Below, in pieces: positions 1 to 64,000 of a stretch of DNA of 64,000 nucleotides; the first letter of the stretch is position 1; each line of letters starts with the position of its first letter. The stretch covers positions 6,620-70,619 of the forward strand of contig JAWLCE010000006.1 of assembly GCA_041687335.1 (NCBI GenBank), read 5' to 3'. The notes under the pieces are model-generated. The model was not told the DNA's origin. It made no database searches and saw only the letters and a list, made by a program, of their open reading frames with translations. The translations under genes and the position numbers were made by a program. The stretch is from Sumerlaeia bacterium (GTDB taxonomy: Bacteria > Sumerlaeota > Sumerlaeia > MVZB01).

Positions 1-24
1 CAAAATGAAAGGAATCCCGCGATC

Positions 25-717
25 ATGAAGGTTTACATGCATGTCACGTTATTTTCGGCGCTTGCCCTGCTCGCCGGCTGCGGCGGCGGCGAGCCCGAGG
101 TCGAGATCAGCGCCCCGCGCGAGGTCGCGAAGCCGGAGGTCGAGGCGGACCCGGCGCTGAGCACGGCCGAGCGCTTCGGGATGCGACCGGCCGGCGAGAT
201 GCCGTCGCCCCACGGCGCGATGCCGCCGGCGATGCAGGGCCAGTCCGCCGCGGCCGAGGAACTCTTTCATTTTGCCACGCCCGAGGGTTGGACGCAGGTG
301 GCCCCCAGGCAATTCCGCAACCCCAACTTCATCATTGCGGACAATCCCGACGCACAGGTCTACGTGACGGTGCTTGCCGGCACCGGAGGCGGGATCGAGG
401 CCAACCTGAACCGCTGGCGCGAGCAGATGGGTCAGCCGCCGCTTTCGGCCGAGGAATTCGCCGCGCTGGACACGATCTCGTTTATGGGCCGACCGTCGCC
501 GCTGCTCGACCTCAGCGGCACCTTCAACGGCGGCATGATGATGGGCGGGGGCGGCGAGCCGCGCCCCAATTGGCGCCTGCTGGGCACGGCGGCGCTGATC
601 GGGGACCAAGCGATCTTCATCAAGATGACCGGCCCCGACGAAGTGATCGGCAACCAGCACGAGGCCCTTCGCCAGTTCAGCGCCTCGCTTCACCCGGCCG
701 CCGGCCACAGCCACTGA
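25..717 (+). CDS. Lipoprotein of unknown function, directly upstream of the cytochrome c synthase gene
   Basis: Lipobox LLAGC after a hydrophobic N-terminus; RBS AAAGGA upstream; Met/His-rich patches (PHGAMPPAM, GGMMMGG, C-terminal HPAAGHSH). Confidence 0.8.
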   Translation: MKVYMHVTLFSALALLAGCGGGEPEVEISAPREVAKPEVEADPALSTAERFGMRPAGEMPSPHGAMPPAMQGQSAAAEELFHFATPEGWTQVAPRQFRNPNFIIADNPDAQVYVTVLAGTGGGIEANLNRWREQMGQPPLSAEEFAALDTISFMGRPSPLLDLSGTFNGGMMMGGGGEPRPNWRLLGTAALIGDQAIFIKMTGPDEVIGNQHEALRQFSASLHPAAGHSH

Positions 718-778
718 GCGCGGGCGGTAGGGTTTCCTGCAACCAACCATATATGTTGATGCCGAGGGGGAATGATTC

Positions 779-3700
779 GTGAGCTTCATCCGTCGCGCGA
801 TCGCGCTGCTCTCATCCTACGGCCTGGCTTGCCTGCTGCTCTCCGGGCTGTTTGTCCTGACGCTGTTGGGCACGCTCGAGCAGGGGACGATTGGCCTGCA
901 CGCCGCGCAGGAAAAATACTTCAGCTCACTAGTGGTCTGGGTCAAGCTGCCCGGGGGGCTGGCGCTGCCGGTCTTCCCCGGCGGCTACACCCTGATGACG
1001 CTGCTGAGCGTGAACATCCTGCTGGGCGGGATCCTGCGGCTGCGACGGACCCCCTCCAAGATCGGCCTGTTCATCGTCCACATCGGCATGCTGCTGTTCC
1101 TGGTCGGCGGGATGATCACCTACCATTTTGCTGACGAGGGGATGATGGCGCTGGAGCCGGGGCAGACCTCCAGCCGCTTCCAGAGCGCGGCGGAATGGGA
1201 ACTGGCGATTATCGATACCAGCCGGCCCGACGCCAACATTGAATACATCATCCCGGAGCGGGCGTTTGCCGATGTGGGGGCGGTCGGCCGGCGTTTCCGG
1301 CAGGCCGCGATCCCGTTCGAGCTGGAGCTGGCCTCGTTCATGCCCAACGCGCTGCCGCGCTCGGCCGGCGGGGAAATCATGCTGCAGCCCTTGGCGACCG
1401 ACCGGGAGCGGTCGCGCAACCTGGCCGGCGCGCAGGCGCGCGTGCGCACGTCCGACGGCCGGGAGCTGACCGCGCCGCTTTGGGCGGGCGCGCTCAAGCC
1501 GTGGGCCTTCGAGGCCGACGGCGGAAGCTGGGCGATCGAGCTGCGCCGCCGCCAATATGACCTTCCCTTCTCCATCACGCTGGAGCGCTTCATCCACGAA
1601 TTCCACCCGGGCACGCAGATGGCGCGCACCTATGAGAGCGACGTCATCAAGACCGAGGCCGGCCGGCAGGAAGCGATCAACATCCGCATGAACGAGCCGC
1701 TGCGCCACCGCGGCTACACCTTCTTTCAATCGTCCTACTATCCGATCCCAGACAGCGACCAATTCGGTTCGGTGCTGGCCGTGGTGCGCAATCCCGCCGA
1801 TGCGATGCCCTTGTGGGCGACGATCGTGGTGACGCTGGGGCTGCTGCTGCATTTCGGGCTCAAGCTGGCGCGCCATCTGAAGCGCGAGCGCGGACAGGGA
1901 GAAGCCGCCAAATCGTCCTCGGCCAAGCTATCCCGGGTGCATGCTTTGCTTTTGGGCCTGCTTTTGGGCGCGATCGAGGCCACGCCGGCCAACGCATTCC
2001 CCGGGATGGGCGACCCGGCAACGGCCCCCGCGGCGATGCAGCCACCCGCCAGCTCGCCGGCTGTGCGCCGGGCGATCCTGACCCCGGAGAACATCGAGCT
2101 GCTCGGCTCGCTGGCGATCCAGGACCAGGGGCGCATCAAGCCGCTCTCGACCTTCGCGCGCTTCAAGCTGGTCCAGCTCAGCGGGCGCGCGAGCCTGCGC
2201 AACGCCGAGGGCGAACGGGTGCCGGCGCTGCACTGGCTGGCGCAGCTGGTGCTGTTTCCCGAAAGCATGCTCGACGACAAGCTGTTCCTGATCGAGAATC
2301 CGCGCCTGATGCAGGCGCTGGGGCTGTCCGACGCCGAGCCGCGCGCGCGGTTCAGTTACCTGGAGCTGGTGATGGTCGAGCGCAAACTGGGCGAGCTGGC
2401 GCGGGCGGCCTTTCAGGTGGAGTCGGCCCAGCGCGACCTGACCCAGCGCCAGATTCTCAACCTTTATGAGAACTTCGTCGAATTCGAGCGGCTGGCGACG
2501 GCGCTGGGTTCTGCCCGCGTGCGCGTCTATCCGCAGCCGGGCACTCCCTTGGGCGAGATGTTCAAGGTCGGCGAGGACACCGCGCCGGAAGGCGTGCCGT
2601 TTGCCGATTTCCTCAGCCGGATGCCCGAGGTGCTGGCGCTCGCGCTGGCGCACGATCGGGCGACGACCATCAGCGCGGCTGATGACGCGACGACGGGCAC
2701 GCGCCAGGTGCTCCAGATTATCTCGGAGCTGCAGCAGGTCGGCACGCGCAGCGACCGGCTGACGATCCTGCCCCCCTCCGACCCGGCCCGCGAGGACTGG
2801 CTGGCGCCGGGCCTGCTGGTGGACCACGCCATCGGCAAGCGCGCCATCCCGGCCGCCGAGCTGGCGCTGACGGGGCGGCTGGACCGGCTCGTCCAGCGGC
2901 TCGAGCAGCCTGAGGCGTTCACGGCCGAACTGGCCGCGCTGCGCGACGAGCAGCACGCGGCGGCCCGCGCCCGCGGCGAGGGACGGAAGCTGGCCGCCGA
3001 ACGGTTCTTTTACCGGGCCGATTTCTTTGGTCGCGCCCAACTGCTGTTCATCTTTGGTTTTCTGCTGATCGCCGTGAGCTGGCTGGCGCCGCGCCGCCGG
3101 CTGGCCTGGCGCGGCGGGGTCGGGCTGACGGTGCTGGCGACGGTGCTGCTGGTGACGGGAATCGCCGTGCGCAGTTGGCTGCGCGGCCGCCCGCCGATCA
3201 CCAACCTCTATGAGACGACGCTCTTCGTGCCCGCGACGGCGATCGTGCTGGGGCTGGCGCTGGAATGGATCAACCGCCGCCGCGTCGCCGCCAGCCTGGC
3301 CGCGCTGCTTGGGGTGATCGGCCTGTTCATGGCCAACCAGTATGAGCTGAAGGATGGCGCCGACACGATGGGGAGCCTGGTGGCGGTGCTCAATTCAAAC
3401 TTCTGGCTGGCCACGCACGTGACGACGATCACGATCGGTTATTCCTCGGGCCTGTTGGCGGCGGCCTTGGCACATATCTACATCACCGCCGGGCTGCTGC
3501 ATCGCGGCGGGCCGGAGTTCCAGCGCTCGCTGGGGCGGATGATCTACGGCATCATTTGCTTCACGCTGATTTTCAGCCTGGTGGGCACGGTGCTGGGCGG
3601 GATCTGGGCCAACTATAGCTGGGGGCGCTTCTGGGGCTGGGATCCCAAGGAAAACGGGGCGCTGATGCTGGTCCTGTGGTGCCTGGTGCTTCTGCACGGC

Positions 3701-3934
3701 CGGATGGGCGGCTATCTGCGCGAGCTGGGGCTGGCGGTGGGTTCGGTGGCGATGGGCATGGTGGTGGCCTTCTCGTGGTGGGGGGTCAACCTGCTGGGGG
3801 TCGGACTGCACAGCTACGGCTTCACGAGCGGCGTGATGGGCTGGTTGGTGCTGTTCTGGGCCTCGCAGACCGCTGTGATGCTGCTGGGCGGCGCGCTGTG
3901 GTTCAACCAGCGCCCCTCGCGGTTGGTCAAGTGA
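779..3934 (+). CDS. ccsBA: Fused ResB/CcsB-CcsA system II cytochrome c biogenesis protein (GTG start)
   Basis: N-terminal ResB-like part (GTLEQ, VHIG TM His, NEPLRHRGYTFFQSSY). C-terminal CcsA part with WLATHV, WWD domain WANYSWGRFWGWDPKEN and GLHSYG. Confidence 0.92.
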   Translation: MSFIRRAIALLSSYGLACLLLSGLFVLTLLGTLEQGTIGLHAAQEKYFSSLVVWVKLPGGLALPVFPGGYTLMTLLSVNILLGGILRLRRTPSKIGLFIVHIGMLLFLVGGMITYHFADEGMMALEPGQTSSRFQSAAEWELAIIDTSRPDANIEYIIPERAFADVGAVGRRFRQAAIPFELELASFMPNALPRSAGGEIMLQPLATDRERSRNLAGAQARVRTSDGRELTAPLWAGALKPWAFEADGGSWAIELRRRQYDLPFSITLERFIHEFHPGTQMARTYESDVIKTEAGRQEAINIRMNEPLRHRGYTFFQSSYYPIPDSDQFGSVLAVVRNPADAMPLWATIVVTLGLLLHFGLKLARHLKRERGQGEAAKSSSAKLSRVHALLLGLLLGAIEATPANAFPGMGDPATAPAAMQPPASSPAVRRAILTPENIELLGSLAIQDQGRIKPLSTFARFKLVQLSGRASLRNAEGERVPALHWLAQLVLFPESMLDDKLFLIENPRLMQALGLSDAEPRARFSYLELVMVERKLGELARAAFQVESAQRDLTQRQILNLYENFVEFERLATALGSARVRVYPQPGTPLGEMFKVGEDTAPEGVPFADFLSRMPEVLALALAHDRATTISAADDATTGTRQVLQIISELQQVGTRSDRLTILPPSDPAREDWLAPGLLVDHAIGKRAIPAAELALTGRLDRLVQRLEQPEAFTAELAALRDEQHAAARARGEGRKLAAERFFYRADFFGRAQLLFIFGFLLIAVSWLAPRRRLAWRGGVGLTVLATVLLVTGIAVRSWLRGRPPITNLYETTLFVPATAIVLGLALEWINRRRVAASLAALLGVIGLFMANQYELKDGADTMGSLVAVLNSNFWLATHVTTITIGYSSGLLAAALAHIYITAGLLHRGGPEFQRSLGRMIYGIICFTLIFSLVGTVLGGIWANYSWGRFWGWDPKENGALMLVLWCLVLLHGRMGGYLRELGLAVGSVAMGMVVAFSWWGVNLLGVGLHSYGFTSGVMGWLVLFWASQTAVMLLGGALWFNQRPSRLVK

Positions 3935-3952
3935 GGGGGATCGGGCGCACCA

Positions 3953-4369
3953 CCCGCAAGCTCCGTCAGGATCGGCATGTGCCGTCGTGGGTCCCTCAAC
4001 CGGGCCCGGGCTGGGGATATGTGTTTACGCCGGGAAAATGCTGCACATGCCGCTCCTAACGGAGCTTGCGGGGTGAAAAAAATACGCCATTTCTACAAAC
4101 ATGTCGCTCCTAACGGAGCTATTTGGTCCCTAACGGGACGTGACTCCTCACGGTGCGTGGCTCCTGGCGGTTGCTTCTGATCTGACTCCTGCGGCTCCGT
4201 AGGAGCCATTTAGCTCCGTAGGAGCCATTTAGCTCCGTAGGAGCCATTTAGCTCCGTTAGGAGCCATTTAGCTCCGTTAGGAGCGACCTGTTTGTAGCAA
4301 GGCCGCTCCCTGTCCCCAAGCTCCGTCAGGAGCGGCATGTGCCGCCGTGGGTCCATCAACCGGCCCGGG
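3953..4369. repeat. REP-like palindrome cluster with an internal 19-20 bp tandem array
   Basis: Inverted pairs 3953-3981/4044-4071 and 4093-4120/4270-4297 (ctacaaacatgtcgctcctaacggagct / agctccgttaggagcgacctgtttgtag). Tandem gctccgt(t)aggagccattta x~5 at 4194-4284. A ~50-bp direct repeat at ~3957 and ~4317. Confidence 0.85.
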
Positions 4370-4540
4370 CAACCCGGGGGCCTCGCCTCGCGGGCGGTTC
4401 CAACTTTTTTTTCAATAAATATTTCTAAAGTCCGGCCGGGGCGCCGCCGATAGGTTCCATACGGGGGAGTCTAACCCCTCGACCACCGCACACTCCGACG
4501 GCGCAGGATGCAAGGCCGCCAGGGCAAAGGAAGGGACCTG

Positions 4541-4786
4541 ATGATCCCGACCATACCCTCCGCGCCGACTGCCGCGCGCCCGCCGGCGCGCGATGTGTCT
4601 CAGCGCTCCGCCAGCCATGACCCCACCGAACCCAAGCTGGAACCGGTCCAGCGCGTTGCGTCGGCGACCGAGCCGCGCGATCGATCAAGGGAATACAGCA
4701 CGATGCGCGAGCCCCCGCCCGAGCCGCCGGTCATCGTGCGGTCGTCGTCCGCGCGCGTCGGCACACTGCTTGACGTGGTGGCCTGA
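4541..4786 (+). CDS. Small hypothetical protein with a YjfB-like C-terminal motif (VGTLLDVVA)
   Basis: ATG 4541 preceded by AAGGAAGGGA; Pro-rich body; followed by a hairpin at ~4809-4835. Confidence 0.55.
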   Translation: MIPTIPSAPTAARPPARDVSQRSASHDPTEPKLEPVQRVASATEPRDRSREYSTMREPPPEPPVIVRSSSARVGTLLDVVA

Positions 4787-4869
4787 ACAAAAACAGCCGC
4801 ATTGCAACACCGCCGCCCTGATCAATGGCGGCGGTTCGTATTTCCTGCCGGTTGGATGCGGCTGCGGGT

Positions 4870-5442
4870 TCAGCGCGACATCGGCGGGGGGAAGGGGATC
4901 AACTGGTCGGGCGGGATCAGGTTGGGCTCGTTGGAATAATCGTCGGGGCCGACCAGCGCGCCCTCCTCGAGCTCGAACTCGCCGCGGCCGGCGAAGGTAA
5001 CGGCAATCAATTCATAGAGCGCGCCGGGGGTCCGTTGCTTGATGGACTGGATCGCCGTCTCAAACAGCTCCTGACTGATAAAGGCGACCTCGTAGCGGCG
5101 GCGACTGGGGTAGCGGAACAGGCGGCCGCTGGCGGCATCGGTAGCGGTGAACAGGCCCTGTTCGTTGCGGCCGACCCAGATCTCCTGGACGGCCGAGGCC
5201 CCCCAACCATCGGGTGTCAGCCGCACATAGCCGACTTTCTTCAGCACCACGCGTTTGTTGGCGGCGTCGCGCTCGGTGCGCGCGGCAATCAGCACGCCCA
5301 CGCCGTCGCCGAACTCGACCAGCGTCAACGAAGGGTCAGGAAAGGTGCGTTGGGCGGCGGCGCCGGCCGCGCTGTTCTCTTCGGCCGGATTCAGGTTCGG
5401 AGACTGGTTCATGGATGCCATCTTGCTGGATTGGCGGCGCAT
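4870..5442 (-). CDS. Hypothetical protein
   Basis: 190-aa ORF with normal globular composition, downstream of exeB on the same strand; start uncertain. Confidence 0.65.
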   Translation of the reverse strand: MRRQSSKMASMNQSPNLNPAEENSAAGAAAQRTFPDPSLTLVEFGDGVGVLIAARTERDAANKRVVLKKVGYVRLTPDGWGASAVQEIWVGRNEQGLFTATDAASGRLFRYPSRRRYEVAFISQELFETAIQSIKQRTPGALYELIAVTFAGRGEFELEEGALVGPDDYSNEPNLIPPDQLIPFPPPMSR

Positions 5443-5519
5443 GACAAACCGCGCCTGCTTGAACCAGCATCATATGTCATCAGGTCGCCGGCTGTCTCGC
5501 ATTTTTAGCCGCCGGCGCG

Positions 5520-6458
5520 TCACATGCTCAGCGTCTGGCGGCGGCCGTTGCGCTCCACGATCAGGTGCTTGGGGTGGATTTCAATGACGCGGCCCAGGGG
5601 GGTGTCGTCGCCGGGCTCGACGATCTGCTCGCCAATCAGGGCCAGCGGACGATCCTTGGACCAGAAAATCCCCTCGAGCCGCTTCTCGGCCGGGGCCGGC
5701 GGCGGCGGGGTAGGGGCATCGCCACGGACGGAGGCGCGGCGGGCGCTGGAGGCCGAATCCTCGCGCGGCTCGAGCGACTCGCTCCACTCGGCCTCGTAGA
5801 GCACCTCGGGCAAATCGCCGCGGCCGGTGGCTGCCAGCGTCTGGACCGGCGGCAGCGGGGCTGCCAGCTCCAACTCGGGATGGTAGACCGGCGGCGGCGG
5901 GGCCTGCGGCATCGGCGCGGGAGGCACAAGGGAGAGGTCGCCGACCATCATGATCGGCATGATCGCCTGCTCGGGCTGGTCAGGGGTAATCAATAGAGGA
6001 TCCTCGGCCGGGCCAGCGGGTAATTGCGCGGGCTCCGCGGCGAGCACGGTGGCCGGCTCGGGCAGCGGCACGGCGGAGGCCGGTTGGACGGGATCGGGAA
6101 GCGCGGCCGGCGGCTGGACGGAAACCGGCGCCTCGAGATGGACCGGCGCGGGCGCGGGGGCCGAAAGCGCGGCGACCTCACCCATCCGGGCCGGGCGCAG
6201 TCCGATCCCGGTGCCGACGGCCAGAGCCAGCCCGAAGAGCAGGCCCAGGCTGACCAGCGCCTGGCGATTGCGGCGCAGCAGTCCCGGCGGCACGGGCAGG
6301 GTATCGCCCAGTGGGTCGCTGGCGACCGAGCTCTGAAGTTTCTTGCCGGCCCGAATATAATCGGGATGGCGGTCATGGCGCGCGGGGACAAGCCGGATGC
6401 CCCCCACCGCCCCCTCGGGGTGGTGCTTGCGCATCGCTTCGATGATGCTGTGGTTCAT
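5520..6458 (-). CDS. ExeB/GspB-like type II secretion accessory protein
   Basis: N-terminal SIIEAMRK, one TM segment, Pro/Ala linker and C-terminal LEGIFWSKDRPLALIGEQIVEPGD...VIEIHPKHLIV domain; abuts exeA. Confidence 0.75.
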   Translation of the reverse strand: MNHSIIEAMRKHHPEGAVGGIRLVPARHDRHPDYIRAGKKLQSSVASDPLGDTLPVPPGLLRRNRQALVSLGLLFGLALAVGTGIGLRPARMGEVAALSAPAPAPVHLEAPVSVQPPAALPDPVQPASAVPLPEPATVLAAEPAQLPAGPAEDPLLITPDQPEQAIMPIMMVGDLSLVPPAPMPQAPPPPVYHPELELAAPLPPVQTLAATGRGDLPEVLYEAEWSESLEPREDSASSARRASVRGDAPTPPPPAPAEKRLEGIFWSKDRPLALIGEQIVEPGDDTPLGRVIEIHPKHLIVERNGRRQTLSM

Positions 6459-8249
6459 TTAGTCCAGTGTCGGCCCTCGCAGGTTGAGCCGGGTGGATAT
6501 CCAGGCCGCCGTGGGCGGATCGACCTGGCCGCTCGGCTCGAGCCCTACGCTGCGCTGCAGGCGCACCAGTGCCTCGCGCGTCATGGCGCCGAAGATGCCG
6601 TCGAGCTGGCCGGTATATTGGCCGTCGCTCGCCAGCACCTGCTGGAGTGTCTGGACCGGCTCGCCGTTGGCCCCGATGGCCAGCCCCGTCAAGCCGTGTT
6701 GATCCTGATAGACCACGATGGCCTCGCCGACCAGCGGCTCCAGTTGCGTGCGCCGCACGTTGCGCTTGCCGGCGATCGGATCGATCAGCTCCAGATACTC
6801 CCCGCGCATCGACTCGATGACGCCGAAGGGACTCACTGCGCTGCCACCGGCCAGGCGCACCAGCACCGGCAGGTTCAGTCGCAGGGCTTCACTCAGCTTA
6901 TCGGTCCGATGGGTGCGGAAGTTGACCTGTGCAATCGTGGCGGGCATGTCGATCTGGGCGACCTCGGCGGGGGCGGCCTCGCGCCAGGGCGCCAGGTCCA
7001 CCGGCACGCCCCACAGCTCGAGCAGCGTCAGGTAGGCGGCGGCCTCGGCAAGCTCGGCCTGGTTAACGCGCAGCACGCCATTGGGGTCGTGCTGCCAGTT
7101 GGCATAGGTCGCCGGGGTGGGGGTCGGCGCGGGCGTCGGGGTCGCCGGAGTCGGGGCAGGCGTGGGCGCGGCGGTCGGCTCGGGCGTGGCGGCTGGTGTG
7201 GCGGCGGGCGTGGGCGTGGGGGCAGGGGTCGACAAGGCCGCCACCTGGGCCGCGCTGACCTGCGGCGGGGCATCGGGCTGGCGGCCACGCTCGTAATAAT
7301 CAAGCGCCCACAGCCCCAGCGCGACACCGGCGGCGACGGTCGCCACGCCGACGGCGGACTTGCCCAGCCGCACCAGCCAGCGGGGCACGCCCTCACGCGC
7401 AATCTCGGCAGCCGCCGCCGAACTGGCCTCGAAGCCGGGGGTCTGGCCGCGGATCTCGGCGATGGCCTGCTCGACCAGCTTGTCGCCGATGGTAAAGGTC
7501 CCCTGCACGTAGCCGATGAGCAGGCAGCGGTCGCAGATGACATTGATGCGGCGCGGGACGCCGCGCGAGTAGTGCGAGATCAGCTTGGCCGCCTGGTCGG
7601 TGAACTGCACCTGGACCTGCGGCTCGGCCACCGCCAGCCGGTGACGGATGTATTCGACAATCTCGGCGGTCTCGAGGGTGGTGATGTGATAGCGCACCGA
7701 GACGCGCTGGTTGAGCTGCTCCAGCTCGGGGAGGGCCAGCGTGCGGCGCAGCTCGGGCTGGCCGACCATCACGATCTGGATCAGCTTGGCCGTCTCGGTC
7801 TCCAGGTTGCTGATCATGCGGATCTGCTCGAGGGTCTCGGGGCGCAGGTTCTGCGCCTCGTCCACGATCAGGACGACGTTGTGGCCCTGCGAGAACTCGG
7901 CGATGAGAAAATTGTTGAGCGTGTCGAGGAGCGTCTTCTTGCTGTCGCTCTCGGCGGCGAGGCCATAGCCCTCGTTGATCGTCTTGAGCAGTTCCAGGTC
8001 GTTGAGGTAGGAGTTGAGCACCACGCAGACGCGCACCTGCTCGGGGTCGAGTTGGTTGAGCAGCGCCCGGCAGAGGGTGGTCTTGCCGCAGCCGATCTCG
8101 CCGGTCAGGCAGATGAAGCCCTTGCGTTCCTGGACCCCGAAAAGCAGCGCCGCGAGCGCCTCCTGGTGACGGTGGCTCAAAAAGAGGAACTTGGAATCGG
8201 GGGTCAGATTGAAGGGGGCTTCCTTGAAGCCGTAGAACTGAAGATACAT
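6459..8249 (-). CDS. exeA: ExeA/GspA family AAA ATPase with C-terminal peptidoglycan-binding domain
   Basis: MYLQFYGFKEAPFNLTPD start, Walker A GEIGCGKTT, DEAQNL, GQPEL, GVPRRINVICD; C-terminal DGIFGAMTREALVRLQRSVGLEPSGQVD. Confidence 0.9.
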   Translation of the reverse strand: MYLQFYGFKEAPFNLTPDSKFLFLSHRHQEALAALLFGVQERKGFICLTGEIGCGKTTLCRALLNQLDPEQVRVCVVLNSYLNDLELLKTINEGYGLAAESDSKKTLLDTLNNFLIAEFSQGHNVVLIVDEAQNLRPETLEQIRMISNLETETAKLIQIVMVGQPELRRTLALPELEQLNQRVSVRYHITTLETAEIVEYIRHRLAVAEPQVQVQFTDQAAKLISHYSRGVPRRINVICDRCLLIGYVQGTFTIGDKLVEQAIAEIRGQTPGFEASSAAAAEIAREGVPRWLVRLGKSAVGVATVAAGVALGLWALDYYERGRQPDAPPQVSAAQVAALSTPAPTPTPAATPAATPEPTAAPTPAPTPATPTPAPTPTPATYANWQHDPNGVLRVNQAELAEAAAYLTLLELWGVPVDLAPWREAAPAEVAQIDMPATIAQVNFRTHRTDKLSEALRLNLPVLVRLAGGSAVSPFGVIESMRGEYLELIDPIAGKRNVRRTQLEPLVGEAIVVYQDQHGLTGLAIGANGEPVQTLQQVLASDGQYTGQLDGIFGAMTREALVRLQRSVGLEPSGQVDPPTAAWISTRLNLRGPTLD

Positions 8250-8390
8250 GTGCGCGCAATGCCTCCCGCACGAGCGGCGGCCCGTGCCTTGGAATCAAAT
8301 TCTCTAGAATCATGCGTCCGCCGCCCGGCGCAATGCAAGCTTGAACCACCCGCAAGGGGCCGGCGCCTCGATCCTTCAAAAATTTGTGCG

Positions 8391-8552
8391 TTCACGAAAC
8401 ACACGAAATGAGGAGCACGAATCGACACGAAAAAGAAACGGCCGGCTTGAAGTGGAACATGCAAGTTGACTGGGTACGATGTCACCATCGAAGCATCAAG
8501 TGCAGCCGGGGGCTGGGGTCATTTTCGTGATCTCTTTCGTGCCTTTCGTGAA
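8391..8552. repeat. Inverted pair of cacgaa/ttcgtg-rich short repeats (same family as 60765-61150)
   Basis: ttcacgaaacacacgaaatgaggagcacgaatcgacacgaaaa at 8391 and cattttcgtgatctctttcgtgcctttcgtgaa at ~8520. Confidence 0.6.
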
Positions 8553-8662
8553 CATCTCGATCAAGCTGAAGAATCAAGGGGGGCGGCGCGCAGCCTGACG
8601 GCCACAACCAAATCAAATTGAACCACGGGAGGGGAGACTCAGCGTCGGCTCGAAGAGCCGAG

Positions 8663-9742
8663 CTACCCTTTCCGGCTCCTTGCCATCATGGCCTGCCAGA
8701 TCGAGGCGCCGATGCCGAGCGCCGTCAGCGGCAGCACCAGCCAGAGCATGCCGGCGTCGAAGACGTGGCGGGCGGGATGGCCGGTCAGGTGCAGGATCAT
8801 GTAGAGCAGGTAGCTGAGGTAGAAGAGCAGGAACACGGCGCCCTCGGCGCGCGCGATCCGGCCGCCGGTCCAGAAGACCGGCAGGCAGACCAGCGCGACG
8901 GCGATCATCACCGGCAGATCAAAGCGCAGCGCGGCGGGCGCGACGGCCATCCCGGCCGGCGCCACCAGCGCCGCCGCCCCCAGCACCGCAAGAATATTGA
9001 AGATGTTGCTGCCGACGACATTGCCGACGGCGATATCGCGCTCGCCGCGCACGCTGGCGACGATCGAGGTGGTCAGCTCGGGCAGCGAGGTGCCGGCGGC
9101 AACGATGGTCAGGCCGATGACCAGTTCGGACCACTCCAGCAAGCGGGCGAGGGCGGTCGCCCCGGCCACCAGCGCGCTCGAGCCGCCCACCAGCAGGCCC
9201 AGGCCCAGCCCCACCAGCGCCAGATCCACCAGCATCCGGGCATGGCGGCCGGGGGCGTTGCCGAATTCTCGTTGATACTCCTCGCGCACGGTCGCGCTCT
9301 CGCGGCGGCTCGTAATCACGCCCCAGCCGGTGTAGGCGAGGATGCCGGCAAAGAGCAGGGCGCCCTCGGCCCGGCTGAGCGAGCCGTCGGCCGCCAGCCA
9401 CCACAGCAGGAGCGAGATGCCGATCATCAGCGGCACGTCGAAGCGGACGAGCTGCTGGGTCACCGCCAGCGGGATCAGCAGCGCCGACAGCCCCAAAATC
9501 ACCAGGACATTGAAGATGTTGCTGCCGACGACGTTTCCCAGCGCCAGCTCGGCCTCGCCGGCCCAGGCCGACTGCACGCTGACCGCCAGCTCCGGGGCGC
9601 TCGTGCCGAAGGCCACCACCGTCAGGCCGACCACCAGCGGCGAAATTCCGAGCCCCAACGCCAGGCGTGAGGCCCCGCGCACGAGCGCCTCAGCCCCCGC
9701 CACCAACAGCAGCAGTCCGCCGATCATCTGCAGGGCGATCAT
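8663..9742 (-). CDS. Calcium/sodium antiporter (YrbG family)
   Basis: Two alpha-repeats GLTVVAFGTSAPEL...GNVVGSNIFN and GLTIVAAGTSLPEL...GNVVGSNIFN. Confidence 0.93.
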   Translation of the reverse strand: MIALQMIGGLLLLVAGAEALVRGASRLALGLGISPLVVGLTVVAFGTSAPELAVSVQSAWAGEAELALGNVVGSNIFNVLVILGLSALLIPLAVTQQLVRFDVPLMIGISLLLWWLAADGSLSRAEGALLFAGILAYTGWGVITSRRESATVREEYQREFGNAPGRHARMLVDLALVGLGLGLLVGGSSALVAGATALARLLEWSELVIGLTIVAAGTSLPELTTSIVASVRGERDIAVGNVVGSNIFNILAVLGAAALVAPAGMAVAPAALRFDLPVMIAVALVCLPVFWTGGRIARAEGAVFLLFYLSYLLYMILHLTGHPARHVFDAGMLWLVLPLTALGIGASIWQAMMARSRKG

Positions 9743-9746
9743 GTTT

Positions 9747-10565
9747 TTACTCCAAGGTATTGGAAATTTCAGGGACGTGCTCCAGCTCGGGGAGGCATGC
9801 GTCGTATTCGCAATCTGGCAGAAACAGGCAGGGATCGAGCCGGCCCGGGTCGCAGGTCAGGATGTGGGCCCAATCGGGCTCGGCGGGCGGCCGGCGGCCG
9901 GCGAGGGCGGGACCATGGCTGAGTGCGCGCACGCTCGGGGCGGCGTTGAAGAAGCAGACGCCCTTGTAGGTCAGCCGGTGCAGCGTGGCGGGGCCGTGGG
10001 CATCCAGCGCCTGCCAGTGGCGCGTCGTGCCGTAACCCTTGTTGGAGTCGAGGCCATAGAGCGGGTATTCGACCGCCAGAGCGCGCATGATGCGGTCGCG
10101 CGCGACCTTGGCCAGCACCGAGGCCGCGGCGATCGCCAGGCTGCGCGCGTCGCCATCGACCAGCGGCTCGACATGGCAGGGGGCGGGCGCCAGCTTGAGG
10201 TAGTCGGTCAGCAGCAGCTCGGGAACCAACCGCAGCCGGCCGAGCGCGCGGCGGGCGGCCAGCAGCGTGGCCTCAAGGATATTGATGCGATCGATCTCCG
10301 CGGCCGAGGCCCAGCCCAGGCTCCAATCGGCGGCGGCGGCCAGGATCCGCGGCACCAGCGTCTCGCGCGCCTCGGCGGTCAGCAGCTTGGAGTCATCCAC
10401 CCCGGCCAGGCGCGCGCCGGGGGCGAGCAGGACGCAGCCGGCCACCACCGGTCCCGCCAGCGCGCCGCGGCCGGCCTCGTCGACGCCGCCCAGCAGGCGC
10501 ACGCCGCACTGGCGACGCCAGCGGGCATCGAAGCGGGCAAGGGGATTGGCGCCACCTGAAATCAT
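9747..10565 (-). CDS. rnhB: Ribonuclease HII
   Basis: GVDEAGRGALAGPVVA, DDSKLLT, IAAASVLAKVARD, NKGYGT motifs. Confidence 0.93.
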   Translation of the reverse strand: MISGGANPLARFDARWRRQCGVRLLGGVDEAGRGALAGPVVAGCVLLAPGARLAGVDDSKLLTAEARETLVPRILAAAADWSLGWASAAEIDRINILEATLLAARRALGRLRLVPELLLTDYLKLAPAPCHVEPLVDGDARSLAIAAASVLAKVARDRIMRALAVEYPLYGLDSNKGYGTTRHWQALDAHGPATLHRLTYKGVCFFNAAPSVRALSHGPALAGRRPPAEPDWAHILTCDPGRLDPCLFLPDCEYDACLPELEHVPEISNTLE

Positions 10566-11454
10566 ATGGGTGCTTCATCGTCATCGAGCAACGGCTCGGG
10601 GATGGACTGCGGAAAAGGTTCCTCCTCGCCCTCGATCAGGCGGCGCAGGCGGTCGATTTCGAGGTCGCGGCGGGTGAGTTCCTCGCGCAGCTCCTCCTGC
10701 TGGGCCTGCAACTGAGTCAGGCGGGTCAGCCAGCGGCGCTGGTTTTCCGGCGTCGCCTGGATTGGCCGCAGCAGCGCCGGGACCGTCTCGACCAGGTAAA
10801 GGGCGTAATCCTCGCCAATGACGGCCTCAAGGAACAGGCGCGGGTTGTCGGCCGCGAGCCCCTTCAGCCCCTCCAGCCAGCGCCCGATCCGCTCACGCTC
10901 GGCCGGCGGGGCACGCCGCTGCGCCCGACGCAGCGCGGGCTCCAGCCCTTCCTGCCAGCGGTGGCTCGAGGAAAGCAAGAGGCGCAGCAGGCGGGCCACG
11001 TGGTCGTTGTGCTCGCGTTCCTGACCCACCAGCTCGTGCAACTGGGCCAGCAGCATGTCGATCTCGTGGCGCGAGCGCATCGCCTGCAGGTCGATCACCC
11101 CGGGCTGCCAGGAGCGCCGCGTCTCGTCCAGGTTCGCCATCAGCCGCTCGCGCAGCTCATGGAGCTGTCGAAAGCGGGCCGTGGCCTGCAAGAGGCGCTC
11201 ATCGAGCTGACGCCACAGGGTGAGCGAGTGGGGCAACGACAGCGTGCCCAGCACCTCCCCGGACGCCGGCGGCAGCGGGGTGGCGGGTCGGCGCGGGGTG
11301 GCGGGGATCGGGGTGAGGTCGGTCCCCGGCGGGCCGAGCCGGGCGGGCGGATAGCTCCAGCCGGGCGCATCGGCTTCGGCGGCCGCCGCCGTCGCTCCCG
11401 CCGGTGCCAGCAGCAGCAGGGCCAAGCTCAGTCGGCAGGCGTGCCACTGGGTGT

Positions 11455-11458
<4 letters not shown>
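10562..11458 (-). CDS. Secreted helical/coiled-coil hypothetical protein
   Basis: Signal-peptide-like N-terminus (LALLLLAPAGATAAAA); 4-bp overlaps with both neighbours. Confidence 0.7.
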
Positions 11459-12848
<1,390 letters not shown>

Positions 12849-12852
<4 letters not shown>

Positions 12853-14387
12853 CGGTGGGGGGTCGCTCCCTGCGAGTGATGGTCGGCGCGCGCGGCGGGG
12901 TCGGCATCGGGCAGCCGCCGCAGCCGCAGTCGCAGCGTCGTGCCGCGGCCCCGGCCGGTGCTTTCCAAGTCCAGCGTGCCGCCGGCGGCGTCGGCGATGC
13001 GCCGGCTGATGGCCAGCCCCAGCCCCGCGCCCTGCGGCCGGGTGGTGAAAAAGGGCTCGAACAGGCGCCGGGCATGCTGAGGCTCGATGCCGGCGCCCTG
13101 GTCGTGCACGCGCAGCTCGATGCGGCGGCTGTCGGCCTCGATCCGCAACGTGACGCTCCCGTCGAGCGGCGAAGCTTGGATGGCGTTGAGCAGCAGGTTC
13201 ATCAGCACCTGGCGCAGGCGGCCCGGCTCGATTTGCGCCTGCCAGCGATCGGGATCTTCAAACTCGCGCGCCGGCACCTCCAGGCCCAGCGTGACGCGCT
13301 GTTTTTCTGCCGCCGGCCGCAGCATCGTCAGCACGGCGTGGCAGACCTCGAGCAGCAGGGCCGCTGCCGGCGCGCCATCGGCGGGCGCGCCGCCACGCGA
13401 GAATTCGAGGAACTGGCCGACCAGGTCGTCCATGCGCTCGACTTCCTCGACGATGTCGCGGCAGGCCTCGCGGGCCTCGGCGCCGCTGCCGTCCCGTTCC
13501 AGGGTGTGTTCCAAGTCCTCGGTGAAGGCCCGCATGATCCCCAGCGGGTTGCGCAATTCATGGGCGAATCCGGCCGCCAGTGAGCCCAACCCCGCCAGAC
13601 GTTCGGCCTCGGCGGCCTGGCGCTCGATCAGGCGCTGGCGCTGGAGCAGGCGGAAGATCAGCGCGCCGATCAGGCCGATCAGCAGCATCAGGATCATGCC
13701 GGCGTTGGTCAGCGCCAAGGTCAACTGGTCGAGCTGGGCCAGGTAGCTCCGCCCCGCCACCAGGCAGACCATCGCCCGCACCGGTCGCTCGGGAGCCAGC
13801 ACCCCCGCATCGCCGGCCGGCAGTGGCGGGACGGCACGCGCGGCGCCGGTCACCGGGATGTAATAGCGCTTGATCGGCATTTCGGGGGTGGAGTAGGCCG
13901 GCGAGGCACGCGGGATGCCGAAGAGCGCCTGCTCGATCTCGGCCATGTCGATATCCCAATAATAGTAGCGCTCGAGCAGCCCCTGCGGGTTGGCGGTGTC
14001 GTAAAGCACCCGGCCCGAGCGGCTGATGACGATGATCCGATCAAGGCGCGCCTGCGAGGCCAGCCGATCGAGCGGTTCGGTCAGGTAGCGGTCCAAGCCG
14101 AGGGCATAAAGTTCGGCGTCGGGGGTCGGCAGGCGGATGCCGGTGCCCGCCAGCGCCGCCACGATCGAATCCTGCTCGAGCTGGACCATGGCGCGTGCCG
14201 GCCGCAGCAGCGTCTCCTGCGCCACCCGCGCCAGGTCGCCCAGGTGCTGGGTCAGCTCCTCCTCGCGCGAAATGCGCGAGAGCTCGACGGCATACCAGCC
14301 GCCGGTCAACTGCAACAGCAGGATGATGGCCAGCAGCAGTCCGGCCCAAAGCCCCGTCGAATTGAAGATGCGGCGCAAGCGCTCCAT
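12849..14387 (-). CDS. Sensor histidine kinase
   Basis: Two TM segments, H-box FAHELRNPL, N-box NLLLNAIQA, DQGAGI, FEPFFTT, GAGLGL; start placed at ATG 14387 after GGAG. Confidence 0.93.
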
Positions 14388-14561
14388 GCCCCCACTCCGG
14401 ACGTCAGTGTACACCCGCTGCACGATATCGTGCCATTGCAAAGCAGGGGGGCCGGGCAGGGATTGACTCGCACGTTTTTGACGCTTAAACGGAAAGGGCG
14501 GATGATGCCTTGGACGCCGCCCGCCGCATCATCCGCCCCTGATTATTGGTTAAAGGTCAGC

Positions 14562-16814
14562 TCAGCGCAGGGCGCCCAGGCGCTCGCGGATGTCGTCGAT
14601 GACCCGCTGGCCGCGCGCCTTCAGCTCGCCCTTGCGCGCCACCAGCTCGGCCTCGGGCACCACGCCGCCGAACATCTGGACGTGGAAGCGCAGCGAGTTG
14701 CCGGTCCCCGAGGGGCGCACGGTCAGGTGGCTGAGCTTCTCCTCGTCGAAGTAGAAGCGGATGCCCTCGTCGGCGAAGACGAAGCCGTCGCCGGGGGGGT
14801 AGATGCGGTCATACTTGCCGGTGCGATACATGACCACCTGCCGGACCGCCTCTCCACCGATCTCGACGCGCTGGCCGGCCTCGACCTGGCGCATCAGGTC
14901 CAGCGCCTTCTGCAGGATGCCCATCTTCTTGCGGTCGCCCTCGATGCCGGGGTATTCACCATCGAGCGGGTCGGGCTCATAGAGGTTGGCAAACAAGCCG
15001 ACCTCAGGGTCCAGGTAGACGTGGCGGTCGATCAACTCCTGCAGGGTGTGGCCTTGCTGCTTGGCCCAGGCCGCGACCTCGGCGCACAGCAGCGCGGCGA
15101 AGGTGCCGTCCTTGTCGCGCACATGGCCGCCCTCGCCCATGCTGAAGGCGTCGAGCGGGCGGCCGCCCAGCATCGAGAAGCCGTTGGACTGCTCCATCGC
15201 CGCCTCGTTGAAGCTGCGCTCGTCGGTCATGTCCTGGTATTCAAGGATGAAGGGGTGGCTCAGCTCGGCGCCGGGCTCGCGGCCCTCGACCAGGTTGGCG
15301 CGCGGGACGTTATCCCAGGCGTCACGCACGGCCGCGGAGAGCGCCGCGAAGCCGACCCAGGTCTTGACGACGCCCAGCCCGAACTTGCGCGCCACGCGGG
15401 CGCTCGAGTCCGAGGTCGTGTGGCTGAGGACGATGAAGCGCTTGTGGGCGTCGGGCAGGCGCCCGCCGTTGGCCGCCGCCTCCTGGCTGAGCCGGTACCA
15501 GAGCAGCACGGCCCACATCTCGTCGGCCGGCAGCAGCGTCCAGTCCTCGCCGCCATGGATGGCGCGCTGCTCCTCGGGCACGCGCACGACGATGCCGAGG
15601 CGATCGGCGTCGGGGTCGGTGCCGATCAGCATGTCGGTCTTCTCGAACTGGCCGGGGTATTCTGCCTTGAAGGCTTCCACGGCGATGCGGGCGGCACGCG
15701 GGTCGCCCGGGTCGGGCTGCTGCTCGCGCCCCGGCTCGCTGTTGAAGCTCGGGAAGAGCCCGTCCAGCTCGCTCAGGCTGTTGCGGTTGGTGATGCGGAT
15801 GTCGGTCAGGCCGACCTCGCCGAGCAGCCGCGGCACCGCCTTGCGCCCGGCGCCGTGGTAGGGGCAGAAGCCCATCCGCAGCGGGTCCTTCATCCCCGAG
15901 AAGTCCTTGCGGATCAGGAAGCTCTTGCAGTGCTCGACATGGGCGCCGTGGATGTTGATCAGGTTGCCCTCGCGGCCGTGGTAGTTGACGCCGGGGACCG
16001 GCTCGGAGCCGCCCAGCCACCACAGCTTGCCCTCGGGCGCCTGGTCCAGCGGCAGCAGCTTGATGTCGTCGAAGGTCGCCTTGGTGATGTAGCTCTCATA
16101 CATCTCGTCGCGCTGGCGCGGGTCGAACTGCGAGCCGTTGCCCGAGGAGAGCTTGTAGCCGTTATAGCGATAGTCGTTATGGCTGGCCGAGATCAGCAGG
16201 CCGATCTGGGCCTTGATCTCCTTGAACGGGATGGCGAAGGTCACCTCGGGATAGGGGCAGGGCTCGTCGAACAGGTAGACCGTGTAGCCGTAGGCGAGGA
16301 ACAGCTCGGCGATCAGGCGGGCGAAGTCGCCGCCGCGCACGCGGCTGTCGTAGCCGATGACGATGCGGTCGAAGGTGCGGCCGCCGTCCTTGCCATACTG
16401 GGCGACGCCGGCGGAAACGCGCGTCACGACGATGTTGTTGAGCGTGTTGGGCCCCTTGAGGATGCGGGCATCGAGCCCCTCCTCCTTGAGGCGCACGATC
16501 GAAGCCCGGTCGAAGCCCATCATGCCGCGGATGCCGCCGGTGCCGAAGCGCATCGACTGGCGATAGGCATTGACCAGTTCCTCCCAGCGGCCGGCGGCGA
16601 CGGCGTCGGCCACGCCGAGCTTCAGGTTGGGCGAGATTTCATCGATGCGGGCGCTGCCGAGCCACTGGCGCAGGTTGGGCACGGTCTCGCGTTCAGCCAT
16701 CTCGAACTGGCCGCGGCTGATCTTGCCGCCCTCCAGCGCCGTCTTGAGGTATTGTTGAATGCCGGCCTCGGCCTGCCTGAGCACATCGTCTGCAACGAGC
16801 GTCTGCGTGTTCAT
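14562..16814 (-). CDS. Phosphoglucomutase/phosphomannomutase family phosphohexomutase
   Basis: FGTGGIRG, catalytic ISASHN, metal loop DPDADR, RDKDG, VRPSGT; start at ATG 16814 after AAGGGAAG. Confidence 0.9.
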   Translation of the reverse strand: MNTQTLVADDVLRQAEAGIQQYLKTALEGGKISRGQFEMAERETVPNLRQWLGSARIDEISPNLKLGVADAVAAGRWEELVNAYRQSMRFGTGGIRGMMGFDRASIVRLKEEGLDARILKGPNTLNNIVVTRVSAGVAQYGKDGGRTFDRIVIGYDSRVRGGDFARLIAELFLAYGYTVYLFDEPCPYPEVTFAIPFKEIKAQIGLLISASHNDYRYNGYKLSSGNGSQFDPRQRDEMYESYITKATFDDIKLLPLDQAPEGKLWWLGGSEPVPGVNYHGREGNLINIHGAHVEHCKSFLIRKDFSGMKDPLRMGFCPYHGAGRKAVPRLLGEVGLTDIRITNRNSLSELDGLFPSFNSEPGREQQPDPGDPRAARIAVEAFKAEYPGQFEKTDMLIGTDPDADRLGIVVRVPEEQRAIHGGEDWTLLPADEMWAVLLWYRLSQEAAANGGRLPDAHKRFIVLSHTTSDSSARVARKFGLGVVKTWVGFAALSAAVRDAWDNVPRANLVEGREPGAELSHPFILEYQDMTDERSFNEAAMEQSNGFSMLGGRPLDAFSMGEGGHVRDKDGTFAALLCAEVAAWAKQQGHTLQELIDRHVYLDPEVGLFANLYEPDPLDGEYPGIEGDRKKMGILQKALDLMRQVEAGQRVEIGGEAVRQVVMYRTGKYDRIYPPGDGFVFADEGIRFYFDEEKLSHLTVRPSGTGNSLRFHVQMFGGVVPEAELVARKGELKARGQRVIDDIRERLGALR

Positions 16815-17085
16815 GTTTCTTCCCTTTTGTAGGTGTCGGTATAGGTTCAGTGAGCGGAAAAACTTTATCATGCCGCCGTGATAGCCGCACGCACAAGCTA
16901 CCAATCTTTGCCACATGGGCCTGAAAGTCAAGAATTGGCGGCGGGGCGAGCCCTGCCGGCGGCGCGGCAAGTCATAAACCCATGGCATTTATCGGCTGAA
17001 TCACTTTGAATCAATAGAATCATTTCGGGCCACCGCTTTACGCTTCTTCGGCAGTGTCCACCATTCCAATCGAGGTCAACATAAG

Positions 17086-18588
17086 ATGCAATCCACGACG
17101 TCCATCTGGAAGCTTCTGCTTTCGGGACTCCTGCTGGTTTCGTCGGCGGCTCAGGCGGCCGAGGGACCCTTCCTCGCCAATGGACTGCGCAATGGCTGGG
17201 CCGACCAGGACAGCATCGTCATTTGGACGCGGCTGACCCGTGAGCCCGAGCTCAAGCTCAATGGAGTACGCTTTCTGGAGCTCGACCGTCCGCTCATGCG
17301 CGAGCTGAGCGCGGTGGCCGACCCTGAGCGCCATCTCGCCGTGCAGTTGCCCGCCGGCGCCACGCTGGATGAGATGGAGGGGGCGGTTCCCGGCATGGCC
17401 GGCGAGGCGCGCCTGAGCTGGCACCCGGCCGACCAGCCTGCCGAACCGATGAAAACCGACTGGACCGCGGTCGACCCCGACAAGGATTTCACGGTCCAGT
17501 GGAAGCTGACCGGGCTGGCGCCCGGCATGGACTACCGGGTCCTCGTCGAGGCCCGGCCGGGCAGCCAATCGCCGGTCTCGGCGCGCGTCGAGGGGGCGTT
17601 CCGCACGGCGCCGGCCGCCACCGAACCGGCGGCAGTGACCTTCGTCGCCGTCACCTGCCAGGAATACCACCGCCGCGACGACCCCGCCAATGGCCACATG
17701 ATCTATGACGCGATGCTCAAGCTGGCGCCCGATTTCTTCATTCACACCGGCGACATCGAGTATTACGACCGCCCGGCCCCCTACGCTTGGACCGTGCCGC
17801 TGATGCGCTTCAAGATGAACCGCATCTTCGCCCTGCCCTTCCAGCGCGCCTTCTTCAACCAGGTGACCTTCTACTTCATCAAGGACGACCATGACGCGTT
17901 GACCAATGACGCCTCGCCGGGCATGAGTTTTGGTTCGGTCAGCTTTGAGCGGGCCGTCGAGCTGTTCGATCACGAGCAGTTTCCCTCCGCCGAGCGGCCT
18001 TACGGGACGGTGCGCTGGGGACGCGACCTGCAAATCTGGCTGGTCGAGGGCCGCAACTACCGCACCCCCAATTCCGCTCCCGACGGACCCGGCAAGACGA
18101 TCTGGGGCCCCGAGCAGATGGATTGGCTCAAACGCAGCGTCGCCGAGTCCGACGCCCCCTTCAAGCTGCTGATCAGCTCGACGCCGATCGTGGGGTCGGG
18201 GACCGGCAGCGGGACCGATAATTACTCCGGCAACGCATTTGCCCACGAGGGCGAACAGGTCCGCGATTGGATCGAGCGTGAGGGGCTCTTCATCATCAAT
18301 GGTGATCGTCACCTGCAATATGTTTCGCATGTCGAGGGCACTGGGCTCTGGGAGTTCGGCACCGGCGCCAGCTCGGATGCCCATTCCAGCTCTATGCCCG
18401 CCGCCCGACCGATCTACCGTTTCCTGCGCGACAAGGGGGGCTTCCTGAGCGTCAGCGTCGCGCGGCCCCGCCCGGATGCCGAACCGGTCATTCGCTTCCG
18501 CCACCACGGCGCGACCGGCGAGGTCTTTCATGAAGAAATCTTGACCGCCCCAACCCCCGCAGCCCTGTCCCCCCATTCGATTCACTGA
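17086..18588 (+). CDS. Alkaline phosphatase D (PhoD) family protein
   Basis: Signal peptide, SIVIWTR, HTGDIEYYD, KDDHD, GPEQMDWLK, NGDRH. Confidence 0.88.
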   Translation: MQSTTSIWKLLLSGLLLVSSAAQAAEGPFLANGLRNGWADQDSIVIWTRLTREPELKLNGVRFLELDRPLMRELSAVADPERHLAVQLPAGATLDEMEGAVPGMAGEARLSWHPADQPAEPMKTDWTAVDPDKDFTVQWKLTGLAPGMDYRVLVEARPGSQSPVSARVEGAFRTAPAATEPAAVTFVAVTCQEYHRRDDPANGHMIYDAMLKLAPDFFIHTGDIEYYDRPAPYAWTVPLMRFKMNRIFALPFQRAFFNQVTFYFIKDDHDALTNDASPGMSFGSVSFERAVELFDHEQFPSAERPYGTVRWGRDLQIWLVEGRNYRTPNSAPDGPGKTIWGPEQMDWLKRSVAESDAPFKLLISSTPIVGSGTGSGTDNYSGNAFAHEGEQVRDWIEREGLFIINGDRHLQYVSHVEGTGLWEFGTGASSDAHSSSMPAARPIYRFLRDKGGFLSVSVARPRPDAEPVIRFRHHGATGEVFHEEILTAPTPAALSPHSIH

Positions 18589-18589
18589 A

Positions 18590-19140
18590 GCTTGTGGATG
18601 TTTTGTCTGGCACGGATATAGCTGAGGATCGGCAAAATTAAGTTATTGTAAGCATCCAGGGCTGAAAAAAGTTATCCACAGCCCCCGTTTAGACTGTGGA
18701 TAACTTCCCATCTCTCGAAGTCTTGGTTTTATTTTAAGGCCCTTTTTTTAAGGATAAACCCATTAAAAATAACAGTATACAAGATTTCAGCGTGTGGCCT
18801 GCCCCCGGCCGTCATATCTTGGCACTCCTGTGGATAACTTTAGTGAAGGCATCAAAGGGTTTTTCCAGTTGTTTGCCGAAGATTAATGGAATTTTGCCGC
18901 CCTTCATCAGGAACTTTTATCCACAATCTGGGGACATTCCCCAGGGGCAGCATCAGGGTTTTTCTGTTTTTGCCGCCCCTGGTCGGCAAGCTGTGGATGA
19001 AGCATGAACTTGTGCCTGTTTTACCCACACCCCTGGACCGTTGAATGGTTTGGACTTGCCCTGCTTATCCCCACCTTTCACAGCCCCTATGACGATGATG
19101 AATCCATATCTATATATATCTGGATCTTCATCGTAGATAT
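18590..19140. promoter_or_regulatory. oriC: Probable chromosomal replication origin (oriC)
   Basis: Perfect DnaA boxes TTATCCACA at 18672 and 18917 and TGTGGATAA at 18695 and 18829; one-mismatch boxes at 18992, 19021 and 19065; AT-rich in a GC-rich genome. Box pair plus GCCCC plus a 3-nt periodic tract plus TATCTATATATATC at 19065-19120. Confidence 0.8.
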
Positions 19141-19452
19141 GCGGACCCCCAGAAGGGGTGACTAATCACCCCTCGGGAGAGGCTCCCGGTTGTTCCCCAT
19201 CAGCGGAAGATGCCTTTTGGCATAGCGCCTTAAGAAGCCCCCTGATGGCTAAGGGTGCGGCGGGGGGGATAAAGTGTAACCTAATCGGCGGCGGGCAAAG
19301 TTATCCGGCCGTCACAGAGGGAAAGGCCGTCGGCGAACGGAATTGCGGGTGCGTCGCCGGCGGCCACTCCCTTGAAGATTCCTTCTCCATTCCAGTGCAA
19401 GTCGCCATGAGCGGCTTCATAGCAATTTGAACCCCATAGGAGCGGTCATAAA

Positions 19453-20820
19453 ATGAGAACATCGATCACCGCATTTGCGCTGGCCATCATGCTCGCGGCC
19501 CCGGCCCCGTTGATGGCCCAGCAGACCCAGCAGCAACCCGGTCAGCGTCAACCGGGTGCCAGCCCCAGCCAGCAACAACAGCAGCAGACCATGCCCGGGC
19601 GGGCCGAAACCCCGGTCGTGGGTGTCGTTACCGCCACTGTGATTGAGTCGCAAGCGGTGCCCGGCCAGCAGGTCAGGCAGCACATCTACATGGCTGAGTC
19701 GGCATTCGAGCAGGGCAATCACCAGCAGTCGGCCAACCACCTGCGGCAGGCAGCCCAGCAGCTGAGGACCCAGGTTGATCAGGCGCATCATCAGGGAGTG
19801 CCCGGGACGCAGCCCGGCATGACCCCCGGCCAGAGCGGGGCCACTCCTGGCCAGTCGGCCACGACCCCCGGCCAGTCGCGGACCACTCCTGGTCAGTCGG
19901 CCACGACCCCCGGCCAGTCACGGACCACTCCGGGCCAGTCAGCCACAACCCCCGGCCAGTCACGGACCACTCCTGGCCAGTCGGCCACGACCCCCGGCCA
20001 GTCGCGTGAACTCGATCAGCGCAATGGCGCCTCGACGACCCAGCGCGACAGCAGCCTGCAGCAGCGTAGCAGCGAGCAGTATCAGATCGAGCAGCGCAAC
20101 GGTTCGGCGACCCAGCGTGACAGCAGCCTGCAGCAGCGCAGCAGCGAGCAGTATCAGATCGAGCAGCGTAACGGCTCGATGGACCAGCGTGGCAGCACCC
20201 ATCAGCAGCACAGCAGCCAGCAGTATCAGAGCCAGCAGCGCAATGGCCTGAGCCAGCAGCAGGGGATGAGGAACGGGGCGGATCGCGAAAGCGTCCAGCA
20301 CATCCAGACTGCGATCCAGGACCTCAACCAGTTGGCCCAGCAGGTCCAGAGCCAGCAGATCGAGCGCGAGCAGTTCCGCGAGCGCCTGACCTCGGTGGTG
20401 GAGTCGATCTCGCAGTATCACCTGCGCCAGGCCAAGCAACTGAGCGAGCAGGCCCAGCAGATGCACCAGCAGCGGCCGAGCGCGACTGCCGGCACGATGG
20501 ACCCCCAGGTCCAGATGATTGGGCGCGACCTGCAGCAGAATGTTCGTGAGCTGGCTGAGTACTTCAGCCTGCTGACCAGCATCAGCGGCCAGGTCGGCCA
20601 GGAAGGCCTCAGCGATGCGCTGGTGGCCCTCAATACGATCAACGTGCACAGCAACGAGCTGAGCTTCGGCCGCCTCGAGCAGCCCCAGCAGCTCACTCAG
20701 GCGATCGACCGTTTCGAGCAGCAGATGGGCTCGGCGGCCCAGCTCAACGGGAACAATGGAGACAACCATAAGAATGGTTACAATGGCGACAAGGACTCCG
20801 AAAAGAAGAAGAACCGGTAA
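19453..20820 (+). CDS. Secreted Gln-rich repeat protein
   Basis: Signal peptide MRTSITAFALAIMLAAPAPLMA; ~9x 7-aa TPGQS(A/R)T repeats; ~3x 24-aa QRDSSLQQRSSEQYQIEQRNGS repeats; RBS AGGAG; followed by a terminator. Confidence 0.85.
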   Translation: MRTSITAFALAIMLAAPAPLMAQQTQQQPGQRQPGASPSQQQQQQTMPGRAETPVVGVVTATVIESQAVPGQQVRQHIYMAESAFEQGNHQQSANHLRQAAQQLRTQVDQAHHQGVPGTQPGMTPGQSGATPGQSATTPGQSRTTPGQSATTPGQSRTTPGQSATTPGQSRTTPGQSATTPGQSRELDQRNGASTTQRDSSLQQRSSEQYQIEQRNGSATQRDSSLQQRSSEQYQIEQRNGSMDQRGSTHQQHSSQQYQSQQRNGLSQQQGMRNGADRESVQHIQTAIQDLNQLAQQVQSQQIEREQFRERLTSVVESISQYHLRQAKQLSEQAQQMHQQRPSATAGTMDPQVQMIGRDLQQNVRELAEYFSLLTSISGQVGQEGLSDALVALNTINVHSNELSFGRLEQPQQLTQAIDRFEQQMGSAAQLNGNNGDNHKNGYNGDKDSEKKKNR

Positions 20821-20855
20821 CTCCCGGTCGCCAGAGTTTCCCAGTCAGAACGTCC

Positions 20856-20890
20856 AAAGCCGGCGGTCCCGCACCGCCGGCTTTCCTTTT
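20856..20890 (+). terminator. Rho-independent terminator
   Basis: aaagccggcggt-cccgc-accgccggcttt followed by cctttt. Confidence 0.8.
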
Positions 20891-20944
20891 GATCCGCCAT
20901 AAATTCCATTCATATATTGGGGTTTTTTTTAATATTATTTCGGT

Positions 20945-21087
20945 GTTTCCCCGATGGACCTGGCGCGGAGGCATGAGTGATCATCAATCATGGTTGAACC
21001 GGTGCTGAATCATTTCCGGTTCTCTATTGATGAAGCAACCCACCTCCAGGCTGCCGGCGATATCCCCCCGCCGGCAGCTTCCTTTTT
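20945..21087 (+). ncRNA. Candidate rod-shaped sRNA or attenuator leader ending in an intrinsic terminator
   Basis: Nested complementarity ggagg/cctcc, catcaat/attgatg, aaccgg/ccggtt; terminator gctgccggcg...cgccggcagc plus T-run; AT-rich promoter-like stretch at 20900-20940. Confidence 0.4.
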
Positions 21088-21216
21088 AGTGAAAAGAAAA
21101 AAGATTCGATCTGAACCGATGCAAGCCGATATGCTAGTGTAGGTTGGTTGCAGCGAAAGTTCCGTGCGGGTTCCGCCAATACGGGGCTCGTGAGTCCGAC
21201 AAGGAGCGACAGTCCG

Positions 21217-21966
21217 ATGACGATCTCGACCCATTGCCACCTGCGAGCCCTACTGGGCGCATTGGCGCTGGGCTGGCTGGCCATGGCCGCCAATGCCCAG
21301 GTTACCCACGACCCGCCGATGATCTACCAGCCCCAGGACGTGCTTGTGCCGGTTGACCAGCCGGAGACGCTGGGGGTGAACAATGTCCTTCAGGCAATAA
21401 GCTGGTATATCCCGAACCGACTGGGTGACCTGTCCGACGTGCCGCGGTTTTACATGACGCTGGGCTCGGGGCTGGGCGCCACCGTGCGCGCCACCAAACT
21501 GTTTTATTTCTCACACTATGATTCGGACGCCAAGGCGATCGGCTGGAACGGCCGGCGCGGGCGCTATGGCACCGGTGGCGGATCGATCTTCTTTGGCGAG
21601 CAGATTGACGAAAGCTATGTCGGCTTTCTGGCGGCGCAGGAGGGGCGCATCCAACGCGATCCGAGCGAGCTGGGCCTGTCGCTGTCGCTGTGGGCGATCG
21701 GCGCCAACTTCGCCCTGAGCGGCGCCGAGTTGCTCGACGCCGTGACCGGCATCGTCGGCATCGACCTGATGGGCGACGACCGGGGACCGGTGCTCTATGA
21801 ACAGGTGCCGGCCGGAGGCAGCCATTATCAGCGCGGCCCCGTCCGCGGTCAGCTCGAGGAGCCGCCGGCAGTCTCGGTGGTGCCCGGGGCCCAGCCGCCC
21901 CTGGCCGTCCGCCCGCAGTCAGTCGCTCCCCAAGTCGTTCCCGCCCCCGCCCCGCCCGGGAACTGA
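21217..21966 (+). CDS. Secreted/outer-envelope hypothetical protein
   Basis: RBS AAGGAG at 21201; signal peptide ending ANA; WYIPNRLGDLSD...ELLDAVTGIVGIDLMGDD body; Pro-rich tail. Confidence 0.75.
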   Translation: MTISTHCHLRALLGALALGWLAMAANAQVTHDPPMIYQPQDVLVPVDQPETLGVNNVLQAISWYIPNRLGDLSDVPRFYMTLGSGLGATVRATKLFYFSHYDSDAKAIGWNGRRGRYGTGGGSIFFGEQIDESYVGFLAAQEGRIQRDPSELGLSLSLWAIGANFALSGAELLDAVTGIVGIDLMGDDRGPVLYEQVPAGGSHYQRGPVRGQLEEPPAVSVVPGAQPPLAVRPQSVAPQVVPAPAPPGN

Positions 21967-22050
21967 CCCACCCGCCTTAACGCGCGGCGGACCGATGGAG
22001 CCTCATCCCATCGGTCCGCCGCAAACCGTCCACTCGATTCAATAAAATAA

Positions 22051-24018
22051 TCAGCTCTCCAGCAGCGACTGCTGGGTGGCTTCCCATTTGGCGGTCATGC
22101 GCTCCACGTCGGCGCGCAGGCGCTTCTGGCGACCGCCCAGCTCGGCCAGCTTGGAGGGGTTGGAGTAGACGTTGGGGCTGAGCATCTGCTCGTCGATGCC
22201 GCGCAGCTCCTTCTCGAGCTCGGCGATTTTGGCCTCCAGATCGGAGGCGGTCTTTTCGATGCGGCGCTGCTCGCGCTGGCGCTCCTTGCGTTCCTCGCGG
22301 CTCAACTCGGGCGCCTCGTCCTCGTCGCCGGCGGCGCGGCGCCGGTCGCCATTGGCGCGCGGGCCCGAGGAGCGCCCGGCCGAGGGATCGACCAGCGGGC
22401 TGACCTCGCCCAGCGCCGCCAGCGCCTGGCAGTAGTCGATGTAATTGCCCGAGAAGCTGCGCAGCCGGCCCTCGCGGATCTCGATGATGCGCGTGGGGAC
22501 CTTCTCGAGGAAGACGCGGTCGTGGCTGACGAAGACCAGCGTGCCGGGGAAGCGCGTCATGGCGTCCTCGAGCGTGCGCCGGCTGGCCAGGTCCAGGTGG
22601 TTGGTCGGCTCGTCGAGCAGCAGGGTGTTGGCGCGCGAGAAGAGCATGCGCGCCAGGCGCACCCGCGTGCGTTCGCCGCCCGAGAGCACCTCGATCTTCT
22701 TGTCCAGGTCGTCGCCGACGAAGAAGAAGCCGCCCAGGATCGAGCGCACCTGCTGGTCCATGCCGGGGGGGGCCACCGAGGTGACCTCCTGCCAGACGGT
22801 GTTGACCGGTGAGAGGTCCTCGTGCTCGTATTGGGCGAAGTATTCCACGCTGGTGGCGCCGCCGCGGCGCAGCTCGCCCGAGGTGGCGGTCAGCCGCCCG
22901 ACCATCAGCTTGAGCAGGGTCGACTTGCCGGCGCCGTTGAGGCCGACCAGCGCCACGCGCTCGTTGCGATAGACGGCAAAGTCGATCTCGCGGAGCACCT
23001 CGCGCTCGCCGAAGCGCACGCCGACGCCCTCGCCGATGAAGACCTCCTTGCTGCCGCGGTCGGGCTCGGGGAAGCGGAAGTGGATCGTCGGCGCCTCGGT
23101 GGGGGGTGGCGAGATGCGCTCGATGCGCTCGAGCTGGCGCACGCGCGACTGCACCAGCGAGGCCTTGCTGGCCTGGTAGCGGAAGCGGTCGATAAACTTC
23201 TGCAGGTGGGCGATCTCTTCCTGCTGGTTCATGTATTCGCGCGCCCACTGTTCCCAGCGTTCGCGGCGCGACTCGAGGTATTGCGTGTAGTTGCCGCGGT
23301 AGACGGTCAGCTGGCCGTCGTGAAGCTCGAAGATGCGCTTGGAGAGGTTGTCCATGAAGGCGCGCTCGTGGCTGACCATCAGCACGGCGGCGTCGGAGGC
23401 GCGGATCCACTCCTCCAGCCAGATCATGGTCTCCAGGTCGAGGTGGTTGGTCGGTTCGTCGAGCAGCATGACGTCGGGGTTGCGCAGCAGCAGGCGGGCC
23501 AGCAGGATGCGCATGCGCCAGCCGCCGCTGAACTCGCGGCAGGGGCGCTCCAGGTCGCTGACGGCGAAGCCGAGGCCGGCGGCGATGCGGCCGATCTGGG
23601 CGTCCATGTCGTAGGCGCCCAGGCGCTCGATCTCATGCTGGAGGTGGCCGAAGCGGTCGGCGATTTTGTCATACTCCGCCGAGCCATGTTCGAACTCGGC
23701 GAGCTTGTGGGCCAGCTCCTCCAGCTCGTCCTGATGGCTGAGGATTTCGCGGAAGACCGCGCGCAACTCGTCGCGCAGCGAGCTGTCGGATTCGAAGTCG
23801 GCGTGCTGGGGCAGGTAGCCGATCGTGGCGTCCTTGGGGATGGCGACCTCGCCGCCGTCGTGGCTGACCTGGCCGGCGCAGATCTTGAGCAGCGTGGACT
23901 TGCCGGTGCCGTTGGCGCCAACCAGCGCGACGACCTCGCCCGGCTGGATCTGGAAGCTGACCCGGTCCAGCAGCGCCCGCCCGCTCAGGAATTTCTCGAT
24001 ATTGTTCGCACCCAGCAT
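22051..24018 (-). CDS. ABC-F family ATPase (ribosome-associated, YheS/Uup-like)
   Basis: Two NBDs (GANGTGKST, FSGGWRMR, LLDEPTNHLD; GLNGAGKST, LSGGERTR), no TM domain, C-terminal coiled coil. Confidence 0.93.
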   Translation of the reverse strand: MLGANNIEKFLSGRALLDRVSFQIQPGEVVALVGANGTGKSTLLKICAGQVSHDGGEVAIPKDATIGYLPQHADFESDSSLRDELRAVFREILSHQDELEELAHKLAEFEHGSAEYDKIADRFGHLQHEIERLGAYDMDAQIGRIAAGLGFAVSDLERPCREFSGGWRMRILLARLLLRNPDVMLLDEPTNHLDLETMIWLEEWIRASDAAVLMVSHERAFMDNLSKRIFELHDGQLTVYRGNYTQYLESRRERWEQWAREYMNQQEEIAHLQKFIDRFRYQASKASLVQSRVRQLERIERISPPPTEAPTIHFRFPEPDRGSKEVFIGEGVGVRFGEREVLREIDFAVYRNERVALVGLNGAGKSTLLKLMVGRLTATSGELRRGGATSVEYFAQYEHEDLSPVNTVWQEVTSVAPPGMDQQVRSILGGFFFVGDDLDKKIEVLSGGERTRVRLARMLFSRANTLLLDEPTNHLDLASRRTLEDAMTRFPGTLVFVSHDRVFLEKVPTRIIEIREGRLRSFSGNYIDYCQALAALGEVSPLVDPSAGRSSGPRANGDRRRAAGDEDEAPELSREERKERQREQRRIEKTASDLEAKIAELEKELRGIDEQMLSPNVYSNPSKLAELGGRQKRLRADVERMTAKWEATQQSLLES

Positions 24019-24123
24019 ACTCCATCCCTCTCCCCGCCCACCGGCGGACCACAATCGGTGCCATGATAGCGCCAAACGGGGGAGGATTTGAACCGGAAAG
24101 CCATTTGGCAGGTTGTTGAAGTG

Positions 24124-24181
24124 GTAGGTCGGGTCTTTGACCCGACATGGCCTACAGTGTCGGCTCGGAGAGCCGACCTAC
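24124..24181. repeat. GTAG-type REP doublet (REPIN)
   Basis: gtaggtcgggtctttgacccgacat ... tgtcggctcggagagccgacctac; related units at 8644, 36090/36338, 38137 and 50718/50911. Confidence 0.85.
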
Positions 24182-24359
24182 CCTTCGGAAAGAGATTCCG
24201 GACTGTAAGGTCTGCGGGGGTGTGGCGTCCAACGGGCGTTGCCTCCATGGGGGCGGCGCGAAAAAATTCGGCCCAGGCTTTGGGGGCCGGTAGAATAAGA
24301 GCCCGTGGCGGGTCCGGCCCGCGCGGACCCGATGAAAACATGAAAGGAACCCGACACCG

Positions 24360-24899
24360 ATGCTCTCAGTTGGTCAAAAATTTCCCTCCTTCAACCTGAA
24401 GGCCGTCGTTGATATCGATCCGGCCAAGGCTTTCAAGCAGGTCAGCAATGAAACGTGGGCGGGCAAGTGGCTCGTCGTCTTCTTCTGGCCGAAGGACTTC
24501 ACGTTCGTCTGCCCGACCGAAATCGCGGCCTTTGGCAAGCTCAGCCCCGAGTTCGCCGAGCGCGAGACGCAGGTGCTGGGCGTCAGCACCGACAGCGAGT
24601 TCGTCCACCTGGCCTGGCGCCAGAACCACGAGGACCTCAATAAGCTGCCGATCCCGATGCTCTCCGACATCAAGCGCGAGCTGAGCCAGGAGCTGGGCAT
24701 CCTGGACCCGGTCGAGGGCGTGGCCCAGCGCGCGACCTACATCGTCGACCCCGATGGGATCATCCGCTTCTCAATGGTGACCGACCTGAGCGTCGGGCGC
24801 AACGTGGGCGAGGTGCTGCGCGTGCTCGACGCGCTCCAGACCGACGAGCTGTGCCCCTGCAACTGGCAGAAGGGCGAGCCGACGCTGGTGACGGCGTAA
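24360..24899 (+). CDS. ahpC: Peroxiredoxin, alkyl hydroperoxide reductase C
   Basis: FWPKDFTFVCPTE peroxidatic motif and ELCPCNW resolving motif (AhpD-partnered type). Confidence 0.95.
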   Translation: MLSVGQKFPSFNLKAVVDIDPAKAFKQVSNETWAGKWLVVFFWPKDFTFVCPTEIAAFGKLSPEFAERETQVLGVSTDSEFVHLAWRQNHEDLNKLPIPMLSDIKRELSQELGILDPVEGVAQRATYIVDPDGIIRFSMVTDLSVGRNVGEVLRVLDALQTDELCPCNWQKGEPTLVTA

Positions 24900-24996
24900 G
24901 CCCCGACCGGCTGAAGATCACAGTCGCAGGCCGGATGGGGGGATGCCTCCCATCCGGCCGAACCAAAAGTATTTTCAGAGAAAGGCTATTTCCCGT

Positions 24997-25548
24997 ATGT
25001 CGATCGAGAACATCAAGGCCCAGTTGCCCGAATATGCCAAGGACCTGCGGCTCAACCTGTCCTCGCTGGTTAGCTCGGCGCCGGGCGAAATGACCCCGCG
25101 CCAGCTCTGGGGGGCGCTGGTGGCCTGCGCCTATGCCACCCGCAACAGCCGGGTGCTGACCGAGCTGCTCGAGGAGGCGCGCCCGCACCTGGATGAGGCC
25201 GCCGAGGGCGCCGCCAAGGCCGCCGCCGCGATCATGGCGATGAACAATGTCTATTACCGCTCGCTGCACCTGATGAGCGAGCCGGCCTACCGCACGATGC
25301 CGGCGCGCCTGCGCATGAACGTGATCGCCAATCCGGGCGTCGACAAGGTCGACTTCGAGTTGTGGTCGCTGGCGGTCTCGGCGATCGGCGGCTGCGGCAT
25401 GTGTCTGGACTCGCACGAGAAGATGCTGGCCGGCCATGGCGTCGGCCGAGAGATCATCCAGCACGCGCTGCGGATCGCGGCGGTGGTCAATGCCGTCGCC
25501 GTCGTGCACGAGGTCGAGGGCTCGCTCGCGCCCGAACTGCCGGCCTGA
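24997..25548 (+). CDS. ahpD: Alkylhydroperoxidase AhpD
   Basis: LPEYAKDLRLNL, MAMNNVYYR, FELWSLAVSAIGGCGMCLDSHE; follows ahpC. Confidence 0.93.
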   Translation: MSIENIKAQLPEYAKDLRLNLSSLVSSAPGEMTPRQLWGALVACAYATRNSRVLTELLEEARPHLDEAAEGAAKAAAAIMAMNNVYYRSLHLMSEPAYRTMPARLRMNVIANPGVDKVDFELWSLAVSAIGGCGMCLDSHEKMLAGHGVGREIIQHALRIAAVVNAVAVVHEVEGSLAPELPA

Positions 25549-25764
25549 GGCCAACCAACCCCGATGAAACCCACAAGGGCCCCGGAGGGAGACCCCCTCC
25601 GGGGCGTCTGCTTTCAGCCAGATCGGCGCTTCGGGCCGACGTGGGAAAACCATCGGCTGCGCGTCCGGGGGGCAATTGTGTTGACTCTTTTGGCCGGCTC
25701 GGGATAAAAAAGGGGGACTTTGGCCTTGCCATGGCGGGCCAACCACCAATCAGGAGCTCAGGGG

Positions 25765-27780
25765 ATGAACACTCAGGAAAAGCAGATTTTGCAGCGCGTC
25801 GCCGATACGATTCGCGTGCTTTCGGCCGAGGCGATCGAGCAGGTCAATTCGGGTCACCCCGGCCTGCCGCTGGGCTGCGCCGAGGCTGGCGCGGTGCTGT
25901 TCAGCCGCATCATGCGCCACAACCCGGCCAACCCCAACTGGCCCGGCCGCGACCGCTTCGTGCTGTCGGCGGGCCATGGCTCGATGCTGCTTTACTCGCT
26001 GCTGCACCTGACCGGCTTCGGCCTGAGCACCGAGCAGCTCGCCAGCTTCCGCCACCTCAAGAGCGAGACCCCCGGCCATCCCGAACTGGGCGAGACGGCG
26101 GGCGTCGAGGTCACCACCGGTCCGCTGGGCCAGGGCCTCGGCATGGGCGCCGGCATGGCGGTCGCCCAGCGGTTGATGGACGCCCAGATCGGCGGCGGCC
26201 TGTTTGACGGCAAGGTTTTCGTGCTCGCCAGCGACGGCGACATGATGGAGGGCATCAGCCACGAGGTCGGCGCGATTGCCGGCCACCTCAAGCTCCACCC
26301 GCTGGTCGTGCTCTACGATAACAACCAGATCTGCCTGGACGGCCCCACCAGCGACTGCCTCACCGATGATGTGCTGGCGCGCTTCCGCGCCTACGGCTGG
26401 AAGGTCAACCACGTCGACGGCCACGACCTGGAGGCGCTGGAGACGGCGCTGGTCGAAGCGCGGGCCGAGCGCAGCCAGCCGACGCTGATCTCGATGCGCA
26501 CGGTGATCGGCAAGGGCGCCCCGCAAAAGCAGGGCAGCAGCGGTGTGCACGGCGCCCCGCTCGGCGCCGAGGAACTGGCGCGGCTCAAGGAAGGCCTGGG
26601 CTGGCCGGCCGAGCCGTTTCACGTCCCGGCCGAGGTGGCCGCCTATTTTGAGGAGCGCAAGGCGGTCTTCGCCGGCTATGAGCGCGAGTGGAATGAGAAG
26701 CTGGCCGCGCTGCGGGCCGCGGACCCTGAGAAGGGCAAGCTCTACGACACCTTCGCCGGGCGCAGCCTGCCGGCAGACTTCGACGAGCAGCTCTGGAACG
26801 CGCAGGTCTCGGCGGGCAAGGCGACCCGCGTCATGTCGGGTGAGATGATCAACCACGTCGCCCGGCTGATTCCCTTCTTCTACTCCGGCTCCGCGGACCT
26901 GTCGGTCTCCGACAACACGGCCATCAAGGGGATGGGGACGATCTCGCCCGAGGACTTCAGCGGCCGCACCTTCAAGTTCGGCGTGCGCGAGTTCGGCATG
27001 GCGGCGATCTGCAACGGCATGGCGGCCTTCGGCATGGTCCAGCCGCTGTGCGGCACCTTCTTCACCTTCTCCGACTACATGCGCAACGCGCTGCGGCTGG
27101 CGGCGATCATGCGCCAGCGCGTCATCTACCAGTTCACCCACGACTCGATCTTCGTCGGCGAGGATGGCCCGACCCACCAGCCAATCGAACACTTGGCCTC
27201 GCTGCGCGCGATGCCCGGCTTCACGCTCTTCCGCCCCTGCGACGAGAACGAGCTGCGGGCGTCCTGGATCGAGGCCTTCAAGACCCAGGGCCCGGTGGCG
27301 CTGATCCTGACCCGCCAGAACCTGAAGAGCCAGGGCGAGGCCTCGCGCGCCAATGCCCGCGAGGGCGTCGCCCGCGGCGGCTACATCCTGCACGGCGAGA
27401 GCGGCGACGTGGACGTGCTGATTGCCGCCACCGGCTCCGAGGTCGAGCCGGCGATGGGCGCGGCCCGGTTGCTTGAGGCCGAGGGCAAGCGCGTGCGCGT
27501 GGTATCCCTGCCGAGCTGGCAGCGCTTCGACGCCCAGGACGCCGCTTACCGCGAGTCGGTGCTGGGCGGGCAGGCTGCCCTGCGGGTCAGCGTCGAGGCC
27601 GGCGCGACCCTGGGCTGGCACAAGTATGTCGGCGCCGACGGTCTCACCATCGGCATCGACACCTTCGGCGCCTCGGGCAACATGAAGGACCTCGCCGATT
27701 ACTACGGCCTGACCCCCGAGAAGATCGCCGGTCGCATCGGCTCCGAGTTGGCGGCCCGCGCCGCCACCGCCGGCCGCTGA
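25765..27780 (+). CDS. tkt: Transketolase
   Basis: NSGHPG, RDRFVLSAGHGSML, TTGPLGQG, GVREFGM, THDSIFVGEDGPTHQP. Confidence 0.96.
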   Translation: MNTQEKQILQRVADTIRVLSAEAIEQVNSGHPGLPLGCAEAGAVLFSRIMRHNPANPNWPGRDRFVLSAGHGSMLLYSLLHLTGFGLSTEQLASFRHLKSETPGHPELGETAGVEVTTGPLGQGLGMGAGMAVAQRLMDAQIGGGLFDGKVFVLASDGDMMEGISHEVGAIAGHLKLHPLVVLYDNNQICLDGPTSDCLTDDVLARFRAYGWKVNHVDGHDLEALETALVEARAERSQPTLISMRTVIGKGAPQKQGSSGVHGAPLGAEELARLKEGLGWPAEPFHVPAEVAAYFEERKAVFAGYEREWNEKLAALRAADPEKGKLYDTFAGRSLPADFDEQLWNAQVSAGKATRVMSGEMINHVARLIPFFYSGSADLSVSDNTAIKGMGTISPEDFSGRTFKFGVREFGMAAICNGMAAFGMVQPLCGTFFTFSDYMRNALRLAAIMRQRVIYQFTHDSIFVGEDGPTHQPIEHLASLRAMPGFTLFRPCDENELRASWIEAFKTQGPVALILTRQNLKSQGEASRANAREGVARGGYILHGESGDVDVLIAATGSEVEPAMGAARLLEAEGKRVRVVSLPSWQRFDAQDAAYRESVLGGQAALRVSVEAGATLGWHKYVGADGLTIGIDTFGASGNMKDLADYYGLTPEKIAGRIGSELAARAATAGR

Positions 27781-27883
27781 TCGGCCAGCTGACCTGAAAC
27801 AGATTCCCCCGGCCGCGCGACTTCATCACTGAAGCCCACGCGACCGGGGGTTTCTTTTTGGCGCCAATCAAGGGGGGGAGGCG

Positions 27884-28123
27884 ATGGGTGGCCTGCTGTT
27901 CTGGATCTGCCTCGTCTTGGTGCTGGCCCTCGGCGGCGTGATGGGCGGCATGGGCGCCGGCCGTGAGTTCCGCGAGCTGATCCTCACATGGGCGGGCGGG
28001 ATCATGGTGGCGCTGGTGGTGATTGTGCTGGGCCTGGCGCTGATGGTCTGGCAACCCTGGCTGGGCGGCCTCTTCATCGTCATCACCGGCCTCTACCTGG
28101 TCGACTGGATGCTCAAGTCCTGA
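27884..28123 (+). CDS. Small membrane protein
   Basis: 79 aa with three hydrophobic segments; GGAGG RBS. Confidence 0.6.
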   Translation: MGGLLFWICLVLVLALGGVMGGMGAGREFRELILTWAGGIMVALVVIVLGLALMVWQPWLGGLFIVITGLYLVDWMLKS

Positions 28124-28136
28124 CGGCCGGGTCGGT

Positions 28137-29333
28137 CTACCGATATTGGCGCCAGTGGTTGGCGCCTGTTGCCCCGGCAGGGTCGGTCAACCGGTAGATC
28201 GCGCCGCCGCTGTAATCACAGACGTAAATCTCGCCGGCTTCGTCCTCGCCAAAGGAGCTGAACCTCCCCGGGGTGTCCAGCCGCTGGGTGCTCTGGCCCG
28301 ACCATTGGGCCGGGCCGGTCGGCGCAAGCGACCAGATGCGCCCGCTGCCGAAATCGCCGAAGAAGTAGTGGCCGTTCATACGGGGATACTTGCGGCCGCG
28401 GTAGACGTAGCCGCCGGTGACGCTGATGTTGCCATTGGCGCGCGGGTATTCGTGGAGCGGCAGGATGAGCCCGGTGGGGTCGCAGCTGGAGCCGGGAGGG
28501 TAGCAGTGCGCCCCCTCCATCCGGTTCCAGCCGTAGTTGCCGCCGGGCTGGACGATGTTGACTTCTTCCCAGGAGCTTTGGCCGACGTCGGCTGCCAGCA
28601 GCACGCCCCACTGGCGGTCGAAACTGAATCGCCATGGATTGCGGAAGCCCCAGGCGAAGATTTCCTCGCGCCACCCCTGCGCGTTGCCAGCGAAAGGGTT
28701 GCCCGGCGGGATCGAATATTGAAGCCCCCCTGCAGCCTGATCGACATCCATGCGCAGGATGTTGCCGTGCAGGGTGGCGCGGTTTTGGGCATTGCCGAGC
28801 GGGTCGCCGGTGCCGCCGCCATCGCCGGTGGCCATGTAGAGATAGCCGTCGGGTCCGAAGGCGAGCATGCCGGCGTTGTGATTGTCGTAAGGCTGCGCCA
28901 GCTCGATCAGGACCACCTCGGAGGCCGCATCGGCGCGATCGGGTTGATCTCCGACCCGCAGGCGCGAGAGGCGCGTCGTGAGCTGGCCGTTTAGCATGAT
29001 CGTGTAGTTGATGAAGAACAGGCCGTTGGCGGGGTAGGCGGGGTGGAAGGCGAGCCCCAGCAGGCCGCCCTCGCCGCCCGCGGCCACGGAGCGGGTCAGG
29101 AAAGGATCGGGCCGCACGAGCCCCGACGCCTCGACGATGCGGATCGTGCCGCCCTTTTCGACTACGAAGCGCCGACCGCTGCCGTCGCCGGCGTGGGTCA
29201 CGAACAGCGGCTGGGTAAAGCCGCCGGCGATCGTCTCGAGGGCCAGGTCAAATTGTGCCCGGGCGGCGCCCGTGAGGGCCAGCCAGGTTAGCGTGGCGAT
29301 CAGCAGGCGGTCGATTTGGTATCCAGTCGCCAT
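28137..29333 (-). CDS. Secreted glucose/sorbosone dehydrogenase (PQQ-dependent sugar dehydrogenase family) beta-propeller
   Basis: GEGGLLGLAFHP, NHNAGMLAFGPDGYLY, GFRNPWRFSFD, GGNYGW, SSFGEDEAGEIY; signal peptide; C-terminal TGANHWRQYR tail. Confidence 0.9.
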   Translation of the reverse strand: MATGYQIDRLLIATLTWLALTGAARAQFDLALETIAGGFTQPLFVTHAGDGSGRRFVVEKGGTIRIVEASGLVRPDPFLTRSVAAGGEGGLLGLAFHPAYPANGLFFINYTIMLNGQLTTRLSRLRVGDQPDRADAASEVVLIELAQPYDNHNAGMLAFGPDGYLYMATGDGGGTGDPLGNAQNRATLHGNILRMDVDQAAGGLQYSIPPGNPFAGNAQGWREEIFAWGFRNPWRFSFDRQWGVLLAADVGQSSWEEVNIVQPGGNYGWNRMEGAHCYPPGSSCDPTGLILPLHEYPRANGNISVTGGYVYRGRKYPRMNGHYFFGDFGSGRIWSLAPTGPAQWSGQSTQRLDTPGRFSSFGEDEAGEIYVCDYSGGAIYRLTDPAGATGANHWRQYR

Positions 29334-29414
29334 GGCGGGGCATTCTCCGGTTGTGATGGGCAACAAGAGAATGCTCCCGCCGTGGTCGGGTGCGGGTCAA
29401 GTTTTAGAGTCGCG

Positions 29415-30128
29415 TCAGCGGGCTTCGTCCAGCGACGGCAGGCCGAGCCCCGCCAGCATCAGGTTGGCCAGAAAGCGGTTGCCGAGGACGTTGAGGTGGA
29501 CCTCGTCGGTGGTCAGGATGCCCTTGGGCTCGTTATTGGGATTGTTGGCGGCCAGGTAGCTCATGAACGCCTGGCGCAGGTCGATCAGTGTGAGGTTGCG
29601 CTCGCGGGCCACCTGCCGGGTGACCGAGGCATAGTCGTCCAGCATGGCGTCGAAGGCATTGCTGCCGTCGGTGCGTTCGCCGATGACGGTGGGAGTGCAA
29701 AGGACGGCGCGCGCGCCGGCGGCCTCGATGCGGTCGACCAGGTTGTGGAGGCCGGCCTCGAAATCATGGCGCGTGGTGCCCTTGCCGTTCTTCCAGTGCC
29801 AGACGTCATTGATGCCGATGTAGATGACGACGACGTCGGGGTCGAGCGCCAGCACATCACGATCGAGCCGCTCCTGCAGGTTGGGGACGCGGTTGCCGCC
29901 GATCCCCGAGCCGACGATGATGATGCCCTCGCCCGGGCGTGCCTGCTCGACCGCCGCCGCCGCCAGCGTCACGTAGCCATTGGGCTGGACGCCGCCGCGG
30001 GTGATGGAGTCGCCAAAGAAGACGACCTTCTCGCCGGGCTGGACGGAGGGTCCCCCCGCCGGCTTGCAGAACTGGGCGCAGCCGCCCAACAGGAGCAGAA
30101 CCATCGATAGCGAGCACAGCAGCTTCAT
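29415..30128 (-). CDS. SGNH/GDSL hydrolase, probable lipoprotein
   Basis: FFGDSIT, GIGGN, IGINDV, DEVH motifs; LGGC lipobox. Confidence 0.9.
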   Translation of the reverse strand: MKLLCSLSMVLLLLGGCAQFCKPAGGPSVQPGEKVVFFGDSITRGGVQPNGYVTLAAAAVEQARPGEGIIIVGSGIGGNRVPNLQERLDRDVLALDPDVVVIYIGINDVWHWKNGKGTTRHDFEAGLHNLVDRIEAAGARAVLCTPTVIGERTDGSNAFDAMLDDYASVTRQVARERNLTLIDLRQAFMSYLAANNPNNEPKGILTTDEVHLNVLGNRFLANLMLAGLGLPSLDEAR

Positions 30129-30294
30129 TGCGATTCACCTCGTTAAAATTAATGTCCAATGCGACTCCCATCATCGCCGATCAAACGGGCCATTTTCCAA
30201 TGGATAATGCGCGGCTGCAAAGTGATGCGGTGAACCGCGCGCTTCCGCTGCGTCCCCTGAAACTTTGCGTCCTGCTCGCCGAGTCGATGGGCGG

Positions 30295-32160
30295 TTACTG
30301 GCGGTAGAGCCAGAGGCGGTCGTGCAACTGGCGCTCGACGGCGGCGGCTTCTTCGGTGCGGCCGAGCATCTCCAGCGCCTGCGCCATGCGCAAGAGCGAC
30401 TGATAATCGTTGAGCCGCTCGCGCACGATGGCGACCTGCTCCAGCGAATCCGCCGGCCGGCCCTGCTCGAGCAGCCATTGCGAGTAGTTGCTGCGCAGGT
30501 CGTGGGCGGCGGGGTGGATCGCCAACCCGCGCCGGTAGTGGTGCTCGGCGGCGGCGGGATCGGGGGCCATCACGGCCCGGCGATACTCACGCTGGGCGCG
30601 CACGGGCGCCAGTCGCAGGGGAGCCCACGCCACGGCCACCGCCAGCAGCATCGCCCCCAGGACAATCGCCAGCCGCGGCGAGAGCAGGAAGGCCAACCCG
30701 CCCGCGGTCGGCCGGCGCATCGTGCGCCACTCCACGCGCAGGGCCAGGTGCTCGGTCTCGAACCGCAGCGGCGGCAGGCGCCGCTCGCGCCGGCGGGCCT
30801 CGCGCTCGATCAGTGCGCCCAGCAGGATGCCATAAAGCGTCAGCATCCCGACCGGGGTCTGAAAGGCAAAGTTGATCTGGCTGTGGACGACCCAGGCTGC
30901 CAGCATCGCCGCCAGCGTCGCCCGGGTCATGAAGGAAAAGCGACCGGCTCGTTCCAGGTCCTTGAGCAGCGTGTGAAAGCCCGCCACCAGCAGCGTCGCC
31001 AGCAGGAACAGGCCGAGGATGCCCAGCTCGGCCCAGGCTTGCAGCGGCTCGTTGTGGGCGGCGTTGGTCCAGAGCCCCTGGTATCGCATCAGGTCGGGCC
31101 GGTTCCAGAGGAGCGCGGAATCCATCTCGGGGAAGACATAGGTGAAGTTGCCCGCCCCCACGCCGGCCAGCGGGTGTTGGCGGATCATCTCGAGGGTCTG
31201 GGCATAGATGGCGAGGCGCGTCGGCCCGCCCTCCTGCCAGCGCCCCGAGCTGAAGCCCTCGCTCAGGATCGCCGGCCGGTGCGGGTTGAGCGGGTGATCG
31301 GTGTTGAAGAACAGGATCAGGCCGCCCCATGCCAGCGCCAGCACGGCCCAGCGCCGCCAGCGCAGCAGGAACCAGCGCCCGCCGATGCGCGCCAGTACGA
31401 GCCCGGCCAGCAGCGCCGCGCCCACCACCAGCCCCAGGTTCGAGCCGGCCGAGAAGACGACGATCAGCGCCGCCGCCAGCACGATGGCCGCCGCCCCCGC
31501 CAGCCCAAGCGCCAGCCGGCGACGGGCCTCCCCAAAAAAGACCAGCGCCGGCAATAGCGCCAGCGCCATCAGGTCGCCCAGATGATTGGTGTTGCCCAGC
31601 CCCGCCGAGAGAAACCCGCGCCAGTCGGGCAGGTTGGGGCGCACCCACACCAGCTCGCGGAAGAATGCCTGCATGAAATCCTCGGTCAGCACCCAGAGGG
31701 CGGTCGCCGAGCCCAGCGCCACGACCAGCCAGCCCAGCCGCGGCAGCGCGCGGCGCCCGGCCAGTAGTTGCAGCCCCAGCCAGAGCGCCAGCGTCAGCCA
31801 GCTCACGCGGGCGGCGCGCTCAAAGGCGAGGGAGGCGCTGACCGCCCAGCCGATCGACGCCCAGTGCCACAGGCACAGCAGCAGCGCCGCCAGCCACGGG
31901 GCGCGCAGCGAAAACATCGCCGCCCCCCCCGCCAGCGCGCGCGCCGCGACCGCCGCCAACCCCAGCGCCGTAAAGATCGCGATCCAGGCCCACTTGGGCG
32001 CCATGAAAGTGTCGTCGCGGGCCAGCGGATCGATCACCAGCGGCGTCAGCGCCAGCGCCAGCAGCGCCGCCAGCCCGAGCCGGCGCAGCGCCGCCAGCCA
32101 GCGCGGCGGCCCTTGGGTGGCCAGCACAAAACCGGCGGCGGTCGATGGTGAGGGTGCCAT
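30295..32160 (-). CDS. O-antigen ligase / O-oligosaccharyltransferase family protein with C-terminal TPR-like region
   Basis: Multi-TM; LGNTNH, RLAIY, HPLAGVGAGNF, AHNEPLQAWAELG (Wzy_C signature). Confidence 0.85.
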   Translation of the reverse strand: MAPSPSTAAGFVLATQGPPRWLAALRRLGLAALLALALTPLVIDPLARDDTFMAPKWAWIAIFTALGLAAVAARALAGGAAMFSLRAPWLAALLLCLWHWASIGWAVSASLAFERAARVSWLTLALWLGLQLLAGRRALPRLGWLVVALGSATALWVLTEDFMQAFFRELVWVRPNLPDWRGFLSAGLGNTNHLGDLMALALLPALVFFGEARRRLALGLAGAAAIVLAAALIVVFSAGSNLGLVVGAALLAGLVLARIGGRWFLLRWRRWAVLALAWGGLILFFNTDHPLNPHRPAILSEGFSSGRWQEGGPTRLAIYAQTLEMIRQHPLAGVGAGNFTYVFPEMDSALLWNRPDLMRYQGLWTNAAHNEPLQAWAELGILGLFLLATLLVAGFHTLLKDLERAGRFSFMTRATLAAMLAAWVVHSQINFAFQTPVGMLTLYGILLGALIEREARRRERRLPPLRFETEHLALRVEWRTMRRPTAGGLAFLLSPRLAIVLGAMLLAVAVAWAPLRLAPVRAQREYRRAVMAPDPAAAEHHYRRGLAIHPAAHDLRSNYSQWLLEQGRPADSLEQVAIVRERLNDYQSLLRMAQALEMLGRTEEAAAVERQLHDRLWLYRQ

Positions 32161-32272
32161 GGCGAGCGTGTATCCTTGTCTTGCTGAGCCCGCTCCGCGG
32201 ACATGCTCAGGCTAACGGGCATCGCCCGCCGATTGCAAGGACTGGCGCCATGACCAGAGTCTCAAGGGCCGT

Positions 32273-32851
32273 TTATCGGTTGCGCAGGTAGGCGTAGCGC
32301 CGGCGCGATTGCTCGTCGTGGCGCACCAGCCGGGCGACGTCAAACTCCAGGCTCACCTCGTCGGCGTGGCGCAGCTGGGCGCCGCGGTCGAGCTTGAAGC
32401 TGGTGATGATCAGTCCCATCCGCTCGATCTCGCGCAGCAGGTCGATCATCTGCTCGGGCGTGCCCGAGAGCGCGCTGACGGTGATGCTGATGAAGTAGTA
32501 ATCCTCGACGTTGGGGACCAGATCGGCCTTGGGCGCGGTCAGGCGTGGGCTGGGGATATTGAACTTGTTGTTGAGCAGGTTGACCAGGTCCAGGTTGAAG
32601 ATTTCCTCGGCCGTGGCGTCGCCCGTGCCCTCGGCGGCCATCGGCAGCTGTTCATACTGGTGCTTGATGCGCGCGCTGTCGCGCAGGGTATCGATGTAGG
32701 ATTGCAGCTCGTCCCGGGCCTCGGTCAGCTCGCCGCTGCCGCCGGTCGAGGCCAGTTGCTCCTCGATGGTGCCCGAGAGGAAATGAAAGGCCATCAATCC
32801 GCCGACCACCACGACGGTGATGATCAGCAACATGCGTTCGCGCGGGTTCAA
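32273..32851 (-). CDS. PilO/GspM-like inner-membrane platform protein (TTG start)
   Basis: N-terminal PRERMLL plus TM, coiled coil, GTPEQMIDLLREIE; coupled to the pilMN gene. Confidence 0.7.
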   Translation of the reverse strand: MNPRERMLLIITVVVVGGLMAFHFLSGTIEEQLASTGGSGELTEARDELQSYIDTLRDSARIKHQYEQLPMAAEGTGDATAEEIFNLDLVNLLNNKFNIPSPRLTAPKADLVPNVEDYYFISITVSALSGTPEQMIDLLREIERMGLIITSFKLDRGAQLRHADEVSLEFDVARLVRHDEQSRRRYAYLRNR

Positions 32852-34470
32852 CGCTCTTCCTCCGTGCGGCGGGTGAAGTTGCCGCTCAAGGTAAAACCAT
32901 AGGCCGTCTGTCCGTTATAGCTGGCCGGGTTCTGTTGGTTGCGCGTGATCGGGTCGCGCAGGTGGCCGGTCCGGCGCAGGTCGCCGTGGTAGGCATCCAG
33001 GTCGGGGATCGACTTGGCGTGGCCGTTGATCGTCAGGCCCTCGTTCATCTTGTAGCTGATCTGGGCGAGCGAGACGCGGTCGGGGATCGTCGATGAGCGG
33101 GTCGAGCTGGCCAGCACGCGCAGGGCGTTGTTGGGGTCGTCCATGTAGCCGTGGATGATGTCGAGCTTGGCGCTCATCTCGTGCAGCTCGCCGACGACCG
33201 GCCGCAGCCGCTCGATCTCATCGCTGAGCGCCTGCATCTGGTCGGAGCGGATGTCGGTCAGGCGCAGCCAACTGGCCGCCCCAAGCGCCAGCGTCAGCAC
33301 CATCAGCGAGCCGGTCATGATCAGCTTGCCGCGGGTGCGCCGCCGCGCCAGCGCGCGGTAATGGTCGGGCGGGGTCAGGTCGATCCGCCAGGCGCCCTCG
33401 AGCTGGTCGGCGATCGCGGCGCCGAAGGCCGCAACGTGCTCCAGCCCCTCGAAGGGGAACTTCTGGGCGGCCGCGCCGGGCAGGGCCGCCACCGGGTTGA
33501 GCGTGTGAACTTCGGCATCGATGCTGGCGCGGAAATACTCGGCGACGTTCTGCAGCGCCGCGCCCTCGCCGGTCAGCACCACCGCATCCACCGGCGGGCA
33601 TTTCATTTCTCGGCGGGCGAAGTCCCACGTGCGGCGCAGCTCCTGGATCACCCGGGCCAGCCAGCCGGCCAACGGCGAGGGGGGCTCGGCGGCCGGTTCG
33701 TCGGCAGAGTTGCCCGCCGGCTGCACCATCGCCTTCATGCAGTCGGCCATGCGGGCGGCGTGGGCCAGCCGCGTCAGGTCGATCCGCGCCGCATCCTCGC
33801 GGCGGTAGAGCAGCGCCTCCAGCATCGAGCGCAGGTCCAGCGGGGCCGAGCGCGCGAACAACACGCGGCCATCGGTCAGCAGCACCAGGTCCAGCGTGTC
33901 GAGCCCCATGGCGATGACGGCGACGGTCTTGCCGGGCAGCCAGTCGCGCCGCTCGTGCAGCAGGCTGTTGCAGAGCGCGACCGAGGAGAGCGTGACGCCG
34001 GCCGAGGACAGGTCCGCCCCCGCCAACCCGTCCAGCGCGCGCTGGATGATTGGCCCATCTACGGCGGCCAGCAGGACCTCGCTGCCCTCGACCCCCATCT
34101 TGCGCATCACGTGGTAGCCCGAGCAGTGGCGCTCGGCGTGGAACGGGATGTGGCGCTCGACCTCGAAGCGCGCCATCTGCGCCAGCTCGGCCGGGTCCAC
34201 CGAGGGCAGGGTCACGTTGCGCATGATCCCCTGCTGCTTGGGCAGGACGGCGGTGACGGCGGCGCGGGGGGCATGGGCGGCGCGGGCGAGCGCCTTGAGC
34301 GAGGCGGCCAGATCGTCCTTCTCGCCATCATGGGTAGCCAGCGCACCGCCGGCCACCGCCCAGCCCTTGCGCGCCGGCTTAAGCGCCAGCAGGCTCAGCG
34401 TCTCGCTGGTCATCTGGAATCCACAGATCAGGTTGCCCACTCCGGTGCTCTCCAGCGGCGCTACCGGCAT
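32848..34470 (-). CDS. PilM-PilN (GspL-like) fusion, type IV pilus/T2SS assembly
   Basis: Actin-like PilM features (RNVTLP, FEVERHIPF, VLTGEGA), IDLTPP linker, TM segment and periplasmic PilN-like domain. Confidence 0.8.
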   Translation of the reverse strand: MPVAPLESTGVGNLICGFQMTSETLSLLALKPARKGWAVAGGALATHDGEKDDLAASLKALARAAHAPRAAVTAVLPKQQGIMRNVTLPSVDPAELAQMARFEVERHIPFHAERHCSGYHVMRKMGVEGSEVLLAAVDGPIIQRALDGLAGADLSSAGVTLSSVALCNSLLHERRDWLPGKTVAVIAMGLDTLDLVLLTDGRVLFARSAPLDLRSMLEALLYRREDAARIDLTRLAHAARMADCMKAMVQPAGNSADEPAAEPPSPLAGWLARVIQELRRTWDFARREMKCPPVDAVVLTGEGAALQNVAEYFRASIDAEVHTLNPVAALPGAAAQKFPFEGLEHVAAFGAAIADQLEGAWRIDLTPPDHYRALARRRTRGKLIMTGSLMVLTLALGAASWLRLTDIRSDQMQALSDEIERLRPVVGELHEMSAKLDIIHGYMDDPNNALRVLASSTRSSTIPDRVSLAQISYKMNEGLTINGHAKSIPDLDAYHGDLRRTGHLRDPITRNQQNPASYNGQTAYGFTLSGNFTRRTEEER

Positions 34471-34527
34471 GGCCGGCCCGCGTCAGATGTTTTGGGGGGG
34501 TGAAAAGCCGACGCCCGCCTTGGGAAT

Positions 34528-36042
34528 TCACGGCTCCTCCGGAGACCCCAACCCTTGCCGCCCGCGCAGCCACAGCGCCAGTCGGATCCAGCGCGATCCC
34601 TCCAGCGCGGCCAGCTTTTGTTCAAGCCTGGCCACCCGAAGCGCCTCTCGTCGACCCTGACCGAACGCACGAGAGGCGCTTCGGGCCTGCTCGAGCAGCG
34701 GGGAAGGGGTTCCGTCCCCCGCCCGGTATGACAGCAAGTCTGGTGCCGATTCGGGCGCGGCCGCCCAATTGAGCAGCGGAGCGAGGCAAAAAGCGGCCTC
34801 GTGTTCGCGGCGCAGGTATTCGGCGCCGGCGGCGGCGCGCGCACGGGCGGGGGCGGGATCGGCCTCGCGCGACAAAATGGCGCGGGCCGCGCCCGCCGCG
34901 TCGGCGTGCCCAACCAGCTCGATATAGTTCAGGGTCCCCAATTGTTCGGCCAGCTCGCAGCCGGGGGTCGAGATGACCGCCAGTCCCGCCCCCAGCCAGT
35001 CCAGCAGCCGGTTGCGCGTCCCCAGCCGCCCCTCGGGGCAGGCCAGGTCGAGGTTGAGGCCCAAATCGGCCTCATGGATGACCCGCGGCACCTGGCCCAC
35101 CGGCAGCCAGCCGAGCAGGTGGAAGCGCTCGCGGTGGGGGCTGGCGGCCACGCGCCCGGCAAAGCGCTCGAAGCCGCCGCCGTAGTGGCCCGCGATCGCC
35201 CCGCCGGTGGCCGCGAAATGAATCCGCCCACAGGCCTCCATCGCGCGCTCGAGCGCCTCGAAGAGGGTGTCGACGTCGAGCCAGGTGTTGAAGCCGCCGG
35301 TCTGGACGATGATGAAGGCATCCTCGGGGGCGCGCGTGCCGCGCACCAGCGGGGGGCGCTCCAGGTCGATCGGGATCGGCTCGAGCCACGGCGGCAGGAC
35401 CGCCACCAGCGGCGCAAAGGCGGTGTGGCGGCCCAGCCGGCCGACCGCCCCCAGCTGGCCCAACAACGCCGCCGACTGGTCGCGCGAGCAGCCCGAGAGC
35501 CGGTCGGCCCGCGCCAGCGCCGGCGCCACCAGCGACCACTGGCGCGCCAGCCCTTCATCCGAGCCGCCGCGCAGCGCCAGCATCTGCGCCTCGGCCATCG
35601 GGTCGCCAAAAAAGTCGCACCACAGCGGCAGCTCGCTCGGGGCCAGCGCCAGTGCGTGGTTCATCAGGTCGGTGGAGGAGACCATCGCCCGCGCGCCCGC
35701 CTGCTCGGCTGCGCGCGCCAGCTCGGCGGGCAGCTCGTCCTCGGAAATTTCGACCCGCCGCGGCTCGGACAGGCGCGGCTGATGGCGGTCGGGCTCGATG
35801 GCATAGTGGGTCAGCTCCAGGCGCCCACCGCCGGCCTGCCCGAAACCCGCCAGCGCCAGCGCCACCGGATGGCCCGCCCGCGCCAGCTCGCGCGCCATCC
35901 CCCAGACCCGCAACCCCGGCGCATAAAGCCGCTCCGGCCGCTCCGGCGGAATCGGCCCCACCCCGGCAACAAGGATCGGATGAAGATTCTGGCTCGCGCG
36001 CATCATGCCGGAATGATCAGTGATCGGGCGGCTCAAATGCAA
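34528..36042 (-). CDS. Glycosyltransferase (GT-B, family 4-like)
   Basis: APGLRVW, TGGFNTWLDVDTL, EADLGL, RNRLLDWLGAGLAVIST; C-terminal LEGSRWIRLA tail; start uncertain (36003-36042). Confidence 0.75.
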   Translation of the reverse strand: MHLSRPITDHSGMMRASQNLHPILVAGVGPIPPERPERLYAPGLRVWGMARELARAGHPVALALAGFGQAGGGRLELTHYAIEPDRHQPRLSEPRRVEISEDELPAELARAAEQAGARAMVSSTDLMNHALALAPSELPLWCDFFGDPMAEAQMLALRGGSDEGLARQWSLVAPALARADRLSGCSRDQSAALLGQLGAVGRLGRHTAFAPLVAVLPPWLEPIPIDLERPPLVRGTRAPEDAFIIVQTGGFNTWLDVDTLFEALERAMEACGRIHFAATGGAIAGHYGGGFERFAGRVAASPHRERFHLLGWLPVGQVPRVIHEADLGLNLDLACPEGRLGTRNRLLDWLGAGLAVISTPGCELAEQLGTLNYIELVGHADAAGAARAILSREADPAPARARAAAGAEYLRREHEAAFCLAPLLNWAAAPESAPDLLSYRAGDGTPSPLLEQARSASRAFGQGRREALRVARLEQKLAALEGSRWIRLALWLRGRQGLGSPEEP

Positions 36043-36089
36043 CGGTTAAGGCTGGGGTTTGGGCGCCGGGAGACAAAAAGGCGGGCCTT

Positions 36090-36365
36090 GTGGGTGGTTC
36101 GGGTCTTCGACCCGACATGTGTTTAGCGTGACGCATCGAGCGTGGCTGGCCGGGGCGAATCAACCCCGGCGGGGGATATAGCTCCAGAGGAGTGGCCTGT
36201 GAGCCCACCTGCTCCCCGCGACGCTGGGGTCGGCAGATCGGCTCTTCGTTCTTGCCATATTAGCCACCCAGTTCGTAGTCCCGCCTTCAGGCGGGAAGCT
36301 CGGCGGACCGCATGATTTCATACCACCCGCTAAACCCATGTCGGGTCGAATACCCGACCTACCAC
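36090..36365. repeat. Extended REP inverted pair enclosing ~200 bp
   Basis: cgggtcttcgacccgacatgtgtttagcg (to 36128) versus cgctaaacccatgtcgggtcgaatacccgacctac (from 36328); internal gtagtcccgccttcaggcggga palindrome. Confidence 0.7.
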
Positions 36366-36382
36366 AGATGCCCGAAAGCGCG

Positions 36383-37819
36383 TCACCGCAGCCGCACGAA
36401 GATATCGCCGGGGCTGGTGGTGCCGTTGGTGGGGTCGTAGGCGATGGCGGCGCGCTGGTCGCTTTGGTCGGGGCCGAGGCTGTAGAAAATGGTCGCACCG
36501 GCCTCTTCAATCGAACGCAGCGGGCCGTCGCCAAAGGGGTCGGCCGGCAGTTCCGGCGCGGCGCCCTCGCCGGCGCCGATGCGATCGAGCACGGCCAGGC
36601 AGACCCGCAGCCGCGCCTGGTTGGCTGCCGGGCGCGTGACGACTGTCACATAATCGGGCCTATGATAAACATATCCCATGTGGAGCCGGAACTCGTTTTG
36701 GGGAAGGCGGTTTTGGTCCAGCAGCGCGAGCATCTCCATATGATAGTCATCGTAGTCGCGTAGGATCCGATCGGCTTTTGTTTTGAGGTCGATGGTTCTG
36801 ACCGCTCCGTACACCAAGGAGCGCGTTGTGTCCAGCGGGGCTTCGAACACGGAGGCTACCCAGAAGTCGAAGCTCCGGTCCAATCCCGCTTCCGCGCCGG
36901 CATATTGCTGAAACAGGCGCCAGGCCGGCTGCTCAAGATGAATGACCTCGAACTGGCGGAGCCTCAGGTATTCGACCACCGCGGCGGCGCGGACATCCTG
37001 CAGCGTGATCTCGTAGGGCGCCAGCCCCGCGCGCAGGCGGCGCGCCAGTTCGGGCGGCGGCGGGGCCTCGGTCAGCCAGCGCTCCAACTCAAGCCAGCAC
37101 CTGTTTTGCATCTGCGCCGCAACCAGCACGTTGACCATAAACGGCTCGCGGATCGAATGGGCGATCGGCTGGATCGCCAGCAGCCCCCGCGCGGCACCAT
37201 CCAAGTCGCCTGCCTCCCGCCGCCGCCGGCTCTCGGCCGCCAACACAAGGCTGCACGAATTTAAAAATGGCCAATCTAATTCGGGCCACCCACTCATCTC
37301 ATCCACGCCCGCCTGACGCGCCTGCCGGTGGGCCGCCAGCCCGGCCGCCGAAATCCCTGGTAGCCCGCCCAACTCGGCCAGCCGCTCAAGGTCGGCAATC
37401 AACGTCTGGTTGGCCAGCAGCCAGTCGGCCATGCCAGGTAGCAGCGGTTGGCCAACTCTCCAATGGGTAGAATTGAAGTCCTCCGGCAGTTTGAGCCGAT
37501 CCTGCCACTTCTCGTAAATTGTTAGCGCCTCAGGGGCCGAGCGCACGGCCGGCACCTCGCCCAGGTTGGGGGATGTGGGCAGGTGGGAAACATCAGCGCG
37601 GGCCCGTGTCGGTGCATCCGCCGCGGGTGGTGCGGTTTGGGCGGTGGCTGTAAGGCGCTCCAGTAGCTCGGCCGGCGGCTGGCGCTGCTCCTCACCGATG
37701 GCGTTCATCCGGAAGATGACGCTCAGCACGAGCACGGCCGCCAGCGGCGGGAGGAAGATGATCCCCCCCAGGATCCACGGCCAGCGCCGCCGCCGTTCAG
37801 GTTTGCTGGATTCGGTCAT
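36383..37819 (-). CDS. Membrane-anchored helical hypothetical protein
   Basis: N-terminal RRRRWPW plus TM; C-terminal DPFGDGPL...YSLGPDQSD...GDI motif reminiscent of pseudopilin-like C-termini. Confidence 0.75.
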   Translation of the reverse strand: MTESSKPERRRRWPWILGGIIFLPPLAAVLVLSVIFRMNAIGEEQRQPPAELLERLTATAQTAPPAADAPTRARADVSHLPTSPNLGEVPAVRSAPEALTIYEKWQDRLKLPEDFNSTHWRVGQPLLPGMADWLLANQTLIADLERLAELGGLPGISAAGLAAHRQARQAGVDEMSGWPELDWPFLNSCSLVLAAESRRRREAGDLDGAARGLLAIQPIAHSIREPFMVNVLVAAQMQNRCWLELERWLTEAPPPPELARRLRAGLAPYEITLQDVRAAAVVEYLRLRQFEVIHLEQPAWRLFQQYAGAEAGLDRSFDFWVASVFEAPLDTTRSLVYGAVRTIDLKTKADRILRDYDDYHMEMLALLDQNRLPQNEFRLHMGYVYHRPDYVTVVTRPAANQARLRVCLAVLDRIGAGEGAAPELPADPFGDGPLRSIEEAGATIFYSLGPDQSDQRAAIAYDPTNGTTSPGDIFVRLR

Positions 37820-38073
37820 GCTGAACGCCTCGCAAAAGTATTTCCCACATTAAACAAGACGCGCGGCGGGGGCGTTGGTTGCAAGGTAATTTGTGGGCAT
37901 GAAAATGAAACAGGGGGGCATGGGCGCCGTAAAACAGCGCAGCCTTCGGCCGCAACCAAATTAAATTGAACCGCCAAGGCGCAGAGGAAGCGCAAAGTAA
38001 TCAAGCCTGAACTAGATCGGAGGTTGGGATTGACAGCCGTGGGTTGATTCCCTGCCCATTCCGTCAATAACCC

Positions 38074-38161
38074 AGCCCCGAACGGGGCGGTCGCCCCTTC
38101 GGGGCTTACGGGTTTTCAAGCCGGCATGGTTTCCCAATGTCGGCTCGGAGAGCCGACCTAC
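38074..38161. repeat. REP elements (agccccgaacggggc/gccccttcggggct pair plus a GTAG-type REP)
   Basis: Palindromes at 38074-38106 and atgtcggctcggagagccgacctac at 38137-38161. Confidence 0.7.
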
Positions 38162-38177
38162 CCTGCCCGCACCCTCG

Positions 38178-39587
38178 TCACACCCGATCGGGCACGATGA
38201 ACGGGGCCCGGTATTCGCGCGTCAGCATGGCGTCGGCCTCGGCGTCGCCCTTGAACTTCATCGTCTCGGGGTCGAAGTCCAGCGAACGCCCCAGCCGGTA
38301 TGAGATGTTGGCCAGGTGGATCAGCGCGCAGGTATAGAAGCCCTCGCGGATGTCGCCGCAGGCTTTGGCCTGGTCGCCGGTGCGGATCGCCTCGATGAAG
38401 TTGGCGTAATGGTCGGCCAGCCCCTCGCCGCCGGGGCCGGGCTCCAGCTTGCTGCCCATAAACGTCTTCCACTGGTTGACGTTCTTGGCCATGTAGCCCT
38501 CCGAGCCGTAGAACAGGTTGCCGACGATGTTGTCGTTGCTCGTCATGTAGGTGTTGTCGGTCTTCTCGGGCGCCAGGTCCAGCTCGCGATTGACGAACCA
38601 GTGCCGCACCTCGAACTGCAGGATCTTTTTCTTTTCGCCGCCGCCGGCGGGGTTGGGGAACTCGAAGACCGCCATCAGCGCGTTGGGGGTCTGCTGGTCG
38701 TCGTCGAACATCACGTGGCCGCCCATCGCACAGACCCGCGTCGGCAGCGTCACGCCCAGGCCCCAGCGGGCGATATCCAGCTCATGGACCCCCTGGTTGC
38801 CGATGTCGCCGTTGCCATAGTCCCAGTTCCAGTGCCAGTTGTAGTGGAAGCGGTTGGGGTTGAAGGGGCGCAGGGGCGCCGGCCCGAGCCAGAGGTCATA
38901 ATCCACCCCCGCCGGCACCGGCCCGTCGGGCTTGCGGCCGATCGTGTTGCGCCGCTTGTAGCACAGGCCCTTGGCCAGGTAGACCTCGCCCAGCCCGCCC
39001 TTGTGCAGGAACTCGGCCATCCCCTGCGCACAGGGGTTGCTGCGCTGCTCGGCCCCGTCCTGCACGATGACGCCGTATTTCTCGGCCGCCTCGATCAGCT
39101 TGAGCCCCTCATGGATGTTATGGCAGGAGGGCTTCTCGACGCTGACGTGCTTGCCGGCCTGGCAGGCCCAGATCGAGGCCAGCGCGTGCCAGTGGTTGGG
39201 CGTCACGATCGAGATTGCGTCAATCGTTGGGTCCTCATAGAGCTTGCGCAGGTCGGTGTAGACCTTGGGCTGGGGCTCCTGGGGGTCCCAGTGCTGCTTG
39301 ATGACCTTGGCGAAGAGGTTCTCGTCGACGTCGCAGATCGCCGCCACCTCGACGTTGGGGAGCTTCTTGTAGGACCGGATGTGCGACTTCCCCATGCCGT
39401 TGATGCCGATGACGGCCACTCGCACGCGCTCGTTGGCGCCCTTGAACTGGATCGGTGCCTTGGCGGCGGCGCGTGCCGGTTGGGCCGCCAGCCCCGTGCC
39501 GATGCCGCTGATCGCCAGCACGCCCGCCGAGGCGGCCTTGAGGAAGCTGCGCCGCTTGAGCGGCTGCTCGTCATGTTGCAGGGACAT
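38178..39587 (-). CDS. Tat-exported Gfo/Idh/MocA oxidoreductase
   Basis: KRRSFLK twin-arginine signal, VIGINGMG, TPNHWH, VEKP, WLGPAP, NQGVHELD. Confidence 0.92.
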   Translation of the reverse strand: MSLQHDEQPLKRRSFLKAASAGVLAISGIGTGLAAQPARAAAKAPIQFKGANERVRVAVIGINGMGKSHIRSYKKLPNVEVAAICDVDENLFAKVIKQHWDPQEPQPKVYTDLRKLYEDPTIDAISIVTPNHWHALASIWACQAGKHVSVEKPSCHNIHEGLKLIEAAEKYGVIVQDGAEQRSNPCAQGMAEFLHKGGLGEVYLAKGLCYKRRNTIGRKPDGPVPAGVDYDLWLGPAPLRPFNPNRFHYNWHWNWDYGNGDIGNQGVHELDIARWGLGVTLPTRVCAMGGHVMFDDDQQTPNALMAVFEFPNPAGGGEKKKILQFEVRHWFVNRELDLAPEKTDNTYMTSNDNIVGNLFYGSEGYMAKNVNQWKTFMGSKLEPGPGGEGLADHYANFIEAIRTGDQAKACGDIREGFYTCALIHLANISYRLGRSLDFDPETMKFKGDAEADAMLTREYRAPFIVPDRV

Positions 39588-39693
39588 GGGTATGTGATCT
39601 CCGGGTTGAAATTCGGCCGCGCGCGGCGGCGTCGGGTGCCATGGCCATGGCACCTGTTTACGCGCCCCCGCTCGGGGAGTCAAATGATTTGGT

Positions 39694-40569
39694 TCAGGAA
39701 AAAAGGCCGGTCGCCATCAGCTCCCAGGCGGTTGGCTCGTCGGCCGCGGGCGCCAGCAGCCAGTGCTCGTCATGGCTGGCGCTCAGGCCGGGCGCCAGTT
39801 CGCGCACCGCCCCCAGCGTCTCCAGCTCGACCCAGAAACCGGTGAAGACCTGCACATTGCAGCCGCCGTCGGGGTAGGGCCCTGCCGAATCAAAATCGAA
39901 CCACTTGACGAAGGCGAGGTCGCCGGGGAGCAGATGCGCCAGCGCACCGCCGTCGCAGGCCAGCCCGACCTTGCCCCACTCCCCGCGCGGTTCGATGACG
40001 AAGCGGTCGTCGGCGGGCTGCCACTGCGGGCTGGCGGGGTTGGTCGAAAGCGGACCCCAGCGGCCCCAGTAGCGCACTTGGCGCATCCGCCAGCTCTCGG
40101 GGCCGACGCCCCACGGGATGATGATGCGGCCCTCTGGACGCACGCAGGTGATCGCCCAGGGGGCCGCGACGACCGGATAGCCGCCCTCATTGATCACCAT
40201 GTGGCGCAGGCGGAATCCGGCGCAGCGGCTGGAGGGGGAGACTTCGATGCGACGGCGCAGCGCCGAGGGACCCGCCGGGCGCTCGAGCACCAGCCGGCCA
40301 TCCTCGATCCTGGACTCGCAGGGATCGTTGTCGAGTTCGTAGGTGGCTTCGGATTCGGGGGTCACCCAGAGCCGATGGCCGCCCCAGAGCCGCCAGGGTC
40401 CGCGCCCGTAGTGGCCGGCGCGATCCTCGAAGAGCACGTTGGGCCCGTCGCCCAGACGCAGCGAAACGATGCGCGGCCCGAGCGAGGTGGCGGCGACCAG
40501 CTCCAGCTCGTCCCGCCGACAGCGCCAGCCCGGCCCCCAGTCGGGGTGTTCGATCGCGTCGATCAGCAT
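39694..40569 (-). CDS. Hypothetical protein with a galactose-mutarotase-like fold
   Basis: GPRIVSL, WGGHRLWVTPE, YPDGGCNVQVF, ELETLG motifs. Confidence 0.7.
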   Translation of the reverse strand: MLIDAIEHPDWGPGWRCRRDELELVAATSLGPRIVSLRLGDGPNVLFEDRAGHYGRGPWRLWGGHRLWVTPESEATYELDNDPCESRIEDGRLVLERPAGPSALRRRIEVSPSSRCAGFRLRHMVINEGGYPVVAAPWAITCVRPEGRIIIPWGVGPESWRMRQVRYWGRWGPLSTNPASPQWQPADDRFVIEPRGEWGKVGLACDGGALAHLLPGDLAFVKWFDFDSAGPYPDGGCNVQVFTGFWVELETLGAVRELAPGLSASHDEHWLLAPAADEPTAWELMATGLFS

Positions 40570-40612
40570 CGGCAGGCCTCGCCTCAGTGAAAAGGGGGCA
40601 TCCCGCTCGCGC

Positions 40613-41386
40613 TCAGGCGCCCGTGCAATGAAAGCCGGTATCGACATGCAGGGTCTCGCCGGTGATGCCGGCGCCGCCGGGCGAGCAGAGGAAGCAGGCC
40701 GTGGCGGCGATCTCCTCGGGCTCGACGTTGCGCTTCATCGGCGAGCGCTCGGCGGCCTGCGTCAGCATCTGGCCGAAATTGGAGATGCCGCGCGCGGCCA
40801 GGGTCTTGACCGCCCCGGCCGAGATGGCGTTGACCCGGATCTGGTCGGGACCCAGGTCGGCGGCCAGGTAGCGCACCGAGGCCTCAAGCCCCGCCTTGGC
40901 CACACCCATGACATTATAGTTGGGAATGACCTTCTCGGCCCCATAGAAGCTGAGGGTGACGATCGAGCCGCCGCCGGCAGCGCGCAGCAGCGGCACGGCC
41001 CGCCGCGTCGCCGCCACCAGCGAATAGACGCTGATATCCATGGCCAATTGGAACCCATCGCGCGAGGTGTTCATGTAGAGCCCGGCCAGCTCTTCCTTGT
41101 TGGCGAAGGCGACCGAATGGATGAGGAAATCCAGCCGCCCGCCGAAACTCTTGCCGACGCGATCGAAAAAACGGTCGATCTGCTCGTCGTCGCTCAGGTC
41201 ACAGGGCAGGCAGAGGGAGCCGGGCAGCTGGCCCGCCAGCTCGCAGACGTTTTTCTCAAGCCGCTCATTCTGATAGTTGAGCGCCAGCCGCGCCCCGGCC
41301 TGGCTGAGTCCACGCGAGATCGCCCAGGCAATCGAGCGTTCGTTGGCGACGCCCAGCACAACCCCGCATCGGTCCTTCAGGTCCAT
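40613..41386 (-). CDS. fabI: Enoyl-ACP reductase
   Basis: GVANERSIAWAI, HSVAFA, YNVMGVAKAGLEASVRYLA, RVNAISAG. Confidence 0.95.
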   Translation of the reverse strand: MDLKDRCGVVLGVANERSIAWAISRGLSQAGARLALNYQNERLEKNVCELAGQLPGSLCLPCDLSDDEQIDRFFDRVGKSFGGRLDFLIHSVAFANKEELAGLYMNTSRDGFQLAMDISVYSLVAATRRAVPLLRAAGGGSIVTLSFYGAEKVIPNYNVMGVAKAGLEASVRYLAADLGPDQIRVNAISAGAVKTLAARGISNFGQMLTQAAERSPMKRNVEPEEIAATACFLCSPGGAGITGETLHVDTGFHCTGA

Positions 41387-41820
41387 GAAGCGCTCCTTCT
41401 TACAGCGGAATGGAAATTGCAGGCGGGCTCGCGACGGCCCCGCCGGCTACTCAAAAATCAACCGACACTATAAATGAGTCTGCCATCCATAGTGAAGCGA
41501 AAATCGTGCGGCCCCCGTGCCGCCGCCCGAAAATGCCCAAAAAACGCCTGATCGGGGTGCGTCCGATGCGCCCGATGCAGCGGAGATTCGCCGTGTGATT
41601 GGTCGAAGAGGCGGAAAATGAATTGCAGCGCCAATTTTCAGGGCCCGGCGCGGCACCTTGGCGGGCCGGAACAGGCCTTGTCGGCAGCAAAATCCATTCG
41701 CTTCAACCTTTTATGCGTGCGCCGGTCGGCCCGGCTGCGATATGCTGCTGGCTGCGCCGGTGCAGATTGCGCCGGGCTGGGGCGCATCCGCGCGAGGCGC
41801 CGGTTTATCAGGGCAGGGGG

Positions 41821-44800
41821 ATGGGATTGATGGCTGCATCACCAACACGACAGGCCGCGACGCCACTGGCGCCGGCCGCGCCAGCCGGGACGGGGCTGAT
41901 CCGGCTGCTGGCATACCCGCTGTTTCTGGGCTCGGGCGCCGCCGGCCTCATTTATGAGGTGGTCTGGACCCGGATGCTGCTCAACACCTTTGGGACAGGC
42001 GTCTACGCGGTCGCGGCGGTGCTGGCGGCGTTCATGGCGGGACTGGCACTGGGTGCGTGGCTGCTGGGCGGGATCGGCGACCGGATCGGCCGCCCGCTGC
42101 GCCTCTATGGCGGCCTCGAGATCGCCATTGGCATCTTCGGTATGGCCGCGCCCTTCCTGCTGGGGCGCGTGGACCTGGTGGATCGCTGGGCCTATGCCGC
42201 CTTCGGCCAGAATTTCGGCGCCCTGACGACGATGCGCTTCTCGGTCGCCTTCGCGCTGCTGCTGATCCCGACGACGATGATGGGCGCGACCCTGCCCGTG
42301 ATGGCGCGCTTCATGGTGCGCCAGGGCCGCCACCTGGGGCTGCACGTCGGTGCGCTTTATGCGATCAATACCGCCGGGGCGGTGCTGGGGACCTTCACGG
42401 CGGGCTTCGTGCTGATCGGCGCGCTCGGGCTCTTTGCCACTGAATTTGTCGCGGTGGGGCTCAACCTGGGAGTCGGGCTGGCGGCGATGGCGCTCTCGCT
42501 CATCATCGAGCGCCGGCCGTTGGCGCCCGAGTCCGCCGAGCCCGCGCGGGCGCCGGTCGTCAGGCAACCGGATTCGGAGGAGCCGGCCGACGCCGGCGTC
42601 ATCCGCTGGGTGATGTTCACCGCCTTCATGACCGGCGCGATGGCGCTCTCGGCCCAGGTGCTCTGGACGCGCACGCTGATCTACTCGGTCGATTATCTCA
42701 AGGCGACGACCTACGCCTTTACCGCGATGCTGACGGTCTTTCTGGCTGGGCTGGCGATCGGCAGCGCCTTGGTCGGGCTTTTCATCGACAGCCAGCGCCG
42801 GCCGCTGCAGCTTTACGGCAAGCTGCTGACGCTGCTGGGCGGCTCAATCATCCTGTCGGTCGCATTGCTGCACGGGGCGGGCATCCGGCTGGGCGAGCCG
42901 CTGGCGGCCGACGGGGCCACCCTCAACTGGACCCTTGCCGTCAGTAACGTCATGTTGCAAAGCCTGGCGGTGTTGGGCATCCCGACCCTGCTGATGGGGA
43001 TGGCCTTCCCGGTGGCCGTGCGCGTGGTGGCGCGGGTGGGGCGCGTGAGCGGCGATGTGGGCCGGCTCTACGCCGTCAACACCGTCGGCGCCATCATCGG
43101 TTCGGTGCTGGCCGCGTTCGTCATCATCCCGAAGGTGGGACTGGTCAACGGACTGATTCTGGTCGGGCTGGTCGATGCGGTGCTGGGGCTGGCGACGCTG
43201 GCTCGCGCCGGCGGCTCTCGGCTGCACCTGGGGGTGCTGGGCGGGCTGACGGCGCTGGTGCTGGCGCTGGCGGTGACTCATCCGGTCCGGCGCGATGGCC
43301 TGCAGGCCCTCAACAGCCTTCTGGACCGGATCGTGTTCTATGAGGAAGGCCCGCTGGCGACCGTCTCGGTGATCGAGAACAACATCGGCGAGCGCACGAT
43401 TTATGTTGATGACGTCGGCGTGGCAGGTACCGACCCGGTGCTCCAGACCGACCAGAAGTCGCTCGCCCACGTCCCGATGATGCTGCTGGAGAACCCGCGT
43501 TCGGCGCTGACGGTGGGCTTTGGCAGCGGCGGGGCCTCCTTCTCGCTGATGCTGCACGACACCCTGGAGCAGGTCCATTGCGTCGAGATCTGCCCGACGG
43601 TGCTGCGGGCGGCGCCCCACCTGCGCGCGGCCAACCACCTGTTCTTCGCCCGTGAGCTGCCGGTCAGCCAGGCCCAGCCGGGGATGACGCTGGCCCGGGC
43701 GGCGGCCGGTTTCAACGGGACCGAGTTCGCGCCGGGGACCGTGCTGACGGCCGATCAGATCGGGCAGATCGTCGCCGGCGGCGCCGAGCCGATGCTGGCG
43801 GTGGGGACGCCGCTCGAGTTCTCGCGCCAGAGCGAGAAGTATGAGCTGATCCTGGACGATGCCCGTTCCTACCTGCGCTACACCGATCAGCGCTATGACT
43901 TCATCGCCACCGATTGCACCGACCTGCGCTACAAATCCAACGCCAACCTCTATGACGTGGAGTATTTCGAGGCCTGCCGGGCGCGGCTGACCGAGGATGG
44001 CATCGTCGTGGTCTGGATGCCGCTGGCCGGGCTCGATACCGAGATTTTCCGCACCGCGCTGCGCACCTTCCGCCACGTCTTCCCCGAGATGGGGATCTTC
44101 TTCATGTCCAACGAGCCGACCCACTACATCCTGATGATCGGCTGGCAGGGCGAGCCCAAGCTGGACTACCGGCTCTTCGAGCGCCGCCTGGCCGAGGCCG
44201 ACGTCCGGATGGACCTGGCCGAGCTGCACCTGGATGACTCGGTCAAATTGATGTCGTGCTTCATCACCGGGGGCGAGGCGCTGGCGGACTTCGTCGCCGG
44301 CGACGAGCTGAATACCGAGAACAATCCTGTGATCGAGTTCCGCTCGCCGCGCTATGGCTATGGGTCGCGGCCGTTGATCGACAACCTCGCCGCGCTGATG
44401 GAACGGCGGGTCTCGCCGCGCGAGTGGCTGGTGGCCGGCTCGATGCCCGAGAATGAAATGGAGCGCCTGGCCCGCTATGAGCAGGCGCTGCCCCTGATCC
44501 TGAGCGGCCACGCCGCCGTGCGCAATCTCGACGTCGAGCGGGCGACGCTGGATTACATGGCGGCGCGGCAACTGGCCCCCGAGGATATCAGCCTGGCCGT
44601 GCACCTGAACTTCCCGATCCTGCAGAAGCGCATCGAGATCGAGCCGACCAACTCCCTGATGCACATCTGGCTGGGGCGGGCGCTGATGCTGCAGGACAAG
44701 CTGGGCGGGGCTCGACTGCTGCTCGAGCGCGCCGAGGCGCTGCTTCAGGAGAATCTGTCTGGTCCGCCCAAGCCGGGGCAGCCCGAATATCAGCGGGCGC

Positions 44801-44886
44801 TGGATGCGGAGCGGCTGCCGGCGGTGCGGGCCTGGCTGGCCGAGATCGAGCGGCGCGGGCCTCCCCCCGAGCCCCCGCGGCCGTGA
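41821..44886 (+). CDS. Fused MFS-like membrane domain / spermidine synthase-like SAM-binding protein
   Basis: SGAAGLIYEVVWTR, LYAINTAGAVLG, VGFGSG, VEIC, DDARSYL, YDFIATD, NTENNPVIEF; start could be 41830. Confidence 0.88.
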   Translation: MGLMAASPTRQAATPLAPAAPAGTGLIRLLAYPLFLGSGAAGLIYEVVWTRMLLNTFGTGVYAVAAVLAAFMAGLALGAWLLGGIGDRIGRPLRLYGGLEIAIGIFGMAAPFLLGRVDLVDRWAYAAFGQNFGALTTMRFSVAFALLLIPTTMMGATLPVMARFMVRQGRHLGLHVGALYAINTAGAVLGTFTAGFVLIGALGLFATEFVAVGLNLGVGLAAMALSLIIERRPLAPESAEPARAPVVRQPDSEEPADAGVIRWVMFTAFMTGAMALSAQVLWTRTLIYSVDYLKATTYAFTAMLTVFLAGLAIGSALVGLFIDSQRRPLQLYGKLLTLLGGSIILSVALLHGAGIRLGEPLAADGATLNWTLAVSNVMLQSLAVLGIPTLLMGMAFPVAVRVVARVGRVSGDVGRLYAVNTVGAIIGSVLAAFVIIPKVGLVNGLILVGLVDAVLGLATLARAGGSRLHLGVLGGLTALVLALAVTHPVRRDGLQALNSLLDRIVFYEEGPLATVSVIENNIGERTIYVDDVGVAGTDPVLQTDQKSLAHVPMMLLENPRSALTVGFGSGGASFSLMLHDTLEQVHCVEICPTVLRAAPHLRAANHLFFARELPVSQAQPGMTLARAAAGFNGTEFAPGTVLTADQIGQIVAGGAEPMLAVGTPLEFSRQSEKYELILDDARSYLRYTDQRYDFIATDCTDLRYKSNANLYDVEYFEACRARLTEDGIVVVWMPLAGLDTEIFRTALRTFRHVFPEMGIFFMSNEPTHYILMIGWQGEPKLDYRLFERRLAEADVRMDLAELHLDDSVKLMSCFITGGEALADFVAGDELNTENNPVIEFRSPRYGYGSRPLIDNLAALMERRVSPREWLVAGSMPENEMERLARYEQALPLILSGHAAVRNLDVERATLDYMAARQLAPEDISLAVHLNFPILQKRIEIEPTNSLMHIWLGRALMLQDKLGGARLLLERAEALLQENLSGPPKPGQPEYQRALDAERLPAVRAWLAEIERRGPPPEPPRP

Positions 44887-45188
44887 AAACGCCCCAAGCC
44901 TGTCGCCAGATCTCGGGTGGAATGTGCGAAAACTCGATTGTCATTGCCGCATAGGCGCGGAGGGCGCAGGCAAGCGGAAGCGGATCGGAGATGGCTGCGT
45001 GGATGGATTACGGCGCCCATTCGGGTAAAACCCAGCCCCGACAGGGGGCGGCCGATCCGGCATCGCGAGTTGTGGTCCATGTTTCGCAAGCTTGACGCGA
45101 TAATTCTGTTCATGGGGTCCGTTTTTTGCTCAATAATGGATCGCGGAGTTCTGCCCCGCGGCCAGTTTCCGGTTTTGAAGGTGCCATC

Positions 45189-46682
45189 ATGTCAAGCCTG
45201 CATCGGTCCGCTTCTCTCGGGGGAGCTTGTGCGCTGGCCGCGCTGGTGATCCTATCGGCGGCTCCCGCCCCGGCCCAGGAGGCACCGGCGGCTCCGCCCG
45301 CCGTCGAGGTCCGGCCGCGCGACTCCAACCTGCCGATCGACCAGGACCCCAACGACCCGTTGGCTTCGCGCGCCGAGCGGATCGAGCGCAACCGCCAGTT
45401 GATGCTCCGTATGGCCGAGGAGCGGCGCAGGAATGAGGCGGCCGCCGCCGAACAGGAACGGGCCCGGCTGGCGGCGCCGCCCGAACCCACGCCGCTGCCT
45501 GCCGCCACGCCGGCCGTCACGGCCACCCCCAGCCCCGAGCAGCAACGCAACGTGACGATGTTCATGTCGCCGGCGGCCCAGGCGCTGCGCGTGGGTGAAC
45601 GGTTCGCCACCCAGTGGCGGATGATCAACCCAGGCCACCTTCCCGTGGACCGTGTGGACCTGGCGATGGATTTTCCCGCCGAAGCCCTCCGGCCGGTGGC
45701 CGTCCACCACGGCGCGCTGAGCGACCTGCTGGCCGAACAGCCCGAGGTGCTGCACGATGAGGCCGCCGGCCAGCTCATCTATCGCGCACGCCTGATCGAG
45801 CCGGTCAGCGTCGCGCAACTGGAACTGCTGACGGTGGAATGGGAGGCCCTGCGCGCCGCCCATGCCGCGCGTATCGAGCCCCGCGTTGCCGAGACCGCCA
45901 GCGCCGCCTGGCTGGGGAATCGCCGCCAGACCGAAACCATGAGCGGCATGCCCGATGCCATCGTCGGTGCCGAAGTTCAGATCAACGAGCGCCCGTCGGG
46001 CGTGCCCGAAGGCTATCGCATGGTCAGCCCGCACCTGGCCGACCTGCAGCCGCTGCTGGCGGGGCTGCCCGACCAGTCGCGCCTGCGCCCGCCGACCTTG
46101 TGGATCGATCAGCCGGCCGGGGAGCGGCTCGAAGCCGGCCAGTGGCTGATGGTCGACGTCGGCCTGGACAACCCCGACAAAATGGTCTTCGACGAGCTGC
46201 GCCTGGCGCTACGCTTCGATCCGGCGCTGGTCGAGGTCGTTGACCATGAACGGAACAACGCCATCTCGCGCGGTGTCAACGTCAACGACGGGATGTATCG
46301 CCGCCAGTGGGGTTGGACGCGCTTCTTCGCCAACGAGGTCAACAACACTTACGGCACGATCTTCTATCACGTCGGCCAGGCCGAGCTGGGCGAGCAGCCC
46401 TCGGGCCCGGTCGTCCGGGTCCTGCTGCGCGTGCGCCGCCCGACCACAGCCCCGGTCCTTCACTGGCTGTGGATCACCGGCCAGGCTGGCGCCCCGACCA
46501 CGGGAGTTTATCTCATGGGACACAACGTTCACCTGCGCGACAGCGGCGATCCGGCGCTGAGTCGTTTCAGCCCGGCGGTCAACCCGCGCCGCATCGCCTT
46601 GGGCGCCCGTAGCGCCGAAAAGGCCGACCCGGCCATTTATCGCAACGGCGGCGCCGCCGCGGCGGGAGGAGCCGGCGAATGA
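45189..46682 (+). CDS. Secreted protein with two cohesin-like beta-sandwich domains
   Basis: Signal peptide ending APAQ; LRVGERF...LAMDFPAEALRPV and LEAGQWLMVDVGL...LRFDPALVEVVD...NEVNNTYGTIFY segments. Confidence 0.6.
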   Translation: MSSLHRSASLGGACALAALVILSAAPAPAQEAPAAPPAVEVRPRDSNLPIDQDPNDPLASRAERIERNRQLMLRMAEERRRNEAAAAEQERARLAAPPEPTPLPAATPAVTATPSPEQQRNVTMFMSPAAQALRVGERFATQWRMINPGHLPVDRVDLAMDFPAEALRPVAVHHGALSDLLAEQPEVLHDEAAGQLIYRARLIEPVSVAQLELLTVEWEALRAAHAARIEPRVAETASAAWLGNRRQTETMSGMPDAIVGAEVQINERPSGVPEGYRMVSPHLADLQPLLAGLPDQSRLRPPTLWIDQPAGERLEAGQWLMVDVGLDNPDKMVFDELRLALRFDPALVEVVDHERNNAISRGVNVNDGMYRRQWGWTRFFANEVNNTYGTIFYHVGQAELGEQPSGPVVRVLLRVRRPTTAPVLHWLWITGQAGAPTTGVYLMGHNVHLRDSGDPALSRFSPAVNPRRIALGARSAEKADPAIYRNGGAAAAGGAGE

Positions 46683-47449
46683 GTCGCGCCCCCCATCGCT
46701 TCTATTTTGCCGGACACCTCAAGGGGGAGGGGCCGGTGGTCGAGCTCTCGGAGGATGAGTCACGCCACCTGCTGCGCGTCCTGCGGCTGCGCGCCGGCAC
46801 GACCGTCGATCTCTTCGACGCCTCGGGTCAGGGCTGGAGCGGGCAGGTCGAGGCCGGCGCCGGCTCGCGCGCCCGCGTGCGGCTGCTGGGCCCGATCGAG
46901 CGCGACCTGACGCTCGGCCCGCCGCTGGGCATCGCCATCGCACTGGTCAAGCGCCGTGCGATGGACCTGGTCATCGAGAAGCTCTCGGAGCTGGGCGTGG
47001 ATACCGTCCAGCCGCTCATGGCCGACCGCACCGTCACCCGGCTGGACGAGAACGATCCGCCCGAACGCTGGGGTCGCCTCGCCATCGCCGCCGCCAAGCA
47101 GTGTGGTCGCAATCAGCCGCTGGCGATCCTGCCTCCCGCGCCGGTGCTGGATTGGCTTCAGCGCGACCGGCCGCCGGCGCATACGATCTTCGCCGATCCC
47201 TCGCCGGCGGCGCGCCCCATCGGCCAGTGGCTGGCCGAGCGCTCGGGGGCCCGCCTGCCGATGTGGGTCGCCATCGGCCCCGAGGGCGGCTGGACCCCGC
47301 GAGAATGTGCCGCCTTCGAGCAGGCGGGTTTTCTGCCCGTGCGGCTGATGAATATGATCCTGCGCACTGAGACCGCGGCGATGGCGGCCGCCACCGCCTG
47401 TCGGCTGTTGTCCGATGTCGCCCATCCGAGCGCCGGCGAGCTGCTTTAG
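46679..47449 (+). CDS. rsmE: 16S rRNA m3U1498 methyltransferase
   Basis: HLLRVLRL, EKLSELGV, AAKQCGR, IGPEGGW, ILRTETA. Confidence 0.95.
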   Translation: MSRAPHRFYFAGHLKGEGPVVELSEDESRHLLRVLRLRAGTTVDLFDASGQGWSGQVEAGAGSRARVRLLGPIERDLTLGPPLGIAIALVKRRAMDLVIEKLSELGVDTVQPLMADRTVTRLDENDPPERWGRLAIAAAKQCGRNQPLAILPPAPVLDWLQRDRPPAHTIFADPSPAARPIGQWLAERSGARLPMWVAIGPEGGWTPRECAAFEQAGFLPVRLMNMILRTETAAMAAATACRLLSDVAHPSAGELL

Positions 47450-47511
47450 CCGCCGGGGCAACCATGCTTTTGCCTGCCGCAATTCCTTGGACAAGCTTTC
47501 ATGAATCTGCA

Positions 47512-47742
47512 ACTACTTGACTTACATTTGTAGGAAAATGGCTGATTCGGCCTGCCTGCCTGCCCCTATTGACTTGGCCCACTGTCTTTGCTAGCGTACG
47601 AGAAAGGCGGCAAGGGACCGCCATTGATCCTTCCGGCGGGCATTCCGGAGCGATCAACACTTTCATCATTCTTTGCTATCAGGCGCGGCACACGGGGATG
47701 GAATCGTGACTAGGCATCCCGCCGCCGGAGGTAAGTCACCGA
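47512..47742 (+). promoter_or_regulatory. sigma70-type promoter, possible Rrf2/IscR-like site and structured 5' leader of iscA
   Basis: TTGACT(47569)-17 bp-TAGCGT(47592). Upstream imperfect dyad TACTTGACTTACATTTGTAGGAA. Leader pairings gaaag/ctttc, ggcgg/ccgcc, ttgatc/gatcaa, tccgg/ccgga. Confidence 0.45.
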
Positions 47743-48066
47743 ATGATACAGGTCACAGCCGCCGCTGCTCAGCAGATGCGGCAACTGCTCGGCTCCCAGA
47801 AGAACAATGGCTGGGGGCTCCGGATCGAGGTCAGGGGCGGGGGGTGTTCGGGGTTTTCCTACTCGATGTCTTTGACCGACCGCCCGGGCGACCACGACCG
47901 GGTCTTTGAAGTGGACGGGGTTCGCATCATCTGTGACCCCAAGAGTTACATCTACTTGAATGGTTTGGAGCTCGATTACTGCAACGAAATGATGGGTGGG
48001 GGCTTCAAGTTCAACAAGCCCGAACCGGTCCGCGCCTGTTCGTGCGGCACCCTCTTCGGCATCTGA
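47743..48066 (+). CDS. iscA: A-type Fe-S cluster carrier (IscA/HesB/ErpA family)
   Basis: GGGCSGFSY, LDY, CSCG motifs. Confidence 0.93.
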   Translation: MIQVTAAAAQQMRQLLGSQKNNGWGLRIEVRGGGCSGFSYSMSLTDRPGDHDRVFEVDGVRIICDPKSYIYLNGLELDYCNEMMGGGFKFNKPEPVRACSCGTLFGI

Positions 48067-48090
48067 CCGCAGCTCCGTATGATGATTGAA

Positions 48091-48125
48091 CGGCCGCTCC
48101 GCTCCCGGAGCGGCCGATCGTTTTT
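48091..48125 (+). terminator. Hairpin/terminator after iscA
   Basis: cggccgctccg-ctcc-cggagcggccg followed by atcgttttt. Confidence 0.6.
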
Positions 48126-48177
48126 GTTGGCGCCCGCCCAAGGGCGGCCCGTAAAATGATCTGGCGGCGTCGGCCGC

Positions 48178-49419
48178 ATGATCCGCTATGCACACCCCAG
48201 GATGGCCGCACCGATGATCGACCCCGCCCGCCCCAGCGCCGATGGCATTGTCCGCCACGGCTTCGGCCTCAAGAGCGAGGTCCAGGGCGAGCTGACCGCC
48301 GCCTATCACAGCGAGCTGGTCAGCCGCATCCGCGAGGCCGGCCACCGCTGGCAGATCGGCGCCATCGAGCTGCGCCTGGCCAAGGAATTCGGCTTCTGCT
48401 ACGGGGTCGACAAGGCGATCGACTTCGCCTATGAGACCCGCCGCCGTTTCCCCGACCGTCGCATCTTCCTGACCACTGAGATCATCCACAACCCGCGCGT
48501 CAACCAGCGCATGCTCGAGATGGACATCCGCTTCCTCGCCGGCCGCTATGCCGACGGCGCCTCGTTCGATGACCTGACCGCCGACGATATCGTCCTGCTG
48601 CCCGCCTTCGGCTTCGAGGTGGCCCAGCTCGAGCGCCTGCGCGCGATCGGCTGCCTGCTCGTCGACGGCACCTGCGGCTCCGTGGTGCACGTCTGGAAGC
48701 GCGTCGAGCGCTACGCCCGCGAGGGCTTCACCTCATTGATCCACGGCAAGTGGCGCCACGAGGAGACCATCGCCACCGTCTCGCATGTCACCGCCCAGGG
48801 CGGCCATTATCTGGTGGTCTTTGACCGCGAGGAGGCCGAGCGGGTCTGTGAATTCATCCGCAGCGGGCGCGGGGCGGCCGGGCTGGCCGCCGATTTTCGC
48901 CCGGCGCTCTCCGAGGGCTTCGACTTCGAGCGCCACCTGAAGCGCATCGGCGTCGCCAATCAGACGACGATGCTCTCCTCGGAGTCGCTCGAGATCGCGC
49001 GCATGATCGGCGCCGCGCTTCAGGAGCGTTGGGGCGCGGACCAGCTCAAGGAGCGCTTCCGCTCCTTCGACACGATCTGCAATGCCACCCAGGAACGCCA
49101 GGACGCGGTCATCGAGCTGATGGCCGACCCCCCCGACCTGATGCTGATCGTCGGCGGCTTCAACAGCTCCAACACCACCCACCTGCGCGAGATCGCCGAA
49201 CGCCACTGCCCGACCTACCACATCGAGGAAGTGGATGGCCTGATCTCGCCGACTCAGATTCGCCACAAGCCGGCCGCCGGCGAACCGCTCCTGAGCGAGG
49301 ACTGGCTGCCGACGCGCCGCCCGCTGGTCATCGGTCTGAGCGCCGGCGCCTCCACCCCCAACCGCGTCGTCGGCGAGGTCATCGAGCGGCTCGAGGCCTT
49401 CGAGTCCCGCTTGGGCTAG
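48178..49419 (+). CDS. ispH: 4-hydroxy-3-methylbut-2-enyl diphosphate reductase
   Basis: FGFCYGV, EIIHNP, DGTCG, HEET, NQTT, DTICNATQERQ, GGFNSSNT, AGASTP; start could be 48202 or 48214. Confidence 0.95.
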   Translation: MIRYAHPRMAAPMIDPARPSADGIVRHGFGLKSEVQGELTAAYHSELVSRIREAGHRWQIGAIELRLAKEFGFCYGVDKAIDFAYETRRRFPDRRIFLTTEIIHNPRVNQRMLEMDIRFLAGRYADGASFDDLTADDIVLLPAFGFEVAQLERLRAIGCLLVDGTCGSVVHVWKRVERYAREGFTSLIHGKWRHEETIATVSHVTAQGGHYLVVFDREEAERVCEFIRSGRGAAGLAADFRPALSEGFDFERHLKRIGVANQTTMLSSESLEIARMIGAALQERWGADQLKERFRSFDTICNATQERQDAVIELMADPPDLMLIVGGFNSSNTTHLREIAERHCPTYHIEEVDGLISPTQIRHKPAAGEPLLSEDWLPTRRPLVIGLSAGASTPNRVVGEVIERLEAFESRLG

Positions 49420-50519
49420 CTTACGGCGCCCTTGAACCAGTCGCTCAGGATGCGGACGATCCGCCCGGCGGCCTGGCCGTCCCACAGCGGCGGCACCTGC
49501 GCCTGGCCCGTGGCGGCCAGTGCGTCGCGGCAGCCGGCCAGGATCGCCTCGGTCGCCGTGCCCACCAGCCGGTTGCTCCCCAGCTCGGCCGTCACCGGGC
49601 GCTCGGTATTCTCGCGCAGCGTCAGGCAGGGCACCCCCAGGATCGTCGTCTCCTCCTGGATGCCGCCCGAGTCCGTCAGCACGATCCTCGCCTCCGCCAT
49701 CAGCTTGAGGAAATCAAGGTAACCGACCGGGTCGATCAGCCGCATCCCCGGGATCGCCTCCAGCCGCTGCCAGTTGGGCGTCCCGCCCATGTTGTTGCGC
49801 GTGCGCGGGTGGACCGGGAAGATGATCGGCAGGTCGCGGCCGATCACCTCCAGCGCCGCCACGATCCGGCCAAAGACCTCGGCATCGTCGACGTTGGACG
49901 GCCGGTGCAGCGTCAGCACCCCGTAGCCGCCCGCCGTCAGGCCCAGCTCCTCGAGCACCAGCGAGCGGTCGGCCTTGGCCCGGTTGGCCAGCAGGGTGTC
50001 GATCATCACGTTGCCGACCAGGTGCACCCGCGCGGGGTCGACCCCCTCGCGCATCAGGTTGTCCACGCCGCTCTGCTCGGTGCAGAACAGGATGTCGCTG
50101 ATCGAGTCGGTCAGCAGGCGGTTGATCTCCTCGGGCATCGTGCGGTCGAAGCTGCGCAGCCCCGCCTCGACGTGGATCAGGCGGATGCCCAGCTTGACCG
50201 CCACCAGCCCGCAGGCGATGGTGGAGTTGACGTCGCCCACCACCAGCACCGCGTCGGGGCGCTCGCTCAGGCAGACCGGCTCGAAGGCCTTCATGATCTC
50301 GGCGGTGTTGACCGCGTGCGAGCCGCCGCCGACCCCCAGGTTGATGTCGGGGCGCGGGATGCCCAGCTCGCGAAAAAACAGGTCGCTCATCTTCTCGTCA
50401 TAGTGCTGGCCGGTGTGGACCAGCAGCGGGGTCAGCTCGCCGGCCTCGCGATAGGCCGCCATGATCGGGGCGATCTTCATGAAATTGGGCCGCGCGCCCA
50501 CGACGTTGATAATCTTCAT
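49416..50519 (-). CDS. wecB: UDP-N-acetylglucosamine 2-epimerase (non-hydrolysing)
   Basis: GARPNFMK, HTGQHYD, HVEAGLRS, PEEINR, TDSGGIQEE, TERP. Confidence 0.95.
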   Translation of the reverse strand: MKIINVVGARPNFMKIAPIMAAYREAGELTPLLVHTGQHYDEKMSDLFFRELGIPRPDINLGVGGGSHAVNTAEIMKAFEPVCLSERPDAVLVVGDVNSTIACGLVAVKLGIRLIHVEAGLRSFDRTMPEEINRLLTDSISDILFCTEQSGVDNLMREGVDPARVHLVGNVMIDTLLANRAKADRSLVLEELGLTAGGYGVLTLHRPSNVDDAEVFGRIVAALEVIGRDLPIIFPVHPRTRNNMGGTPNWQRLEAIPGMRLIDPVGYLDFLKLMAEARIVLTDSGGIQEETTILGVPCLTLRENTERPVTAELGSNRLVGTATEAILAGCRDALAATGQAQVPPLWDGQAAGRIVRILSDWFKGAVS

Positions 50520-50744
50520 CGTGATCAGTTTTCCTTTGTCGGCTTCAGGCTCATTCGCCGCCGGCGCGTGGGGCGGCACGGCGCGGGATTCCCCTGCTGA
50601 GTGTGAAAGGCGCTCCAATTTTCACCATGCCGGGTCGCGAAATCAAGGCGGAATCGCCCGGGCCGCCGGCGGGGGGATAACATCTTGCACTCGCTACCAA
50701 AGATCGCGGCAGGGAGGGTAGGTCGGCTCTTCGAGCCGACATTA

Positions 50745-50903
50745 GAGCTGTTGCCGAAAGGAAGTGCCGAATCGCGGTCGAGCGAGAGCAAGGATCAAGG
50801 GTTCCGCAAGCGCTGGCATAGCAGCGCTATTCCGAGTATTGAAGAAGCCTTCAGCCGCCGCTCACAGCCGGCTGCAAACGGTGAAGACTTTAGGGAACTG
50901 CTC
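50745..50903. mobile_element. 159-bp MITE with terminal inverted repeats and a TA duplication, inserted in a REP doublet (50718-50935)
   Basis: Left TA-GAGCTGTTGCCGAAAG versus right CTTTAGGGAACTGCTC-TA (16/19 match including flanks). Excision restores a REP doublet like 24124-24181. Confidence 0.7.
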
Positions 50904-51314
50904 TAAAGCCATGTCGGGTCAAAGACCCGACCTACCTCTTGGTGTCCGTAACGGAATTAGGATGCGCCCGCGGGCAGGTCGATTTTTTCCGCGCCCGCCC
51001 GGGCTCGGGGGTCCCGCAGGCCGGGGCCTGCCCATGGGAAGTTTTGTCTTCATCAACCGCCAAAGTTGTAGTTGGCTGCACATCGACGCCGATATTTTGC
51101 AGTCGGGTTCACACATTGACAACCGGAGTGGGCGATCGCTGCCTGCCGCGCCGGTTAGGAAAGGAAATCAAAAACGCTAATTTCAATGACTCCAAACGGC
51201 TAAGTAATTTTCTGAAAGCGACATCAGGGGAGGCATGTATGTTGCGTAGGGGTTTCTGCGTGTGTCGGACCAATTTGGTGTTTAATCTGCCCTGAAGGAA
51301 GAATCGCTCAAGCC

Positions 51315-52817
51315 ATGCCGCAATATCTGCAAAGCCCGACGGTTTGGTTGCTTTTTGTTCTCAGCTTCGGCGCCACCTTCCTCCTGACGCCGCTGGTGAT
51401 CAGGCTGGCGCGCCGGATCGGCGCCGTCGACGTCGGCGGCCACCGCAAGGTCTATCAGGGCAATCCGATGCCGCTGCTGGGCGGGCTCGCCGTGGGGCTG
51501 CCCTTCCTCTTGATCTGCCTCTTCGGCGCCCTGGAGCTGACCGGCATGTTCGAGCTGGTCGGCCACAAAAGCCAGGGCTTCATCGCGATGGGTCTGGCCG
51601 GCGGCATCATCCTCGGGCTGGGCGTCTTCGACGACCTCTACGGCCTGCAGGCCTCAAGCAAGTTTCTCGGCCAGATCCTCGCCGCGATGGTGATCTGCTT
51701 CTCCGGCCACGCCATCCGCGCCATCGAAATCCCGGGCATCGGCCTGTTTCAGCTCGACCACTCGGTCGGGATCGCCGTGACGGTCCTCTGGATCGTCGGC
51801 GTGACCAACGCCTTCAACCTGATCGATGGCATCGATGGGCTGGCCGCGGGGCTGGGCCTGATCGCCGCGCTGGGGCTGGCGGCCGTGGGGATTCTGACCG
51901 GCGGGACCGTGGCGGTGCTGCTGTCGGTGGCCTTGGCGGGCAGCCTGCTCGCCTTCCTGTTCTTCAACTTCAACCCGGCCCGCATCTTCCTCGGTGATAC
52001 AGGCAGCATGTTTATCGGCTTCATGCTGGCCAACATCTCGCTGCTCAGTTCGCTCAAGGCTTCCGGCTCGATCATCTTCCTGGTGCCGGTGGTGCTCATC
52101 CTCAGCCTGCCGCTGCTCGATACCTCGACCTCGATGATCCGGCGCTACCTGCGCGGCCGGCCGATCTTCAGCGGCGACCAGAACCACATCCACCACCGCC
52201 TGCTGCGCAAGGGCTACTCTCACCGGCAGGTCGCGCTGACCCTCTACGGCGTCGCCGCGCTGATGGGCACCATGGCGATCGTGATCAGTCTGGCGCAGGG
52301 GAGCGTCTGGCGGATCGCCGGGCTGGCCGGCTACGTCGCCTGCGCCATGGGGCTCATCTGGCTCTCGGACTACATGCGGCCGACCCAGGCGATCCAGCTG
52401 GCGATGTCGCGCCGGCGCAACCAAATGTTCACCGCCTTCGCCAAGTATGCCGCCATCCGGCTGTCCAGCCAGTTGGTCGACTCCGACGTCTCGCCGCGCG
52501 AGATCCTCTGGCTCATGTGTCGCGAGCTGAACCTGCGCTGGCTCGAAATCCGCTACACCGACGGCCAGCTGATCGCGCGCGCCCACAACGATGAGCTGGT
52601 CGAGCAGGAATCCCAGCCCGACGAGCAATACAGCATGAGCGTGCACGTTCGCGGCCAGCAGAAGCTGATCCTCTGCTTCCGCCCGCTGCGCCCCCTGGAC
52701 GAATATGCCCGCCACGACGTCCAGGCCTGCCTGGGCAACATCTTCGAGCAGACCCGGCTCTCCCTGCCGAGCCTGATCAGCAACCTGCAGTTGACCCGCC
52801 AGGAAAACGAGGCCTGA
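51315..52817 (+). CDS. wecA: Undecaprenyl-phosphate GlcNAc-1-phosphate transferase (WecA/TagO, MraY family) with a C-terminal soluble extension
   Basis: PLLGGLA, GVFDD, NAFNLIDGIDGLA, FLGDTGS, DQNHIHHRL. Confidence 0.9.
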   Translation: MPQYLQSPTVWLLFVLSFGATFLLTPLVIRLARRIGAVDVGGHRKVYQGNPMPLLGGLAVGLPFLLICLFGALELTGMFELVGHKSQGFIAMGLAGGIILGLGVFDDLYGLQASSKFLGQILAAMVICFSGHAIRAIEIPGIGLFQLDHSVGIAVTVLWIVGVTNAFNLIDGIDGLAAGLGLIAALGLAAVGILTGGTVAVLLSVALAGSLLAFLFFNFNPARIFLGDTGSMFIGFMLANISLLSSLKASGSIIFLVPVVLILSLPLLDTSTSMIRRYLRGRPIFSGDQNHIHHRLLRKGYSHRQVALTLYGVAALMGTMAIVISLAQGSVWRIAGLAGYVACAMGLIWLSDYMRPTQAIQLAMSRRRNQMFTAFAKYAAIRLSSQLVDSDVSPREILWLMCRELNLRWLEIRYTDGQLIARAHNDELVEQESQPDEQYSMSVHVRGQQKLILCFRPLRPLDEYARHDVQACLGNIFEQTRLSLPSLISNLQLTRQENEA

Positions 52818-52848
52818 CCCCTTTCCCAGTCCTCGCCACCCCGGCGGA

Positions 52849-52890
52849 TGCGGGCGTTCGGGATGACCCCCCGGACGCCCACATTTTTTT
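52849..52890 (+). terminator. Rho-independent terminator
   Basis: gggcgttcggg...cccggacgccc followed by acattttttt. Confidence 0.7.
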
Positions 52891-52975
52891 GTGATCCGCA
52901 AAAAATCGGTTTCCGTTTCGCCGCCGACGGTATAAAAGGGTGATAGGAAGTGAGCCCGATCCAAGGACGGCGATC

Positions 52976-53347
52976 ATGCTGATGATTACGGCCGCGTTCC
53001 TTTTCCTCCGCTGGTCCCGCCGGCATGGAAGCCCCGCGCGCCGCCGTGCGTGCGATTCGGCGATCGCCTACCTCCAGCAGCAGTTGCCGGCGCTCGATTC
53101 CCCCCGGCGGCGTGAGATCTTCCAGTGGGTCGCGCGCGCCGAGCTGGGCGTCCAGCTGCTCGAAGTCTGCGACCAGCAGGGCCGCCCGCTCGTGGCGTTC
53201 GCGCCCGAGGCCGGCGGTGCCCCCGACTGGTCCGACGTGCTTTACCTGCGCACGCGCGATGGCCGCTCGCTCGGGGTTCGCTTCCTCCCCTGCGCCCCCC
53301 AGCCCAGCCACCTTCACACGCTCCACCGGATTTTCTCGCAGATGTGA
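52976..53347 (+). CDS. Small protein resembling the WecA C-terminal extension
   Basis: N-terminal hydrophobic segment plus RWSRR; SPRRREIFQWVARAELGVQLLEVCDQQGRPL aligns by eye with SPREILWLMCRELNLRWLEIRYTDGQLI of WecA. Confidence 0.65.
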   Translation: MLMITAAFLFLRWSRRHGSPARRRACDSAIAYLQQQLPALDSPRRREIFQWVARAELGVQLLEVCDQQGRPLVAFAPEAGGAPDWSDVLYLRTRDGRSLGVRFLPCAPQPSHLHTLHRIFSQM

Positions 53348-53381
53348 TGCCCCCGACCGCCGCAGGCCGGGCGCGACCCCC

Positions 53382-54470
53382 TCAGGGCTGCGCGGCCAGC
53401 GGCCTCGCATAAATCCCCAGGTGGTTCCCCACCGGCGACTGGCGGCCGAGCAGGCCGGCGTTGATCGGGCTGTTGACCGCCCGCGCGCGCCCGCCCTGGC
53501 CGGCCATGACCATCGTCGAGCTGTCGCCCCCGTCCAGGTTGATGAAGCTGTCGCCGCCCAGCTCCAGCAGCATCTCGGCCACCTCGGCCATCGTCGCCCC
53601 CACGCTATAATTGGGCTGATAGCCGTCCACCACGATCAGGATCAGCACGTTGCGGTCACGGTCGAGCGCGGCGGCCGTGCGCGGCAGCCGCGGCTCGCCC
53701 GCCCGCTCGAGCGCGCGCAGGGGATCCAGTTCCCAGCCGCTGACGGCCTGATAATCGGTCAGCTCCCGGCCGATGCGGACCTGGTTGTCGGCGTCGATCG
53801 CGATCGTGATCGGGGCGCCCTCGGACCGGACGGGGGAGGAATAGGTCTCGCCGCGTGAGGCGGCATAGCCCTGGACGTCGACCGGGTCGCCCGAGCGCGG
53901 ATACGGCCGCAGCGGACTGCTGTTGTCGGTCGGGGAAAAGGGCGCGGCATTGATCGCCAGCTGCAGACCGTGGCGCTCGAGGAACTCCGCCGCCGTCCGC
54001 GCCGTCGTCTCGTAACCGGGCTGGGGCTCGGGCGGGGTGACGAGGAAGCCGATGCCGGGTGCGTCCAGCTCAATCTCGATCACGTGCGCCACCTGGGGTG
54101 GGTGCGGCCGAACCCGCCGCGTGTAGCAGACCCCCTCAAAGATGTGCCCGCTCACCGGCGGCGGCTGGGGGCGCTGATAAAGCACGATGAAGTAGCCCGC
54201 CCCCGCAAAGGTGGCCAGCGCCGGCAGCGCCAATAGCGGGGCCAGCGCGAGCAGGACGCCCCGCACCCAGCGCCGCCGCGCGCGCCAGGCCGCCAGCACC
54301 ACCAGCAGCACCGGCACCAGCAGCAACGACCCCAGCCCCGCCAGCCGCCCGATCACGTGCACCTCGCGCTCGAGGAATTCGCTCGAATCCTTGATCCCGG
54401 CAAGCCAGGGCAGCAGGGCGAGTAAATGATCCATTCCCGGTGCAGCCTTTCGCCAATGATCTAACCACAT
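53382..54470 (-). CDS. Phosphodiester glycosidase (NAGPA-like) family membrane protein
   Basis: LAINAAPF, PRTAAA, IVVDG, INLDGGDSSTM, VGNHLGI; N-terminal TM segments; start uncertain. Confidence 0.82.
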   Translation of the reverse strand: MWLDHWRKAAPGMDHLLALLPWLAGIKDSSEFLEREVHVIGRLAGLGSLLLVPVLLVVLAAWRARRRWVRGVLLALAPLLALPALATFAGAGYFIVLYQRPQPPPVSGHIFEGVCYTRRVRPHPPQVAHVIEIELDAPGIGFLVTPPEPQPGYETTARTAAEFLERHGLQLAINAAPFSPTDNSSPLRPYPRSGDPVDVQGYAASRGETYSSPVRSEGAPITIAIDADNQVRIGRELTDYQAVSGWELDPLRALERAGEPRLPRTAAALDRDRNVLILIVVDGYQPNYSVGATMAEVAEMLLELGGDSFINLDGGDSSTMVMAGQGGRARAVNSPINAGLLGRQSPVGNHLGIYARPLAAQP

Positions 54471-54587
54471 CCCCCCGCCCCCCCGCGAGAATCAAGCGTG
54501 GGCCGAAAGGTGGCCAGGGCGAATCGCTCCGGAGCAATCGGCACTCCTTTGCCAGAGCTCCTTCGCTTGGCCCCTTCGAGGCCTGGA

Positions 54588-55019
54588 GTATGTGTTGAGC
54601 GACATCTGCCGACCCGTTGATCCTCCGGATGTCCTTGTCCAAGCCATGGAACAGATCGATACCTTGCCGTTTTTGCCGGCCACATAAGCCCCGGCAGGGG
54701 CGAAACATCACTAGCCCCGGGCGTGAGCCCGGGGTTAGGTGCCTGTGATTTCCAGAAGCCCCGGCAGGGGCGACACTTTGTTCGAGAGCAGCCAGGCGCT
54801 TTGCGAGATTTTCTTATGCCGCTGTGCTCAAGGCCACCGCATCAGCACCGCTGGAAACCAAAGCCGCGGCAGCGGCGAAATATGGTAGCCCCGTGCGTGA
54901 GCGCGGGGTTGGCGTGCCCCCTCCCCCCCTAAGCCGCGGTAGCGGCGACACAGTCTTGCTGCGCAAATTTGGGTCCGGCAGCCGTGACGTGTATGGCCAC
55001 CGCCTCGCTCAACACATAC
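54588..55019. repeat. REP cluster (aagcc[c/g]cgg[c/t]ag[g/c]ggcga x4) bracketed by a perfect 15-bp inverted repeat
   Basis: GTATGTGTTGAGCGA (54588) / TCGCTCAACACATAC (55005); palindromic units at 54686, 54756, 54861 and 54931. Confidence 0.65.
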
Positions 55020-55494
55020 GGCCCTTGATGTCTGGGCATTGGACCGGGGGGCCTTCGGAGCAAGGTGGTCAGCCCAATTTGGGTGATCTTGGCACCTTGG
55101 CGCTTTGGCGTGAACCATGATCCTTTCGTGGTTTCGTGCCCTGGACCAAACTTGCAATTGACCCCTCAGTATAAAAATGTATGCTGATGGCATGACGGTT
55201 CCAGGATGGAACGTAAACCCAGCGGCACCTGATTTAACAAGTTTTTGATTGTTCCCGGACATTACGGTCCAGAACTTGCGGCTCAAGGTTTCGCCCGGCA
55301 GGGCTTTGCCTCGGCAAAGCGAATGATTGCAATCATGTAGTGTGGAGCGGGGGTTGGACGGGGCCGCGGGGGATTGAACTGGCCTGCACACTCAGCGCTT
55401 CATTTATGCAAACATTGTTCACTTTTGGCGGGCGCAAGCCGCAGGCGGTTCCTCCCGCGGGTGGGAAAACAGCAAACTTGAGGTCACGGCACCG

Positions 55495-56436
55495 TTGAGC
55501 ATTCAGGAAACACAGTCCCCGCCCGCGCCCCACCAGCTCCGGTTTCAATACCGGGCCTACGGATTGGGGATCGAGTCCAACTTCGAGCTGGCCGAGCTCG
55601 ACAGCCGGCCGGGGCCGGTCGAGGTGACGATCCGGCAGCGGCTGACCACCCCGCCCCACGACCCGGCCGGGCAGCAGGGCTTCCTGCGCTTCGACCGCGA
55701 GGAGATCACCTACGTCTGCCAGCCGGTCGGGGTCTTCCGCCTCAGCGCGGGGCGGATGATCGAGTTCTGGCTGACCCCCGGCGTGGAACAGGATTTCGTG
55801 CGCTACTTCCTGATCGGTAACCTGATGGCGATGCTGCTCCACCAGCGTGGCCGATTGGTGCTGCACGCCAGCTGCGTCGGCGTGGGCGAGCAGGGCGCCA
55901 TCGCGTTTGTCGGCCAGTCCGGGGCGGGCAAGTCCACGATCGCGGCGGCCTTCGACGCCGCTGGTCACCCGATCATCTCCGATGACATCGCGGCGGTCGA
56001 CCTCGAGCGCGGGCTGGAGGTGCCCACCGGCTACTCCTTCTTCAAGATCGCGCCGGCGGCGGCCGACGCATTGGGCTTCGACGCGGCTCAGTTGACCTAT
56101 CTGCACACTCACGAGCCGCACAAGAAGGGGCTGGTGATCCGCAACCAAGCCGAGGCCGACCGCCCGCGCCGCCTGCTGGGGATTTTTCTGCTGGCCATTG
56201 GCGAGGCCGACGAGCTGGCGCCGGTGCCCGCCCGCGAGGCGCTGCTCGCGCTGCTCCAGCACACCTTCCCGACCCGGCTCAACCAGCGCGATGATGGGCA
56301 GCAGCTCCGGCAGTTGGCGGCGCTGGTGGGCCGTGTGTCGATCTATCAGTTCCAGCGCCCGCCGGGGCTCGACAAGCTGGATCTGCAGGTGGAGCGCATC
56401 CTCTCGATTGTTCGGCCGGAGCAACGGCATCAGTAA
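55495..56436 (+). CDS. HPr-kinase-like P-loop kinase (lasso peptide kinase type; TTG start)
   Basis: YRAYGLGIES N-terminus, LHASCV, GQSGAGKST, ISDD; directly upstream of the lasso cyclase. Confidence 0.85.
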   Translation: MSIQETQSPPAPHQLRFQYRAYGLGIESNFELAELDSRPGPVEVTIRQRLTTPPHDPAGQQGFLRFDREEITYVCQPVGVFRLSAGRMIEFWLTPGVEQDFVRYFLIGNLMAMLLHQRGRLVLHASCVGVGEQGAIAFVGQSGAGKSTIAAAFDAAGHPIISDDIAAVDLERGLEVPTGYSFFKIAPAAADALGFDAAQLTYLHTHEPHKKGLVIRNQAEADRPRRLLGIFLLAIGEADELAPVPAREALLALLQHTFPTRLNQRDDGQQLRQLAALVGRVSIYQFQRPPGLDKLDLQVERILSIVRPEQRHQ

Positions 56437-56500
56437 TGCCATTGAATGAAAGGCTGCCACTACCTATGACGGGGGCTGGCGAACACGCAAGGGATCAGGC

Positions 56501-58378
56501 ATGGGGCAGTTTACGATAAATTTCTCCGTCAGGGGCGACCGAGCGCGGGCTTCGGGGCATCGTGCCCCCGCCCATGCCGTCCCGCCCGCCCTTGGCTGGA
56601 CGGACGACTGCTGCGTCATCCACTGGCAGCCGTCTGAATGGGAGCGGCATGATCGATTGGCGCATGGTTTCCACAAGACCAGGGGATATGTGGTTGCTGC
56701 CGACGTGCGACTGGACCAGCGGCAGGAGCTTGTTGATCTGCTGGGTGAAGGGCGCAGGGGTGACGAGATCAGTGATGGCGAGCTGATCGGGATGGCTTGG
56801 GAGAAGTGGGCCTCAGATTTTCCGACGCGGCTGACGGGCGACTTTTCGATCGTGATTTATGATCGCATCCGCCGCGCCATCATCTGCGCGCGTGATCACA
56901 TGGCTATCCGTCCACTGTATTACAGCCTGGATTCTGACCGGCTGCTGGTCGGCTCGAGCATGGACTGCATTCTCTCTGGGATGGCGGAGACGCCCGAGCT
57001 GAGCGAGCACTATCTGGCTGATTACTCCAGGCTTGATTTCTCTAATCGGACGCGGACGATCTACAAGACAATTCAACGGTTGCCGGGCGGTTACATGCTT
57101 CAATTTGATGGAGAACGCATTGAGCGGCGTGACTACTGGCAGCCCGACTTGAGCGAGTTGGGTTTGAAGTCGGATGGGGACTATGTCGAGCTGATGCGCG
57201 AGAGCTTCGCGATGGCGGTTCGTGACCGACTCAGGGGCAATTCCCGTGTCGGCGGCGAAATGAGTGGCGGCCTGGACAGCTCGTCCGTCGCCTGCATGGC
57301 TCATCGCCAATTGGTTGGCGAGGGCCGGGAAAGTTTTTGGGCCTATGGTGCGGTTTTTCCCCAGCGCAGCCTGACGCACCGGCGAATTGACGAGCGGGAA
57401 TACCAGCAGGCCATCGCCGACCATACCGGGATGATTTACCGGCCGCTGGACATGGATGGACTCGAACCGATGGTCGAGTGTCTGTGGAACGGGAGTACCC
57501 CAATTGTCGCCATCAATACATATATTGATATTCACATTGCACAACAGGCTCGAATGGATGGGGTTGATTGCCTGCTGACCGGTTACGATGGGGACTCGGT
57601 GCTATCACATGGTTATGAATTGCTCAATCACCTGCTGCTGCGCGGTCGATGGGTGAGGCTGCTCGAGGAGGCGCGGCAGTTATCGCGCCACAAGGGTCGT
57701 GGCCGCAAGGTTTGGCTTTATCAATTTGCTTTGCGCCCCAGCCTGCCAGAGGTGATTGCGAACCGGCTGGACTGCTGGTTGATGGGGCGGCAACCGAAGG
57801 CTCCGCACTATGGCAACCCATTGTTGCAGTCGCTGGAAGATGAGCTAGATAATGACTCCGCACCGAGGCAGCTTAAGGGCGCGCAGGGACATTTCTACGG
57901 GCTGCGGGGGGGGCTGCTGGGCTTGGCGGTGGAATCCCTGCGCCAGCTCGGCGATCAGTTCGGGGTGCAGTATCTATTCCCTTTCTTTGACCGGCGCCTG
58001 ATTGAGCTTAGTCTGCGGATACCGCTGCGGCTGCGATTAAACAGGGGCTTGGACCGCCACCTGTTCCGTCAGGCGATGCAAGGCATTGTTCCCGACGTGG
58101 TGCGCCTGCGACCTGGCAAGGCGGATTTGAGCTCGAACTTTTTATTTCATCTTAACCTGCATAAAGATGCCTTTTTGTCCTCGGTTTCCGGTGTTGACAA
58201 CTTCATGAAATCGATATTTGACACCCACCGTCTGGCAGAGGACACGCGCAGGGCGGCAGGAACGAGTGAAAAAACATATATCGCGCTCCACATGGCGGCC
58301 CTGCTGGGCAAATGGTTCGAAAAGCAAAAATTTGGACGAACGGGGAATGGCGTCCTACTCCAGACAGAAAGGAGGTGA
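56501..58378 (+). CDS. Lasso peptide cyclase (C protein, asparagine-synthetase-like)
   Basis: ADVRLDQRQEL, GDFSIVIYD, ARDHMAIRPLYY, MSGGLDSSSV, LTGYDGD, PFFDRRLIE; no N-terminal Cys of AsnB; followed by a precursor. Confidence 0.85.
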   Translation: MGQFTINFSVRGDRARASGHRAPAHAVPPALGWTDDCCVIHWQPSEWERHDRLAHGFHKTRGYVVAADVRLDQRQELVDLLGEGRRGDEISDGELIGMAWEKWASDFPTRLTGDFSIVIYDRIRRAIICARDHMAIRPLYYSLDSDRLLVGSSMDCILSGMAETPELSEHYLADYSRLDFSNRTRTIYKTIQRLPGGYMLQFDGERIERRDYWQPDLSELGLKSDGDYVELMRESFAMAVRDRLRGNSRVGGEMSGGLDSSSVACMAHRQLVGEGRESFWAYGAVFPQRSLTHRRIDEREYQQAIADHTGMIYRPLDMDGLEPMVECLWNGSTPIVAINTYIDIHIAQQARMDGVDCLLTGYDGDSVLSHGYELLNHLLLRGRWVRLLEEARQLSRHKGRGRKVWLYQFALRPSLPEVIANRLDCWLMGRQPKAPHYGNPLLQSLEDELDNDSAPRQLKGAQGHFYGLRGGLLGLAVESLRQLGDQFGVQYLFPFFDRRLIELSLRIPLRLRLNRGLDRHLFRQAMQGIVPDVVRLRPGKADLSSNFLFHLNLHKDAFLSSVSGVDNFMKSIFDTHRLAEDTRRAAGTSEKTYIALHMAALLGKWFEKQKFGRTGNGVLLQTERR

Positions 58379-58382
58379 TTAC

Positions 58383-58520
58383 ATGAAAAAATGGACTAAG
58401 CCGACGTTGCAGAAGCATGGCAAAATGGAAGATCTGACGTTACGGACAAGCAATAACAAGGACTTTGGATCAGATGACGGCCTGACCTTTCAGGGGCAGC
58501 CTGTTGACTACACGAGCTGA
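58383..58520 (+). CDS. Lasso peptide precursor, 45 aa: MKKWTKPTLQKHGKMEDLTLRTSNNKDFGSDDGLTFQGQPVDYTS
   Basis: Strong SD AAAGGAGGTGA; leader WxxPxLxxxGxxxxxT RRE-binding motif; Asp-containing core; C-terminal Ser. Confidence 0.88.
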   Translation: MKKWTKPTLQKHGKMEDLTLRTSNNKDFGSDDGLTFQGQPVDYTS

Positions 58521-58524
58521 TTCA

Positions 58525-58596
58525 AAGTCCTGAAGTAGGCAAAAACAGGAGAAACCCCCGTTCGTCCAAATGTTTTTGCCGGTTGCAGGACGACTT
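58525..58596 (+). terminator. Long hairpin directly after the precursor (terminator or mRNA-stabilising stem)
   Basis: gtcctg...ggcaaaaaca pairs with tgtttttgcc...caggac. Confidence 0.5.
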
Positions 58597-58919
58597 CAAT
58601 TTTTTGCGGGGTGGTCACGAGAAGGAAGATGGGCAACACCTCTGCTGGAAGTGGCAGGGTTTCGCGATCAAAAAATGATCGCCGAGCATCAACCATTCGT
58701 TCATGCTTTGGTGGTCATTGAATCCGGCCGCACGATGCAACCCATCAGTGGCGTGCCGGGGAGATTAACAAGGGGGGCTGGTTTTGAAGTCTCCCGTGGG
58801 CTGGAATGTTCTGGGCACCGACCGGAGGAGGTCGTCAGGCTCACCCCCGGCAGTTCGCCGCCCCCTTCGGGGCGCCCTGTTATGTCGTGTCTCATCAGGC
58901 GCCAAAAGGTTTGGAGTGA

Positions 58920-59933
58920 ATGGCAGAGCAGTGCCCGGCAGTCGCGGTTGAAGGGGTGACCAAGGTCTTCCGGCCGCCGTTTCAGCGGCTGCGGCGGCTG
59001 CTGCGGCGGCGGGCGCGGCCGGTGAAGGCGCTCGACGGCGTCGATCTCGCCATCCCGCGCGGTGAGATCTTTGGCCTCGTCGGGCGCAACGGCCAGGGCA
59101 AGACCACCCTCATTAAAAGCATCGCCAGCCTGATCGAGCCCACCGCCGGCGCCATCCGCGTCTTTGGCCACGACACCCGGCGCGACAGCTACGAGGTCAA
59201 GCGCCGGGTGGGGCTGGTCAGCGCCGACGAGCGCAGCTTCTATGGCCGCCTGACCGGCTGGCAGAACCTGATGTTCTTCGCCCGGCTCAATGCGATGGCC
59301 CCCGCCAAAACCGCCCGCCAGGTGGCCGAGCTCGCCGACTGGCTCGAGTTCACCCCTAACCTGCACCGCAAGTTCCACGAATACTCGACCGGCAACAAGC
59401 AGCGCCTCGCGATCCTGCGCGCGCTGATGACCAACGCCGAGCTGATCCTGCTCGACGAGCCGACGCGCAGCCTCGACCCGATCTCGGCCGACGAGCTGCG
59501 CCGGCTGATCCGCGACAAGCTCAACGCCGAGCAGGGCAAGACGATCCTCATCACGACCCACAACCTGCAGGAGGTCGAGGACCTCTGCGGCCGGGTCGGC
59601 ATCATCAGCCAGGGCCGCATCCGCCGCTGCGCGCTGATGGCCGACCTGAAGCGCAGCCACGGCGCACGCGAGCGGGTCCGCCTCCGGGTGCGCGGCCTGG
59701 CCGAGCCCGCCTCCCTCGCGCTCCGGGTGCCCGAGGCCGAGGGGCTTGTCTGGCAACCGCTCGAGGAGGGCCGGCTCGAAATCGGCTTCACCCGCCAGGG
59801 CGGCGACGATGTCCTGCACCGGATGCTGACAGCGCTGGTGGCGCTGGGCGGCGAGATCGAGAGCTGCGAGAGCCGCCGCGACGGCCTGCGCGAGATCATG
59901 GACCTGGTCGAGGCGGGGGAGGCGGCGTCATGA
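58920..59933 (+). CDS. ABC-2 type transporter ATP-binding subunit
   Basis: GRNGQGKTT, YSTGNKQR, LLDEPT, TTHNL. Confidence 0.92.
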   Translation: MAEQCPAVAVEGVTKVFRPPFQRLRRLLRRRARPVKALDGVDLAIPRGEIFGLVGRNGQGKTTLIKSIASLIEPTAGAIRVFGHDTRRDSYEVKRRVGLVSADERSFYGRLTGWQNLMFFARLNAMAPAKTARQVAELADWLEFTPNLHRKFHEYSTGNKQRLAILRALMTNAELILLDEPTRSLDPISADELRRLIRDKLNAEQGKTILITTHNLQEVEDLCGRVGIISQGRIRRCALMADLKRSHGARERVRLRVRGLAEPASLALRVPEAEGLVWQPLEEGRLEIGFTRQGGDDVLHRMLTALVALGGEIESCESRRDGLREIMDLVEAGEAAS

Positions 59934-60733
59934 TGCGCGTAATCCGGGTGATGCAGGCCTTCCTTTATCGCGACGCGCTGATGGCGACCAGCTATCGGCT
60001 GGCCTTCGTCATGCAGGTGGCCTCGCTGGGGCTGTCGGTGGTCTCGCTCTATTTCATGTCGCGGCTGGTCGGCGCGCGCCCCGAGATCGACCAGTATGGC
60101 GGCTATCTGCCCTTCGCCGTCGTGGGGATGGCGATGGCCGGCTTCCTCACGACCGGCTTCAGCAGCCTGTCCGGGGCCATCCGTTCCGAACAGATGATGG
60201 GCACCCTGGAGTCGGTGCTGATGACGCCGGCGCGGCTGCCCTGGATCGTGATCGCCTCGAGCCTCTGGAGCTTCATCTGGGCGATTTTGACGGCGGCGGC
60301 GACGCTGGGGGCGGCCTGGCTCTTCTTCGGCATCGAGTTCCGCGGCAACCTGCTGATGGCCGCGGCGTTGGTCGCGCTGACGACGCTGACCTTCAGCTGT
60401 TTGGGCATCCTTTCAGCCAGCTTCATCATGGTCTTCAAGCGCGGCGACCCGCTCGCCTTCCTGACCGGCTCGCTCTCCTACCTGCTGGGGGGCGTCTTCT
60501 ACCCGATCTCGATCCTGCCGGTGTGGATGCAGAAGCTGTCCAACCTGTTGCCGATCAAGCATGGGCTGGAGGGCCTGCGCGACGTCCTGCTGGTGGGTCG
60601 CCCCGCCGCCGAGGTGGTGCCCCAATTGCTGATTCTGCTGCTCTTCTGCGCCATCGGCCTGCCGCTGAGCCTGCTCTGCTTCCGCTGGGCCGTCAGCATC
60701 GCCCAACGCGAAGGCAGCCTCCTGCATTATTGA
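59930..60733 (+). CDS. ABC-2 type transporter permease
   Basis: Six TM segments, EQMMGTLE, GGVFYPISILPVW; ATGA-coupled to the ATPase. Confidence 0.92.
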   Translation: MMRVIRVMQAFLYRDALMATSYRLAFVMQVASLGLSVVSLYFMSRLVGARPEIDQYGGYLPFAVVGMAMAGFLTTGFSSLSGAIRSEQMMGTLESVLMTPARLPWIVIASSLWSFIWAILTAAATLGAAWLFFGIEFRGNLLMAAALVALTTLTFSCLGILSASFIMVFKRGDPLAFLTGSLSYLLGGVFYPISILPVWMQKLSNLLPIKHGLEGLRDVLLVGRPAAEVVPQLLILLLFCAIGLPLSLLCFRWAVSIAQREGSLLHY

Positions 60734-60764
60734 TGGGCGTCCATTCGTGACCGCCTAAAATCTT

Positions 60765-61150
60765 CTCATTTTCGTGTCAATTCTCCTCATTTGGTGTGCA
60801 TTCGTGATCGTATGGACCCGGTCTGCCCTGCCCCTCTGCCGTCCTCACTTTCGTGTCCATTCCTCCCCCATTCGTGTCCATTCGTGCCCGCCTCGGAATC
60901 ACATCCGGCCCCAAAAAACTCTGCGTTGCCTCTGCGCCCTCTGCGACTTTGCGGTTCAACTCCCATCCCGCCGTCCTCATTTTCGTGTCAATTCCTCCCC
61001 ATTCGTGTCCATTCGTGAACGCCTTGAATCCGATCTACTCTGCCTCCCCCGCACCCAGACCACCCTCCAGTCCTGCCGTCCTCATTTTCGTGTTAATTCC
61101 TCCCCCTTTCGTGACCATTCGTGAACGTATGAATCCGACCTACCCTGCCC
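60765..61150. repeat. Four copies of a ~50-75 bp non-palindromic ttcgtg-rich repeat
   Basis: gccgtcctcattttcgtgtcaattcctccccattcgtgtccattcgtgaac-type units at ~60765, 60838, 60970 and 61075; interleaved ctctgcg repeat at ~60919-60958. Confidence 0.8.
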
Positions 61151-61854
61151 CCCCCCGCCCTCCGCTCATAATTTGGTTGCTTCCAGCGGAGCTCTAAATT
61201 ATCTTTCAGCCGATGAAGTTTCCGATCAAGCCGGCCCGCCCCGCCGCCGAAGCGTTCTATAACGCCTTCAGCCGCCGCGCGCGGCCTACGCAAGGAGGAT
61301 CAACGGGCGGCAGGAAGCCGCAGATGAGCTGGGCGCAATGATGCAGCCGGCTGCAAAGATGCTGAAGACCCTTGCATCCGATTGCAGTTTGGCCGCCGCC
61401 GCGCCGCTCGTCGCCGGTAAGTTATACCTTTCAAATTGAGAATTTTCGGCTGCCCGAGTGTTTTTTGAGAAAACTGCCAATGCGTTTTAAATTGGCATCC
61501 TGATTGCTTAGGTAGCCTTGGGCTCAGGTTTCCCCCGACCCCCGATCGGCCCCCCGGCCGCCGCTGGAGCCAGGGTTTGGCCGCGGCGGGGGCACGGAAA
61601 AACCCCGAGCCGTGCCCCGTGCGACTGAACGAACCGGCCGACCCTGGGACCCCCGCGCGACCCGCGCCGCCCCCCCCGGCCCCCCCAGCCGGAGCAGCGC
61701 TGAACCCTCCGGCCCCCATCGCCCCACCACCCCCCGGCGCGAAGCATCCCCCTTCGCCGCATGGGCGAAGCCTGAGCTATTTTTGGACATCCTGCCCAAA
61801 ACCAGTTGAATCAATGCCTGAACAAGCCATCAAGTATCCGAGAGGCGTTGCGCC

Positions 61855-62781
61855 ATGATCCGTAAGGGCATCATCCTGGCCGGTGGCGCGGGGAGTCGCC
61901 TCTACCCCCTGACGCTGGTGGCCAGCAAGCAGCTCCAGGCTGTCTATGACAAGCCGATGATCTACTACCCGCTGACCACGCTGATGCTGGGCGGGGTCCG
62001 TGAGTTCTGCCTGATCTCGACGCCGCACGATCTGCCGCGCTTTGAGGGCCTGCTCGGCGACGGCAGCCATTGGGGCCTGACCATCACCTACCGCGAGCAG
62101 CCCCACCCGGGCGGGCTGGCGCAGGCTTACCTCATCGCCGAGGATTTCATCGCCGGCGAGCCCGTCTCGATGATCCTGGGCGACAACGTCTTCCATGGCC
62201 TGTTCAATTTCCGGCGCATCTTCGGCCAGTTCACGCGCGGCGGCCATGTCTTTGCCTACCCCGTCAATGATCCCGAGCGCTATGGCGTGGTGGAGTTCGA
62301 TTCCACCGGGCGTGCGATCTCGGTTGAGGAGAAGCCGAGTAAGCCCAGATCGCGCTATGCGATTCCTGGGCTCTACCTGTTCGACGGCCGTGTGGCCTCG
62401 GTCTGCCGCGGCATCAAGCCCTCGCCGCGGGGCGAGCTCGAGATCACCGAGGTCATCAAGCATTACCTTGAGCTGGATGAGCTGACGGTCTCGGTGCTTG
62501 GCCGCGGGTTTGCCTGGCTCGATACCGGCACCAGCAGCAGCCTCAAGGAGGCCAGCGACTTCATCGCGCTGGTCGAGGCCCGCCAGAGCCTCAAGATCGG
62601 CTGCCCCGAAGAAGTCGCCCGCCGCATGGGTTTCATCAGCCAGCCGGCGTTCGAGACCTTGGTCGGGGGAATGCCCAACTGTGCTTATGCCGACTACCTG
62701 CGTGAGCTGGTGCGTGAGCTGGCTGAACTGGGCGCAGGCAATATGCCGGCCTTGCCCGCCGAAACGGAGTCCCTGATATGA
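61855..62781 (+). CDS. rfbA: Glucose-1-phosphate thymidylyltransferase
   Basis: KGIILAGGAGSRLYP, YDKPMIYYPL, LGDN, EEKP, RGELEIT, WLDTGT. Confidence 0.96.
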   Translation: MIRKGIILAGGAGSRLYPLTLVASKQLQAVYDKPMIYYPLTTLMLGGVREFCLISTPHDLPRFEGLLGDGSHWGLTITYREQPHPGGLAQAYLIAEDFIAGEPVSMILGDNVFHGLFNFRRIFGQFTRGGHVFAYPVNDPERYGVVEFDSTGRAISVEEKPSKPRSRYAIPGLYLFDGRVASVCRGIKPSPRGELEITEVIKHYLELDELTVSVLGRGFAWLDTGTSSSLKEASDFIALVEARQSLKIGCPEEVARRMGFISQPAFETLVGGMPNCAYADYLRELVRELAELGAGNMPALPAETESLI

Positions 62782-62899
62782 TCAAGCCATTGACAAACCG
62801 ATCCTCGTGACGCGGCCCTTCCTGCCGCTGCTCAAGGAATTCCAGCAGGCGCCGGCCAGAATCCAAATGATTGCCAGATGGGGGAAAGGGCGCAGCTAA
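62778..62899 (+). pseudogene. Frameshifted, truncated 5' remnant of a VioA-like DegT-family aminotransferase
   Basis: ATGA overlap with rfbA gives MIKP. After a 1-nt shift the frame reads DKPILVTRPFLPLLKEFQ, like VioA-type N-termini, and ends at TAATG overlapping the next start. Confidence 0.6.
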
Positions 62900-63831
62900 T
62901 GGAGACGATAACAAACTATTTTCACCCCCAGGCAATTGTTGAAGATGGTGCATCCATTGGGGAGAACACTCGCGTCTGGGCCTATGCCCATATCTTGCCC
63001 GGCGCCGTGATCGGCAGGGATTGCAACATCTGCGATCAGGTCTTCATCGAGAATGATGTGGTGGTTGGCAACCGGGTGACGATCAAATGCGGCGTGCAGC
63101 TGTGGGACGGCGTGCGACTGGAAGATGATGTGTTCGTGGGGCCGAACGCCACTTTCACCAACGACCGGTTCCCGCGCAGCAAGCAATATCCCGATGCCTT
63201 CACCAAGACAGTGGTCAGTGTGGGCGCGTCGATCGGCGCGAATGCGACGATCCTGCCCGGCTTGAAGATCGGGCGCGGGGCGATGGTGGGGGCCGGCGCC
63301 GTGGTGACCCGTGACGTGCCGCCCAACGCGATTGTAGTGGGAAACCCAGCCAGGATCACCGGCTATGTTGATGCGCCCTCCAAGCCGACGATTGCAGAGA
63401 GTCGCGATAGCAAGTGTGTGTCATCGTCTGTGGATGGGGTGGTGATCCGGGAAATCCAGCATGTCAAGGACCTGCGGGGAGACATTTCCGTCGCGGAAGT
63501 GCTGAAGGATATTCCCTTCGACCCACGGCGCATTTTTTTCGTCTATAATGTTCCCGATTCTCGGATACGCGGAGAGCATGCCCACAAAACGCTGCACGAA
63601 CTGCTCGTTTGCGTTCAGGGTTCCATATCTGTTGTGGTGGATGATGGCAGAAAAAGGGAGGAATTCCGACTCGACCGTCCTTGGATCAGCCTCTACATCC
63701 CTCCACGCGTGTGGAGGATTCACTATAAGTATTCACGGGATGCTATTCTGGCGGTCGCCGCTTCGCATGAATATGATTGCTCAGACTATATACGCGATTA
63801 CAACGAGTTCCTGGAGCTTGTGCGGCGATGA
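62899..63831 (+). CDS. WxcM-like bifunctional N-acetyltransferase (hexapeptide repeats) / dTDP-4-keto-6-deoxyglucose 3,4-isomerase (FdtA/QdtA cupin)
   Basis: Hexapeptide repeats with FTNDRFPRS and VVGNPAR; C-terminal DLRGDI, RGEHAHK, YIRDY. Confidence 0.9.
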   Translation: METITNYFHPQAIVEDGASIGENTRVWAYAHILPGAVIGRDCNICDQVFIENDVVVGNRVTIKCGVQLWDGVRLEDDVFVGPNATFTNDRFPRSKQYPDAFTKTVVSVGASIGANATILPGLKIGRGAMVGAGAVVTRDVPPNAIVVGNPARITGYVDAPSKPTIAESRDSKCVSSSVDGVVIREIQHVKDLRGDISVAEVLKDIPFDPRRIFFVYNVPDSRIRGEHAHKTLHELLVCVQGSISVVVDDGRKREEFRLDRPWISLYIPPRVWRIHYKYSRDAILAVAASHEYDCSDYIRDYNEFLELVRR

Positions 63832-64000
63832 CTGAACCGATTCCATTTCTGGACCTGAAGGCGGGCTACCTCGAGCTGAAGGAGGAAATGGACGAGGCCT
63901 GCCGTCGGGTATTTGACTCAGGATGTTATATCTTGGGCGAGGAGGTGGAGCAGTTTGAACAGGAATTTGCCCAATACTGCGAAGCGAAGCATTGTATCGC
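63828..64000 (+). CDS. DegT/DnrJ/EryC1/StrS aminotransferase (FdtB/QdtB-like), truncated by the window edge
   Basis: Own translation: MTEPIPFLDLKAGYLELKEEMDEACRRVFDSGCYILGEEVEQFEQEFAQYCEAKHCI; ATGA overlap with the upstream gene. Confidence 0.88.
   Translation, partial: MTEPIPFLDLKAGYLELKEEMDEACRRVFDSGCYILGEEVEQFEQEFAQYCEAKHCI

Follow-up and report, generated by a model that had tools for sequence, protein, structure and literature searches.

A kinase-bearing lasso peptide gene cluster without local B1 and B2 genes in a polysaccharide region of a Sumerlaeota-like genome

A compact run of five genes in a 64,000-nucleotide window (the whole stretch of DNA that was analysed, from contig JAWLCE010000006.1 of the Sumerlaeia bacterium assembly GCA_041687335.1) raises the question whether a kinase, an asparagine synthetase-like protein, a small ORF and an ABC exporter jointly produce a lasso peptide and, if so, whether the surrounding surface polysaccharide genes have any part in its modification. 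Genes were called from an ORF list, followed by Pfam and NCBIfam profile searches. The kinase, the AsnB-like cyclase without the N-terminal cysteine, the 45-aa ORF and the ABC-2 exporter are all found where the initial annotation had placed them, as are, by Pfam matches, wecA and wecB upstream and rfbA and fdt-like genes downstream, and all five reading frames of the cassette are intact. The genes and the boundaries of the cassette, in window coordinates, are the following.

49416-50618, minus strand: wecB-like gene, upstream (Epimerase_2, 2.3e-107)
51315-52817: wecA-like gene, upstream (Glycos_transf_4, 1.6e-39)
54590-55119: upstream boundary, a cluster of genome-wide REP-type repeats with copies on 28 contigs (blastn-short)
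55495-56436, plus strand: kinase (K), HprK-like, 313 aa
56501-58378, plus strand: cyclase (C), Asn-synthetase-like lasso cyclase, 625 aa, SGGLDSS PP-loop
58383-58520, plus strand: precursor (A), 45 aa, lasso leader, C-terminal Ser
58920-59933, plus strand: ABC transporter ATPase, DrrA-like, 337 aa (ABC_tran, 8.7e-31; drrA subfamily, 198 bits)
59930-60733, plus strand: ABC-2 permease, 267 aa (ABC2_membrane, 9.5e-19), its start overlapping the ATPase stop
60836-61155: downstream boundary, a cluster of repeats that separates the permease gene from rfbA (direct-repeat families D1-D3 and D5)
61855-62781: rfbA, downstream (1.5e-59)
62878-63831: hexapeptide-transferase/FdtA fusion, downstream

The genes at 55495-60733 constitute a genuine kinase-bearing lasso peptide gene cluster of a known general type. 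The cassette, with the order K-C-A-ABC-ABC2, appears on balance to be self-contained and to yield a lasso peptide of the paeninodin/SyanK kind with a phosphorylated C-terminus. The host genome consists of 4.45 Mb in 74 contigs, with an estimated contamination of 3.43%. It encodes three cyclase/precursor pairs, whose leaders are of the WxxP type in one case and of the YxxP type in two, along with two kinases, a single B1 and a stray B2. The nearest named relatives of its IspH come from Candidatus Sumerlaeia/Sumerlaeota MAGs (60-72% identity), which agrees with the suggestion that the lineage is poorly studied, and a full-text literature search did not turn up any lasso peptide described from Sumerlaeota.

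The cyclase starts with MGQF and thus lacks Cys2. Its Pfam matches are Asn_synthase (6.9e-33) and GATase_7 (1.3e-17), and the best NCBIfam model is NF033535, the lasso peptide isopeptide bond-forming cyclase (345 bits, E 8.9e-103, the curated cutoff of 525 not being reached), compared with 163 bits for the Asn synthase model. The protein keeps 43 of the 48 columns that are conserved at 90% or more among 119 relatives, and lasso cyclase is also the annotation of its named relatives, the closest known one being just 37% identical; in a sequence search against solved structures, no lasso cyclase was matched, only Asn synthetases. The location of the AsnB-like gene in a sugar locus and a weak match (109 bits) to the model for the XrtA/PEP-CTERM amidotransferase could point to a polysaccharide amidotransferase accompanied by a chance ORF. 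This reading, to which we give practically no weight, is already refuted by the score of the lasso cyclase model, by the absence of the Cys2 nucleophile and by the 80 nearest loci, all of which encode a cyclase relative, with kinases in 69 and precursors in 70.

The family survey covered the best 80 loci from 582 confirmed cyclase relatives; kinase homologues are present in 69 of these loci, B1 in 66, B2 in 58 and all three in 56. In the window, the kinase gene starts with TTG and is preceded by GAGG 11 nt upstream. Its product shows a weak Pfam match to Hpr_kinase_C (E 6.5e-4) and matches TIGR04352 (HprK-related kinase A, HPr-rel-A system) in the P-loop region alone (35.8 bits, below the cutoff of 200). 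A sequence search against solved structures gave no lasso kinase, with PEPCK or HprK at E above 0.1, and the AF2 model has a predicted PEPCK-like P-loop kinase fold (pLDDT 86). The residues H124, K146, D163 and D164 form the His-Lys-Asp-Asp motif that is invariant in 67 of 67 kinases and, according to a review (PMC9266682), is essential in lasso kinases, which are described there as phosphorylating the C-terminal Ser of the linear precursor. The assignment to paeninodin-type clusters with a Ser-ended precursor is upheld by the presence of the kinase gene and by the ...DYTS terminus of the precursor. The Ser rule looks looser than the reviews state, because Ser-ended precursors occur in just 36 of the 67 kinase loci (38 of the 80 precursors of kinase loci).

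The precursor (MKKWTKPTLQKHGKMEDLTLRTSNNKDFGSDDGLTFQGQPVDYTS, 45 aa) begins 4 nt past the cyclase stop and has a strong ribosome-binding site, AGGAGG, 7 nt before its ATG. The leader residues W4, P7, L9, G13 and T19 place it in the canonical register (W-17, P-14, L-12, T-2) of the Y/WxxPxL...T(-2) leader as given in PMC12070363, and the core contains K26, D27, D31, D32 and the C-terminal S45. In a six-frame translation of the 4.45-Mb genome, the pattern [YWF]xxPx[LIVMF]x3Gx5T with fewer than 80 residues to the stop occurs 16 times, and three of the 16 occurrences adjoin the three lasso-type cyclase genes of the genome, which is more than chance. The same leader motif is found in 83 precursors within 3 kb of the cyclase, in 70 of the 80 related loci. 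No match to the core or the precursor was detected in a collection of 5.8 billion proteins; the core can be aligned to the xxKx(F/L)GxxDG subgroup. In the canonical register, D27 is core position 7, in line with the ring rule of PMC6993621, by which the acidic residue (Asp or Glu) is the seventh, eighth or ninth of the core. A cut after T19-L20 would accordingly permit a possible ring of 7 residues, R21-D27; a cut after T22-S23, favoured by the alignment with relatives, would give a ring of 9 residues, N24-D32. The neutral monoisotopic masses calculated for a core from R21 are 2748.2263 (linear), 2730.2157 (lactam) and 2810.1821 (one phosphate); for a core from N24, they are 2404.0455 (linear), 2386.0349 (lactam), 2466.0013 (one phosphate) and 2628.0541 (phosphate plus one hexose).

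The initial annotation had assumed cognate B1 and B2 proteins, but the cassette encodes neither. A six-frame HMM search of 53000-62000, which takes in the upstream spacer and the 400 bp that follow the precursor, revealed no gene or remnant of either (best E 1.3 and 3.4 bits). A whole-genome Pfam search found two domains of the RRE-type, PqqD-like B1 family (PF05402), at C6:98368-98568 and C6:102379-102573; the only B1 of the genome is C6:98354-98665, 31 kb downstream, beside two further cyclases, and the only B2 (transglutaminase-like; PF13471) is C36:50899-51393, with the domain at C36:51021-51338, alone on another contig. Both are most similar to proteins from YxxP-type clusters, whereas the cyclase and precursor of the window belong to a WxxP/Lys-type group: Lys-type loci account for one of the 12 best hits of B1 and one of 12 for B2 but for 10 of 12 for the cyclase. 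The view that this B1 is the displaced partner of the cassette is not supported, its nearest relatives coming mostly from YxxP-type clusters. In Bacillota, RRE choice depends mainly on whether the leader motif has W or Y, although FusB1 binds non-cognate leaders (PMC13381572); for this reason, service of B1 and B2 in trans is doubtful. The predicted complex of B1 with the precursor lends weak support to their pairing: its score (0.57, against 0.00 for the best control) passes a mark that 58 of 80 solved complexes, but also 2 of 110 mismatched pairs, attain, and passing scores of 0.60 or less were obtained for just 7 of the 80 solved complexes and for both passing mismatches. Contacts agree between the runs at 95% or more and the partner pLDDT is at least 52; the pass may reflect memory, because RRE-leader complexes have already been solved. 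The host genome is a natural setting in which to ask whether several lasso pathways can share a single leader-binding protein and a single protease, a question that the work on W versus Y leader discrimination has raised.

The preferred reading, in which the cassette directs the formation of a phosphorylated lasso peptide, would involve five steps. The 45-aa precursor would be translated from its strong ribosome-binding site right behind the cyclase gene, and the HprK-like kinase would phosphorylate Ser45 on the linear precursor. The leader would then be removed by enzymes from outside the cassette, for which B1 (C6:98354-98665) and B2 (C36:50899-51393) are the candidates. The cyclase would adenylate an Asp side chain, leading to ring closure, and the DrrAB-like ABC-2 pair would export the product or protect the producer. 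The paeninodin cluster of Paenibacillus dendritiformis (PadeK) and the ThcoK and SyanK systems share with the window the HprK-like kinase with H-K-D-D, the Ser-ended precursor, the WxxP leader, the Asn-synthetase-like cyclase and ABC export. In contrast to this group, the window's cassette has no B1 or B2, is ordered K-C-A instead of the usual B1-B2-C-A-K-D, encodes a two-gene ABC-2 exporter in place of a fused half-transporter, contains a cyclase whose identity to known sequences does not exceed 37% and resides in a Sumerlaeota-like host.

Three other types of systems are partially similar. In the pseudomycoidin system of Bacillus pseudomycoides (psmCAKB1B2ND), the kinase likewise acts on the C-terminal Ser, and the production of the peptide from psmCAD in two hosts without B1 or B2 (PMC6993621) is a precedent for B-less biosynthesis. 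The psm cluster itself, however, encodes B1, B2 and the nucleotidyltransferase PsmN, none of which is encoded in the window's cassette, the nearest PF14907 gene being 26 kb away. The triculamin cluster (triA, triC, triD, triT; PMC12070363) is also devoid of an RRE and a leader peptidase but has a follower in place of a leader and an N-terminally truncated cyclase, whereas the window encodes a canonical leader and a full-length 625-aa cyclase with GATase-like N-terminal matches. The lpp clusters of Bacillota, which are responsible for linear polyphosphorylated peptides, share the lasso-type leader and the kinase, and the W versus Y question of RRE choice raised for them applies to the window as well; they have a signal-peptidase-like protease (PMC13381572) and no cyclase, as opposed to a cyclase and no protease in the window.

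Such linear phosphorylated peptides built with lasso-type parts (PMC13381572) bring up the alternative that what is left here is an incomplete cassette, unable to form a lasso any more and yielding a linear phosphopeptide at most. In agreement with this view, B1 and B2 are locally absent and the copies elsewhere in the genome are of another subtype, two genomes of the same genus (G001 and G002) are devoid of close counterparts of the cyclase, the kinase, B1 and B2, and the permease orthologue in G005 contains an internal stop. Nevertheless, decay appears quite improbable considering the five intact frames, the retained catalytic residues and the strong ribosome-binding site. Furthermore, its GC3 makes the C-A pair look like a recent acquisition and not like a decaying one, with a value of 0.68 in the cyclase gene compared to 0.89-0.93 in the neighbouring kinase and ABC genes. 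In G004, a genome from a different genus of the same family, wecA is followed by C-A-A-K and then by K-ABC-ABC2; the ABC ATPase orthologue located 3' of that kinase gene is 52% identical and the permease orthologue 62% identical, and no C-A pair lies between the kinase and the ABC genes. From this comparison, the C-A pair of the window looks like a cassette swapped in between an older kinase gene and ABC genes. Among the 80 related loci, a permease homologue lies beside the lasso genes in three (L023, L059 and L087).

With respect to ring closure, a Lys-x5-Asp spacing that stays constant while its distance from the leader varies hints at a non-canonical topology. The K-x5-D motif is present in 21 of 84 cores, whereas 500 shuffles gave 4.8 on average (sd 2.0, maximum 11); this enrichment is overstated because related sequences are not independent. 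The other K-to-D spacings (x2-x4 and x6-x10) occur in 1-7 cores each. The Lys is located at position 2, 3, 4, 5, 6, 14 or 27 past the leader T-x with the spacing to Asp unchanged, which misfits the textbook ring, closed between the first residue and an acidic one at 7-9, and an Asp or Glu is missing at the canonical core positions 7-9 in 17 of 83 precursors, mostly of the Lys type. Precursors of this type lie beside 10 of the 12 cyclases nearest to that of the window versus 8 of 63 others. The ring could then be a 7-residue lactam between the side-chain amine of Lys26, instead of the N-terminal amine, and the side chain of Asp32, a proposal that is rather unlikely; equally tentative is its extension to a group of 'lasso' cyclases that spans phyla and would close a Lys-Asp 7-residue ring (here K26-D32) wherever the motif sits in the core. 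The lack of a shared -2 residue before 'xxK' argues against a shifted B2 cut, and the sharp drop in yield caused by a one-residue change in ring size, as reported in a review (PMC13352647), argues against rings of 10-12 residues. However, most of the Lys-type relatives retain B1 and B2 (L023, L025, L026, L028, L030-L033), and a conserved Lys at position 3 of a normal 9-residue ring, with which T22-S23 of the window's peptide is compatible, accounts for most cases. The normal R21-D27 ring is possible for this peptide as well, and a literature search found no published lasso cyclase using a Lys side chain. If real, the Lys-Asp ring would represent a new topology, with an N-terminal stub, the ring and a phosphorylated tail; leader removal would not be a prerequisite, so that a B-less cassette could suffice alone. 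The small cassette would be a convenient system for settling the ring chemistry.

The initial annotation further suggested that the phosphorylated lasso peptide might be glycosylated or attached to the envelope through the surrounding polysaccharide genes. The linkage to wecA, rfbA and fdt, whose conservation it proposed to examine, is found in 0, 1 and 4 of the 80 related loci, respectively, with wecB in 4 and NAGPA in none; clusters of genome-wide repeats part the cassette from the sugar genes on both flanks, and no nucleotidyltransferase or glycosyltransferase is encoded within 55495-60733. The lasso genes do abut a wecA orthologue in G004; the adjacency recurs in this one related genus only, by synteny, and in G000 and G004 represents a single shared locus, not two events, being absent in G001 and G002. 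A possible source of sugar transfer is the PF14907 nucleotidyltransferase gene at C6:92986-94317 (domain C6:93202-93957), 26 kb downstream on the same contig, with PF14907 found on C19 as well, and PF14907 homologues are present in 40 of the 80 related lasso loci. The membership of PsmN itself in PF14907 is putative, which counts against the glycosylation reading; a full-text search found no literature linking PF14907 to lasso peptides. In pseudomycoidin, psmN-like genes add hexoses to the phospho-Ser, and such genes are described as frequent in lasso clusters (PMC6993621). Taken with the unconserved sugar-gene linkage, the intervening repeats and the lack of a sugar-transfer gene in the cassette, a sugar-decorated or envelope-linked lasso peptide is unsupported and very improbable, and the outcome for this idea is negative. 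In our reading, the history of the locus, and not a functional link, accounts for the placement of the cassette among polysaccharide genes.

The non-coding parts of the locus include a potential long-range RNA stem with the following arms.

58324-58348, plus strand: 5' arm of the stem, within the 3' end of the cyclase gene
58553-58580, plus strand: 3' arm of the stem, 36 nt past the precursor stop, overlapping an alternative local hairpin (58527-58591)

The underlying inverted repeat (58326-58345 and 58556-58575; 20 nt, 95% complementary) is the outer stem of the predicted minimum-energy fold (z = -3.41), and both arms are unique in the genome. Nothing comparable brackets the precursor gene in the 92 further cases inspected, so the stem is not characteristic of the family. 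Consensus promoters and terminators are not more numerous than in shuffled sequences, and Rfam shows no riboswitch or leader RNA in 54400-61900, the only two matches being repeat units. An ORF of 129 aa (58570-58959) and those within 60774-61719 were treated as non-coding on account of no Pfam match, low GC3 or origin from repeats. The downstream repeats, in which the ORFs have no Pfam match, have copies on 20 contigs, and two units of the upstream cluster match RF01687 (Acido-Lenti-1) on the minus strand, with 33.9 bits at 54687-54734 and 37.4 bits at 54862-54908 (gathering threshold 37).

The kinase, cyclase, small ORF and ABC pair listed in the initial annotation, together with the neighboring sugar genes, are all present in the window. 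The former five genes represent a real, intact-looking, kinase-type lasso cassette from an uncultured lineage:

55495-56436, HprK-like kinase
56501-58378, asparagine synthetase-like protein, the lasso cyclase (625 aa, no Cys2, SGGLDSS PP-loop)
58383-58520, precursor ORF (45 aa)
58920-59933, ABC ATPase, separated from the precursor by a 400-bp gap
59930-60733, ABC-2 permease, overlapping the ATPase gene

The precursor ORF starts 4 nt past the cyclase stop codon and is preceded by AGGAGG 7 nt 5' of its ATG. The top NCBIfam model for the 625-aa protein is lasso cyclase (345 bits, below the curated cutoff of 525 of this model), followed by Asn synthase (163) and PEP-CTERM amidotransferase (109), and the protein retains 43 of the 48 columns with at least 90% conservation among 119 relatives. 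His124, Lys146, Asp163 and Asp164 of the kinase are invariant in all 67 aligned kinases; in a review (PMC9266682), a His-Lys-Asp-Asp motif is reported to be essential for lasso kinases, and their target is given there as the C-terminal Ser of the precursor in its linear form. The best structural matches of the kinase AlphaFold model (pLDDT 86, pTM 0.86) are PEPCK-type P-loop kinases (E 1.2e-9, TM 0.61), and HPr kinase is absent among the best 50 matches listed.

The cyclase was aligned with relatives from kin genomes and the resulting pattern was scanned across one genome per species; 582 of the 599 matching stretches encode a cyclase relative, and the loci of the best 80 of these 582 (L023-L102) were retained for counts. 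They span many phyla (e.g., Chloroflexota, Cyanobacteria, Acidobacteriota, Rokubacteria, Mesorhizobium and Methanobacteriaceae). Within these best 80 of 582 loci, tblastn with the proteins of the window's genome as queries identifies the kinase in 69, the leader-binding, PqqD-like B1 in 66, the leader protease B2 in 58 and all three in 56, the common order being B1-B2-cyclase-precursor-kinase, then an ABC gene. Of the 80 loci, 70 have a precursor with the leader pattern [YWF]xxPx[LIVMF]x3Gx5T within 3 kb of the cyclase, and 83 such precursors were counted overall; the same pattern occurs 16 times across the window's genome, where three instances adjoin the three lasso-type cyclase genes. The reading of the locus as a lasso cluster is thus upheld by the model ranking and by the kinases and precursors of the relatives. 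The alternative, in which the cyclase groups with polysaccharide amidotransferases and its own homologs lack precursors, is ruled out by the same evidence together with the conserved residues. Among the 80 precursors of kinase-bearing loci, only 38 have Ser as the last residue, and 36 of 67 of these loci have at least one such precursor; therefore, in this sample, the "invariant C-terminal Ser" ascribed to kinase-type lasso precursors falls well short of universal.

The cassette differs from the known kind in the absence of B1 and B2, in its gene order and exporter, both of which are unusual, and in a core from a subgroup with an ambiguous ring rule. The exporter is a two-gene ABC-2 pair, and a homologous permease adjoins lasso genes in 3 of the 80 loci (L023, L059 and L087). 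The order in L023 is B1-B2-cyclase-precursor-precursor-kinase-ATPase-permease, so that an ABC-2 pair can form part of a lasso cluster.

Neither B1 nor B2 is encoded in the cassette, and HMMs derived from B1 and B2 of the relatives detect no remnants in 53000-62000 (best E 1.3, 3.4 bits). A six-frame Pfam search of the whole genome finds a single B2 domain, which is located on contig C36 roughly 170 bp from its end, and two PqqD domains, both on the window's contig (C6) but outside the window. The sole lasso B2 gene of this genome (C36:50899-51393; L004:12899-13393; NF033537, 87.7 bits) is solitary, preceded by type II/IV secretion genes and by a stretch that looks tRNA-like in translation, with no lasso gene nearby. 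The PqqD domains belong to another locus:

C6:98-109 kb, second lasso locus encoding B1, two further cyclases, two YxxP-leader precursors, another kinase and a 395-aa protein whose C-terminus is a PqqD domain

The respective region (C6:92986-109070, L005) adjoins a Wzz/tyrosine-kinase gene and a NusG-like gene and includes a PF14907 nucleotidyltransferase. Its cyclases begin with M-A-G-I, and its two precursors are divergently placed and not Ser-ended. The N-terminal part of the 395-aa protein, which has no Pfam match, may contain a phosphoribosyltransferase-like motif recognizable by eye.

The leader of the window's precursor is canonical, and therefore the cluster is not of the triculamin type, a known lasso system without an RRE and leader peptidase that is characterized by a follower and a truncated cyclase (PMC12070363). 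Three options can be considered with regard to the leader. The B1 and B2 encoded elsewhere in the genome might work in trans. The predicted complex of B1 with the precursor lends this weak support, scoring 0.57 against 0.00 for the best control, the runs sharing at least 95% of contacts with a partner pLDDT of at least 52; of the solved complexes, 58 of 80 pass the mark applied to this score, as do 2 of 110 mismatched pairs, with only 7 of those 80 and both passing mismatches at or below 0.60. However, this pass may reflect memory because similar complexes are already solved. Furthermore, B1 and B2 of this genome are most similar to those of YxxP-type clusters (Lys-type clusters, in which the precursor core contains Lys-x5-Asp, account for just 1 of the best 12 matches each), whereas the window cyclase groups with the WxxP/Lys-type. 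In Bacillota, Trp versus Tyr in the leader motif is the main determinant of RRE binding, although certain RREs, e.g., FusB1, accept foreign leaders (PMC13381572). Alternatively, host proteases could cut the precursor, as shown in two hosts for the pseudomycoidin genes psmCAD of Bacillus pseudomycoides, which yield the peptide without B1 or B2 (PMC6993621), or the ring might close without prior leader removal.

In the canonical register, W4, P7, L9 and T19 occupy positions -17, -14, -12 and -2, and the core begins with R21; judging by sequence, D27, at core position 7, could allow a ring of 7 residues. Asp or Glu is missing from core positions 7-9 in 17 of the 83 precursors. The window core aligns with a subgroup sharing xxKx(F/L)GxxDG(F/L)xF, in which 0 to 3 additional residues separate the leader T-x from this block. 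The three additional residues of the window precursor, R-T-S, restore a Thr at -2 ahead of N24, so that a 9-residue N24-D32 ring is possible; the other subgroup members have no Thr at the corresponding place. K-x5-D is found in 21 of 84 cores, against a shuffle mean of 4.8 and a maximum of 11 (500 shuffles), an excess that is overstated because the sequences are related; at spacings of x2-x4 and x6-x10, K-to-D pairs are limited to 1-7 cores. The Lys is mostly at core position 2 to 6, with two cores at 14 and 27. Lys-type precursors adjoin 10 of the 12 cyclases nearest to the window's versus 8 of 63 others, a contrast that is likewise inflated by kinship. This pattern is compatible with either a shifted cleavage before a constant 9-residue ring or ring formation via the Lys side chain. 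According to a recent review (PMC13352647), a one-residue change of ring size sharply cuts the yield, which disfavors rings of 10-12 residues.

The precursor gene is additionally associated with a distinct RNA feature:

58324-58348 and 58553-58580, arms of a long-range stem of about 20-25 bp

It contains a 20-nt inverted repeat, 95% complementary, with one copy at the cyclase 3' end (58326-58345) and the other 36 nt past the precursor stop (58556-58575). When 58315-58612 is folded to minimum energy (-93.1 kcal/mol versus -76.2 +/- 4.9 for shuffles; z = -3.41; none of 200 shuffles as stable), the repeat pairs as the outer stem and brackets the ribosome-binding site and the entire precursor ORF. 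Both arms occur once in the genome, and no comparable bracket surrounds any of the other 92 precursors examined (longest complementary runs of 6-13 versus 16 in the window). The stem could be a processing or stabilizing element of a separate precursor mRNA. It overlaps an alternative local hairpin (58527-58591).

The cassette is flanked by wecB-like and wecA-like genes upstream and by rfbA and a hexapeptide-transferase/FdtA fusion downstream (62878-63831, hexapeptide acyltransferase fused to an FdtA-type isomerase). Farther downstream on the contig is a full polysaccharide locus encoding a DegT aminotransferase, an RmlC-like epimerase, a fused ABC flippase-like protein, several glycosyltransferases, a pyruvyl transferase, a Wzy-like protein and a Wzz/tyrosine-kinase protein. 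The linkage to wecA, rfbA and fdt is not conserved: among the best 80 loci, homologs of the window's wecA and NAGPA are never found, those of rfbA are found once, and those of wecB and fdt four times each. Furthermore, genome-wide repeat clusters bound the cassette both upstream (54590-55119, copies on 28 contigs) and downstream (60836-61155, copies on 20). Hence the initial proposal of a glycosylated or envelope-linked peptide is unsupported. The PF14907 nucleotidyltransferase gene (C6:92986-94317), which adjoins the Wzz-like gene, has homologs in 40 of the 80 lasso loci. In pseudomycoidin, psmN-like genes attach hexoses to the phospho-Ser, and such genes are described as common in lasso clusters (PMC6993621); PsmN might be a PF14907 protein. 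Glycosylation thus retains a low probability, not tied to the neighboring sugar genes. Two upstream units of the REP-type repeats, on the minus strand, 54687-54734 (33.9 bits) and 54862-54908 (37.4 bits), match the Rfam family RF01687, Acido-Lenti-1 RNA (gathering threshold 37), and this "sRNA" family may here be a mere repeat element. In the sugar locus, an F420-dehydrogenase-beta-like Fe-S protein adjoins the polysaccharide pyruvyl transferase (C6:75091-77787; L006:5092-7788), and several genes have a GC3 of 0.39-0.52, with about 0.9 typical for the genome.

One observation that runs counter to the lack of a sugar-gene link is the wecA-lasso adjacency in G004, a genome of another genus of the same family. 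There (C343; L022, L107), 54 nt separate a wecA ortholog (46-47% identical) from a downstream lasso cyclase, after which come two precursors and a kinase. The contig continues with a 753-aa protein outside any known family and with a second kinase, an ABC ATPase and an ABC-2 permease (35%, 52% and 62% identical, respectively); neither a cyclase nor a precursor separates this second kinase from the ABC genes. The cyclase of G004 shares just 30% identity with that of the window, and the cores are unrelated; the window cyclase (cyclase-precursor pair) has a GC3 of 0.68, whereas the kinase reaches 0.89 and the ABC genes 0.92-0.93; and the wecA orthologs of two genomes of the same genus as the window's genome (G001 and G002) have no lasso genes within the stretches read. 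These observations suggest that wecA and the kinase-ATPase-permease genes derive from a single, shared old locus in which cyclase-precursor pairs would have been exchanged. The permease ortholog of G005 contains an internal TAG.

The nearest cyclase in a collection of 5.8 billion proteins is 37% identical, and the precursor matches nothing but itself in that collection. Among 40 kin genomes, a cyclase relative with an E better than 1e-50 is found in just three (G004, G015 and G037), and G001 and G002 have no such relative, kinase, PF13471 or PF05402 match. The nearest named relatives of the IspH encoded in the window (60-72% identical) come from MAGs of Candidatus Sumerlaeia, Sumerlaeota or Sumerlaeaceae, and thus the host is Sumerlaeota-like.
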